From assembly GCA_010405405.1 (NCBI GenBank), contig MU004234.1, forward strand, positions 2,453,697 to 2,517,696: 64,000 nt of DNA. The letters are read 5' to 3'. This document shows, piece after piece, positions 1 through 64,000 of the stretch (the stretch's first letter is position 1; each line of letters starts with the position of its first letter). The DNA comes from Microthyrium microscopicum. Taxonomy: Eukaryota. The position numbers and the translations under genes were made by a program. The notes beneath the pieces are model-generated. The model had not been told where the DNA came from. It saw only the letters and a list, made by a program, of their open reading frames with translations, and ran no database searches.

Positions 1-455
1 GCAATGGGCCTGCTACCGTGGCGCGAGGCATGGATCCGTGGGCTTCTGGTGGGTCAGTTGGCTCGGCTGGCGCGGGCGCAAGGTTGACGAAGATGGGTGA
101 GCACGCAAGTGGGGAGATGGAGATTTTGGGACTGGCGGGTGTATGGCGGGTCGGTGATGATGAAGGTGGAATATGTCATTGGTAGGGCGATGATAGATGT
201 TTGAATGAGTGATAAACGCCATGATGAGTTCGACGCTGGCTCTGTAAGTGGTGATATGGCACACACAAAAGCGCGGCATGGCATGTATTTTTTGGTTTAG
301 TGGTTGTATACCCACTCTTGGTCTATGCCTAGAGATATTATTCTCAGCTCATTATTATGATATTCTTTATGATATACTATCGCGTTTGTCCATTCTTGAA
401 CAATCCACTAAAGGCTTTTTGATTGCCCTTAGACACGTCTCATTTCTCGTAAGCG

Positions 456-2741
456 CTACTTCTCTACCAAGCCTACAGCTCCATAATCATCTTCACTAAC
501 GCCTACTCTAGCTCGATTCCGTCCATCTGCTTTCAAAAGTTCCCGTACACTCCTATCCGGCATTCCGTTCGCTGCCTTATCCCAAAAATCAATTGTTGCC
601 GATGCAACGAGCTGGGCAACCGAGCACCACGTATTGCCCAAGATACTCCATTTCGTGCCAGCCAAGAATGTAGCCAGACAAATGATCACCATCAACATAT
701 GGAAAACCATCACAGCTGCCACTGCTATAAAGCCGGCATGTCGTACAGGCGCGTTGGAGGTCATAAAGTACGCCTGCTGCACCTTTTCGGATTCATCGAG
801 CAACGCGAGCTTGTCATAGTAGTTTATACTAGCCAGCGAAGATATCAGTGACTGTAGCGCAAATGCCAAGCTTCCGCCAGTGTTCAGAATCTCTTGAAAG
901 AGACGCAGGTGCATTGGGTCGGGACAGATGATATTTGGAGAATTCACTTCTAGGCACCAGCTCTGCCAGAGGGAGGCAGGGATATTTCCCTCCATGTCAA
1001 GAGCATAGTGGTGGTAGCTGCCAAGGTTGGCGAGCCCGCGAATCCATGGATCGTTGATGGGGAGCTCGTCGCTTTGCGCCAGCCAGGAGGCACGGATGGG
1101 TGTGAGGTCAAGTAGACCGCGTGCCATGTTGCTCTTGTCACGTTCTTGGCCGTAGAGTGCGCGAATATCGTCGAAACGGTATGTCTGGTTCGTGCTATTG
1201 TATTTGGGACTTGGCTCTGTGCGGTTTTTTGGGCTTGACATGCGGACGGGCAAGTTGGCGGTGGTGAAGGCTGCGTAGCATAGCGATATGCTGAGGGTTA
1301 GATTTACATCTTTGTACTCGAGATCCTGCCATATGCCGCGCTCATAACTGCTCACCGACCCTAGATTGTCCCCTTCTGGCAATTGGTCATCACCCAGCTC
1401 AACATTAAGCACGATGTATGCCGTTCCAAGGTGTTGGGACCCATTCACGCCGGTTATATAGTCTGTGAGGTTCGTGAGGGAAGGAAACTCGCTGATTAAC
1501 CCACCCGGGCCTGTGTTATCGAATTCGGGAAGCTGGCATAATGCGATGCGATGATCTTTCGTAACCGAGCCGAGGAAAGGGACGTAGCAGGTGAAAGGTG
1601 AGGCCTCGTTGTCGTGTTCGTCAGGAATGGCAGTATTGTTCAAGCGAGGAGTCAGTCGAGTAGCGCCAATGAATCCAGACACCACGGTACTTGTGAACAA
1701 CCCGCCATACCGCGAAGGAGCTAGGTATAACATCGGTATTTGGCATGTCACTCGGTTGTCCAGCACCATAGTCTTGCCAACATCCTCATTAAGAGTTTCT
1801 CATGCAGAAGCTGACTGGAAAGGTAGAAAGGCACGAAGTGTCAGTCCAGTATCGTCCACACCATCGGCCACTTGAGGAGCTTCTCTATACTCTGCAAATG
1901 CAGGGTATCCTTGAGGCTTGAGTGACCACGTCGACGGCCGAGTGGCCGAATCATCTGTCACATCGCCTAGGCCGTACGAAATATTTTGTGTAAAAGATCT
2001 CGCCGGAACCTGTACTAGTCCAAGATCACTGACAAGTACGATGGTGATTACTTGCAGGAAACCAAAGACAAACAAGAAAGCAATCATGAGAAGAGGTAAA
2101 GCAGACTTGCATTTGCGGACCATCCTCCACACCCATCCTTGCTCTTGCCAGAGACCTAAGATTGCGCCGGTCCCCAGCACACTTGCTCGTATCAAGGCTA
2201 CGGTAGCTGCATTCTCCAGCTCAACTTCGAAGCGTTCAAGCGTCAAGGCGGCAAGCATAGCACTACAAGTGCCGATTTGAAACCCAATTGCAAGCTTCAA
2301 GCCTTCAGAGATGATAGTGATTGCTTGTGTCATCCAGTCTCGGACCACTATGCCGCGCCATGTGGTATCTGTTGCGTTGGAGAACCATAGAAATGAGAGC
2401 AGGCCGAGACACAGTAGTATGACTATGTCGCCCAATACAAGCACGGCGATAGCGGTCTTGCCTAATTTCTGTGCCCAAGTGACACGCTTGAAGCCCGTTG
2501 ACTGAGACTTGTTTTGCGCTTTTCTGTCTCCAGTTGTCGCTTGCTCGGTCCTCGCAAGAAAGTGTGACCTTTCGTCCTCTATTGGTAATTCATCTGGGTT
2601 GGCCTTGTTCCGTTCTTCGCCGGATCTCAAAGATTGATGTATATTATCGTTCTTGTTGCTGTATTGGGGCTCGGAGGTTGGAAACGATGGCAAAGCCTCG
2701 CTCACGGCACTTATCCGGGATATTTCTGGACCTGTCTCCAT
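456..2741 (-). pseudogene. Uncharacterised fungal multi-TM glycoprotein gene interrupted by a single in-frame TGA at 1800-1802
   Basis: ORFs 1800..2741 and 456..1769 are in the same frame, separated by TGA plus 10 sense codons (...LRAFLPFQSASA*ETLNEDVGKTMVLDNRVTCQ...). There are N-terminal TM helices, a large luminal region with N-x-S/T sites and a C-terminal TM followed by 'LGNTWCSVAQL'. No splice signals are evident around the stop. Confidence 0.7.
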
Positions 2742-3255
2742 TTCTTCTGGACCTTAGCAAGTACAAGATAACATGCTGGTAAAAGCTTTTGACCCAAGCG
2801 AACCTTTCTGTATTTCTAGGTGCAATGTTCGCGTCTTTACACTGCGCACTTTTGTTGGTCCAACGCGCTGCACATTGTTTGAAGGATTCCGCCATGAGTC
2901 ACCAGAGCCAGCCACAATCCATTTCAACGCCATCAAACGTACCATCGTACCATCGTACATTCGTGTCTTTGATCAACTCTGATTCTGTTCTCAAGCGCCG
3001 CTGCTCCGTTCAAAGAGCTTTCGCAGTGCTCTCAGAGGTTGTGACTTGTATAACGCATCTCATGTAACGAGTCAGTAAGGCCGCCGAATGTCCAAGAAAA
3101 ATGCAAATGCCGTGAAATTAGCCATTAAAAACAATAAATCCGGGGTATCATAATACAAGACATTAAATCGTAACCCGCCAAACCACGCAATGCAATGAAA
3201 ATCCAAAACATCCCAGCTCTTCCATCCCATGCCTACAATCATGCTTTATCAATAC

Positions 3256-4525
3256 TCAACAACCCGACCAAATCGCATTAACAAACATCCCATAACTATC
3301 CGCATTCAACAACCGCTCTGCGCTTCCCAGAGCCACATCATTCGCATACCCATAGGCCAAATCCTGCGTGCCCGGCTTGAAGATGATATCCGCATGCGTA
3401 TATTCGTGTACGGCTGTGGTCGTTTGGTCTTGCGAGTGGCATGCTTTTTCGAGGGGTTTGAGTGCGGTGAAGAAGGATGGACAGTAGGTTATGCTGTCGA
3501 GAGCGGACAGAGTGAAGGCTAGGGTTGAGTCGTTACAGTACTGCGAGTATCAGCGAGCGAAACGAAAGACAGAGAGTGATAGAGCTTACGTTATCGGGAT
3601 CAGTACAGTGGACGGTCGTCTTGGCTTTATCGGTAGCGGCGGCACATTCGGTAGCTACGGCTATGTAGCGATCATGGACGGTTTTGCGCGCGGCTGCGTC
3701 TTGGGTGCCGAAGTGTTCCTCGAATCTGCTACTGTCAGCTTCTGAAGAGCTCCACGCTGGGATATGGCGAGTTACTTCTTCGCGTCCCCGCTGAGCGCTT
3801 GCGCGGCAGCGAGCGTTGCTAGCCATGCACAGCTATCGTGCGCGGCTTTGACGGCTTTCAAGTGGTCGCCTGTGCAATCTTGCGCCACAGCACTCGCTGG
3901 AGTGCGAACGACCGCAGCAAAGCTATGGGCGGCGCGTTTACCGTCGACTTTGATGGCGAGTTTGTTGCTGTTGAAGGCGACGGAGCCGGAGATGTCGTTG
4001 TTGTCGCCGGTAGCGATGGGGATGTGACCTAGAGACAGAACGCTGAACTCTCCGCCGCTGGTCAGGTCGTGGAGTGAGGCCAACTCGACGTTGACGGTGA
4101 TGTTTGAGCCAGCAGCGAGTGATGTAAATGCGGAGTCGGGCAGGTTGTGGTATTTAATACTTTTTCTTATGCCGGAGAAGGGGACTCGGGCGTTATCTGG
4201 GCGTTGTGAGCAATACTATTTAGGATGAGTAGAGGGTAGTGGAGGTAGACGTACTTTGGCCGTGGAGAAGGAGCTTTTCAACTGGCGCGGCGTCTAGGAT
4301 TGTGCCTTCTCGTAGGAGGCGGAGGCTTGTGTCTCCATTATTGGTTATCACCGCTTGAACCTGGGTGTGGTCGAGAGAGGTGATTTGAATTGAGAGAGGA
4401 CTAATTTTTTGAGTAGCTTGTTCTGCTCTTGCTCTTGAAGAACTGGCTTCATCTCTTGGGGGAATAGCTGATGATATGGCCAGGGTGGCGTAGGACAAGA
4501 GATATACCGGAGTTGATAGTCGCAT
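3256..4525 (-). CDS. Secreted M35 metalloprotease (deuterolysin / neutral protease II family), 4 exons
   Basis: Signal peptide, prodomain (ITNNGDTSLRLL...FNSNKLAIKVDG) and a mature domain with HEYTH zinc motif, GTQDLAYG and NADSYGMF. Introns at 4197-4254, about 3725-3775 and about 3540-3588 have GT..AG ends and keep the frame. Stop TGA at 3256-3258. Confidence 0.93.
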
Positions 4526-6556
4526 TGCTAGTGAATGACTTTAATCCAGCCAGCCCAGAATGAAAATGCTAGAAAACTACACGCAAAGGAGAATAATAAG
4601 AGTCAAATCGAGTTGCCACCATATCTTATATCGGCATGGTCGACTCAGTAGGAAGTGATAGGATCTAACGAAAAGGAATTATCCAATGAGCAAGATCCCA
4701 CTCCCGTTCCAAGATCCCAATTTGCAGTAAGACTTGCTTAGCGATAAGATGGGTCAAGCCAATGTAGTAGGTGCACAACGATCGGCACGGAAGGAGTGTT
4801 TTGACAGCCTTGTGTCCAGACGGCCCGCTGACCACGATTATGGAACTAGGAGGGTGTTTCTAGAGGAGAGGCAGGTAATGACGGGAGACGCGCTGTAGTC
4901 CTTGTAGAATGTTACAGGGACTGTGGTCGCAAGCTGTGATTTTTTCAGGAAGCTGTTAGACGGGAAGGTAAGCCGGCGGGTACTGGTATAATCCTGGAGC
5001 AAGTCACATAGGCACAATCGGATTTGGGAGCAGAGGCCTGAAGGATGACGAGAGAGCTGACACCTGTATGGGAAGAAGCACAGGCGCGTCAATGGTTTTT
5101 AGAACAAGAGCTCAATGGTCCACAGTGATATGTCCTACTCCTATGGGATAGGGCATTGGTGGATTCCAGGATGGAAGAGAACTATGAGTTCAATCTTGCC
5201 TCCGAGCGCGATGTAGAACTAGAAATCAACAAGCGGAATGATACAGCTGCCTGGTAAAGTAACAGAAACCTGGGGGAAAAGCGCTTGTCACATTGATCGC
5301 CGAGTGTCGATGAACAAACCCATAGCCCAGGAATAACTTTGGATGGAATATGATGATCCGAACGGACTAAGATCAAGCATTAACTGTACTCATAAACTTA
5401 TTTCGTGGCAGAGAGAGCGTAGACATCTGTCTGAAATTGGGAGGTTTCTTACCGAACCACGATAGGGCTCTCGCATCTGTCAAAAGGCGAACCGAGAATG
5501 TACATTTGGCTCAGCTCCAAGATCTAGAGAGGTCTCTCCGCATCAAAGCCTGCTTCAGAAAAGGCCATGTCCTTGCTCTTTCTGACCAACGTTGTCCAAA
5601 GGACGGAAACTCAGATAGCTTGGCAGCTTCCTGATGGCGACCTAGAACGTCATAGACCATTGAATTGGCAGCTGAGCATGGAGAAGCGAGAGAGCGAGAA
5701 GCAGCCCTGCCATAGTTTGCGAAATCGGTAAAGAAACAGAAGCAGTCAAGTTCGTGTAAAGTTTACGCTTGTGGACAGGCCTGTTGAAAGCAATATAAAA
5801 AGAGCATGGATGAATTGCTTCATATAGGCGATGCAGCTGTCACATTAGTAGTCTAGTACAAATGAACTGCTGGGAGTGGTGTGGAGATGGCGATCAGGCC
5901 ACTTGATGCCAGCTCCCAATGGTCTGGGATGATAAAGGGGAAGGAGGATAACGGCTTCAAGACAGGTTATTATCTCAACGGCTTCATACGTCAATCAGAG
6001 TGTTGACAAAGTTGTTGACCGTTTTTGAGACCTGATAGAGTGCTCAGTCCCAATAATCGGGTGGTTGGAGCCAACAAGCCTAGGGTGCTGGCGCTTCAGG
6101 TCGTAGGGCAGAGCCTTGACCCGATTGTAGGCCTTCTTACGGAGTACTAGAATATGATATGCAGATGGAGGACAGCCGATTTGACAAAAGTTGATGAAGA
6201 TGCTTGAATGTTGAGGGCTCGTTGTGATCAAGACTGTGCAAGTAGTAGAGTACCGTACCTGTGTAGCGGGAATAAAGACAGCAAATAGTCCTAAAGCGAA
6301 AAGAATGTGGGTAAATCAAGGCAAATATCGCCGAAACCAACACCAAAACGCGAAACGGAGCCCTGTCTTGATCTGTTTCCAACATGCCCCAATTGATATC
6401 CGATGGTCTTCTGTTCTTTTGCCGCCTGTTTTCCCTCTCAGGCTTTTTGCAATAATGTCTAGACCATCGTCTACTTTGTTGCCAAGCTGCCACTCATCAC
6501 CTCCTGAGTTTGTACGGATCTGATCCGAGAAGTGCAAGGGACGCGTGTCTGTCAAC

Positions 6557-7461
6557 ATGGGTCTTTTTGATACCTTTCGCAATCTAGTAGGCAAGTAACT
6601 CCATTGCTATTATTTCTTGTTAGATCCATTCCTGCGACGTGCTGTGCTGGATGGCCGGCTTGCTGTCAGCTCAATCCAGCCAACATGAAGTTTTTTTTGG
6701 CGATGCACCTCCTGGTCTACAGCAAATCGAGCAACTACATTCTGAATTGAATCTGCAGATTTTGTCAGCGTATCGTAAGCTAATAGTTTACAGCCGGTGA
6801 CGGAAATCGTGGTCGATATGCCAGCCTTGGCAAATCATCGTGGAGTGGACGAGTGTCTCGCCAGCGATGCATCACTCTACTACTTCTGTTTACCATGATA
6901 TTGACCACCATCGGTATTTTGGCATATACGCCATCCGGACCAAAATCTTCCATACCATCCAACGAGGAGCCAATTGAGGACCACCATCTGTCTAGCAAAA
7001 GTCTCATTTTGACCCTGAACCAAACCGATGCTACTGTTCCTTCCTTTCGTGTAACCATCACGAACTACCACTTTACTACCAAGGCCTCCTTGCTAATGTG
7101 GGATTCACCTTTCGATGATCAAGGCGTTGCTCTAGGTCTCTTTACCATTATGGAACGAGGGTCTGGGAAACAAATCCCAACCCAAGGCCTTCATATCTCG
7201 CGGTTGATAGCCCCGAAGAAGGCAGATTTTATAGAACTTCTTCCGCGCCATGCTGTAACCAAAGATCTACCATTAGGCAAGCCTGGAGTCAAGTTGGCCA
7301 AGGGAAAGAGCTATGATATCAAGGCGTCAGGAAAATGGAAGGGCGTCTGGTATGCCGACGAAAAGTATACTGGCGAACAGAGGTTGAAAATGATGGGCGG
7401 GCCCACTGGACTCATTAATTGGAAGTACGAAACCAATACCCTCAAGGTGGATGTAAAATGA
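6557..7461 (+). CDS. Stand-alone M35-prodomain-like protein with N-terminal signal-anchor (about 233 aa, 2 exons, GC-AG intron 6591-6793)
   Basis: ATG in caacATGg context at 6557, donor AG|GCAAGT, branch GCTAAT and acceptor TACAG at 6793 join in phase 1 to ORF 6853..7461. A hydrophobic segment (CITLLLLFTMILTTIGILAY) is followed by a domain that aligns by eye with the neighbouring deuterolysin prodomain. No HExxH motif. Confidence 0.75.
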
Positions 7462-8025
7462 AGAAATGATTTCAGAAGTATCAAGTTCTTGACCAAATCA
7501 TTGCTATGCTGGGTCGCACTCGCCGATTAGAGTATCGTTGCTGGAGCCTGGTTGCTATGGACTCCTGAGGAAGCTCCCGTCATCAACACGCCCCTGATAT
7601 CAGGCATTTCAGTCATATCGTCAACACGGGAGCCATTTGTTGACAGGAATATATTTCTTGCCCCTCTTCTTGCTCGCAACCTGCACTTGTTGACGCGACT
7701 TGTTCTTCAACCTCGACTCGCACACTTTTTCAAGGAATTTTCACGACAGCCTCAATTCCGTCAATCGTTACACACTCCACGAGCCCATCAATCGCTCCAA
7801 GTCTTTGACCGTCTTCGCGTACCCATCGCACACATTACATTGTCATATTGACAGCATCTCTCGCACACATCAAGCCCTCCACACAAACATCACGCTCTCC
7901 ACACAAATCGCGTCCATCAACTACACCCACACGATCTCAGCAACCGGCCATTGATCAAACGATCATCCCAGCCAGTAAGTCAACGTAAATTATACGTGAA
8001 CGTGAAGTGCGAGGCGAAGAGCAAG

Positions 8026-8841
8026 ATGGATTCGACATTTGGTACCACTGGTTTTGGCTCTCATGCATTTGATTTCATCGTGAACGTGAACTCCTCCAAT
8101 TCCAACAACTCGATCTCCCATACCAACAACACCAATCCTATTCCATTCACCATGATCACAAACCTCGGCGCGCCCGCCCTCCTCCAAAAACCCATCTCCC
8201 ACCCCCTCCGCAGCCACCCCATCAACATCGCCAACCAAACCCAAATGGCACCACCGACCACCCTCCTCGGCAATCTCCTCTCCTTTCCTGCGCCTCCACC
8301 AACCACACCAGCGCGCCTTCCAACAATTCTCGAGGCGACTTCCCCAAGCCGCCCAACAACTCCCACGAGCGTGCTGTCCGCGCTGTCCCCGAACAGCAAA
8401 TACAACCAGCCAGTCTGGACCCCCTCCTCTCCCGTGGCGAGCACCTCCCTCGCCAGCATCGACCTCGCCGCCCTCACCTTCTCCGAGCGGCATCTCGACC
8501 TCTCCCTGCGCCTGCCCCCGTCCTCGCCTCGCTCTCCAAGCGTGGTGTCGACGGTCGGCACGGCCACAGAGATGCGCTCGGTGGAGGAGGCGCAGTCGAT
8601 GGGCGCGACCGCGCCATCCTCCTTGGGCAAGAGGATGCGCAACGTCGTGTTCTGTGGCGAGGAGGAGGACTCGTCGGATGAGGAGGAGGAGGAGGAACGG
8701 GTGGTGAAGAAGAAGCGGTTTTCGTTGGGCGCGGTGAGCGCGAGTGGTAGACGGTGGGCGGCGAGTGTGGGCCGGAGTGGGAAGCGGCAGAGTACGGGGG
8801 CGGCGGGCACGTGGCCGTATGGAGTGGGGATGATGAGATAG
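8026..8841 (+). CDS. Hypothetical low-complexity Ser/Pro/Thr-rich protein with acidic patch and basic NLS-like motif
   Basis: GC-rich ORF with first ATG at 8026 and the segment EEEDSSDEEEEEERVVKKKRF. A clean intron-like sequence follows the stop. The start codon is uncertain. Confidence 0.5.
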   Translation: MDSTFGTTGFGSHAFDFIVNVNSSNSNNSISHTNNTNPIPFTMITNLGAPALLQKPISHPLRSHPINIANQTQMAPPTTLLGNLLSFPAPPPTTPARLPTILEATSPSRPTTPTSVLSALSPNSKYNQPVWTPSSPVASTSLASIDLAALTFSERHLDLSLRLPPSSPRSPSVVSTVGTATEMRSVEEAQSMGATAPSSLGKRMRNVVFCGEEEDSSDEEEEEERVVKKKRFSLGAVSASGRRWAASVGRSGKRQSTGAAGTWPYGVGMMR

Positions 8842-9374
8842 TGTGTAAGTTTCTTAACGAGGCATTGAAGTCGAAGATGAGCTAACTGGTGTAGATGATA
8901 TTGTATTATACCAGAAAAAGAAGGGATTGTGGGCCGGTTTTGGGGGTTTGGGGATTGTTTGAGTATGGGTGAGGTTGGGTAATGGGGTGGTTTATGTCTG
9001 TATTAGTATTGTCTCTTTATAATTACTACTACAATGGGAAACTAATACGGCATCAATATCGTTGTGTCAATGAGGTTCCGTATGATTATCATTTGACTTG
9101 TTAGGAACTCGAAAGTCGAATAGCTCAAACGTCATAATGAGTACTTTGCTCACTTTGTAAGGATAGTACTATCTTTTTGCTCAGAACATCAATCTCAAAA
9201 CCCAAAACACTGTCCAAGTCAGCATCGAAACAGCACACACGCTGTTAATAAGTTATCTCCTACTTCTCTACCGCATCTTTCTTACATCCACCAACCTACA
9301 TGCAGCTTGACCCATAGATTCCTCAACGTTTCTATCTCCTCAAAACCGCCAGTCAAGATCTCAACCATCGCGAA

Positions 9375-10030
9375 ATGACAGACAAAGAAACATCGTAAGC
9401 TTTAGAAGAGTCTTTGTGGACTGCATTATGATTGACCAATCTAAGTAGCCCGCCAGCTCAGACTGGCGAGAGGAAGCAGAGTGTCCAAGTACTGGCAGCC
9501 CCAGACAATCGCTCACAGGCTACAAAACAGGCAGACTACCCGATCGAGTGCTGGGTTAACCTCATGCACGGTACCAAATTGACGTTCGATCAATGCTCCA
9601 GAGCTTTGAAGTGGCACTTGGAGGACTGGGAAATCCCAAATGTGAAGCCTTCCCACGACGAGATCCAGGCTGTTCGAGAATAACCCGCTTTTCCAAGGAG
9701 CCTAATGAACAAAATTACAGGGCGGGTATGGAGAAGAAGCGTCGTGGAATTCCATTGCAAGGTGCTTATCATGCCAACGGGCCATATCCTCTCTCCTATC
9801 CTTACGTTCAAGGCAAAGACCCGTTACCATCAATTGCCGTAGACCCGTTCTCTGTTGTCGAAATGGCCCTTCCTAACTCTGGGAGCCAGAAAGAGGCAAA
9901 CGTTGGAGCATCTGCCCACGCAGGGCTTCGCACATCCAAGCGAAAAAGAGCACAAGAGGTCACTGCCGATGAGGGTGACGAGATTGCGACAATCGCAACA
10001 AAGCGCTCCAAGTCAAGACAGATGCACTAG
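9375..10030 (+). pseudogene. Hypothetical gene with an apparent frameshift near 9675-9683
   Basis: ATG at 9375, intron GTAAGC...TTGAC...TAG joins to ORF 9432..9683. Plausible protein then continues in another frame (ORF 9593..10030, ending KRKRAQEVTADEGDEIATIATKRSK). Confidence 0.35.
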
Positions 10031-10441
10031 AAGATGTGAATGGCGAAAACGACTTGCCGACTTTCTATCAAAGTCAAAACTACGGCAACCGCTCTGGTAA
10101 TTCACACGTTGTTATCGGACGAGCTGAGGGCTTCTTTCTCTCACAGCTTTTTGTTTCAATTTTGGCGACACTGGACCGTCATTGACGACAACTGAGTTGA
10201 AAGCGATGACAGGAGCAGAAATTGAGAGTTGGAAATGAACGGGGATCTTCAGTACAGGCCAGAAAGTCGTCGAATTGCTCGATCATTGCAGCAGTCTTCT
10301 TTAGTATCTTAATATTATCTTTGATAATCATGCTAGTACCAAAAATCGTGCACCATTATTCCTTGAAGTCTATATTTTTTGTCTAGTGCTTCCTCAATCC
10401 AAGCTACCACCTATTGCTTCTATACATCTACAAGGTGGATA

Positions 10442-12012
10442 TCATTTTCCATCGCAAAACTGTATCACTGCCCACTCTCCATGCCATGCCCACCGTCTCT
10501 GTGGCCCTGGACCGCCCTCCTGAGTCCCCCTCAATTGCTCATCTTTACCTTCTGGCAGTCCACACACCGCATCTGCCTTGCAGGTCCGTAGCGCGAGCAC
10601 CCGAAGCCCAGAACCTGGACCAAGAGGTCCAATTGCTTCAGAGAAAGGTTTGGTCGGGGCCCATTCAGCCTATGATCTTGTTAGAAATCAATTGATCACC
10701 AAGGAGGGACAACATACATCCGCGATGAGTTTACGATAGTTCAGATCACCCTTGAAAATCACTAGCTCGCTCTGCTTCAAGTCTTCATACAAGTCTGGTG
10801 CTGTTGCGGGTAGTCGCCAGAAACTTCCTCCGTGGGTCCAGAAGCTGTGAGTTTTGATGACGAGCTTTCCTTCTTGTTGGAGCGTGGTCCAATTTTGATG
10901 GAGAAATGATAGGCTATCGAGCTCTGCGTTTGACTGTCCATTCTGTTTTGATTGGAAGAAGTCTTCTCCGTTCTTGAGTGCGTCGAGGAGATCAGCGATA
11001 TCTTTGGTGACGACGTCTGAGACAAACCAAGGGAAGTTCTTGGGATGGAGTACGACATTGGTTGCAAGGCCTGTGGACAGCAAGTAGCCAGCCAATACAA
11101 GGTCGACGAAGAGTTCGAAGCCTGCGTTGTCAAGCACAAAGTCTACTCGACGCTGAGACTTTCCAGTCTTTAGAGCCTCATTCAAGACTGCAAATGCTTT
11201 TGAAAGATCGTTCACCAATATCTTTTTTTCTGACGCTTTTCGTACTTTAGAGCCTTGCAGCTTCTGTATATCTTCCTCGGTTACATTCGTATGGAGTGAT
11301 AGATCTGTTTTGTTCCCCCATAGACATATTTCAGCCATTTCGATGAACAGGATTTCTTGTGCTTGTTCCAGTTGTTGAGGTGTTTCGACACCTTGGATCG
11401 TGTGACTGGATTGTAGGCTCGAGATAACAGTCTTGTATTGAGCGGCTAATTCGAGGACAGCTGGGCGCGAAGCTCTGAATCCAGAAATTTTACTGCGGGC
11501 AAACACATCATAGTTCTTCCAGTGCTTGGATGTGCTGAAGAGATTTTGTATGCGGCGAAAAAAGTAACAACAGGCGAATAGCCAGGCTCCGTCAAGCCAT
11601 GTCGTTGCACCCCGTTGTGCTAATTCTGTGTTGTATGCTGGAATGTCTCCCGTACCGTCGTCTTCCAAGGGAGTTAGTGGGAGATCTTGCTGTACTTCGT
11701 GCTTCAATTGAGCTATCTGATCGATAATAGCTTGACCCTCGCTTTTGGCGTCGCCCTCTGGTAGCCCCGAAAGAGTAGTCTGGATATCTTCGCTAATTTG
11801 GCCCTATCTACTTCATCAGTGACAAGTCAATGAGCAGATTAAAGACCATATGGGATTTCGTACAATTTGCACCGGCCAATTTTCTGTGGTAAACGGATAT
11901 CCAAAGGAGTTTTTATCCCCACTTTGCCATTGAGCTAGACAAACTTAAAGTCAGCTTCTGGAACGTGAACCTTTGGTACTGAAAACTCACGAGTGGTAGT
12001 GTCGAACTCCAT
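10442..12012 (-). CDS. DUF89 / ARMT1-like damage-control metal-dependent phosphatase, 4 exons
   Basis: Motifs LWGNKTDLS, VLDNAGFELFVDL, PWFVSDV, FKGDLNYRKL, RTCKAD and the C-terminus WAWHGEWAVIQFCDGK. Canonical introns; ATG at 12012, stop at 10442. Confidence 0.92.
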
Positions 12013-12569
12013 TTCTATATGTTCAAGCAATTTGCAAGCCTATTGATCCAACATTAGAGGAGTGATGCTTCTCCATGCCTGTGAGGTGTTGGAGAGTTCC
12101 GAGATCGCAATGAAAATAATTTGAATGGCCAATGCAGTTATCCACAAAATACAAATCTTACAGTAGCGTCCGGATTGTCGTCGAACGGCGGTGAGATGGC
12201 TTTTCGAGAGTTTCGGAACATTTTTAAGGCACTAGCAAAAAAATCGATCATCCAGGTATTTGCTATGACACTGAGTACTAGAAACAATGTCTTATCATTT
12301 TTGAAAATATGTCAAGCACATCGAGTTGATTAAGTTCTTAAAGGTTGAATAACAATCAAGTCGCTTACCGAACATGCGGTTGTCGTGAGCATTGCTAGAA
12401 AATCCGGCCGCCAGGTGAAGTCGTCTCACTTACAACGGCTAGCATAATATACAGAGCATAAACAGAAAATGAGGAATTCAGAGCAACTTTATGACTATTG
12501 TGAAGAACACCCTATCAAAGAAGTCTCTTTCTAAATGTTACTCCACAATCGCTTGTATCTCTTATGATT

Positions 12570-13398
12570 TCAAGTCAATGTGAGAGTGCCACTCTTCTGC
12601 GCTGGCATTGGAGTCCCTTTGAAAGCCGCCTCAATAAACTTGACTCCACGATCTACCCATGGTTTCTGCACATAATCAAGATGAGGCGAGAAACACTTTC
12701 CAGCGCGATCGCATGTACTATCTCCCTTGGAACAGTTTTCCAAAAGTCGATTATCAAGTTCATCTGGCAGCTTTCCGATTCCGCTCGAGCTCACCATCAT
12801 CGGGTCGCCATACAACACGACAGCAAGAACTTTAGGAATCAACTCCTTGGGTAATTTGGCTCCTGCGGCATGGATTACTGCAGCCCCAAGAGAGTAACCG
12901 ATCAGTGCAAACTTTTGATTTGGGCATGCGGCAGACTGCTTAGTGAGGCGGTTGATCACATCAATTCGACCAGTAGTTGTGTCGGCAACAGCATTCGATG
13001 ATGCAGGATACTTCGTAAGTTAGTATCAGAACTTGCTTGGAGGCGAGAAAGCACCTACCTGAACAGGATAGCCTCGTGTATTTGGCATTATCGCTGTTAA
13101 ATTGGCCATGATGGGGTCGCCAACTATTGATCCGAACTTGCCATTGGTCTTGGAGTTTGGCTCACTTGTTCCTCTCGCTATGTCTCTTCTTAGTGATATT
13201 TCCCACAAATTGCTAGTTTGACCTACCAATGATGACTTCGAAATCAGAACAGCCCTCAGGCACATCTTTTGGATTGACTGGAACAGCTGGACCCATCGTC
13301 CATCCTGTGCCTCCAACACCCTTTGGCATTGGCTTGCATCCTTGCGAGTTGACTGTAGCGATCAGGGCAACTAAAAGAAGAATCTGGTGGTGCCACAT
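12570..13398 (-). CDS. Secreted cutinase (CE5), 3 exons
   Basis: Signal peptide, ARGTSEP, CPNQKFALIGYSLG (nucleophile Ser), YGDP, CSKGDSTC (Asp) and PHLDY (His). Two GTAGGT..AG introns restore the frame. Confidence 0.92.
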
Positions 13399-14336
13399 AA
13401 TGTCAAGCCTAGAATGAAGTTATCAGTGACTCGCGTGGTTGACAAAGTTAAAGAAAAAAACACAACATCATAGGGTGTCCTTTTCAGTAGCACCTTAGAC
13501 AGTGCATTTCAGTAATAGTACCGAGAGATAAAGAATCGGTTGGAGCCGAGATTATACTAATCTTTGTAAGTACCCTTTCAGTTTAGATTAAACCATGGCC
13601 ATAAATGGTAGATGTTGAGAGCTTGTAGGGCAGGTCAGTCCAATAATATTGCACGCGCCTACATCCTCTATACTGATCAAGCGCTGATCTGGCTGAGAGC
13701 CGCGTCAGTATCAAGACATAAATCAATAATTGGTAGACGATCTTATATCTACCTAGACAAATCTTTGGTGCAGCATATTATGCTGGTTCTTCCTGTATTG
13801 TTATCTGTAGCAGATATCAGAGGCGATGGGAACGCGGCTTGCAGTTTGTCAAATGCTACAATCTACTCTCTGCGAATAGCGTGCTCCAGACTTTTGGAGT
13901 TATAATCGTGTGAGAAGATGAGGGTTTTCTCTACATATTCTTCTAGAACGATTATTTGAGACGTTAGACCCGTTGTGCGCCTCTGAAGAAGGGAGGAAGT
14001 AAAATTGGCAAGGTCATCAAGATTGGCGAGTAATGCTTGAAGTTTTAGGTCGCAGCTAATGGGTAATAGGTCCAAGTAGACTAGTAGTAGCCTCATACTC
14101 CTCTTTAAAAGTAAAAATAGAAATAATTCAGGGGGCGAGTCTCTTTAGGGGGATTGATCTACAGATATCTTTTGTTTCATTGGCTGCCTAGTGGCGTGGC
14201 TTCTCATCATACGAGCTTATTTCTTGTACCTGCGCCTCAAAACAACAAGTCATCCGTGACATCCTACAAATTCTGACATCGTGGATTTCTTCCCTCACAG
14301 ATATCGCCGTCCTCTATTTCCAAACAAGCTTCCAAA

Positions 14337-15808
14337 ATGCGGTCGGCTAGGTTCCTCTCTGTCGTTCTTGTTGTCAGCAGTACGAGTGTGAGTGCTCTGG
14401 ACCTCGATCCAAAGAACGCTGGTAAGTTGGATTACGCTAGAACAGAGTAATATTCGACGTAACCAAGAGCTAAATCTCAAATTGCAGATTCAATCAAAAG
14501 TGCTGCCAAAGCTGTTGCCAAGACTGTTGTCTCACTTTACAATGGCAACAAATCTGTCGAGATTCCAGGCATCTTTTCGACCCCTGGATTTTACTGGTGG
14601 CAAGCAGCACCTGTCTGGGACGCTCTAGTCGACTATTCTTTCTTGACGGGAGACACGACGTACAATGATATCGTTGGCAAGGCTCTGCAATTTCAAGTTG
14701 GTCCAAACAACGATTATATGCCACCAAATCAAACCAAAAGCGAAGTAAGTTTTGCTCACTAAAATAAATTCAACTCTTATGGAATGTACGGCTGATTCGA
14801 TTTCGCAAGGGAAACGACGATCAGTCATTCTGGGCTTTGGCTGCCATGACTGCCGCAGAGCGCAACTTTCCCGCTCCCAATACCAGTATTCCGACCTGGA
14901 GCACTCTTGCCACCAATGTCTTCAACACCCAAGCCGCCCGATGGGATGACAAGACCTGTGGTGGTGGTGTTCGGTGGCAGATCTTCTCTTTCAACAACGG
15001 ATACAACTACAAGAATTCCCAGTCCAATGGTAATCTCTTTGAACTCAGTGCTCGTCTAGCTGCATTTACCAAGAATGCTACCTACTCCGACTGGGCTGAG
15101 AAGACCTATAGTTGGCTCGAGCAAGTCGGTTTTGTCAACAACGGCGCGGTCTACGATGGAGCAGACTTGACAACAAACTGCACCTCAGTCAGCCACTTGC
15201 AGTGGTCCAACAATGCTGGAGCTCTGATTTATGGAAGCGCAATTATGTACAACTTGACAAGTGATGCGAAGTGGCGCAACCGTACTTCAACGCTTCTGAA
15301 TGCTACCCTCACCACCTTCTTCAAGGACGGCATCATGGAAGAGGTCGCCTGCGAGAACATTGGAACTTGCGCAAGCGATCAAACCTTCTTCAAAGGCATT
15401 ACTGCCATCCATCTTGCTCGCACCGCAGTCGTCGCTCCTTTCACAGCACAGTCAATTATGCCACTACTCCAGAGCTCTGCGACTGGCGCGGCTGTGAATG
15501 CATGCACTGCTCCAGATGGTAGCTGTACGTTGATATGGACTGCTAGTGCCAACAACGCCTCGACAAGCGGGGTGACATCCTTGGGAACTGATTTCTCTGC
15601 ACTGGAGGTCATTCAAGCCAACTTGGTGGGCAGTGCGAAGAGCATCGTGACACAAAATGGATCGACCGCAGTAGGAGGAAATTCTTCCTCGTCTGGAAGT
15701 GCTAGTGGATCAACGGCGAAGGGTTCAGGCGTCAATCTGGCGATTCCGGGCTTGCTGAGTGTGGCTCAGATCTTTGGTCTGATCCTTCTGGGACACGTTG
15801 TTCTATAG
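14337..15808 (+). CDS. GH76 alpha-1,6-mannanase/transglycosidase (Dfg5/Dcw1 family), probably GPI-anchored, 3 exons
   Basis: Signal peptide, YWWQ, spliced EGNDDQSFW catalytic motif, CGGGVRWQIFSFNNGYNYKNS, Ser/Gly-rich linker and hydrophobic C-terminus. Confidence 0.94.
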
Positions 15809-16200
15809 TCCTCTTATGGCATTCCCATTCTTTGCATAGCGACGGTTAACGGGAGATATAATGTCTACTAGACAATCAATGAGCATACACAACTGAACAT
15901 TTTTGTCCAGAACAGACCAAGCTCATGAAAGAAGAGCTGTTTATTTCAATGAAAAATATCTGTCAGAGACATGTCTGGCGCTTCGCATGAAGTCAAGGAT
16001 AAGAGGAAAGAAAAGAATCACGGTTGTACGGGAATAATGAACAGCTTCATGCTCTACTCGGCGATCGACTACATCACCATGAGGCATTGCCGATTATAAG
16101 CGGGGTAGCTCACCATTGTGATATGGTGATAGATTTCATGATTTGATATTCTAATCCTACTGTTTAAAGCTTATTGTTGTTTGACAAAATATATTTCACC

Positions 16201-17160
16201 ATGACAGGGCCCTACTTAGCGAAACCATGTGGTGACTGCTGCTTAGGCGGACATTTGCACGAAGGGGAGCCACGAGGAAGCACCGAGAAGATACACGATA
16301 TCAACACATATGTTGCAAAGCCCAGCGATGAAAAGTCAAATGGAAATATAGTCCTGTTCTTCACTGATGTCTACGGCATATTCCACAACAACAATCTTCT
16401 CATCATGGATACATTCGCAGACGCTGGTTATCTGTGTTTAGCTCTTGATTTCTTTCAAGGGGTAGGTTTCCCCTCTCGTTCTTCCTTGAGAGAACACCAT
16501 TGTTGATATATGGTACTAGGATAACTTGATGAACTATCGCGACGAAAACAGGAAGGATCTGCCAGGATTTGATTTCAAGGCTTGGGCAACGAAGAATATG
16601 GAATGGGCAATGTCAGCGACGCCGAAGTGGATTGAGGCTGCGAAGGAGAAGTATGGCAAGGAGGAAACCAAGTATGCTTGTGTAGGCTACTGCTTTGGAG
16701 CACCGTTTGTGTGTCAGGAGCTCGCAAAAGATACCGTCAGCGCTGGAGCGTTCGCACATCCAGCGTTCTTAACAGAGAAGCATTTCTCCGACTTGAAACG
16801 TTAGTTCAAAAGATTTGTCTGGAGATGATGTGCTGATTATACTTCTCAGATCCTCTCTTGCTGTCTTGCGCAGAAGATGACTGGACTTTTGGTGACGACC
16901 AGCGCCATCAGGCGGAAGCGATCATGAAGAAAGACAAGAAGAGATATATGGTCCAGCTTTTCTCTGGAGTCAAACATGGCTTTGCTTTGCGTTGCAATCT
17001 TGATGATCCATACGAAAGTAAGAACAAAGCATACACTTGAGGTTAATTTTCTGACATCCATGCGACAGAATTTGTGAAGGAACAGAGTCTTTCCGGCATG
17101 CTTCAATATTTTGATTTTTGGCTTTCAGGGTCAGCAGACAAATTCATAAAGGTCAACTAA
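16201..17160 (+). CDS. Dienelactone hydrolase family alpha/beta hydrolase, 4 exons
   Basis: CGDCCLGGHLHEGEPRG N-terminus, GYCFG nucleophile, AHP, AEDD and HGFALR. Canonical introns; stop at 17158-17160. Confidence 0.92.
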
Positions 17161-17542
17161 TACAAATTTAACTCCAAGCATGAAGGGGCATAAGTGTATG
17201 TATTAGGAACGATAGATAACTAACTGTGACCGAATGGTTTTCAATATCGCATGTTTGGCCATCAAAATACATGCGCTATTTACTCTCATCCACCAAACCG
17301 TTTGCTGACCACGGCAAATCGAGAGAATTTCTGAACATTCATGGCATTTGGCAATCGTTTGCGATTAACCTACTCGACATGACTGGAAGCAGTTGTTCTT
17401 GCATTGAAGCTGATGGCAGACATCCTGTTTGGAGCCAATGACTCGGAATAGCTCGATCGTTTTGTCACTACACGACCCCGGAAAATACATGCTGTAGTAC
17501 AAGCTAATAAACGCAGCCAAGCGATGCAGCTGGTGCTGCCAA

Positions 17543-18217
17543 CTACTTTGGTGCAAATGCCCAAGCTATTTCACCCTGCCCCAAAAACCACAACTCCTCT
17601 CCAATGTTGAATCTCGCTTGAGTCTCATATTTTGTAAAGAAATGATCTGATAAGTACAATCTTTCCCTTTCCAGGTGTGATTTCAACAAGGGTATTCTGT
17701 GATCTAAATATTCTTGGTCGCTGAGATAGCTATGTTCTTTCCGTATGTATCCAGCGGAGTGCGCATAATCAAGTCCATTGGATCCCACAAATGCCAAATC
17801 GAAATCTAGAAAGTATTTCATGTCCTCAACTTCATCCGCGAGAATGTCTGGCCCGACGCCATGGCTCAGTGTGGCATCTATCAAGTTGACCACCCTTTCA
17901 GTTAACTTTTCGTCTATGTCTGGTACTTTATTGGCGAGTTGTCTGAAAGCGTCCACACTTTCCGCCTCGTTAGTCGTCGCTTGGGGATTGTAAACCCAAT
18001 CGTGAAGATAAATGGCTAGTTCGACAGCTGTGGGGTTCGATATGGCAGACTTGTGATCATCCAACGAGGCAAGCATGGAATCTACGTGTTTGAGAGTATG
18101 ATAATGTTGTTGTGGCTCGGTATGGTGTTGCAAAAATGCTATACTATAAAATTGGCTGAGATTATGTGTTGCGCCGAGTGACTGGAGGAGTGCAGAGAAT
18201 CTGGTGCAGATCTCCAT
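17543..18217 (-). CDS. HD-superfamily predicted metal-dependent hydrolase (COG4339-like), intronless
   Basis: Motifs HYHTLKH, LAIYLHDWVYNP, NEAES, FLDFDLA, IRKEHSY and ARFNI. Likely ATG at 18217. Confidence 0.8.
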   Translation of the reverse strand: MEICTRFSALLQSLGATHNLSQFYSIAFLQHHTEPQQHYHTLKHVDSMLASLDDHKSAISNPTAVELAIYLHDWVYNPQATTNEAESVDAFRQLANKVPDIDEKLTERVVNLIDATLSHGVGPDILADEVEDMKYFLDFDLAFVGSNGLDYAHSAGYIRKEHSYLSDQEYLDHRIPLLKSHLERERLYLSDHFFTKYETQARFNIGEELWFLGQGEIAWAFAPK

Positions 18218-18528
18218 GATTGAGTAAAAGGATGTAAAGTAGGTGCTATGTCTAGAAACCGCTTGAGTAGATGGGTACATCGAGTCGTTGGTCAAAGGTA
18301 CTTATCGAGGACATTAATAGCTCTAGAGTTGCAAGTTGCTCAGCCTCGCCTTTTCAGCCTCGCGCTAGGCAAATTCAGGGGTAATCAAGCTCGAGCCATC
18401 AATAAGCCGCAGCTTCCGACTTGTATGTTTTCTTTTGCCAAACAACTATCTGCAACTCTTCTGAGTGATTCTTCAACATACAAAGAAACATCGTCTCCTG
18501 AAGTTGCAGGAATCCGGAGACACAAGTA

Positions 18529-20081
18529 ATGGCGAAGTCACTCCACGACCTTCCAGCACTCCGGCCGCTAGGTAAGATATATCCTCTACAGGTGGTCTGA
18601 GAAACAAGGCTTAAGAAGCATCCATTGAACAGACACAGCGCGTAGACTCTACTCTAAATCATATAGGCAAGCTGGAGCAGTACTCAGCCTCGAGGCATAT
18701 ACTGAACTTTTACAACAACGTCGGTGTTTCGGCAACCTATGAGAATTTACTGCAGGATATATCTCAGGATTCTCTCAGATCCCATATCTATTCAGCATGT
18801 CATGAAGCCATAAGAACACATCCGGCATTGTCAGCGGTGCCTATTGCTCCACCCAACAAGTCAAGCGAGTTATATTTCGCCCGCCTTGACAAGATCGAGC
18901 TTGACAACTGTGTACTATTTCAAGAAAGAAAGGCCCCACGGCCGCAATATGGCCAGGATGAAGAGGATGTAATTATGGACCCTGAGCTCGATGACTTGAT
19001 AGCAACTCAGCACAACGTTTCTTGGAGACTTCAAATTGAGGCAGGGGATCTTTCTCCGGTGTGGCGCCTGGTTGTCTTGTTCAACCCAACAACGTCCACA
19101 GATTCCTCCTTCACAGCCTGCTTCATATTTCACCATTCTATAGGCGATGGTACATCTGGAGTCGCCTTTCATCGAACCTTGTTGCGAGGCCTCCGTTCAA
19201 GCATTGAGCTACCAGTAAAGGACATCAAGAGCGTCGTTGAAACACCCAAGGACGCCCGGCTGCACCCATGCGTGGAAGATTCTCTGTCACTCAGTCTATC
19301 ATTGGGATACATTGCTGGACCCTTAATTGACAATACGCTCCCTTGGATTTTTTCTACAAAGTCAGCACTTTGGGCCGGAGGAAATATCGTTGACGAGCCC
19401 AAAAGCCAGTTCCGTTCTATGACCTTCTCTGCCGCAGCGTCCAAGAAATTGGTCGCTGCTTGCAAAAAGAATCGTACGACAGTGTCTGCTTTGTTACAAG
19501 CAGCGCTTGCAGATGTTCTTTTCAAACTACTTCCTGAGCAATTTCAAAGCCTGAAATCAAGCTGTCCTGTCTCCCTGCGACCTTTGCTGCGTGAAAAAGG
19601 AATAGACAACGGCACCTTCGGCGTATACATTGGCGCTGCGGATGTTGAGTTTCAACGATCCGAACTAGCCGTACCACCTGAAGGATTATCGCCAGCATTT
19701 GCGTTAATTCGGGTCTCTCAACGTGTGCGAGAAGAGCTAGTCAGATTTGTCGCGAAAGGAGCCAAGAACCTCAGTATCGGGTTGCTGAAATATGTTTCGG
19801 ACCTCAACAGCTTTTTCACTAGCAAGCTTGGAACCGCCCGTGATACAAGTTTCGAGGTTTCCAATCTTGGTGTCGTAAAGGAAGATCCGGAGCACATGTC
19901 GGCGATGGTCTTTAGTCAAAGTGCCAACGTGACGGGAGCAGCATTTTGCGTCTCTTCCGTAACTAGTGGAGACGGCCGCTTAGTACTTGGATTCAGTTGG
20001 CAAGAAGGTGTTGTTGAAGAAGTTTTAGTGAACGATGTCATTAGGGAGTTGCCAAAGATCTTTGCGCACTTTTGTGATTGA
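18529..20081 (+). CDS. Alcohol acetyltransferase family (CoA-dependent acyltransferase), 2 exons
   Basis: Spliced start LRPLG|KLEQYSASRH, HHSIGDG (HxxxD) catalytic motif, SFEVSNLG and MVFSQS. Confidence 0.9.
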
Positions 20082-20187
20082 ATGGATACATGCATAAAAT
20101 AACTCTGCTTCAGAGGTAGCAGAGATCCATCAACACCCACATAATTGTGGTTGACCAAAATGGGTGTTCAATGCTACTCATAAGGGT

Positions 20188-20197
20188 GTCCTAGGGA
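20188..20197 (+). repeat. Left terminal inverted repeat GTCCTAGGGA
   Basis: Exact reverse complement of TCCCTAGGAC at 31180-31189; lies at the left edge of the AT-rich block. Confidence 0.7.
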
Positions 20198-21915
20198 CTG
20201 GGACTCTGCTCTTTCTTAGTAGAATTTAGCTTAGTAAAGCATAATGAGGCGTTATAACAATATAGTGGTAGATTATAGTTGCGTAGTTAAAAAATATAAT
20301 ATATAAGTATAATATATATATATATAAGTAAAATATAAAGTATAACTCTAACTTTTAAATACGTAAAACTTAATATTAAAACGTAATATTATTTTTAACT
20401 ATATAGAAACTTAAAATACTATAAAGCTATAAAGATTAACTATATACTATATAATAAGTTATATAACTTATAAATTTATAGTATAACTTAATAGTAAAAG
20501 CTACTAGCTAGTAGTAATTTATTATATATAGAATAAATCTTAGTACTAGCGTCTATACTTTTTAGTACTTCTTAACTTTAAATCCTAAACTCTTAATATA
20601 ACTTTTACTCTAGGCTAATATATAATAATTTCTTAGAGTTCTTAGAGTTTAGTATTATTTTATATTATTTTACGTGCTTTTTTTATATAAGCCTTTTTAT
20701 ACTCCTAAATTATTTTCTTACGTTACTTTATTACCTTATATAATTTTACTTTATAGAAAAATTATATTACTATAGCTAAAATTTAAATTAACTTACTACT
20801 TATTAATAAAGCTACTACTATTAAAGCGTAGGCAAAAGCTACTACTACTAAAAAGAAGGTAAAAGCTACTATTACTACTTATATTACTAAACCCTTTATA
20901 AGTAAATATTATACTAGGATATTATATTATATAAAGTTAATTATAGTTAAAGAAGCACTTAATTATATAGTTTTTCCCTATATCTTAATCTACTTATTAT
21001 TATATACTTTTATATATCTTATATTTATTCCTTTATACTCTAAAGTTATATATTTAAAGAAATTAAAATAATACCTACCTTATTTATTTAAAATACTATA
21101 CTAATAGTAATATTAGTATAGTATATTAATTTAAACCTAATGCTCTTAATTTAACTTGCCTCTAATAATTAAGAGTAAAGGAATACTACTAATATATATA
21201 AAGACTATCTTTAAAAAATAACTTGCTATATTTATTAACTATAGCTATTTAAATAGTTACGTAGATCCTTTTATTATATCTTAGCTAGCTAGCTAAACTT
21301 TTAATGCTAATAATTTAGTATAAGTTTTTAGTATAGAGCTTATTAATCTTTAAGAGTAAGCTTACTATCTTATGTTCTTTAATTTCTTTTAGTTTATATA
21401 TATATATATTTATTTTAATTATTTATTTTAATAGTTTATAGCTATTATATATATATTAATACCTATATTAATATCTATTAACTATTTAATTAACTATTTA
21501 TATCTAAAGAATATTTAGACTTTTAGTTTATAATAAATAAAGTTTAAAATTAAATTAAGTATTAGAAGAAAGTTACTTATAAGAATATACGTATAAGTTT
21601 ATTTCTTCTTATATTATTAATTATTTATTTTTTTACTCTTAACTATTTAGACTACTTCTTATTATATTAGACTTAGCTATTATAATAACTCTTATTTAAT
21701 TTTATAATAATATACTATATTCTCTTTTCTTACTTATATCTTTACTACTTATTACTACTAAGTACTATACTAGACTTTAATACTATAACTTTTACCTAAT
21801 TTTACTACTATATATTATACCCTTTATTCCTTATATAATTCCTACCTAAGCTTATTATAATATACTATACCCTATTCTTATTCTTATAACTAATTCTACT
21901 TCTTCCTATTATATA

Positions 21916-22260
21916 CTATAAACTAATCTCTCTTTTACTATAATTCTTACTTCTTTTTACTATATACTATAAACTAATCTCCCTCTTACTATAATTCCTA
22001 CTTTTCTTTATTATATACTATAAACTAACCTTCCTCTTATTATAATTCCTACTTCTTCTTACTATATACTATAAACTAACTTTCTTCTTATTATAATTCC
22101 TACTTCTTTCTACTATATATTATAAATTACTTTTCTTTTTACTACTCTTTCTACTTTTCTCTACTATATACTATAAACTAACTACTTTCTTACTACTTTT
22201 TTTACTTCTCTCTACTATACTTTATAAACTAATTACTCTTTTACTACTCTTTCTATTCTA
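21916..22260. repeat. 51-bp tandem minisatellite A (about 7 degenerate copies)
   Basis: CTATAAACTAA recurs at 21916, 21967, 22018 and 22069, with further degenerate units after. Confidence 0.85.
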
Positions 22261-22470
22261 CTCTATATTTTACTTCTCTCTTTCTATTCTTCTATATTCT
22301 TTATTACTCCTTATTAGGCTTTACCTTAAGATATTTTTCTTAAGCATAGCTTTACTAGCTTTTATACTACTTTACTAGAGCACGTTTTAATTTTACTTTA
22401 CTTTGCTAGGGTATACTTTACTAGGCCTTACTTTACTAGCTTTTTTTTACTTATACTTCTTTAGCTTTAG

Positions 22471-22653
22471 TTTACTTAGTTTAATTTAATTTACTTAGTT
22501 TAATTACTTAGATAATTTACTTAGTTTAATTACTTAGATACTTTACTTAGTTTAATTTAATTTACTTAGTTTAATTTACTTAGTTTAATTACTTAGTTTA
22601 ATTACTTAGATAATTTACTTAGTTAATTTGCTTAGTTTAATTTGCTTAGTTAA
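22471..22653. repeat. Short tandem array of core TT(A/G)CTTAG (about 13 copies, 13-19 bp spacing), followed by an (ACTAG)n-like run near 22722-22770
   Basis: Read directly from the sequence. Confidence 0.8.
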
Positions 22654-25600
22654 CTTTATTAATTTATTCTTTTAGTCTCTCTAGATTACTAGCTCTTTAT
22701 AAATAATATAACTTTACTTTTACTAGACTAGATTAGACTAGACTAAACTAGACTAGACTAAATATAGACTACTTAATTTACTTTAATTAATTTACTATAA
22801 CTAAACTATTAACTAAATAATACTAACTTAAGTATAGAGCTACTATTAAAAACTTTATAAAGTAACTAATTTAAGCCTTTAACGCTATAATAATAATAAT
22901 AAATAGGAATTTATATTATAAGCTAACTTTTCTGTTAAAAGTTTTATTACTATATTCTTATATTTTAAAAATATTCTTAACGTTAAAATAACCTTAGAGA
23001 ATAAAGATTATAAGTATAGCGCTTATTTTCTTAAAGGTATAAATTATTAAACTATAATATCTTATTTAACTATTCTAAATCTAGCTTAGCTAGTTTTAAT
23101 TATATAATTTAAAAGTATACTAACTATAAAATAAAAATCTAGATAAACCTTAGCTTAATCTATAGCTAATATTTATAAGAGGTTTATATAGTTAGTAATA
23201 CTTCTACTTATTAAAAGTATAAACTTTCTTAAGATAATATCCTTTTATAGTATTATATACTACTAGCTTCTAAAAATTTTGCTAATATTATAATCTTAGA
23301 CTTTGCTAAGTTAATTAGCTTACTTTTTAAGAAAAAGTCTAAGAAGAAGAAGAAGGCGTCTATAGTACTTAAGAATAGCTTAAAGAAGATTTAAACTTAG
23401 CTTCTTTCTTCTTATAATAAGCCTTTTGTTAATAAGAAGAATAAATAATTTCCTCTTACTAATAACCTAAGTAGTTAGCTAAATAGTGCTCTATTATCTA
23501 ATAATAATTAGTATTTTTATTTATATTTCTTATTTTATATTTTCTATAGTCTATAGTTTATAGTTTAGTTTATAGTAATTAGTTCGTAGTATATATTTTC
23601 TTACTTAATAGAATACTTTTATTATAATTATAAAAAGCGTTATATTTTCTTTTACTTACTACTTATATCTTTTCTTCTCTTTTTTTTTAGGTATTACTTA
23701 TTAGCTACCTTAATTTATATTATCTAAGAGTGTTAATATAGTAGATTATCTTTTAAATACTTTTCTATTATTCTTTACTATAGCTAAGTCTTTTTGCTTA
23801 CCTTAATACTTAATTATACTAAGTAGTTTAGTAAGTAAGAGTTATATATACTACTACTATAGCTTATCTTCTACCTTATATAACTCTAGTTATTATTTAT
23901 AAATATTTATTAATAGTAAGTAAGAAAGATTACCTTTAATAGTAGCTCTATATAACGTAATTTATATTATAGTTTTAAATATAGCTAATACTTTAGGCGT
24001 AGTTACTTTAAAGGTATCTTTAGAACCTTAGGTATAAAGTTTCCCTAAGGTAAATATAACTATAAGTTTTAGATCTTTTTTATACTAACTTATATAAGTA
24101 AGTTAAATTTATAGCTTCTTAGTAAATATTTCTATATCTTATAACTAATAGCTATAGCTACTAAGAATATTAGTAGTATTTTAGAGTTACTTACTAACTT
24201 TTATAAGAGAATAATCTTAAATAAATATATAAATATTACTTCTTTAAATTTCTAGTAACTTAAATTAAGGTATACTAGAAGGTTTACCTAAGGCATAATA
24301 GAGAAGAGTTATATTTTAGGTAGTATTATTTATAGAAGCTATATTAGAAGAAGAATAATATTTATTTTTACCTTATAGATAAGATATAGTTAGAATAAGG
24401 TTTATAGTAAGTTTAGAAGCTAAGAGTATTAGAAGTTATAAGATTAGATCTTACGCGCTAAGACTTATATAGAAAATTATATATATATTTTTTAAATTAT
24501 CCTACTATTTAATAGATAACTTAATAGTAATAATTTAAAAGTAAAAGAAATACCTTTATTAGAACTATTAATATTAAGAGGCTCCTTAGAGCCTTCTAAG
24601 ACTTCTTTACCTTCTTTACCTTTACTAAATTATAATAGTAATATACTAAGTCTAAGTAACCTAAGTTATATTAATCTTATAACTTTATTTAAAAGTATAT
24701 TATTACTACTTTTAATAAGTAAGTCTTTTTAAGTATATATTAATATTAATATATCTATATAAGCTGCTTATAATAGTAGCTAGAGAGGTACTTACCTAAT
24801 TAGAGGAGGTAATAAATAATATCCTTAAACTATAATAGTTACTAGAAGTTTAGTTAGTAGTATATTATAAAGCTTATAAATTTAAGATAGAAGTTAAGTT
24901 AAAAGGTTATATTAATAACGTAAAAATTATATTAACTAAGATTAAAGAAAATTCCTAAAATAAGTAGATATTATTAAGTAAGGAATAGTAAAAAGCGTTA
25001 TAGTAATATAAAATTAAAAACTATAACTTAGTAGATCTATTTTCTAACTAGCTTATAATTTTTATAGCATAATTCTTATTATTAAAATATTATAGTAGTT
25101 ACTATTTAATTATATAATTAGGTAGAGTTTTAATATTAACTTTAACTACTAGTAGAATTTCGTAAAGCTTAAAAATTTCTCTAAGTTAGAATATAGTCTA
25201 AGCGCTTAACGTTAAGTATATATTAAATAAGTTAAACTTAAAGCTTTAATTTAATTAGTAATAGAATTAAGCTAGCTATATTAGATTCCTTAGAATCTAA
25301 GATTATTTCTAATAAATATATACTAGTATTTTTAAATATGCTAGTAGTAGGAGTAAAGACTATATAGCTAATCGTATGCTTAAAGTTAGAGTTTTTTAAC
25401 TAAAGCCCCTCTCTAAATTTTAGAATACTTAACCTCTAACCTAATTATTTACTACTATAATATTATCTTTATAGAGCTTATAATATTATACTTTACTTAC
25501 TTTTAATTTCTACTAATTAATATATTATTCGTTTATTTATCTAATTCTAATATTACTAGCCTTGCTATAAGCTTTTAGTCTTCTTAGATTATACTTATAC

Positions 25601-26669
25601 GTCTCTTAAAATTATAGAAAAAAAGTACCTACTAATTTAATATAAAATATAGTAGCCTATAGAATAAATAACTAAGCGCTATAAATATAATAATAAATTA
25701 GAATTACTCTAAGCTATATCTAAGGTACTAATAACTAGAGCTACCTTATATTCTTAGCCTAATAATAAATATACTAATATTAGTAATACTTTAAGTAATA
25801 ATAAAGTTATAGACTATTAAATTATATTTATAACTATAGTTTATTATTAATATATTATACTATTTATTTTTAATAGCATTTATATATACCTTTTATCTTT
25901 CTTATACTAATTAGTTATAGGATAATACTAATAAAGATAACTTACTTCTTTGCCTCTCTAAATACTAAGTAGTTAATAATAATAAAGATAGTATAGTAAG
26001 CAATTAGCCTAATAATATAGAAGAGCTTAGATTAACTATAAATAAACTTACTAAGCTTTAAGAGCTTACTAACTATTAAGAGCTTATTAAACTTTAAGTA
26101 GAAGATATTATTACTACTATAGATAGTATTTCCTTTACTTCCTTAGATAATTTAAAACTTCTAGCTACTAAACTATTAAATAAATTACTAGACGTCCCTC
26201 TAGTTATTATACTTACCTAATATTTAAGTTACGCCTCTTAAAATATTAAAACTAGATTAGTTTATTACTCTTTTATTAGTTTATTGCCCTAACTTTATTC
26301 TAAATTCTTTTTAGTTTAGATTTATATACTAGTACTAATAATCTAGTATTACTTAAGATAGCTATAAAGGTCTTTATAATCTATTTAAGCTTATTCTTAA
26401 TACTTTATAACTTTTATTTCTTTTAAACTTAATTAACGACTTAAAAAAGTAGTTTAAAGGTATTTATATATTATATCTTTATAGTATATATTATTCCTTT
26501 ATTTTTTTATACTCCTCTTTTTATTTTATATAATCTACGTTACTCTAACTCTTTATATTAATTACTTTACTATATTTTACCCTCTTATATTATTTAACTT
26601 CTTACCCCTAATTACTCTACTATATCTTACTTTCTTATATTACTCTAATTACTACTCCTAATTATTATG

Positions 26670-27180
26670 CTATACTAATCTCTACCTTCTATTATATAAT
26701 GTCTACTTATAATTACTACGCTATATTAATCTCTACCCTCTCTCTTATAATAATCCCTTATATATTCTATAGCTTACTAATCTCTACCCTCTCTCTTATA
26801 ATAATCCTTTATATATTCTATGGCTTGCTAATCTTTACCCTCTCTCTTATAATAATTCCTTATATATTCTATAGCTTGCTAATCTCTACCCTCTTTCTTA
26901 TAATAATCCCTTATATATTCTATAGCTTATTAATCTCTACCCCCCTCTTATATTAATTCCTACTTTCTACTACAGCTTACTAATCTCTACCCTCTCTCTT
27001 ATAATAATCCTTGCTTTCTACTATAGCTTACTAATCTCTACTCCTCTCTTATATTAATCCCTACTTTCTATTATAGCTTACTAATCTCTACCCCTCTCTT
27101 ATATTAATCCCTACTTTCTACTACGACTTGCTAATCTCTATCCTTTCTTTTACCTTAATCCCTACTTTCTACTATAGCTT
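26670..27180. repeat. 50-51-bp tandem minisatellite B (about 10 copies)
   Basis: TAATCT(C/T)TA recurs at 26676, 26727, 26778, 26829, 26880, 26931, 26981, 27032, 27082 and 27132. Confidence 0.88.
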
Positions 27181-27419
27181 ACTTCTCCTTAACCCTTTCT
27201 TTACTTTACTATTTCTTATAAGCTATAGCTTGCTTTAATTTGCTCTTAATTAACTATACTACTTTTTAGTTACCTTAAATTACTTTAGATTATTTTTAGA
27301 TAACTACGTAGCCTCTAGTTTACCTTAAATTACTTTAAAACTACTCTTAGATTAGTATAGTTGCTATTTTATTTCTTTTACTCTTATTTATTAACCTACG
27401 CTAACTTTTAAATAGCTTA

Positions 27420-30400
27420 TTTACTTTTCTTTAAACTTTACTAGACTAAGGTTACTTTAAATCTATAAAAGTAAGTCTTTATAAAAGAGAAGAAAAAGAA
27501 ATTTTAATAAAATAAGACTTTAGAGAAGCTTTACTTTTTTAATGTTATTAAACTCTTTAAGCGGTTTATCTTAAGTCTAGCTAAATATAAGAAGATATAT
27601 TTTAGCTTTAGTTATTTCGTTAATTAGCTTTAAGAACTTTAGGAATTAAATACTTAGCTTTCTTTAGCTTATATAACTTTAGAAGATTTTATTTTTTATT
27701 TTAATAATACTATAAACTTAATTTTACTTTTAGACTTTATCTACTATTATTATAATTATAATAGCGTTAAGATATATAAATATAATTACGTAAATAATAT
27801 TAGTAATTTAAAGAAGCATAGACATTATAGTTAAGTTGTTACTATTAGAAAAAAAATTTATAAAGATTATAAAGCTAGTATTATACAAAGAAACGTTATA
27901 CTTTATATATAACGAGTTAAATATGCTAATACTTTAAAAATTACTTAGGGAATATTAACTCCTAAGTTCTTAGATACTAAGTTATTCTTAGTTAAAGATC
28001 TTACTAACTATATATTTATTTAGTCTTAGTCTATTATCTATTATCCTAATTTAGAAATTAATAACTACTTTAGAATAGAATATTTAAGTAATAAGTTTAA
28101 GTATTTATATATTTCCTTTAGTAATATTAAATACTATTATATCTACTCTATTAGAACTAAAAAGGCTTACCTTACTTTTAAAGCTTATTTAATTTATAGT
28201 AAAATAGAGATTTATAAGTTTACTTAAGCTAGTTTAATTTAATAATTCTATATACTCTCTCTTTATCTTAAAAACTTTATATAATAGCGTAAAGTTATCT
28301 TAGTTCCCTTATTTATATTTATTAATAGCTTTAGCCTCTATTATAATATATATTACTCCCTTATAGGTATATATACTATCCTTATAAGCTTTAATAAATA
28401 AAAGAGAGCTTACTATACTAATTACCTACTAATTATTTTAGGTCCTTATAGTAGTAACTTTTAAAAAGTTATAATAGCTCTTTATAGTTTATTTAACTTA
28501 GATAGTAGTATTTATATTTAGATTAATAAAGAAGAGATTACTCTTTACGTATTTACCTTAGTATTTATTAGTAACTACCTATAGTAATAAGAGAATTTAG
28601 GAATAAATTACCTAATTACTTACTATAGCTATTAATTTTATAAAGTAGATTAAGATAATTATTATAATATAAACTTTAACGTTATTAAGAATAGTAACTA
28701 TTATTAAGAAATTATTTAGGCATAAGCTTAACTAAACTCTTTATCTACTACTATTATTAAAAGAAATTTTTCTTAAGATACTAGTATTAAGCTTAAGCCT
28801 TTAAGTATATAGTAAATTATACTAGCCTTAGACTTTATTTTTAGTTACCTAGTAGACTTAGCTTATTCTAAGTTTAAAGGTATAATATATTTAATTTATA
28901 AGACTATTCTTAATGTTCTCTTTATTAGCGACGTTAAAAGTCTTTATATAAAGGCTCTTTAACTATTTCTATTTTTTTTTAACTTTTAATAAGTTTAATT
29001 ACTACTTTACTATCTTAATAGTTATACTCTATTAAAGTATATTTATTAGTCTATTATTACTTTAATTTTATTTTAGACTTAGCTTTAGCCTTTCTTTATT
29101 ACTCTTTACTTTAAAGATATAGTTATTAAGATATAGGATTAAATAACTACTACTAAAGGTAAATCTCTAGTTAAACTAATTTACTTTATCCTTATAGTAC
29201 TAGCTTATAATAACTATTACCTTATAAGCTAGTCTATACTAAAGAGAGATTAAGAGATATTCTATATTAATATTATTTATATTTATTAGTTATTTTAATA
29301 CCTTCTTAAAATAGCTATAGTTATAGCTAAAAAGAACCCTTATTTCTAATTTGTATCTCTTAAGCTTAGTTAATATAAGTATAAAGGTAAAGGTAAAGTA
29401 ATAGCTAATAAGAAAACTTCTTTTAAAACCTATAGTACTAAATCTACTTTTTATAGTAGTAAGTCTTAGGCTACTCTTATAATAGTAGAAGATAAAGAAA
29501 AAGAGGTACTCCTTAGTATTAAAGTAGCTAAAATATTATTAATAGCTACTTTAATAGAATAATTATAAGTAATAATAACTTCTTAGGCTAAGACTTATTA
29601 TAAGATTAAAAATTACCTAAATATTTATCTTACCCTCTATTACTTTACCCTATTTATAGAACTCTCTCTCGTAGTTAATACTAATATACTTATTAGTAAG
29701 AATAAATATAAAAAGTATAAAGCCTAGATTCTTAAGACTAACTTTAATAACCTAGAATATAATCTTTTATAGCGTAATATATTATATCTTACTCTTTATT
29801 TAATTCTATAAAGTAGGTTTAAATATAACTTCCCTAAAATAACTAGAAAAATCTAATAGCTCTATAAAGACGTCCCTAAATTATTTAAGTATTTATTACC
29901 TTACTCTAATTATATTACTAATAAGGTTACTCTTAAACTAGTAATTAAAAATACTAACTATTATCTTTAATATAGAGTCTCTTATTACCTAGATAGTAAT
30001 ACCTATAAGAATAAGTTTAATCTCTTATTATCTAGTAATAAGCTTAACTTAAAGTTCTATAAAGAGCTTATTACTACTTATTTTAGTAACTATAAAATAA
30101 AGGTTTCTATATTTAGAAGTACTTTCTTTTCCTAGTATAATACTTTAGGCTTTATTAATAAGTAAGTTATATTACTTATACTATATATAAACTAATAATA
30201 TAAAGAGCTACTATAAAATATATAACTATAGATTATAGAGACTAGATTTAAGTTAAGCTTACTAATATAAGTAAACTTTCTCTTACTTACTTAGAGTATA
30301 TCTTTACTTATACTATCCTAGATATAATATAAGCCTTTATTATTATAAAGATTAGTACTAAAGATATACTTAGCTTAGATAACTTAATATAACTTCTTCT

Positions 30401-30500
30401 TTATAAATTTAATTCTAAATAATCTAGTATTATTCTTAGCCTACTAGTAATTAGAGTTTATTAGTAGTATATTATTCTAGTTTAGGAAGATATAACTTAC
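27420..30500 (+). pseudogene. RIP-degraded CACTA/Plavaka-like DDE transposase
   Basis: Reversing C>T and G>A changes in frame +1 gives IDGFGLYRNxYRSLMG (28321), GDxPQQQENSG..GCRFC (28570-28641), PALD..DPAHSEF (28822-28875), FPFPPG..QSPLHHL..SEHxRWS (28965-29052) and RPNxH..NVLIGEDKH (29614-29709). Ends are approximate. Confidence 0.8.
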
Positions 30501-31179
30501 TATTCTAAGAGCCTTAAAATTATAGATATAAAATTCTTTACTTTTAAGGAAGAGATAGAGTTAGTAAGTTAATTAAAGGTATAATTATTATAAATAGATT
30601 AGAAGCTTAAGTTTTATTAAGTAGTATTTTAGATAAGTAGCTAGAAAATAAGAAAATAGTATAAAGGTATAGAGTAGTAGGGATAGTAGCTTAGTATAAA
30701 TAAAAAGGATATAGCTTAAATCTAATTATAGTTAGAGTAGCTTAATTTTTAACTAATAATATTATCTATATAAGCTTATTTATTAGTCTTAGCTAGGTAT
30801 AGTAAATCTTAATAATAATATATAATTACGTACTTAATCTCTTATTACGTAAAAAGTTATATAAATTTAACTTTTATTATATAACGTTAAAGTAGAATTA
30901 TACTAATATTATACTACTAAAATTTATATTACGTAATATCTTTACGTAATAAATAATTATTTTATGCTTTAATTATAATAACTTATATAAGAATAAAATA
31001 TCTTACGTACTAATTAATTCTTCTTACGTTATATAATTTATTATTATATATATTTTAAAATCTACGTACTATCTAGTCTTATCGCGTATAAACTTACTCT
31101 CTATATTAAGTTAACCTAAGCTACTTTGCATAATAACTATTATATACTAAGCCACTACGGCTATAATACGGTGTTTAGC

Positions 31180-31189
31180 TCCCTAGGAC
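31180..31189 (-). repeat. Right terminal inverted repeat TCCCTAGGAC
   Basis: Reverse complement of 20188-20197; lies at the right edge of the AT-rich block. Confidence 0.7.
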
Positions 31190-31404
31190 CCTCGTATAAG
31201 TAATTGGCACATCTTGTTAGGTGTTTTCGTACTGCTCTATTTTCCCTTCGAATTGCAGAGGTTGTTCGAATTCAATTCTTTCTTCGATTGTTTCCAGATG
31301 TTGAAAAGCTTGCCAGCCAAAGTATGAAAGATTATTATCTCAGGATGGCAATCGCAGTTTATGAGCGGAAATAGAAAATTTGAATTTGTTCACCAGAGTG
31401 GCGT

Positions 31405-33533
31405 TCATTTTGCTCTAAAGCGCTTGAGCGTTGCTTGCCACTTGGGAGAGAGAAATAGGCGAAATAATCCAGGCAGCATAAACACGCCGCCAGATAACAG
31501 TGATAAGAGAACAATCAGAAATCGGCTTGATCGCGATCTTCCAACCAGCGGCGCAGCTATCATCCCGCTTCCAATGAGGAATAATGGCGGTACATAAAAC
31601 CCCGTTGAGATAGACTTGAAGTAGACGGGAAGAGTAATCATGGCCGCAACAGACAGCAAATATGCCAATGTCCACCACTTTCCAGAACCCTTCAGTAGTG
31701 ATCGAAATTCTTGGCTTAGCTTAGCCTCCTTCCACGAGAGATCAATAGCTTCAGGTATCGCCCCAACCCGTTTTCGCGTCCTTATGTAGTCGTTGAGCTG
31801 ACATTCTGTGAGCATGTCATGTTGAATATTGTCATTGGTTGGCAGATCCCTGATAATGGCATCGGCAAGCTGAAGAATTGCTTTGGTCTCTCCACAAACA
31901 ACTCGTTCTTTATTCAATCTCAGGGTGAGGTGGGCCTTCAACCAGAGCAGGAAAGTGCCTAGAGTCCATATGAGCATCAGACAGAGGAAAACGAATATCA
32001 ATATGAATGAGAAGCCCCATTTGAAACTGTTGTTCTGCACACAATTTCCGTTACTCTGCATGTATGCTCCGCTGTAAATTTCTGAGACATTCCCTAGAGT
32101 ATACATGCTCTCGCTATAATTGGAGAATGCTTGTTCCCATCCTAGCTTTCTGAGTGATGTAAATTGCTGACTTATAGCGTTAGTGATCGACATATACGTG
32201 TCGCGATCGTAAAAAGTTGTTATGTTCAGAACAGGTGACGATATCTTGGAAGCATTGAAGACAGACGTGAGATTAGCAGGACGGTAGAAGCCATGATCCT
32301 TAGTGTCTAGAACAGTTGAGCTGCAGATTTAGCTATTTTGCATTCGGAGCGCTTACAATTTGCCACAATTGATCCGACAACAGAAAGGTCGGAGTTCGCA
32401 TCGGAGCAATCTAATAAGAATGTAGAGTTAGCATCGAGTACAAAAGTGGAATAATCCGGCGCGAGGAAGAAAATAGAAATACACGACCGCTAGGTGTCTT
32501 CCTATGTTGATTTACGTTCGTCTTCATTCCTTTCAGCGAAGCCCAGATTGGACACTCAAGCTTTCACGGAAACGAAACTCCAGCACACTGTACAAATAGA
32601 GAGCGCTCGTGGGCAATTCTGCTGATTCAGGTGCCAATTCCATCCGCCAGTCCATGTATCTTCACTCACCACTATATGTATATATGGGGGACAAGCATAT
32701 TGCATAGTCGTTAGTCATATTGACCCTAGAGCCATCGCGTATGACGTATAGGATTGGATGGAAGCTAGTGGCCTGGTTGTAGTCTCCATTGTAACTTTGA
32801 ACGTACGGTGAGGTTTGAGGAGAGTAGGAGGTCATTGCGCTACTAAGCGTTGGGTATGATATGATGAACAGGAGACTCGTGATCATCCATAGCATTGCCG
32901 GTTTTGAACTTAACGCACGGTGTCGGATGAAATCTTCAATTAACATAAGCGTTGACCATACACTAGGTTCCCGATGGAGGAATATCGTTCGATAGGTTGG
33001 GATTGAGATCGCAGAAGTGGCCATTTCGGTAGTAAGATACTTCGTCAGAACCTTGTAGGAAATGAACGCCAGGACTGTCTGGCCTCCACGTCCAACTACC
33101 TGAGGGAATCATGAGTTTGTAACCGAACAGTGCTCAACAAAAGGCTTACCACATCCCATATCACATCTATGAGCTTCGCTACTCCGAAAGAGAGGCTTCC
33201 TGCCGAGAAAACGATTTCGAAGGGATTGGATGGTTTCCACACATTATAATATCCACTGTATGGTAATCTGGGGTGATCGGGATTGAGGAAAGACCAAGTA
33301 TTGTCTATCTGACAGCGAGAAACTGGAGGCGTCCAATTGAAAAGCGTCGAGGCTACCGCCAGCAAGCTAGCCAGAGACCAAATCCAGAGATGGAAGAGAA
33401 ACCATATCACACCTCGCCTCCAGCCAACCTCTTTGCAATCCGCTACAAAGCGTTGCCAGGCACGCTTTATACACCGTAGAAAGATCACAGGCAAAAGATA
33501 AACTTGAAAGCGCTCGCTTGCATTGAGAATCAT
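31405..33533 (-). CDS. Uncharacterised fungal multi-pass membrane glycoprotein, 4 exons
   Basis: ORFs 33096..33533, 32662..33024 and 31405..32193 are joined by canonical introns, plus a small exon near 32357-32410. Spliced motif FGVAKLIDVIWDV|VGRGGQ and motif GNCVQNNSFKWGFSFIL; several TM segments. Confidence 0.75.
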
Positions 33534-34459
33534 GATTGACTGAGTATTTGAATATGATAAAGCAGGAGTGAGTGGGCATTCAAGCTTCTTATATCAGTAG
33601 ACAGTAGTATTGGGATCTCATGCAAGTAGCCTCTTCCAGTCAGTAAATGAGGATAGAACTGGACGCCACATGGACAAACATAGAAAGGGCCTTTTGCCCA
33701 AGTCGCTGGGCAGTGTTATTGGTATTAATTGAAGACACTGTGCAGTCGAGTGCGCGCCCAGCCTGCACTCAGCCTCCCGACACTCAGCCTATGGACAGTC
33801 AACGGCCAATTCGTTGCACCTGAATCTTGGCAGAGAGTAAGGTTGCATTATGTGGCCGGGTTGCGAATAAAAGCCAGCGAATGACAAGGGTCAAATCCTA
33901 GAACGCCCCAGTCCGTATCACGGTTTCAGCCTTACCACGACGGACACGCTCGGCAGCCACGACAAAGTTGCAACGAAACAAGACAGCGCCCAAAAACATG
34001 TTCATTCCCATACACGCACATAAACTATACCCATCTCTAGCATAATTATATACTTCATAGCTAAACTTCAAACTCTAGCGCAAAAAGCGCTGCAGAAACA
34101 AAAACAGCAAAGGGGTAATCTGGGGGTATCAGGCCGACAAAAGCCAAAAACAACGAATGGTAATAACCAAAAAAGCAACCGCAGAAGCCAAAAAGAGCTG
34201 CAAAAGCCAAACTGAACATTCGAGTCAGGTCGAAAAGGTAATAGCAAAAAGGACATGGAGAAGGCTGTTCAAATTATGCTCAGCAACCTTAATCGCTCCG
34301 TCCAGTACAGTTCCGGTCCATCAGGCTGAAAATGACGTTCCAATACGGTGGTCGAAGATATGGCCAATTTGTAGAGCCGAAGAACGCGAGATAAGTGGCG
34401 ATATCCAAGGAGGAATCCAGAAAAGAGCTAGACACTCAAAGAGTCTCGAGCAAATAACA

Positions 34460-37400
34460 CTACTCGGCCGCGGGGTGCAAGTCCGAAATGGTTTCCAGCA
34501 TCCTATAACCGCCATTCTCATTAGCCACACTCCCATCTCCAGTCCTACCATCAAGGGTTTCCACTTACCGGTGTGTCTCATTCAAACTACTCTCATTCAA
34601 CTCCTCCAGCCCCCTAGCCGCTTCAGAGAGCGCACCTAACTATAAGTAAAAACAACATTAGCAAGACTTCAAACATGGCAAAAGCGATAAAACAAGCAAG
34701 CGGAGTGGGCTAGGCTTGGGGAAGTGACCCAACCCCCACCCAAGCAGCAGCAAATCAACCAAACGACCAAGCATCGTCGCACGCAGCACAAGGGGCGTGG
34801 TAGCGCGCACCGTTCCTTCTACCGATAGACCGCCGTTGGCTTCGAGAGAATCGTCTAGGAGTGAATTTTCAGGCATGTCCGAAAAGGCACCGGAATCGTC
34901 ATAATCATCGGGCTCGTTGGCATCGCGGGTGTGGATGGTGGGTTGGGAAGATTCAGGGGCTTTGGGTGCCCATTTGCTGTCGCCGAGGCCGGGACTTGAG
35001 GCGGCTGGTGAGGTGGTGGATTCGTCTTTGGGAATGGCGCGGACGGGGGTGGAATGAGAGGAGAGATGGGAGGAGGATCTTACATCTTTCTCGTCGATGG
35101 ACGAGGAGGCGATTTTGTCGAGTTGGTTGGTCTTTGCGGTTAGTTGGTTTTTCATGTCCTGGAACACGGATTCAGACGCCTTGATCTTGGATTCAAGCTC
35201 CTTCTGGCTAGCCAAGTGGGCGTCCTGGAGTTTCTTGTAGCGAGCCTTTTCTTCATTGAGGTCGTTCTTGAGAGTGGCATTCTCAATCATGGTTTCTGAG
35301 GCGTCATTGGCGGCTTCTTCGGCCTTTTCGAGACGTGATTTGAGGGTGGTGTTTGCGGCTTCGAGCTCCTTCTTAAGAGTGGCTAGGTCGTTCTCGTAGG
35401 CAGCCTTAAGGTCGGCAAGAGCGAAAGCATGGCCGGACTCAACATCTTTCTTAGAGGCTTCGATTTTCTTGGTGTGCTCATCTTCTAGGGTACTGATTGT
35501 CTTGGAGTGGCTAGCTTTTAGCTCATCAAGTGCCTTGGCGTGCTCTTCCTTGGTAGTGGTAAGCTTTTTCAATGCTGCAGCGTGCTTTGTCTTTTGAGTA
35601 TCGTCGTGCTCTTTCTTCGCACCGTCCATCTGCTTCTGTAGTGATTCGAGCGATGCTTGATGTGTCTTCTCGACGTCCGCAAGTTTGTCTTGGAGCGACT
35701 TATTATCCTTTTCCAAAGCAGCAAGCTTCTCGGAATCAGCACTACCGCTATTCGTCATCTCTTCCAGTTTGCTTGCGTGTGAAGTCTTGAGCTCCTCAAG
35801 TTCCTTGGCATGTGCCGCCTTGAGCGATTCTAACTCCTCTGAAGTAGATGCATGCGACGCCTTGAGAGTCTCGAGCTCCTTCGCATGTGCCGCCTTTGCT
35901 GTATCCAACTTTTTCTTGTTCGCGGTCTTTGCGTTATCGAGTTTCTTCGCGTGTGCTGCCTTAGCTCCATCTAATTCCTCGGACGTAGCAGCATGTTTTG
36001 ACTGGACATCAGTGATCTTCTCAAGCAACTGTTTGTTATCAGCTTCCAGAGCGGCTAGTTTCTCGGTATCAGCGCCTCCACTCTCCTTAGCCGTCTTGAG
36101 CTCCTCAAGTGTCTTTTGATGCGCAGCTTTGGTGGTTTCCAGTTCAGTTGCAGCAGAAGCATGTTGAGTTTGCACTTCAGCGAGCTTTGACTGGAACTCG
36201 GTCTGAAGTTGCTCAACCTGTGCAGCATGACCCTTAGTAGCGTCCTCCCGGGCAGAGGTGAGAGCGGCATCGTGTGTCGATTGGACTTCATTAAGCTTGG
36301 CGGCGTGGTCGTCTTGAAGGCTGACTTCTCGTTCTTTGAGCGAGGACTCATGCTTGGACGTAAGGTCCGCAGCTATTTTCTCGGCGTGATCCTTTGCGGC
36401 CTTGAGTTCAGCCTGGATTTTGGAGATGGCAGAAGCGTGGCCCTCCTCAGCTGAGCTATTGGCAAGGGTAAGAGACTCGATGGTCTTCTTCAGACCAGTA
36501 AGAATGGACTCGTGCTCTTCGCTGCTAGACGCTTGTGAAGACTCGAGAGTGTAAAATCGTGATTGCAGATCAGTGTGCTGTTCAGTAAGTTCCTTGAGCT
36601 TGGTAGAGTGCTCCTCGCCTGCCGAAGCGAGCGCAGCCTGATGTTCAGCAACTGCCTTCTCAAGCTTCGATTGATGTTCTTCCTGTTGCGTGGATGATGA
36701 TTCCTTGATAGCAGCAAGCTCTTTCTCAATAGAATTGGCAGACTCCTTGGCTTCAGCTAGTGCGGTAGCAGATGATTTGGCAGCAGCTTCAAGTTCTGCT
36801 AGCTCCGCGTCCTTCTTCTCTAGAGCGGCAGTCAAAGCTTTCTTTTCTTCCTCGACCTTGCTGAGCGAAGTTCCAGTCTTTTCGTTCGCGGCAGATAATT
36901 CCAATTCCAGCTTCTCGATCTTGTCCTTGAGCTCAGAATTTTCAGTTGAGACATCTTTTTTAGTAGCAAGGCCTTCCTGGATTTCGTTCTGCAGACCCTC
37001 AACAACAGCACTCAACTCAGCCTTCTCTTGGTCGGAGTTTTTGACATCTTCCTGTAGTTTGGCAACGGTCGCAGTCAAATTCTCCGCCTCGGAGCGGGCA
37101 GTAGAGAGTGATTCTATCGACGTCTTGGCCTGGTCTGCATTGCTATCCAAATCCTTCCGCAGGGTCTCAATCTGAGCAGCCATTGCCGTCTTTTCATCCT
37201 TGTGATGCTGTTCAAGCTCCTTGATGTTATCCTGTAGCTTCTCAACGGTTCGGCCTCCATCCGACTTGTCCTGTTCGAGAGCCTTCAAGTCGTTTTGCAG
37301 TTTCTCCAGGGTTTCCTTGCTGATAGATATTTGTTCTTCTCTAGCTTTGATTTCGTCTTCGTGAGTCTTCTTGATCGAAGCAAGATCCTCATGCAACTTT

Positions 37401-38909
37401 GACTCGCGCTCAGACGATTCAGAGTGGTTCTGCTCAGCAGAAGCTAGTTTCTGTTTAGTCTGCTCGACATCCGCCTTGAGCTCTTCAAGCTGCTTCAAAG
37501 TATCAGCAGAAGCACCCTTTTCGCTTTCAAATGTTTCCTTGAGCTTAGCCAGCTCGGCTTGGACGGCTTCAAGGTCGCTGGAAGCTGACTTGGATGTCTC
37601 AAGCTCAGTTTCAAGGCCAGAGATCTTGGATTCAGAATCGGTCTTGAAGGCCGAGAATTCGGAAGCTACGTTCTCATGGTCGGCTTTCGCGGTTTCAAGT
37701 TCCTGCGAGGTTGCAGCAATCTTCTCCTCCTTTTCCTTAATTTCTGCTTGCAGCGTCTCTAGCTGTTCTTTATGCTTATCTTCCAAATCAGACATGGCTT
37801 CAGCCTTCAACGAAGCAAGCCGGTCGCCGATCGACTTCTCACCATCTTCCGATTCTTTGGGCACTGGAGCTTCAGTCTCTTTCGTGGTATCGGTGCCTTT
37901 AGCAGCATCGACCTTGTGCTTCCAGTATTCGACTTCCTGTTCAAGGCCACGTATTTGCTCTTCCATCTGTTCTCTCTTTGTAGACTCGGCTGTCAGCGTT
38001 TGCATTACCCGGGTAACTCTCTCATGGTGGTCAGGTCTTACAGCTGCGGAAGCTGCTGCGGAAGGGGCACTATCACAATTAGTAAATTAACATAAATTCA
38101 AAGGGTGAGACATACGCAGCCTTGGATTTCAAAGCAGAAGTCGTCGAGGGGGCCGATCTCGCGGTAGTCGTGGTTCTGCTAGCCAGTCCAGTGGTTGGGG
38201 CTTTCGTGGTAGGCTTCGTGACGGTCGAAGTGCGGGCTGTAGTAGGTGGTGCTCCCACGCGAGATCTCGCCGGGCTAGTTTTGGTATCCGTCGTCGCTGT
38301 TCGCGAGGTCATGCCTGGCCGGCTTGTAGTGGAGGATGCCAAGGTTGTCCGTCGCTCTGCGCCCGCTGTCGCTGGTGTTCTTGCGGTGGTAGCAGGTGTC
38401 CGTCCAGTAGCCAAACTACTTCTGGCAGCCGTTGTACCAATTGTCCGCTTGGGCAGGCCATTGGCCGTCTTCTTCTCATCGCCGGACGTAAGATTGCCAT
38501 GAGATTCTTGATCTGAAACAGACGACTTGGATGCGGTTGTGAGGCGGCGAGCAGACGAGGTAGTAGGAGCAGCAGCTCTCACTGGAGGCTTGTTTAGACT
38601 AGTTCCAATCTTCGAGCGAGATAGTGAGCTGGTAGCAGTTGGTCTAGTAGTCGTGCTGGAAGACAGAGAGCTTGATTTTGGTGCAGCACCAACAACACCA
38701 CGCTTGGGAACACCAGAAACACCAGTCAAGCCACGCTTTGCAGATGTACCAGCGGCAGCGGTTTTTGTAGCGATTGGTGACCGTGACGTCTTTGGAGATG
38801 ATGGAGCAGGGGCTGCAGCGGCCGGAGATTCGCTCGCAGGTTCGGGAGTATCAAGCACAGGAGCTGGAGTAGGCTCAGCAGTGGGTGATTCGGTAGTGGA
38901 ATCGGCCAT
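34460..38909 (-). CDS. Large coiled-coil protein (about 1400 aa) with basic Ser/Thr/Pro-rich N-terminus, 4 exons
   Basis: ORF 38079..38909 splices (GTATGT..TAG) into ORF 34658..38005 (E/K/A-rich heptads). Two further short exons give LGALSEAARGLEELNESSLNETHRMLETISDLHPAAE*, with the stop at 34460. Confidence 0.8.
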
Positions 38910-40625
38910 GGTGGATTATAGTAAAGAAAGAAGCAAAAGAAGCAATGAAGAATGAATTGGAACGAAGAAAGGACAGAAGCTAGATGGCGGAGTGGAAAGG
39001 GGGCCTGGCAATGAGCTTTAAATTATATTCGAGAGGTAAGACAGGGGTGGGTGTGAGGCTTGAGGATGTGAAGCAAGGTCGTGATGATAAGACAGACGCA
39101 ATTTTGCAAGCGAGCTGAAGATGGCCAAAGGGGTAATTGAGTCACAAACGAGGTTTTGGCGATGAAGAAAATAAGAGTATAAACAGCGCAATGGAGTGTA
39201 TGGAGAGGATGAGAAGGATCATGGGAAGAAGCTGCAGAGTTCAGTTGACGCTAAACAGCACGATGCATCAAGCTGCCGTCAGGGAAGGCGCGTTACTGGA
39301 TACACGTTGGATCAACGCCAAAATTGGGCAGTCACGATCTGTGCACAGGCTGGCTTGACTGCTTTGGGGAGGAACAGAACGAAAGACGCGCCTGCTGTCA
39401 ATGTCAACCCGTCCCGGCGCGCCTTCCTATTCGCTACTTGCATTAGTTCCTTCAAGTTCCTTCCGAACTTCGGCCCCGGATTTACCCTGAAATCTCCAAT
39501 TTTCTCCAACTTCACCGCATCCTTCGTGTACTACAACCCATCAATATCTAGCACTTTGACGCTCAACGGTAGCAAAAACACCAGCCTGAAGCTATAGTTA
39601 CGTTCTTCCAGTTGTGTCTATAAATTTTTCGCTCCTGTAATCTTTCGTATCTCGCAAGATCTAGCAATTTCGACGGCGCGCTGTTCGATTTCACGTCGAT
39701 GGAAACTGAATGGCTTGCTTTCTTTACTCGTTTGTGAAATGCTTCTTTTTATGCTATACTCGTTGCTGTCTAGCTGCACACTCCAGTTCTGTTAAATATT
39801 GTAGCCTGATTGAAAATCAAGAGCTGGGAATCATACTCGAACAGCCCAATAGCCTATGGACAGCCACCAGGATATCTCAAAGCACACCTCAGTCACCTGG
39901 ATCCAAAATACCGTCAAAGAGATAGAAAAGGACCAACAAATCAATCCTGGCATCAGCGAACTTACGATATTGTTCTATGACTTGGAATATGCTTTGCTGG
40001 CAAAAAGAAGAATTTGCTCTCGTCGAGGATTGAACCAGCAAAAACTCGCCAGGAATGGACACCGTCGAATTCTTCGTCCTGTACTCTACTTCGAGGCTAG
40101 TGTATTCTGGTCGCATTCCCTTTGTAGTTAATAAAGCCGCAAAGTGTCGGACAGTTTCCCCGGACAGAAAAGGTCCCGCTTAGTGTTGGCAAACGGCAAA
40201 ATTTCAGAAATTTGAATATATGATGCTTCAAGCTTCCTTTTTGATGCCAGCTACTTTTTCTCTCTAACATCAACAGATTCATCAAATGTGAAAGATACTT
40301 CTCCGGCACGTCGCGATTGGATTCCTATGTTTCCATATATTTCTAGATATGTCAGACCAATACATGGCATCAGGACTAAACGGCAAAATAAAAGGCATGC
40401 TTTGTTCAATGGCGACGGCTGCTCGCACCTCTTTGGAAAGAGCCAGCGAAATTTCCCAGTGCATTCGATAATCTGTGTCAAGGTTCCTTTAGGTTGGTTA
40501 ATACAGCACTGTCTGCTTTGCACAATACTTGGTAAACATTGTAAGCAATCAATTATAATATTCTAGCAAACATTCCATTCATCCCACCAAGCCGCTATAT
40601 AAACATCAAGCTCTCAAAGAACGTC

Positions 40626-42290
40626 TCAACTACGTACCATAACCTCCTCCATCTGACCAGCACCAGACGTCTCCACATCCTCCTGAGCTTCCCCCTTTCT
40701 ACCCCAACCAGGATGCATACCATGCCGACACTCTTTCCCACACCTAGTGCAAATCCAGAATCTCACAAATCCACCAACAGCAGCTTTACACCCATGACAC
40801 ACTGCCCGCCTACTCTCCACCTGATCCCGCTCACAAATATCCGTCTCGTGCTTTCTGTTCCACCGGTCTGTGAGCTTCTCTGCGCCTAGTATCTCACAGA
40901 ACTTGCAGCAATTCGCGATCGGTCGTTTTGTACACTGACAGCGGTATCGCGTTTTATACGTTGTGTTGGCTTGCGTGTTGAAGCAGCTCACGCAGTAGAG
41001 TTTGCAGAGAGTGTGGTCATCGACCATTATCATGCTATAATATCTGGTCTCTCTGACTTCACAGTCTGCGCACATGGTGATTGCGCAGTGTGGGCAGCGG
41101 GTGCGGGTGGGTGCGTTGCAGGTGTATCTTTGCCAGTGGAGGGATAGTTGGCGGAAGTTGCGTTCGTTGAGGAATATGATGTGCCAGAGGTGTTTAGAGG
41201 TCAGGGACAGGTTGACAATGTCGCAGTAGTCTAGGTTGCGGGTGACTTGGACGAGGATGTCGTAGCTCAGGTAGATTCCGAGTTTGGTTTCAGTCATGGT
41301 GTTTTCGATGGCGGTGGGTTGGAAGCGGCGCTTTAATTGTCGTTGGAGTAGCTTCTCTTTACTTTCGGCTGTTTTGCGATTCAAAGACCGCCATAGAGAA
41401 GCTGTAGCGCGCCAAATGCAGTTTATGATTTGCGAGATACCTACGACGCCTTTGGCTGAATATCGATATGTGATCCAGATATATCGATGGCAGACGCGTG
41501 GGAGAAAAAATACCACCAAAGTCGGTAAGAGTATAAGCCCACAATCCACGAAACAAAACATCAAAAATCCACCAGAGAGCTGTGATGTCCGCGCCCATGG
41601 CCACCCTTGAAAATGAGCAAAAAAGTAGCGCCCTCCGCAGTCGGTATAAGTATTCCGAACAAAGTGGTTCGGTCTGCCCCATATCAGCGCAAAATTACAC
41701 ACCGCAGTTACTAGTAGGAAGCCTGCCATTACATGACCCTGTATAACCATCCAGATATAGTCTTTGCAAGCCTCTAGCGGATTTGAGTCAGGATTTGAAT
41801 GTTTCGCGGCCTGGGCTACGTGTACGAAAAAGCCCTTTTCGCCTGGAAGTGCGCCATATGTCTTCAAATCGTGAGCTTTACAGCCGGACATTGGTAGGAA
41901 AGAGGCGATGCGGATTCTTGGATAGATTAAGCCAGCGGCTAGTGCTGCATCTATCACTGCGAAGGTGAAGGCTGGAAGACCCACAACTGCAGCTGCTGGG
42001 AATGCGGTGAGAAGAGTCCAGACAAAAGCCATCGGGGCCTAGAGTTGTTAGGTTAGATACAGTTACTATTGGTCTTGCTTTGAGTAAAATAAGGCATTGG
42101 AGCTTACAAAAACTGCAGAAAGCTCTAACCACTTCCCCAGCTGTGCATAGTGCGAAGCTGATTTGAGATTTGTATTGTGCCGGAAATTGTTCCACAAATC
42201 GACAGTGACTCCAGTCAGAACTATCAATGGAATGACTAAAACCAACCGAATGGTTACAGAAATAAGAGTTGCATCTCGACGCTCAGCCAT
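40626..42290 (-). CDS. Membrane protein with N-terminal MARVEL-like TM bundle, F-box-like motif and Cys-rich C-terminus (paralogue 1)
   Basis: ATG at 42290 (MAERRDATLIS), one phase-0 intron, 4-5 hydrophobic segments, F-box-like LSYDILVQVTRNLDYCDIVNLSLTSKHL and many CxxC pairs. Confidence 0.8.
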
Positions 42291-42802
42291 AATGTTCTGG
42301 GTCCTCTTCTGCAGCTTCGGTTGGCTATCGCTGATGATTGGCCATGAAAAGATTGTTGTTCGAACAAGTAAGAAGTTTGACAAGTTTGTTCGAGGAAGAT
42401 GACTGTCTTCTGACGGTAGATATGTATAGTAGGTAGGAAGCGAGAAAGCCGCCAGTCACTCTGGACACAGAGGAAGCAGGTGGTAGTGGACGCTAAACAA
42501 TTTCATGTAGTATTTTGCATGCGCCTCTAATTACTACCTTCAAATATCACTGAATGATGCGAGATATGGTTCCAAGATCACACCGAACCCAATATCTGTT
42601 GTGGATATAAGTTCTTGGCTCCAGTTGAAGCCTACAGCATCAAGTTTATTCAATCGGTACCATAGAACCTACTGCTGAATCCTAGGATCGGTAGTCAGAG
42701 TGAGCTAAGTTATTACCATTCATAAGCAGACTAAGTTTTCGTAGCTGTTCAGATTGTCGAACACTATGACTTGAGTCCAAAGCACATACTTCCTAGATCT
42801 AT

Positions 42803-44468
42803 CTATACAATATCTCCATCGTCGATTTCATTCGCGATACCTGATTCATCAGAGGCCGTCATGGGCTCTCTACTCCATCTCCAAGCAGAGTGCATAGCAT
42901 GACGGCACTCCTTCCGACACCCTATACAGACCCAGAATCTAAGCAAACCGCCAACGGGCTCCTGGCACTCAAAGCACAAATTTTCGTCCTTGCATCGCTC
43001 TTTGACCTCCATTTCATGTCGAGCCTTCCACCTAGCCAGCAATACTTTCTTGTCAACCTTTCCAGGTCTATCATACGAACCATAGAAAATCGACGTCGGA
43101 AGAGTTGAGGGCGTACAGAAATTGCATGCGCGGGCAAACGGCTTAACCACACAAGTGCAGTGACAGCGGCTAGTGCTCGTCCGATTTGTAATAATGTTGA
43201 AGCATGTAAAACAAGATAGATGGCAGCCGTGGTGACTGCTGACGGCTCGGCTGCTAAAGGAGTCCATTGGTCTAACATCACAATCTCCGCACATGGCTAT
43301 CTTGCACACGGGGCAGTTGTTTCTACTTTCTTGGTCGCAGGTATACTGTTGCCAGTGATGAGATAGTTCCTCAAAGTTGGCCTCTTTGTCGAAAATGGTG
43401 TGTCTGAGACGCTTGGAAACTCGCGACAGATTGATGATATCGCGGTAGCATAGGTTTGTGGCAACAACGATGAGGATGTCGTAATTGAGAAGTTCGGCCA
43501 GATTACCGTTGTTGATTCGATTCTTTGGCGGCAGTGTGGGCGGTTCTGATCGTTTCAATCCTTCGTGAGACTGTTTGAGCTGTCTGCGGAAACGTAGTTG
43601 TTTGTAGTAATGTACTGCTGATATTTTAAGACCTGTTGTAAACTTTGCGCAACATCGGTATGTGATCCAGATCCAGCGGTGTATAGGCCTTGTTAAGACA
43701 AAAATGAGCAGAGTAGGCGGACCCAGTAGAAATACTTCGATCAAGCAGGCGATGAACCAGCAGCTTACACAGCTTTTGGGCCAACTGGTTCGGCGCCATG
43801 GCCAGCCTGTGAAGTGAATCCAAAATAATCGCTTAAGGTCAGGAGCGTTCCTGTCAATCATGTTTCTTCTTCCCCAAATGAGCGTAATATTACAGACTGC
43901 AGCTACTGCCAAGGCGACGCCTTGAGCCAGAAGCAAGAAATACAACTTGCGAAACTCCTCACACACCCGGTGAGGTGAGTTATTCTGAATGGTGGATTTG
44001 GGGGTATCCGCCAAAATGACGAAAAGACTCTCGTGACTAGGCGGTACGTGCCAGGTTGTCATGTTGTGATTGCGGCATCTATCCATGGGAACAAAGGATG
44101 GAATATGAAATACTGATCGAATAGTCAAAGTTGCCATCATGGCATCCAAGAGGGCCCAAATGAACGCTATTGTACCTACTCGTGTAGCACACGGCCATAA
44201 GGACCACAAGCTCCAAACCAAAGTGACTGTAGACTACGAAGTTTAAATTGGCTTGAGAAAGCTTCAAGAACTAGGCACGAATGCTTACCATATTTTTAGT
44301 CCATTGCAGTGTTGTCTTAAGCTGGGAGTGATAGGGCGGCGAATAGAGTTCTGGATGTTGTGTAGAGTCTTTCCAGAGGGGGTAGGAGATGGGAGTACTC
44401 CATATCATCGTTATACACAAAATGATACGTATCACCACGGATATGAGAGTTGCGTCGCGGCGCTCCAT
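42803..44468 (-). CDS. Membrane protein with N-terminal MARVEL-like TM bundle, F-box-like motif and Cys-rich C-terminus (paralogue 2)
   Basis: ATG at 44468 (MERRDATLIS), phase-0 intron at a similar position, LNYDILIVVATNLCYRDIINLSRVSKRL, and the shared motifs WPWxRTS, IWITYR, HWQxYTC and RFWxCxxCxKECRHxMH. Confidence 0.8.
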
Positions 44469-44930
44469 AATTTCGTTGTTCTTGGTCCTCTCTACCCAGA
44501 AAAAAAAAGAAGCCTCATGTCCGAGTGCAGAACTGCAAGAGACACTACCTTTGTGCCAAGACGTTTTTTGAAAAAGGCCAGAGCCTGTCTGGAAACAGAA
44601 TACGATCTAAAGTATGTAATATTCGCGACTTTGTTGGCCATAGAGAGAATTTTGAGCTTTTGTGGCCGACATGATCATGGAGCTATGAAGCGCTCCAAAC
44701 CTAAATCCCTTTATAGATGAATATTGGCTCATATTTGAGCTTGGTACGCCAGTCTGCCTTGACAAACGCTATAGCTGTTTATTTGGTGGCTTTGATATTC
44801 TACCGAATACACTGGTACCGTACAGCAAGCAGACCACAACATAGTCCTGCTAATCTTAAAATCTGTACCATGATCAGACACACCTACTTCGCGAAGGATA
44901 CTTCACACCGAAATACATCGAGCAACAGGG

Positions 44931-46638
44931 CTACTCTTCATCATCAGGCAACTCCTCCACGCGCCCCCGAATCGCCGCCTCAACTGGGTTAACCACGTCC
45001 ACTACTCCTGTCCTCTTTAATCTACAACATATTAGTCCCGTCCTCCACAATAGTAGAAAATTACTTACCTTTCAAAAAGCACAAATAGCCTCTCCGCCTC
45101 CCTTTCCTTCTCTTCCTCCGTCATCTCCGGTAAGTTGTCCACCGGCTCTGCATCCAACCGCTGTCCTGTGATCGGGTTCACCGGTACTCCGCCTGCATTC
45201 GCACCCGCACCTGCGCCCGCGCTTGGTAACGGAATACCCTTGCGTACCAAAAAGCCGCTCGCATAACCAAAGCCAACGTTCGCCACGAATTTCTCCGCAT
45301 CGCTGTCACTGAGCTCAAAGATAAGATTGCCAATCGCATCGCAGAGCGTCTCCGCAGCTGGGCTGGTAGTCAACGCGAGTAATCGTGAGGCAAGTGACTT
45401 GGAACGACCAAGAACTTGCGTTCTATCATCGACAGATGGGAGTAGTTGTTGGCGGAGATACGTGTCTGCGAGGGGAATGTTGGACGAGCGCATCTTGCTG
45501 AGGAGGGCGATGAGTGGGGAGGCGAGGGTGTTGAGTTCTGCTTCTGGATAGGCGTCGAGACATGATGAGAGGAGGTTGGTGAGTTTGATGAGGACGCTGG
45601 TTGGCGTGGCGGGAGGGAAAGCTGCTGTCGACCATTCGGGAGATTTGGCGTCAAGGTTAAGGAGGGCATTGAGTACTTGGGCGACGGGCTGGCGAAGGGG
45701 AGGCCTTTCGTTGGACAAGGTCAGGATCTTGAAGAGAGATCCGATCGATGGTGTGAGCGCCGGGATGAGGGCGGGCCAGAAGTGTGTTGTGTTGAAGATG
45801 AGTTTGGCGGTTTCTGTCAGGGCATTGTCAGCCATTAGATTGGTTATAGTGCTTGAGCCTTGATCTGAGAATCGTGATTCATGTTGTATCATTTTCTGAT
45901 CTTGTGAGTATGCGTCTTCTGCCTCTAACTGAATGCTTACATCATTTATTATATTGGCAAGGCCATGTTGCTTGGCGACGTCTTCGAAACTGATGGTCTC
46001 TTTCTCAAGATAAGTCTCTACAAAGAGGATCCGGCAAATTAAAAATTCATCATGTACTTCAGGGGACTGAAATCTGTGAGCGAGCTATATCAAGTGTTGA
46101 ATATGATGTAGGAACACACCTTCAATCTCTCTATGAGCTTATCCCACGACTTAGTCTCTGCGAGATATTTTCGAGTCTGAGTTTTCAAAAGTAATGAGTT
46201 CGCGATGCAACTCAATGCCTCTCGACTGGCAGCTATAGGTGTATTCTCATCAAAGGCTTGATTGACAAGTGTGTTGATTCCCTACGAACTCAACGTTAGC
46301 GATTAGGCCCAACGATGCTCACTTCATAAACCAACCTCCTTGGTGTATATTGGATCTGCATACGATGGGTCACGCCCGTATACTTTCAGTTTCTCTAAGG
46401 ACTCTCTTCTTTCTATGAGCGACATTAGCGTCATGCATGTAGATGGCGTGGTAGATCTGCGGCTAGCAACGAGGACTTACTTTCGCCGCCTAGTGTATTG
46501 GACTTCAAATCGTCTCCAAGCTCTTTCAAGATTCTTATTACATCATGTAACTTGGCTGTACAGAAATTAGAGTTCCTTGCTTTGTAACTGTTGCTTCAAC
46601 GTACCTGTGCCTGTTTTCGAAGGTGATATTCCAAACAT
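44931..46638 (-). CDS. ric8: Ric8/synembryn guanine nucleotide exchange factor and G-alpha chaperone
   Basis: C-terminal signature NVGFGYASGFL...VNPITGQRLD...EMTEEEKEREAERLFVLFERLKRTGVV. Multi-exon model from ATG 46638 to stop 44931. Confidence 0.93.
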
Positions 46639-49600
46639 TATGCTTTATTGCACGCAATTTCTCAAGGAAGAAAGTGTGTGTAAGATTTCGAAAATGATCT
46701 TCCAGCAACTTCAAAAACTGCTTGCGCAATGCTCGAGAACTGTGTAAGAAGTAAAAAAGCGTAAGGGGCAGGCAGCGGGGTCGCACCTGTTTAGCCTTGA
46801 GCTCGACGCTTAGCAACCCGATGAACAGTCCACCAAGCACGATCAGCTATGCGAACCCAGCGAACCGCCCGCAACAAGTTGAAGGAGTTGAAGGAGATGA
46901 AAGGAGAGAAGTGTTTCAGAGCCCTTGTCAGCCTTGGGGGTCCTGGATCCCTGGAAAGACGAATTGTTAGAGCTTGAGGTCGATCCGGACTCGGGCCGCT
47001 TAGCGCACAAACGGAGATGGATCCAGGAACAACGAGATGTATGACAAGGAATGAGCGGTTTGAAAGCTATCAGGCTGATGATGCAAGGTCGACGTCGAGT
47101 TGCTAAATTGATAGCTGTCGTCGGATACGGATACCAAAAATGGCCACGAGGTTGCAGGGTTCGTGCCAGTAATCCACGCGTTGAGCACTTCCCAACGAGT
47201 GCGATGTCTGCCACCCTACCTCATAGCAAATATACTCTGTAATTCCGAATGTATTCTGTATTTCACAAGCATATCTACTCGCTCTATGGAAAACAGAGTA
47301 ACCGATAACAGGACGGCGAATGGGAGCCAGCGAAGTTCATGGGAGCGCGCCATTGATTTTGTCGGCAGATTGGTAGTCAACCTTTGATTTGCACCGTAGC
47401 CGCATATGAATGAAGGATGGGAAGGTGAGTTGTCAGTCTATACAGGGCAAAGATTCACAGTATACAAGTCACCAAGTGCACGTCGACTGGTGGATGAATG
47501 GTCTCGTTTCTGATCTTTTATCAGGAGCAGCGGCGGGACCCCACTTGAGTTAGAGCATTTCTAACTTCCGTTTGATACAGAAAGGTGTATAATGGCTATC
47601 TGTTGTATGCAGTAGGAACAAGCTAGGAAAAATCGTCGTTTCAACACAATTCTTACCAAATTCTTGTCTAATCAGGCAGCAATACCCGGATTACTTACGG
47701 CACGGCACCTGCGGTCTACTTGACTTCACACTCAAGGCGCGAATTGGCTGCGGTAAAGATACTTCAAGCGCAGCACATATGCCGACGATATCAAGAGAAG
47801 TAAAAGAATGCCGCCAAAGTTCTCTGCCATGTGAGGAATACGTGGGGGTGTTGGTGTTACACAGGTTCGAACCTCCCAAGGCTGAGTCCTCATCGCCCTC
47901 TCGTCCTATCTTGAACCACAGCCCTCAAAAAGTATCGCCTCCAAATTGCCACACGTACAACAGCATCCATGGACCATACATAACATATGTTGTGTTTGCT
48001 GTTGTGTCCAAGCCTACAAGGCACGTGACGACGACGGCGGGGTGATCGTGGCCGAATCATCAACGAATCAGGATACGTAGACAGCATTTTGCCAAAGACA
48101 CGACCACAGCCAGTGGCAAGTGATCCTTCTCATTCGATGTTGTGATCCATGCTGTACGAGCTCTTGTAGACAGAGGAATGGAACGATTGGGCTATAGATT
48201 AGAACGGCTGATGTCCCTGTGTTTAGGATCCTAACGTCGTGTATGTGTTTAGCTCAGCGGCCAGGACACTGTAAATACTTTAGTGCTCCCCAGATGCTGC
48301 GTCAACTTTAAGTCTTTTCAATCTTCACGTACTTGCATCCCGCATTAGCCCAAGTGCACCATCGTGACCCGTCACGCTCCATGTTACAACTGGCAATTTC
48401 GGAGCGAGAAAACAATTGACATGTCATAGCCAGAGTATCGGCTCGCCATTCCAATAGTTGGCTGTCACCCAGGACCGGCTTGATCGACTTTTAAGACCAA
48501 GGCAAATGGACTGTTGGAAGCCAGGCATCATCGGCTGTATGATGGTAAATCGCGTGCCCAAGAGATAGGAACATAGACGGGCATTAGCCCTCTGACTACA
48601 TTCCCATTGTGCCCAACCCAAGGCAAAAATGCAAAGAGAAAAGAGTTGGCCAGTCAAGGTATGCCACGTCGAATCCGCAGCACCTTGCAATTCAAGAGTT
48701 TATGCCGAATCTGCCAACATTGATGAAGAAACCGCGCAAGAATAGGTTGGAAGCTCAAAGAGGTTGCTTGCGTGGGCCTGGGTATTGTTGAACAAGATTC
48801 TTGGTCGAAAATGCCGCAGAGTGGATGACAACAGAGACCCCAAATGAATCGAGCATTGAGAATCATCGAAGGTCGCCGCTTCTTTCTGCTTCCATGGAGC
48901 CGACTCGATTGCGAGAAGGTGCATCAGCTGAGTACCTAAATTCAACAAGCTCGCCATCGTCTTCGCGTGGAGCCAACACCCTTTGACCGGTCAGCCAGAC
49001 GGATTTCCAAGCTCTTCAGCTTATCTGCAGCAAAACCCAGGGCGTAAAAAGACCGTCAATACATATTTCTCAGCAGTATCGCAATCTTACACAAGCCCAA
49101 ATAACCACCATGTCGAAAGGCTTCGCTGGATGAAGAACTAGGATGAAATATTGCAAAAGGGGAAGAGCAAGCAGCGGGGAGAACAAGGCGTCGCGAGAGG
49201 AGAAGAGACATCACAAAACTTGGAGCTGCTCGACATGCTTAGTAAGTTTCACGCGGAGGAAGCCGGAATAACTATAGACCGAATTGCCGAACACATGAGG
49301 CTGGTCATGTGACTGAATCAGACTCCAGTTTCGCCAACGATATGCCCCGCAACTGGCAGCGACCCAATTCTCCTGTACACAATCTCTTCGCAACCTTCTC
49401 CTTCTCATCAGAAGTTATCACTATGGCTACGACTGGACCTCGAGCATCTCTCATCGATATCATACTACTGCTTACCAGGTTCAGCAGTTAGCACCCGGAA
49501 CCCGCAGCGGATCAACGGCTTTGTCGCGCCGGTGAGTTTGGCCAAACGATGGCTTGTCCGCCAGATTAATTCCCAGCCCATGAATTTTGGATTTTGCTCC

Positions 49601-50020
49601 AGTTACTCACGCTTTGCCGCCCCATTGGACCGGCTCAACGCCTGCACCTCACTTATCGCTGGACATGTCCAATCATTTTTGGAAAACTTGATCAATTCTC
49701 AACAAATGGAAAATCACTAGACTACTCCTCATATGTTGCGTTGTATCCCCTGTGGCCCTGGCTCGATAACCGCCTCAAGCAAACCCCATCGTATCAATTT
49801 TGTCTCCTACCCGGAATTGTTTCGACCAGGTCCTTCTTCAGACCGTCAACCCAATCAATTTTGCCTTCTTCCCTTGAAAAAGAATGATGGTTCGCCATAT
49901 CACCCCCCAACCCTGAGATGAAGAAATACATGGAAGAAAAATGTAAGAGACAGACCAATCATCATACTCAAGGAAATATCAATTGCCGTCCGTCAAACAT
50001 TGATGCGTCCCCTCAACCGC

Positions 50021-50488
50021 TCACTGGTAAGCTGGATATGGCTGCCCGTACGCCTGGGCGTATTGAGCCTGTTGGTACGCCGCTAGTTGTTGAGGAGTAT
50101 ACTGCACGGCATATGACTGCTGAGGAGCTGATGCTCGGCTTCGATTACTACCAATCGCTTTTGCCCGTTCTTCTCTTTCGGCATCGAGTTTGGCAATCTC
50201 TATCTGGACCCCGCATTGCTCGTCTCGGTACTTCTGAACTGTGGACTTCAGCTCACCCAATCGACCTTCGCTCTCCCACTGCTTGAGCTTGTCTTCGTAT
50301 TGCCACCAGCGACGTTTCTTTCGCTGAATCTTTTCGCACAAGGTGCAGTCTTTGTTCTGGGGAAGGACGTCATGGACAAGCTTCATACCACATGTTTCAC
50401 CTCGACGGTATTCCTTGGTGCAATGTTTTTTGAAATTGCCCCAGCGGAAGTCACGGCAGGCAAACTCGTACTGGTCATAAAAACACAT
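50021..50488 (-). CDS. Small fungal protein (155 aa) with Cys-rich N-terminus, coiled coil and Gln/Tyr-rich tail
   Basis: ATG in caacATG context; MCFYDQYEFACRDFRWGNFKKHCTKEYRRGETCGMKLV..CTLCEKIQRKKRR. Probable 5'UTR intron at 50518-50675 and a TATA-like ATAAATA near 50857-50863. Confidence 0.8.
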   Translation of the reverse strand: MCFYDQYEFACRDFRWGNFKKHCTKEYRRGETCGMKLVHDVLPQNKDCTLCEKIQRKKRRWWQYEDKLKQWESEGRLGELKSTVQKYRDEQCGVQIEIAKLDAEREERAKAIGSNRSRASAPQQSYAVQYTPQQLAAYQQAQYAQAYGQPYPAYQ

Positions 50489-53400
50489 GTTGACAAGAGC
50501 TTGGGATCTGTGGGTACCTGCATTAGCAAAGCTGGTTCCATCCACCCACATGGCAACTTACAAGGTTCTGGACTTGTTCGGAGAGTTTCGATTGGCTCAG
50601 CCTTGTTGTTTACTTCAAAAACATTTAACATCCAGCCTTCCCATCAACTCGGACGAACTTGGACCTGTTACTTACTTGAAGATGTTTGTGGTGTTATGCA
50701 ATGTGGTATGGCAAGTACTGGTTGTACTAATTCCACTCGCACAGATCGTTCAAAAGAGAAAGATGTTCGAGGCCAAGAAGTTCAACTGGTGAAAAGATGA
50801 TGGTGATTGATGTCTGGATGATCAAGAAACATCATTTTCCACCGTCCGTTGGCCTCTATTTATGCTCCTCCGGAGAGGATCATACCATTCCACTTTCTCT
50901 GCTCAATTAGACTCTTGTCTTCCCGTCGCGGCCGTCATCAAGTCGACATCCATGCTGGCTTATCGAACCCCACTCACTATTGTCCAACGGAATGTCCAAT
51001 TTTCTCTAGACCGAAGTCTTAGACCGCTTGATCTTCCCGCTCCCGCCTCTTTTTGCAACCCTGGGCCTTGTAAACCTGTCGAGTCTGCATTTCCGTATGA
51101 CATTGACTCGAAACTTACGACTCTTGTGGCTGCCGATTGCATGATGCTTTGCAAAACGATTAAATCCCTCACCGGCACTGCTTTGTTGTCACATTTGTAG
51201 CCTGTCGTTGATACACAAGCGTCTGCGATGATGTTGTTTTGAATCAATCATCCTGGCGGCGGCATGAAGCTATGGCGAGCAGGTGCAGACGGCGACGAAG
51301 TTGTAATCACGTGTCTGGATGACCCCAGATACGCCGGACTATTCGTGGTGGATATGGTGATCGATTGGTCGCAAGTTTCATACCATTGTTTACGCGTAGT
51401 TCGCACACTGGTGGTGAAAGTTCACTTGCCTTCTTCCCGAGGCAACGAACCAGCCTCCGACAAGGATACTGAGGCTCTGCGATACCTTCGAGGAACCTTG
51501 TCCAATAGAACGCGGTCAGACTGTTGTTTATTGAACCGCATCAAGTCTGGCTGTGGACTTTGAAAAAACCTTCGTTACAAGGTCACAGTTATTCGATCAA
51601 CCAAACTCGGGTCACAATGGAGTAGCTGGCCGGGGTTGCATGCCCACGGACTAAGCGATTGACTCCCGTATCAATTCTGATGGTCTGGTCGCCACTGGAT
51701 ACTTTCAACAGGGGGCTGGAAGCCCATTCAATCAGAACCTGCCATTCATACTCGAACTATGAGTGATGGGATCCTTATTCGGCTCACCGCGTCGGATGAT
51801 ACCATCACATCTATTGTCACCTTATCGCGAGTAAATGCATCCCTGGTCTGATCACAGGTTTGGCAGGTCCAACTCGACTTCATTCCAGTCTACATGTGTT
51901 TGTGGGACCGGAACGCCTGGGATGCCATCGGCTCAGCTGATCCCTATCCTCTCCGGTCCACTGCAGAAAGTCGCATGTGGCAGGATAGTCAGTTGTCTAG
52001 CTCCGCATAGGTCAAACCAGCATTCCTTTGGATACATGAGTCCGGATCCAGAGCTAGTTCCTTCACCGGCCAATGCGACTACCCCGAGAAAGGTCTCGAA
52101 GCAGGCTTAGACTTTTTCAAGGCCTTTGAGGTTGAATGACGTGGCAGTCGCCATCTGGCTAGATTTTAAAGCGAATTTGGGACTATCACACTGCCTTGAG
52201 GGCGATCGCATGGCCAAGGATGAGGGACTTGAATAAGTTGAATGACATATACTGACGCTCGTGATAGGTTCTGCCAACATCTCCAGTGCTTTCAGTGGCG
52301 ATTTGCAAGTCTTCATCAAAGATCAGAGTCTTACAGACCAAGGTTCAGCGACGACAGCGCATACTTATCCATCAGATATGACTATTATCATTCTACTGTA
52401 TTACAGTAGCTTTGGGGATTCATGCAGAGTTGTGCTCAAGTCACGTCCGTTTCCCCAGCCCTTCCTATGAGCTTCACTGATGGAAGATCACATCCAAACT
52501 ATACCTCCTGTCCAATGGATCTCGCTCAGCTTCACTTTTGCTGCTGTGAAGAAAAGATGTTAGTCCGCCTTGTACGCGGTCAATGCAAAAGCAGGAGGTT
52601 GGTTTCACGGAAGGGTTTATCTGCATGGGGCTTCGAGGGGTTGCGTCTGCTGGACGAATCGTTGACATGTAATGCACTCACCCATTCGCCCCCAAAAGGG
52701 TCTTCTGCCCAAAGTAGCCGCAAAGTAAATAGACACCTCGTAATGCTAGACTTCAAATATCTCACTGAACCCTCTTTTCGTTGTTTTGCTCGTTTGTTGG
52801 CAGTTTTTACTCTTATTTCGTCGATGGAGCGAGGTTAAAATTAGGCTCGCAAGCTTCTCTGCGAACCACCAGTGGAGTGGTTGCTCAATCATCAGCTGCC
52901 TTGACAGAGCTGCTGTCCAATATTAAGTACGCATCAGCGTACGGTCTCGTGGATGAACGGCTGTGTGGGTGTTGTGTGCGGAACGTCTCACCCTTTTTTT
53001 CTTCTTGCACGATCTATCCAGCCCACCTTTTTTCCCCATGGTTCCACCCGCGGCTAGGCCTGCACTTTTTGCAAGCCAGGATTTCTTTAGACTTTTCCTG
53101 TCTGTCCTTCTCGCTTCGAAACGACATTGCGTTCGTTTACATTACCTGGTGTACTGAGATCTGCCTGGCGGTGACTGGGAGACATGTCAAGCCTATCAAT
53201 GGCGTTGGAGAGCTCTGCTGCTCATTCGTGGTGAGTATTACTGGGCAGGGAGGAAGAGACTTGGGGGAGAGGGGTGTAAAAAGGCAATTTTTTGGCCGCA
53301 GGCGAAGCTGTGACGATGGTTCTGGCGATTATGTGGGCAAGCAACGGGGTGCGGGCCGGTTATGCTGGTGGGTCTTTAGTGCAGATTTTTGGCGAGAGGT

Positions 53401-53606
53401 TTGGTGTCTGTCATTCGGTATACTCTCCATTGTGCGGCAGCGGGTCTTTGATGGCGTGCTAGAGCTGGCATTAGGAGTTGCAGATTGTCAATGTCTTACA
53501 CATGGAAGCTGTCATATCGGAATGCTTGTTCAGTTTCGTTTGTGGGAAGGATTTGAGATGTGTTGCTGGGATTTGGAAGCGAGAACGAGGCGAGCCGACT
53601 CGACTC

Positions 53607-53630
53607 GCTTGCTTGCTTGCTTGCTTACTT
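53607..53630. repeat. (GCTT)5 microsatellite
   Basis: gcttgcttgcttgcttgcttactt read directly. Confidence 0.8.
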
Positions 53631-56600
53631 GGCTCGCGCATGGCTGTATGATGGGCACAAAGGATGACCTGGTCGGATCTCCGGCCAGAGAGCTGTAGCA
53701 CTGTGAGAAGGGCATTGGGGATGGTACTGAGTACTGGTGGCGGCGGACGAAGGCCATGGACGAACAGCATCAGACCTGTTGTGCTGTGCTGTCATGGCTA
53801 TAGATGGGCTGCATGCGGTAGCTTGGGGTGGTCTGTTAGGCTTTGTCTTGGATGACCCACGTATGAGCTGCAACTCCTCGGGAAAGGCGGTCCTACTGGG
53901 TTGCTGGCTAGATACAGATAGAGCTTGCCTGTGAGGAGCTGGGTCTTCTGAGAGAGCTCTTGTTTATGGTATCTAGAGCCATACCTAGAGAGCTAGTTGC
54001 TTTGTTTCAAGCCACAGGAATTGAGTGGTTGATAGAAGTTGAAACATTTTGGAGATGTTTACCACCGTTGAAACAAATCTCATCGAGGGCCCGCATGATA
54101 GCCAGTCGAGCAGAAACCTTTAGAGTAGATTACCGAATGCCCAGCGACTGTTCAAGTGCGGGCGAATGGTACTAGGTGGCCCACGGAGGCCAAAGCCAGC
54201 TGCAACAAGCATGGATGAATACTACTCAGGCAAGTGAAGAGCCGAGCCTGTGCGAGAGAAAAAATCTTGTCTGCAAAAGCAACCGATCATTCTTCACATT
54301 AGCATACCCCTCTTGATGGCAAATGGCCGGCTAGTCTCCGATATGCAGACATTGGCGCCTGGCCAATCCCTCTGATAGTCATTCGCTGGTATGCTTGGCA
54401 TGACTCTACGCAGCCTATAGATGAAGAAATGACTGGCATGCTTTCATATGCTTTCTAGCTGTTCAAGACAGCATGATTCGTTAGCTTATGAAGTTGGCTG
54501 AAGATTAAAACGTCTTTCTATCTTGCCTTGCTGCTGCAGCCGAACCAGGTCCTCTTGGTTCCTTCGTGTATGGTTGGTAGTTAGATCATCCTTATCATGG
54601 ACAGAAAGCAGTGTGATGATTGATATCATCGCCCTATGGCGAGCATTGAATTTGTTGGAGCAGTCGTAAGATCCGTCTGACAATCAGAACCTACCGTGTC
54701 CCCGCTTCTTTGAGCCGACGTTTCCGTTCTTAGCGACTTGCTTCAAAAGAAGCTCGACGAATATCAACGATGCAAGTACCAAACTGCCGGGATTTGGCGG
54801 TCTTGAATCGCCTGGCTTTCTCCCAGCACATGCATGTTCAGACTTTCGCACCAAGCGCTATGTATGAACACCGCAAGCGAGGTGTCATAAGTGTAAATGA
54901 AATCCTACTCGTGACTTTCGAATACTGCTTGTGCATTGCCGTGTAGGACTCTAGGTGAGCTCCGTGCTAGTCCAGATTAGGCTCGTGAGATGCATGTTGA
55001 TATGCGTTGACGGAGAGAGGCATGATCGTTACCAGAACATCCGGGCACATGCCATGCCCTGCATTTCAGCTAGAAGAATCCACCTTTACAAGCCAGAGGC
55101 GAAGAAGCGGTCAGCAGAGAACAAGAAAATGCACGCCAGTCGGAAACTGCATCTCTAGGCCTGACTCGACGTGGACACTGGAGAGGACATGGATCGTTGC
55201 AGTCCAGTCAAACCGATAGCGGAGATTTGTGGGACGAAGCGGGTAGAATTTGAGACGATAGGTTCATGGCAAGGCATTTGGTAGCCCAAAGCGCGGATTA
55301 CAGCTCTCCAAAGATAGGTATGCTGAGCGCTGGCTTTGAGAGAAGGGTCGGGGACATACCATGACAGAGCACTATCAGGTTTTGCTCAGGGACCAATATC
55401 TGTGTGGAAGCCCAGCGAAAGCGATAATCAAGATAATTAGCTCTAATTCCATCCGTTTTTAAATAACAGGGTGCAAGTGCATGTTTTGAAAGCTGAAAGA
55501 CTCAAACTAACAAGTGTGGTTGAGAGAGCCAATTGATCAGGGGTTACGTACAAAGATTGCTTGGGACTTCCTTGCTGCTTAGTTTAGTAAATCTCTGGAA
55601 GACAGTGATTTTATATCGGTAGTCGAAAGACCCTAGAAGCTAAAGCTATATTTGATGCCGCTCTAATGCATGAATGTGTTAGGTACCTCGCTAATCGCAG
55701 CTAAAATCGTAACGTACCTAAAACCCGGGCAAACTTGCCTTTTTAAAAAAAGAAATAACTTCCAAAGTCCTTCATTTTTCGGACATCCCGTCAACCATCA
55801 TAGAGTGACCAACTGATTGTTATAAGGGAGTATTTGGATTCATCACCTGAATGTGTGGAAATTTCCATATGTGAGACAGGGAATTGAGCATCGCAAGCCC
55901 CAGAAGTCACCCGCATTCCTGCCAAGTGAATTCGGTAGAACAAAGCAGATCTTCTCGTCGTCTCGCCCTTCGGCGACATGCTGGAATAAGCAAATGCTTC
56001 CTTGACAAGCACACTCCCCGCTCTTCCGCATAAAATGGATTTCAAGTCTGCTCATAGGCATCACTGCTTCAGTCTCAATACCTCAGTGTCGGTACCGTGA
56101 CCCAGTCATAATGCAGGATACATCCGTGCGCAGGGACTACCCTGCCAAGAACAGAATGTGCATGAAAGTCTTGAGAGAGATTGACAGCATTTTATCTGAT
56201 AAAGGCGATGACTGACGGCTGGAGACACCGAATACTGCCGAAAGCGTAATGAAGTGACGCGGAATATGCTACCCTATGTTGTTTTCACCAATTGTAAGTA
56301 GATTGTAGCCACGAAGGTGGTAATCGATACCATCTAGTGGACTTGGCCTCGATTGTTCGCCTACCCCTAGGAGTGTTGAGGAAGTGTCTCTTCCGCCCAG
56401 GTCGGTATCGCCTGCAGCTGATGGCTATCCAGTAAAGTATGATTGCTCATCAAGCCGGAAACCTCATTTCCAGAGTCCCAGCCCTCCATGAGACAGTCAG
56501 ATTAGACTTAATCCACCTCATGGTCCAAGAACCATATCCTCCCTTCAATCGTAGTCTGCTAGAAACTTTCAAACAGTCCATAAGCCGAGAAATTTGTCCC

Positions 56601-58574
56601 AAATGAGAGAAGGAAGAGTAAACATTCATTACAGGTAGAAGACAGAAGGATGAAGGACAGTTTCGGGCCGCAATTGGTCAGCCTTCCCGAAGTTGGCAAG
56701 TCTTCACAGGCTCAAAAGAAGAGTTGAAGTTGAGAAATGGCGGCGGATCCTCGTGCACGCGCCTCGTGTCTGAACCCAGGCACCTAGCTACCCCTTTAAC
56801 GCGCTGTCACATGGCAATCCTTCTGTAAAGTAATTAAATAGCAAGATCGAACGAGTCATACAAGGAGAAGGTAATTACATATGGCTGACTTAAGTACCCG
56901 GTCCTCACCATATTGGTCTTTCAATACTTGCTAGCTTCGGATCAAAGCCGAGCTCGATACACCATACATAACTTTCTAAGTTAAGACTCAGAACATAAGA
57001 GATTTCTTTCTCTAGCATTGCATTTGAATTATGGAACTACCCTCGAAACATTTGTTGCTATTTTGATGGTATAGAAGCAGAAAACGGTCAGTGACTGCGA
57101 CAGCTGCAGCTGAACTTTTGAGACACTACTCTAGAGTACATGACTTTCCGTCTGTCAGCCTAAGGCGCAAGAGATTGCAGGATGTAAACGAAAAATAAGT
57201 ACCGAATCTTGCTGGGTTGAGGACGACGGTTACAGAAAATCCTCCTGGCAAGTGGATATGCTCACGCAGAATCTCTGAACAATTGGTCCAGTCTTACGCC
57301 GACATGTAGACACCAAATTAATCCTCATACTGGTCTCCCTTTGTACAAAAACTGTCTGCAAGTCATTCTATATCCTCAGTGACGGCCAAATTGCAAGTCT
57401 TTAGTTCATATTCACTACCAAGTCCAACGAATCTATTGCCTTCTGATCCTCTAGCCACCAATTCATATGCGTAATATAAGCTCATAACTGCAGTGGTAGT
57501 AACTATCAACTGCACTCTTTTTAGTCTGCTTTGGCTTTCTACTCATTTGATTATATACTTGAAATATACATTGCTATTTCCGACATCCAAATCAACTCCA
57601 AAACATGATCATTGACCTAATCCACAAATTATGCTAGCAAGCTTTTCTCGGCCTTGTCAGCCAGCCAGCATTAACTACACTCTTTCAAGTCTGCTTTGAC
57701 TTTCGTGTCGCCTGAGCATGTACGTGAATTTTACACTGTCGTTCGACATCAAAACTATAACCATCGACCCATTCCGCAAACTAGGGGGGACGAACTTTGC
57801 TCAGCCTCATCAGCCAACCAGCATCACCAACCCACCTACCATTTTTACCCTCTCAGTTGCAACGCTCTTGCGCGGTTTTATAGGCGAGGTTTCTCCGTGA
57901 AAGATAGCGAGTCACTCGCTGAAGTCAGAGCGCCCCCGGCAAAAAAAAGCGCGCTAGAACGTTGCAACTGAGAGGGTAAAAACGGTACTTACTCACTCAG
58001 ATACAAGCCTACAAGTCCATCCTTCTCACATTACGACCTAACAACTCATCGACCGGCAAAGAACAGCACAAGCGTCTGAAAAGAGACAGTATATCAACTT
58101 TGAATTCAAAAGAGCTGTTTTGCAAGCCCAAAACCTAACAAAACCATCGCTTACTCAAGATGCTTCTATAATCTACCCATCCGCCATGCATTAGATAATA
58201 AAAAGCGTTTAGTGCTAAACGTTACATGCAAAATACAAACAAAGCTGCGTGCTGAGCAGCTACGACTTGGAAGAAGAAAACCACCAAGCAGAAATCGGCT
58301 TTTTGTGCGCGTTGCGTTGTTCCGTAAAGTCCTGGTCATCAGGCGCGAAATGGAAAGCCCCGACTTTTGATATCTGGTTCGACGTCGGGATATGCCTTGG
58401 TAGCAGCAAGAATTGCCTTTGGCGAAGTCGTCTGATGTCTCCTGGTGAGCTCCAAACCGGAGAGCCTGTGGACATGACGGGTGGCCTATAACCAACTTCG
58501 ACCTCTTCATGAGGTCTTGAAACTGTGCACATTTGAGCCAAGGACCTGTAGCTCTATGAGCTCGGAACGCTGAT

Positions 58575-60649
58575 TCATGGTCCCACTATGGCACGAGCAC
58601 CTTCCTTCCCTAATACACCACGTTCGCGAGCTTTAGGACTCCGCTCACGGCCCTTTTTCCTCGAAAGAAATGCGAGCATGCCTGATGGTTTCTTGTCCTC
58701 GAGACCGGTCGTTGGTAATGAATGATGAACAGGATCGAGGCCACCAGCAGTATATGGCGGGTCGTCGTCATCCATGGCGGAAGCATCAGCTAATTGCTGA
58801 GCTCGTTTATTACGAGCAAACCGTCGAGATTTGCTCCCACTGCGTGAATTTGATCGTTGGCGGTTCAGACCCTGTGAGTCAGCATCGAGGATGTAATCTT
58901 GGGGTACGCTTCGAGGAGGTTGATTGGTATGTTGTGGAGATTTATTGGTCAACGGTATTTCCATTATTGGAAGAGGTGGAGAGCCATTTGGTGTTGCTTG
59001 TGTCGAAATTGCTGTGGATTTGGTTCTTTGGGCGCTCAGGTTCGTAGATTGGCCATCATCATGGCCTTGCTGGGATTGCGGTGATGGCATAGAGCTATTA
59101 TTTGAGAATGCATGATCATTCCTAGAGTTGGACTTGACGTCGATTGGAGAGCTAGTCTCGTTAGCTGATCCAGATGCGGCCGATGTGAGAGTCGGGTCCG
59201 TAGTGTCACTAATTCTTTGCTTGTCGAATTGAGCATGAGTATAATCAAAAGGCTCAAAGAGCTTTTCAATCATGCGATGTAGCTCATCGGCTCGTATTTC
59301 GGCCGTGGTGGCATCATCTTTGAGCTGCTCCCGAGGTTTTTGGCGCCTTGCTCTAGCCTCCAGGGGTGCCTCCTCTAACAAAAGCTCCTCCAGATCATAT
59401 GTGGCGTCAAAGTTGGTCTTTTCACTGGAAGGCTTAAAGACAGGCTCGATTTCTTTTCGTAACAGGGCGTCGAAATCGATCGACCGAAAGAAAGGATTAT
59501 CCGTAAATGTGCTAAAGCCCGACGCGCCTATGCGTTGGGTCTTGTCGCGTTCGAGAAAAGAGCTGATAGCGTGTAAACAAGGATTTGATACCGGCGGATT
59601 CGTCATTGGAAATGCTGGATTTGCCTCGCGAATTTTTCTAGCCAGACCTTCATGACTACTCGCATCGAATGGTCGCTGCCAAGAAATTAGCTTTGAGGAA
59701 TTGTTGATGAATCCTGCACCAACCTTATTATAAATGCATTCGTAGAAGCACACGCCCAGCGACCACCAATCTACTTCGCAAGAATAACCTTTCCCGTCGT
59801 ATACTTCAGGAGCGAGATATGCCAAGGTACCCGACTTGCTAGTCAACGGCTTGTTTGGCTTGAAATCAGATGCAACATTCTAAGTGAAGCCGTTAATAAA
59901 AATAGAGCAATGAGCTGACAGGGGTGACGAACAAAATCTGCTAGATGCACGTGGCCATCAGCGTCCAAAAGGATGTTGTCTGGTTTCACATCTCTATGCA
60001 CTATCCCTTGAGTGTGGATATATCTCAAAGCGCAGCCTAGTTCGGCCATCCAAAATCGCACAGCATCTTCTGTAAAGGCTTTGCGAGAAATGTGAAATCG
60101 GAGATCACCTCCTGTCATAAGATCCACAACCAGATATCTGTGGAAGAATCAGTTTCATGCCAAGAAAGCCACTGTGCAAGGTTTGGATCGGAGGTAATCC
60201 ACATACAAATATTCAATGTCCTGGAAACTATATCGTAGATTACACAAAAACGGGTGATTTAGGTGTTCGAGCATTCGGCGTTCCCGAATGATATTTCGCA
60301 CGCTCTCGGATCGCACAACTGTTACACAGCAGTCAGCATGATATTGAATGTGGCATTGAATTCTCGTGGGTTAGGACACGGTCCGAGGTCATGAGAGCCT
60401 GTTTGCTTACCTTCATCTTTGCGAATGTATTTGAGAGCGAATGTACAGGCGGTATCTTTTCGTTCGACGATGCGGACTTTGCCAAAGGCACCCTTGCCAA
60501 CAACTCGTAGCAGGCGAAAATGGTTGAGGTTTACTATGTGTGAAGAAATCCAGTCAGCCTACTCGGCATAATCTTTGATGATATGTTTAAGCAGCGGATA
60601 ACATACCCTGATCGGTAAAAACCACTGGTTTGCCTTGAGAGTTTCCCAT
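58575..60649 (-). CDS. AGC-group Ser/Thr protein kinase, YANK/STK32-like, 6 exons
   Basis: MGNSQGK start, [22 protein letters not shown], spliced DF|N (DFN in place of DFG, typical of YANK), [15 protein letters not shown] and [14 protein letters not shown]. Confidence 0.93.
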
Positions 60650-61339
60650 TGGACGGGGAAGGATCGTCTATCTCATCAACTCGATTGCATGACCGAATTG
60701 ATAGTCGAGTAGAGTATATATTGCGGCAGATGGAGGAGAGACGGAGGATATGGAGACGGCGACGAGATTCCTCGAGGAAGGGTGAAGGAGAAATTGATAT
60801 ATGGAGTTGAGGTGGAGTTGTCGACAATAGGGATCGGAATCAGTGGAGCAAGGAGGGGAGACACGAGGGAATAGATAGAGTGGCAGGCACGTTGCAGGGT
60901 GAAGGAAGGCACGAAGGTGGTAAGGTTATATCGGGCAGGCAAAGTAGAGTGGCAGTGGAAGTCGCAATCGATGTTTAAGACAAGGGTTCATGTACTGTAC
61001 AGCAGGAGCTCTGCAGACGAGACGTAGCGAAGCCCAATTTGGTAGTAGCTTTGCCCATGTAGAGAAGGTTCAAGGGACGGGGGGGAGACATGAGAAAGTG
61101 GAGAGGGGCCTCTATTGCAAGTTCCACGTTGGGCAACACTAGTAAAGTGCACCTTCCGCTACTAAATCGAGACAACCACCCCTTCCTTGTCTAATTTGAG
61201 CCAAGTCTGGGGGGGCATAGAGGGCAATATCAAGCAGTTCACCATGGGCGATGAACAACCACGATAAGAACTTGGGCCAACCTACGGCGCGCAATAAGGA
61301 CCAAAGTACAACAAACCATACCTTATATTGGAATACCAA

Positions 61340-64000
61340 AATACTTAGAATTTGCTTCTTTACCTCCTAAAATAACTACTACTATAATACTAAATCATAA
61401 TATACTTTATACTATTAGACTTATTTTAGTAAAAGCTATCTTTAGAAAATATTTTTAGAATAATTTATTTTTAGTTATATAATAGTATAAATCTTTTTTA
61501 AAAGTAATATTATTACTAAATATTAGGTTATATAATAACGTAAGTTAAATTAAGCATAATATTAGGAAAGAGAAATTATAATATCTATATAAATTAATAT
61601 ACTTACTTATCTAAAGAAGTCTATATATAAAGTTAGTATTTAAAACTACTTTAACTTACTTATATACTTATTACTTTCCTATTAACCTATTTTCTTACTA
61701 ACCTACCTTCTTACTAATCTATTTTCTTATTAACTTATTAATCTACTAACTTACTAATTTACTAACTTACTAATGCTTTATAGGCCTATAACTTGTCCTT
61801 AAGGACGTCTAATAATTAATCTAAGTCTTTATAAATAAGATATTATAGAACTATATAAACTACGTATACTAAACTCTTATATACTAAACTAAGTTAGAGA
61901 AGAGAGCTAACTTAAAATCTCTTTATAAATTCTTAAATCTCATTTAAAAGAGTAGGGCTTATAGAAGAAAAAACGTATTATTATTTTAAGTAAACTAGTA
62001 GAGGAAATTATTAAATACTATTTTAAGGAATATTTAACTAATTAAGAAATACTATAATAGCTTACTTACTAAGGTTTTCTAGATATTATAAAGGTAATAA
62101 TTATAAAGGCTTATTTTTAACTTAGTCTTTATTATAGAGTTAATAACTTTATTAAGTAAGAGAGAATATAAATTCGTCTTTATATATTAATTTACTAAGA
62201 ACTTACTAGAGGAACTACTAAAGATTATAACTACTATTATTTAGTAATTTATCTTCTCTAAGCTAAGATAATAGTTTCTATATATAAGGTTTAAGAAGTA
62301 TACTAATAAGTAGATCTAATAAGTATAGTAAGGTAGAAATAGGTGTTATAGATTAGATAACGAAGAGACAAGTTATATTATAAGCCTACTAAATAGAAAG
62401 GTAACTTAGAGAGAAAGAAGAGTTAAGAGACTCTTTAATTAAGGTGTTTATATATAATAGGGGTAGCCTAAATAAGTATAGCTTTAGGGGGTTTAACCCT
62501 TAATATTACTCCTTCTATCTAAAAAATTCTAGCTAAAATACTAAGTTAATTATAAAATCCTAATCTTATCTAGCTATATCTAATGCTTACTATTCTTATA
62601 GTTTACGATAAAGCTTCTATTTATAATATATAGATCTATGTATTTACTTTTAGGTATAAAATATAAAGCTTAGATTATTAACTATTAGTTCTATACTAGT
62701 ATTTTATCTATTTTAGACTAAATTCTAGGTATAAGGCCTCTTTCTTAGCATATAATATTAGTTCTTTTTAATTATAATTCTATAAAGGTTACTTAATTAG
62801 CAAGTCGTCTTATTTATACTTAGTTAGAGCTCTATTATAATATTAAAGAATAAGATTAGAAGAATATAACTATAGTTAAGTTATTATACTTTTGTCTATA
62901 TATTTAGAGGGTATAAAGTAATATTATTCTATAGAGTTAACTATTCTTCCTTTATTATACTTTAAATAAACTTCTTCTCTTTTAATTAGTCTTTATTAAG
63001 TTTCTTCTTCCTTGCTTAATTAATTAATTAATTAATTAAGTAAGTTATTTATTATAGTGGCTATAGCCTTACTAATTATATAGAGATAGCTACCTTAATT
63101 ATTAACGCTTTTAATAATACTATTAGCTTTAACGGTTATATCCTTATTACTATTACTCCTCCTTATATATATGTTATTAACTATAATACTCCTTAACCTT
63201 ATTTGCCTACTATATATAAGGTAGCTATACGTAAGGCCTACTAAAATAATATAAATAAGAGCCTTTACCTTCTTAACTAAGTCCTACTTTATTACTAAAA
63301 TAATATTATTTATAACCCTTATTTCTATCTACTAACTACTCTCTAATATAAGAAAGTATATATAGTTATTAACTACTATAATCTATAAAACTATACTTTA
63401 TTTAAAATACTTTATATTAATTAGACTATACGTACTTCTTTAGCTTTTCTTAATTTATACTAATATATTTATAGAGTAAGGCCCTTTATACTATAGCTAA
63501 CTATTCTCCTAACTTCTCTAATAAGCGTCTTAACTTATTAAACGCCTCTTCTAAAGAATTTACTAATAATTTATAGCCTAATATTTATAGTATTATAATT
63601 TATTAGAGCTTCCTTAGTATAATTTAGTTAACTAGTAGCTAGGCTAGTTATCTTAAAGCCTTAGGTATTTATTATATAGATATCCTATAATTCCTTACTA
63701 AAAATAAGTAGAATAAGACTTATAAAGAGTAGCGTTATACTTATTATATTAGCTATTCTAATTTAAAGAATTAGCTATAATATATAGGTTGTATTTAGCT
63801 TTTAGGATTTTATAATAATATATATTTAAACTACGTCTATAATAATAATATTAGCTTAGGTAAGAAGTATCCTTATAATAATAAGAAGAAAGTTACTAAG
63901 AAGGATAAGAATTCTTTACTATTAATTATCTACTTTAGTCTTTCTATGCCTTAAAGTACTACTTAAGTTTATCTTCCTTAGTAGTAAGGGTTTATTAAGC
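61340..64000. mobile_element. Second RIP-degraded repeat/transposon block, truncated by window end; family not identified
   Basis: Sharp fall in GC, TpA excess, CpA/TpG near-absent and no intact ORFs. Confidence 0.75.

Follow-up and report, generated by a model that had tools for sequence, protein, structure and literature searches.

Proteins of the I29/CTLA-2 type are stand-alone, propeptide-like inhibitors of papain-like proteases. Independent genes for propeptide homologues are also known among the I9 inhibitors (yeast PBI2, Pleurotus PoIA1/2, and Trichoderma TrI9), which inhibit in trans and may act as chaperones, according to the accessible part of bioRxiv 10.64898/2026.05.05.722857. The gene described here, termed gene B, resembles these in being a separate gene for a propeptide homologue. 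It differs in protease class and fold, in the predicted membrane anchor of its product and its linkage to a protease gene in this fungus, and in having no Inhibitor_I9 Pfam match among 146 members of its family at an E value of ≤0.1. In the protealysin-emfourin system, a metalloprotease gene adjoins the gene for a 1:1 active-site inhibitor, for which self-immunity has been proposed (PMC9505478, accessible part). That system is a bacterial operon of family M4, whereas B is a propeptide homologue and gave no emfourin match in our profile and fold searches.

M35 deuterolysins, recognized by an HExxH zinc motif and a GTxDxxYG motif, are common secreted proteases, some of which contribute to virulence in pathogens of plants, insects, and animals (PMC12924839). 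Their covalent propeptide, which normally holds the secreted zinc enzyme in an inactive state, is represented by that of AsaP1 (PDB 2x3a/2x3b/2x3c; the N-terminal part of PF02102). B shares with it the whole-domain fold, the profile register, and a similar G-x-x-x-x-R-x-x-P loop, and is modeled in the active-site cleft. In contrast to the AsaP1 propeptide, B is encoded by a separate gene, lacks a catalytic domain, carries a predicted N-terminal anchor, has a likely second start in most family members, and does not conserve the loop Lys. Neither an endogenous inhibitor of M35 enzymes nor a prodomain-only family turned up in our literature search, mostly without subscription journals, and the accessible part of PMC3282736 held nothing on synteny or propeptides.

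An M35 gene and its divergent neighbor

The window is a 64,000-nucleotide stretch of contig MU004234.1 of Microthyrium microscopicum; Table 1 sets out the features of the locus. The first-pass annotation had placed an intact M35 protease on the minus strand with its ATG at 4525, and these coordinates hold. The coding sequence is 1,113 nucleotides (nt) long (370 amino acids [aa] plus stop), its frame is intact, and its product is identical to database protein P0011. It matches PF02102 with an E value of 4e-77 (260 bits versus a Pfam cutoff of 27) and PDB 1eb6 with an E value of 1e-41. The zinc motif HEYTH lies at residues 321 to 325, and the protein also has a GTQDLAYG motif, eight Cys residues, and Asp336 in the mature domain. 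By motifs, Pfam, and its intact spliced frame, this gene is a member of the M35 deuterolysins, with activity and secretion predicted. KR stands at residues 177 and 178 and a lone Arg at 188, with no dibasic pair immediately ahead of the mature domain; a dibasic Kex2 site at this junction is common among M35 proteases but not universal, as far as the accessible part of PMC11985622 goes. An AF2 model of the whole proenzyme from six sequences was unusable (pLDDT 46).

Table 1. Coordinates of the M35-gene B locus in the window
Feature	Position	Strand	Details or basis
M35 deuterolysin gene	3256..4525	-	Exons 4525-4255, 4196-3776, 3725-3590, 3540-3256
M35 protein layout			Predicted signal peptide; prodomain ~36-176; mature domain from ~189 (predicted start)
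Shared divergent intergenic region	4526..6556	.	2,031 bp, no frame >120 aa (ORF list)
First exon of gene B (34 nt, with start codon)	6557..6590	+	P0001 N terminus; X1 joint
Gene B intron, 203 nt, GC-AG	6591..6793	+	X1 contig omits 203 nt here; donor and branch sites
Gene B second exon	6794..7461	+	Spans N-tail, helix, linker, domain
Basic N-tail, hydrophobic helix (~residues 38-56), Pro/Ser-rich linker of B	6794..6993	+	Hydropathy, charge, ATG contexts
M35-prodomain-like beta-sandwich of B (P0001 79-233)	6994..7461	+	AF2 pLDDT 90.1; Foldseek; VIA
Strand and loop of B predicted to bind the active site (domain 62-72 = P0001 140-150)	7177..7209	+	Complex interface; column composition

Gene B opens at the ATG that had been proposed for a divergent gene across a 2-kb spacer. 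Its 702-nt coding sequence (233 aa plus stop) has an intact frame, and its product is identical to database protein P0001. As first described, it has a short N-terminal tail (about 36 aa, net charge +5) followed by a hydrophobic helix and contains no HExxH catalytic domain; no Pfam family matches at an E value of ≤1. An N-glycosylation sequon lies near the start of the prodomain-like domain, and ATG contexts showed no internal Met in the linker. We infer a type II membrane topology for B in this lineage, which would place its domain in the lumen of the secretory pathway or on the surface of the cell.

All four introns of the two genes are spliced out in contigs of run X1, which are RNA-like and presumed to be RNA. 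The spacer is a candidate bidirectional promoter. Positions 6169 to 6392 lack coverage by the X1 contigs; upstream of the M35 ATG, these contigs extend over 1.6 kb, a segment containing 21 ATGs. Contigs cannot reveal starts, strands, or levels, and their coverage therefore allows no conclusion on the promoter or coexpression.

B is a homologue of M35 prodomains

The first-pass annotation had aligned B by eye with the prodomain of its neighbor. At the pairwise level this likeness is no better than chance: BLASTP gave E values of 1.2 and 0.19, 605 of 2,000 shuffles equaled the Smith-Waterman score, and a PDB search with the single B sequence returned no match at an E value of ≤10. Just 1 of 146 B-family members matches PF02102 (E = 0.027). 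These results would suit a superficial likeness between genes adjacent by chance in this genome, a reading that we consider very improbable and largely refuted by the profile, fold, and independent synteny results. An hhalign comparison of the B-family profile with M35 prodomains gave a probability of 89.2 and an E value of 2.2e-6 over 138 columns at 17% identity, and all six segment pairs named in the by-eye alignment fall in its register. The B profile scored the neighbor's prodomain at 23.6 bits, which none of 2,000 shuffles reached. Among 177,635 PDB sequences, it found only two matches, both to the AsaP1 propeptide (residues 27 to 124; E = 0.0028).

Structure comparison, which the first pass had called for, agreed. 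With the AF2 model of the B domain (pLDDT 90.1), Foldseek matched 2x3b (E = 4.8e-6), and all four matches at an E value of ≤1e-3 were AsaP1. In VIA, only 2 of 48,161 chains reached a Z score of 8 or above. The first was the AsaP1 propeptide (2x3a, residues 23 to 152; Z 12.8, rmsd 2.8, 117 aligned). The second was Bacillus subtilis Ipi (BsuPI, PF12690; PDB 3isy; Z 9.6, rmsd 3.5, 112 aligned), also the nearest named Atlas cluster to B (0.85 to 0.86, a lead only). Ipi differs from B in being smaller and bacterial, at 10% identity, with no BsuPI Pfam match in any of 146 B-family members, and the shared fold shows no function. An ApaG-like sandwich followed at Z 7.5. By profile and fold, B is a homologue of the M35 propeptide without a catalytic domain.

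We rejected a recent tandem duplication of the neighbor's prodomain as the source of B. Since B is 48 to 60% identical to its nine closest relatives and related to the neighbor only at the profile level (17%), it is not a copy of that prodomain but part of an old, separate family.

An old, unnamed ascomycete family

That family is widespread among ascomycetes, comprises at least 243 Pfam-less clusters, and has no catalytic domain: HExxH is absent from all 160 sequences inspected, and no Pfam domain was found in nine long members at an E value of ≤0.01. A prokaryote scan with P0001 gave two candidate loci, L013 and L014, of which L013 proved to be a false match, located at the end of an unrelated 865-aa protein. 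None of 76 pattern matches in a metagenome scan was confirmed, the viral contigs scanned held no B locus, and the plasmids scanned held no M35 match.

The best-conserved feature of the family is an Arg-x-x-Pro-Pro loop, with Arg in 95% of members by column composition. The position of the AsaP1 loop Lys, which we take to be the plug of the S1' pocket, is occupied by Asn, Ser, Arg, or Asp (35, 25, 20, and 5%, respectively) and by Ser in P0001, and it is followed by Arg in 95%. W36, W115, W119, and an extra helix at 128 to 133 are conserved in the family and absent from the neighbor's prodomain.

The same gene pair in a second, distant fungus

Synteny of the pair, also raised in the first pass, was found in one of three outside loci, L015, from a distant fungus. 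There, B (9845 to 10447, plus strand) lies head to head with an M35 gene bearing HEETH on the opposite strand, with the ATGs 1,018 bp apart. When all window frames of at least 60 aa were compared with the 20 kb of L015, matches came from B and the M35 exons alone. The B proteins of the two loci share 26.5% identity and fall on different branches. The 2,031-bp spacer has no conserved DNA block in common with its 1,018-bp counterpart in L015 (best blastn E value, 0.25), and motif counts revealed nothing shared. In the other two loci, L016 and L017, the contigs reach only 1,088 and 888 bases upstream of B, show no M35 match, and are uninformative on linkage.

The chance that a given neighbor is an M35 gene is about 1.5e-4, as estimated from the 146 M35 genes in 79 genomes in the consulted part of PMC12924839. 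In Table S1 of that source, all seven named Dothideomycetes that bear B have at least one M35; this co-occurrence is not significant, because 65 of the 79 species have M35 anyway. Aureobasidium also has M35 (PMC4227064, accessible part). For M. microscopicum, the table lists three M35 proteases, all "putative non-effector." We found three M35 loci in this genome versus one copy of B, and two of the three have no B neighbor within about 10 kb.

Both linked M35 proteases have a nonbasic prodomain residue (Ser and Thr; n = 2) at a loop position that is Lys or Arg in AsaP1, in a bacterial M35 (L024), and in the unlinked C8 paralogue.

A modeled complex at the zinc site

Modeling B with the mature M35 domain, as first suggested, placed it at the zinc site with a score of 0.89 in three runs; the highest score among the controls was 0.57, for an unrelated partner. 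At least 97% of contacts agreed between runs, and partner pLDDT was at least 82. In the calibration, 51 of 78 solved complexes and 2 of 108 mismatched pairs attained the mark used for this score; the modeling job, unlike the calibration, included a zinc ion. In the model, a B loop contacts His321, Glu322, His325, and Asp336 and the strand at 283 to 287, and B strand 62-72 pairs with the edge strand of the protease and covers the zinc ligands and the catalytic Glu in a substrate-like manner. The score may come from likeness to the solved AsaP1 proenzyme, and a passing score cannot identify the family member that binds.

Possible roles of B

The proposal of a protease paired with a free prodomain is thus partly supported. 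A free prodomain relative lies back to back with such a protease gene in fungi that are distantly related, which makes B a promising candidate for a protease inhibitor not yet described. We lean, by a modest degree, toward B as a trans-acting inhibitor, or guard, of M35 deuterolysins: a free-standing propeptide descendant kept head to head with one M35 gene. With its domain in the lumen of the secretory pathway or on the surface of the cell, an anchored B would recap protease that had lost its own propeptide and so would shield the secretory and surface proteins of the cell, and a shared promoter would match inhibitor to enzyme. Several points count against an inhibitor. The AsaP1 loop Lys is not conserved, linkage was seen in one of three outside loci (the one long enough to test), and B is outnumbered by M35 loci, two of which lack it nearby. 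The two genes could also be neighbors merely as the remnant of an ancient inverted duplication.

B may instead have left the M35 prodomain long ago for another role with another protease or client, the pairing reflecting duplication or shared regulation (e.g., by nitrogen or pH) and not contact. The family-specific Trp residues and helix, the nearness of the fold to Ipi and ApaG-like sandwiches, and the score of the unrelated control are in keeping with this reading, which we regard as fairly improbable: the pair persists while all other neighbors differ between the window and L015, and the best-conserved loop is the one modeled at the active site.

The fold, the linkage, and the modeled docking would also fit a folding chaperone or escort in the endoplasmic reticulum or Golgi that binds the M35 catalytic domain transiently and so folds it, transports it, or retains it at the surface, with inhibition as a side effect. 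Propeptides and stand-alone I9 proteins can act as chaperones (bioRxiv 10.64898/2026.05.05.722857, accessible part), and the nonbasic loop residues of the two linked prodomains favor such a role. However, the linked proteases retain their whole prodomain, so that B is not obviously needed, an argument that weighs against the inhibitor as well. A start-like second Met, present in 78 of 97 anchored family members and absent from P0001, suggests from sequence an extra cytosolic, anchorless form in most members, though not in this copy. Such a form could not fold a luminal protein, and the second start fits a guard better than a folding role; we rate the chaperone as unlikely.

For the guard, the second start would provide an extra cytosolic copy of B in most other lineages. 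B may thus found an ascomycete-wide family of M35 "immunity" proteins, in which a freed propeptide shares a promoter with a deuterolysin and one gene yields two forms: the anchored form guarding the secretory path and surface and the Met2-started cytosolic form guarding the inside against the fungus's own or rivals' M35 proteases. We offer this extension tentatively and consider it somewhat improbable; our literature search found nothing on a dual-start inhibitor. If true, this would be the first dedicated endogenous M35 inhibitor family known to us. The guard reading gives a Pfam-less family a concrete, testable function and would make B a natural scaffold for inhibiting M35 enzymes. It would also be a case of a metalloprotease propeptide turned independent gene, such cases having so far been described mainly for subtilases.

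Within the clade of B, 13 of 22 members carry a sequon at one fixed place versus none of 124 other members, which fits a luminal domain.

A divergently transcribed M35 gene and gene B

The head-to-head pair formed by an M35 deuterolysin gene and gene B is a real feature of this fungal genome (37.1 Mb, 58 contigs). The window spans G000:C5:2453697-2517696. Both products (P0011 and P0001, respectively) appeared in the protein search as hypothetical proteins of Microthyrium microscopicum. P0011 carries the two M35 signature motifs, HExxH and GTxDxxYG, as defined in PMC12924839. It matched PF02102 (E = 4e-77 [Pfam]) and deuterolysin 1eb6 (E = 1e-41), and AsaP1, an M35 proenzyme of solved structure, matched it across residues 46 to 363. 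The first-pass annotation described a shared spacer of about 2 kb; we measured 2,031 bp between the ATGs, with no long reading frame. Contigs of one sequencing run, X1 (putative RNA), skip all four introns, indicating that this sample contained spliced transcripts of both genes. The spacer may hold a shared promoter. Upstream of the M35 ATG, one X1 contig extends unspliced for 1.6 kb, a stretch with 21 ATGs on the M35 strand, and it continues through the gene at 2753 to 456. It may represent a long leader or an antisense RNA, or it may have arisen by merging of contigs. The membrane protein encoded by the latter gene matched no Pfam family over the cutoff.

Coordinates and structure of the features discussed (window positions unless a locus is named)
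Feature	Position	Strand	Description
M35 gene		minus	4 exons; product P0011, 370 aa
Gene B		plus	2 exons flanking GC-AG intron; product P0001, 233 aa
Unspliced X1 contig	4526-6168		upstream of M35 ATG
Membrane protein	456-2753	minus	two long frames (447, 317 aa), directly downstream of M35
Ordinary neighbors	10688-20081		ARMT1-like phosphatase, cutinase, GH76, alcohol acetyltransferase
Tandem frames	40626-42038 and 42803-44233	minus	two similar-looking 470-aa frames
AT-rich blocks	20001-31000 and 62001-64000		GC 0.20-0.24, no frames of at least 150 aa
Third M35 of the genome (L004, L020)	G000:C5:477709-478233		one 394-aa frame
Bacterial M35	L024:715-1917
B of metagenome locus L015	9845 and 9938		two in-frame ATGs
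B of metagenome locus L016	1089 and 1194		two in-frame ATGs
B of metagenome locus L017	889 and 994		two in-frame ATGs

Gene B encodes a homologue of the M35 prodomain

The likeness of B to the prodomain, first noted by eye, did not hold up pairwise: BLASTP gave E values of 1.2 and 0.19, and the local alignment score against the neighbor's prodomain was equaled or exceeded by 605 of 2,000 shuffles. It emerged once relatives were included. An 11-sequence B profile run against 1.84 billion representatives found 243 clusters at E ≤ 1e-3 (142 at 1e-10). From the best 150 of these 243 we built a 146-sequence alignment, excluding fragments and some long members. Profile alignment with P0011 residues 36 to 176 gave Prob 89.2 and E = 2.2e-6 and reproduced the register originally proposed. 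Against 177,635 PDB sequences, the sole match was the AsaP1 propeptide (E = 0.0028). The B profile scored the prodomains of P0011 and P0162 at 23.6 and 19.6 bits, respectively, and none of 2,000 shuffles reached either. Counting against the homology, Pfam matched just 1 of the 146 members to PF02102, at E = 0.027. B is homologous to the M35 prodomain, as seen with relatives but not pairwise. In the Alternaria M35 models P0162 and P0163, part of another M35 catalytic domain precedes the prodomain, a layout suggesting tandem genes merged by annotation.

The AF2 model of the B domain (P0001 residues 79 to 233) is a beta-sandwich (pLDDT 90.1). The expected structural match was obtained: all four Foldseek matches at E ≤ 1e-3 were AsaP1. 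The best VIA match was the AsaP1 propeptide (Z 12.8), followed by B. subtilis Ipi (Z 9.6). B lacks a catalytic domain, as first described, with HExxH in 0 of 160 family members. In the bacterial M35 of L024, the prodomain loop (basic-Arg-x-x-Pro) resembles family B more than the loop of the fungal neighbor does. B may descend from a bacterial-type M35 prodomain.

The B family and a second start codon

Named members (30 proteins looked up) belong to Dothideomycetes, Leotiomycetes, Sordariomycetes, and Eurotiomycetes; the nearest Atlas clusters are unnamed, mostly Ascomycota. P0001 is 48 to 60% identical to its nine nearest relatives, which implies an old lineage and rules out a fresh copy of the neighboring prodomain. 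We found one B copy in the M. microscopicum genome. In a tree of 146 sequences (145 of the 160 members plus B of L015), P0001 was placed in a 22-member clade with support of 1.0. As for N termini, 97 of the 160 members have a hydrophobic helix, 44 begin just before the domain, 10 are of other kinds, and 9 lack the domain start. We infer the membrane topology of B; an N-glycosylation sequon at one position (13 of 22 members in the P0001 clade versus 0 of 124 outside) would fit a luminal or surface domain.

In most anchored members of the family (P0013 to P0161), a conserved second in-frame ATG follows the membrane helix and precedes the domain. A Met was present in this short linker in 78 of 97 anchored members, compared with about 29 to 38 expected. 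The codon of the preceding residue started with a purine in 66 of the 72 cases left after 10 Ser/Arg cases were removed; the corresponding counts were 967 of 1,619 for linkers and 124 of 194 for Mets inside the domain. Ala, Ser, or Thr followed it in 60 of 82 cases versus 50 of 224. The P values for the second Met (4e-9 and 3e-6) overstate the significance, the sequences being related. Judged from the protein sequences, the pattern nonetheless matches start-codon conservation and would predict an anchorless, cytosolic form in members with the linker Met. This Met is missing from P0001 and from most of its clade. A two-form immunity to M35, with anchored and cytosolic B, is a tentative possibility.

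Recurrence of the gene pair

A metagenome scan for B found three loci. In L015 (51-kb contig), B and an M35 with HEETH lie on opposite strands, their ATGs 1,018 bp apart. This B shares 26.5% identity with P0001; it is nearest, at 44%, to a Paraphoma-cluster protein. The other neighbors (JmjC, S26 peptidase, and APH kinase) differ from those in the window, where the only frames of at least 60 aa matching L015 are B and the M35 exons. The pairing recurs at one independent locus; the L016 and L017 contigs are too short, reaching just 1,088 and 888 bases upstream of B. The chance that a given neighbor is an M35 is about 1.5 in 10,000. We consider fortuitous adjacency very improbable. The other two M35 loci of the genome had no B within about 10 kb. 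In the third M35, the prodomain loop is degenerate and the second motif is altered, with no match to GTxDxxYG.

Modeled complex and possible role

We modeled the B domain with mature M35 (residues 189 to 370) and zinc. The complex score was 0.89 in three runs and 0.57 in the best control; at least 97% of contacts agreed between runs, and partner pLDDT was at least 82. Of 78 solved complexes, 51 attained the score mark, as did 2 of 108 mismatched pairs. In the model, B domain residues 65 to 71 pair with protease strand 283 to 288 and touch His321, Glu322, His325, and Asp336; the docked loop contains a near-invariant Arg (95% of the family). The model docks B at the active site, but since the AsaP1 proenzyme structure is known, this pass may reflect the predictor's memory of it. 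Close cousins also pass, and the modeled result indicates likeness rather than binding by this B copy. At the position of the AsaP1 propeptide Lys, which we take to have a role in the S1' pocket, P0001 instead has Ser and most of the family has Asn, Ser, or Arg. Both B-linked proteases (n = 2) have a nonbasic residue there in their own prodomains, and the unlinked C8 paralogue and one bacterial M35 differ from them; with two cases, this is a lead.

With the homology, the linkage, and the modeled docking in view, we lean toward B acting as a trans inhibitor or guard of M35. An unrelated function, the linkage being inherited or regulatory, is a less probable reading of the same gene pair, and a chaperone or escort role, which would also involve the prodomain fold, seems unlikely. 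Stand-alone propeptide-like regulators are already known for subtilases; our search turned up none for M35, and the membrane anchor, the gene linkage, and the likely dual start go beyond those known cases. This literature search, largely of openly available papers, found no prodomain-only M35 family or M35 gene pair; supplements may list such genes.

Elsewhere in the window, the tandem 470-aa frames show, by eye, membrane helices along with an F-box-like stretch and a tail rich in Cys. The AT-rich blocks are probably RIP-degraded repeats.
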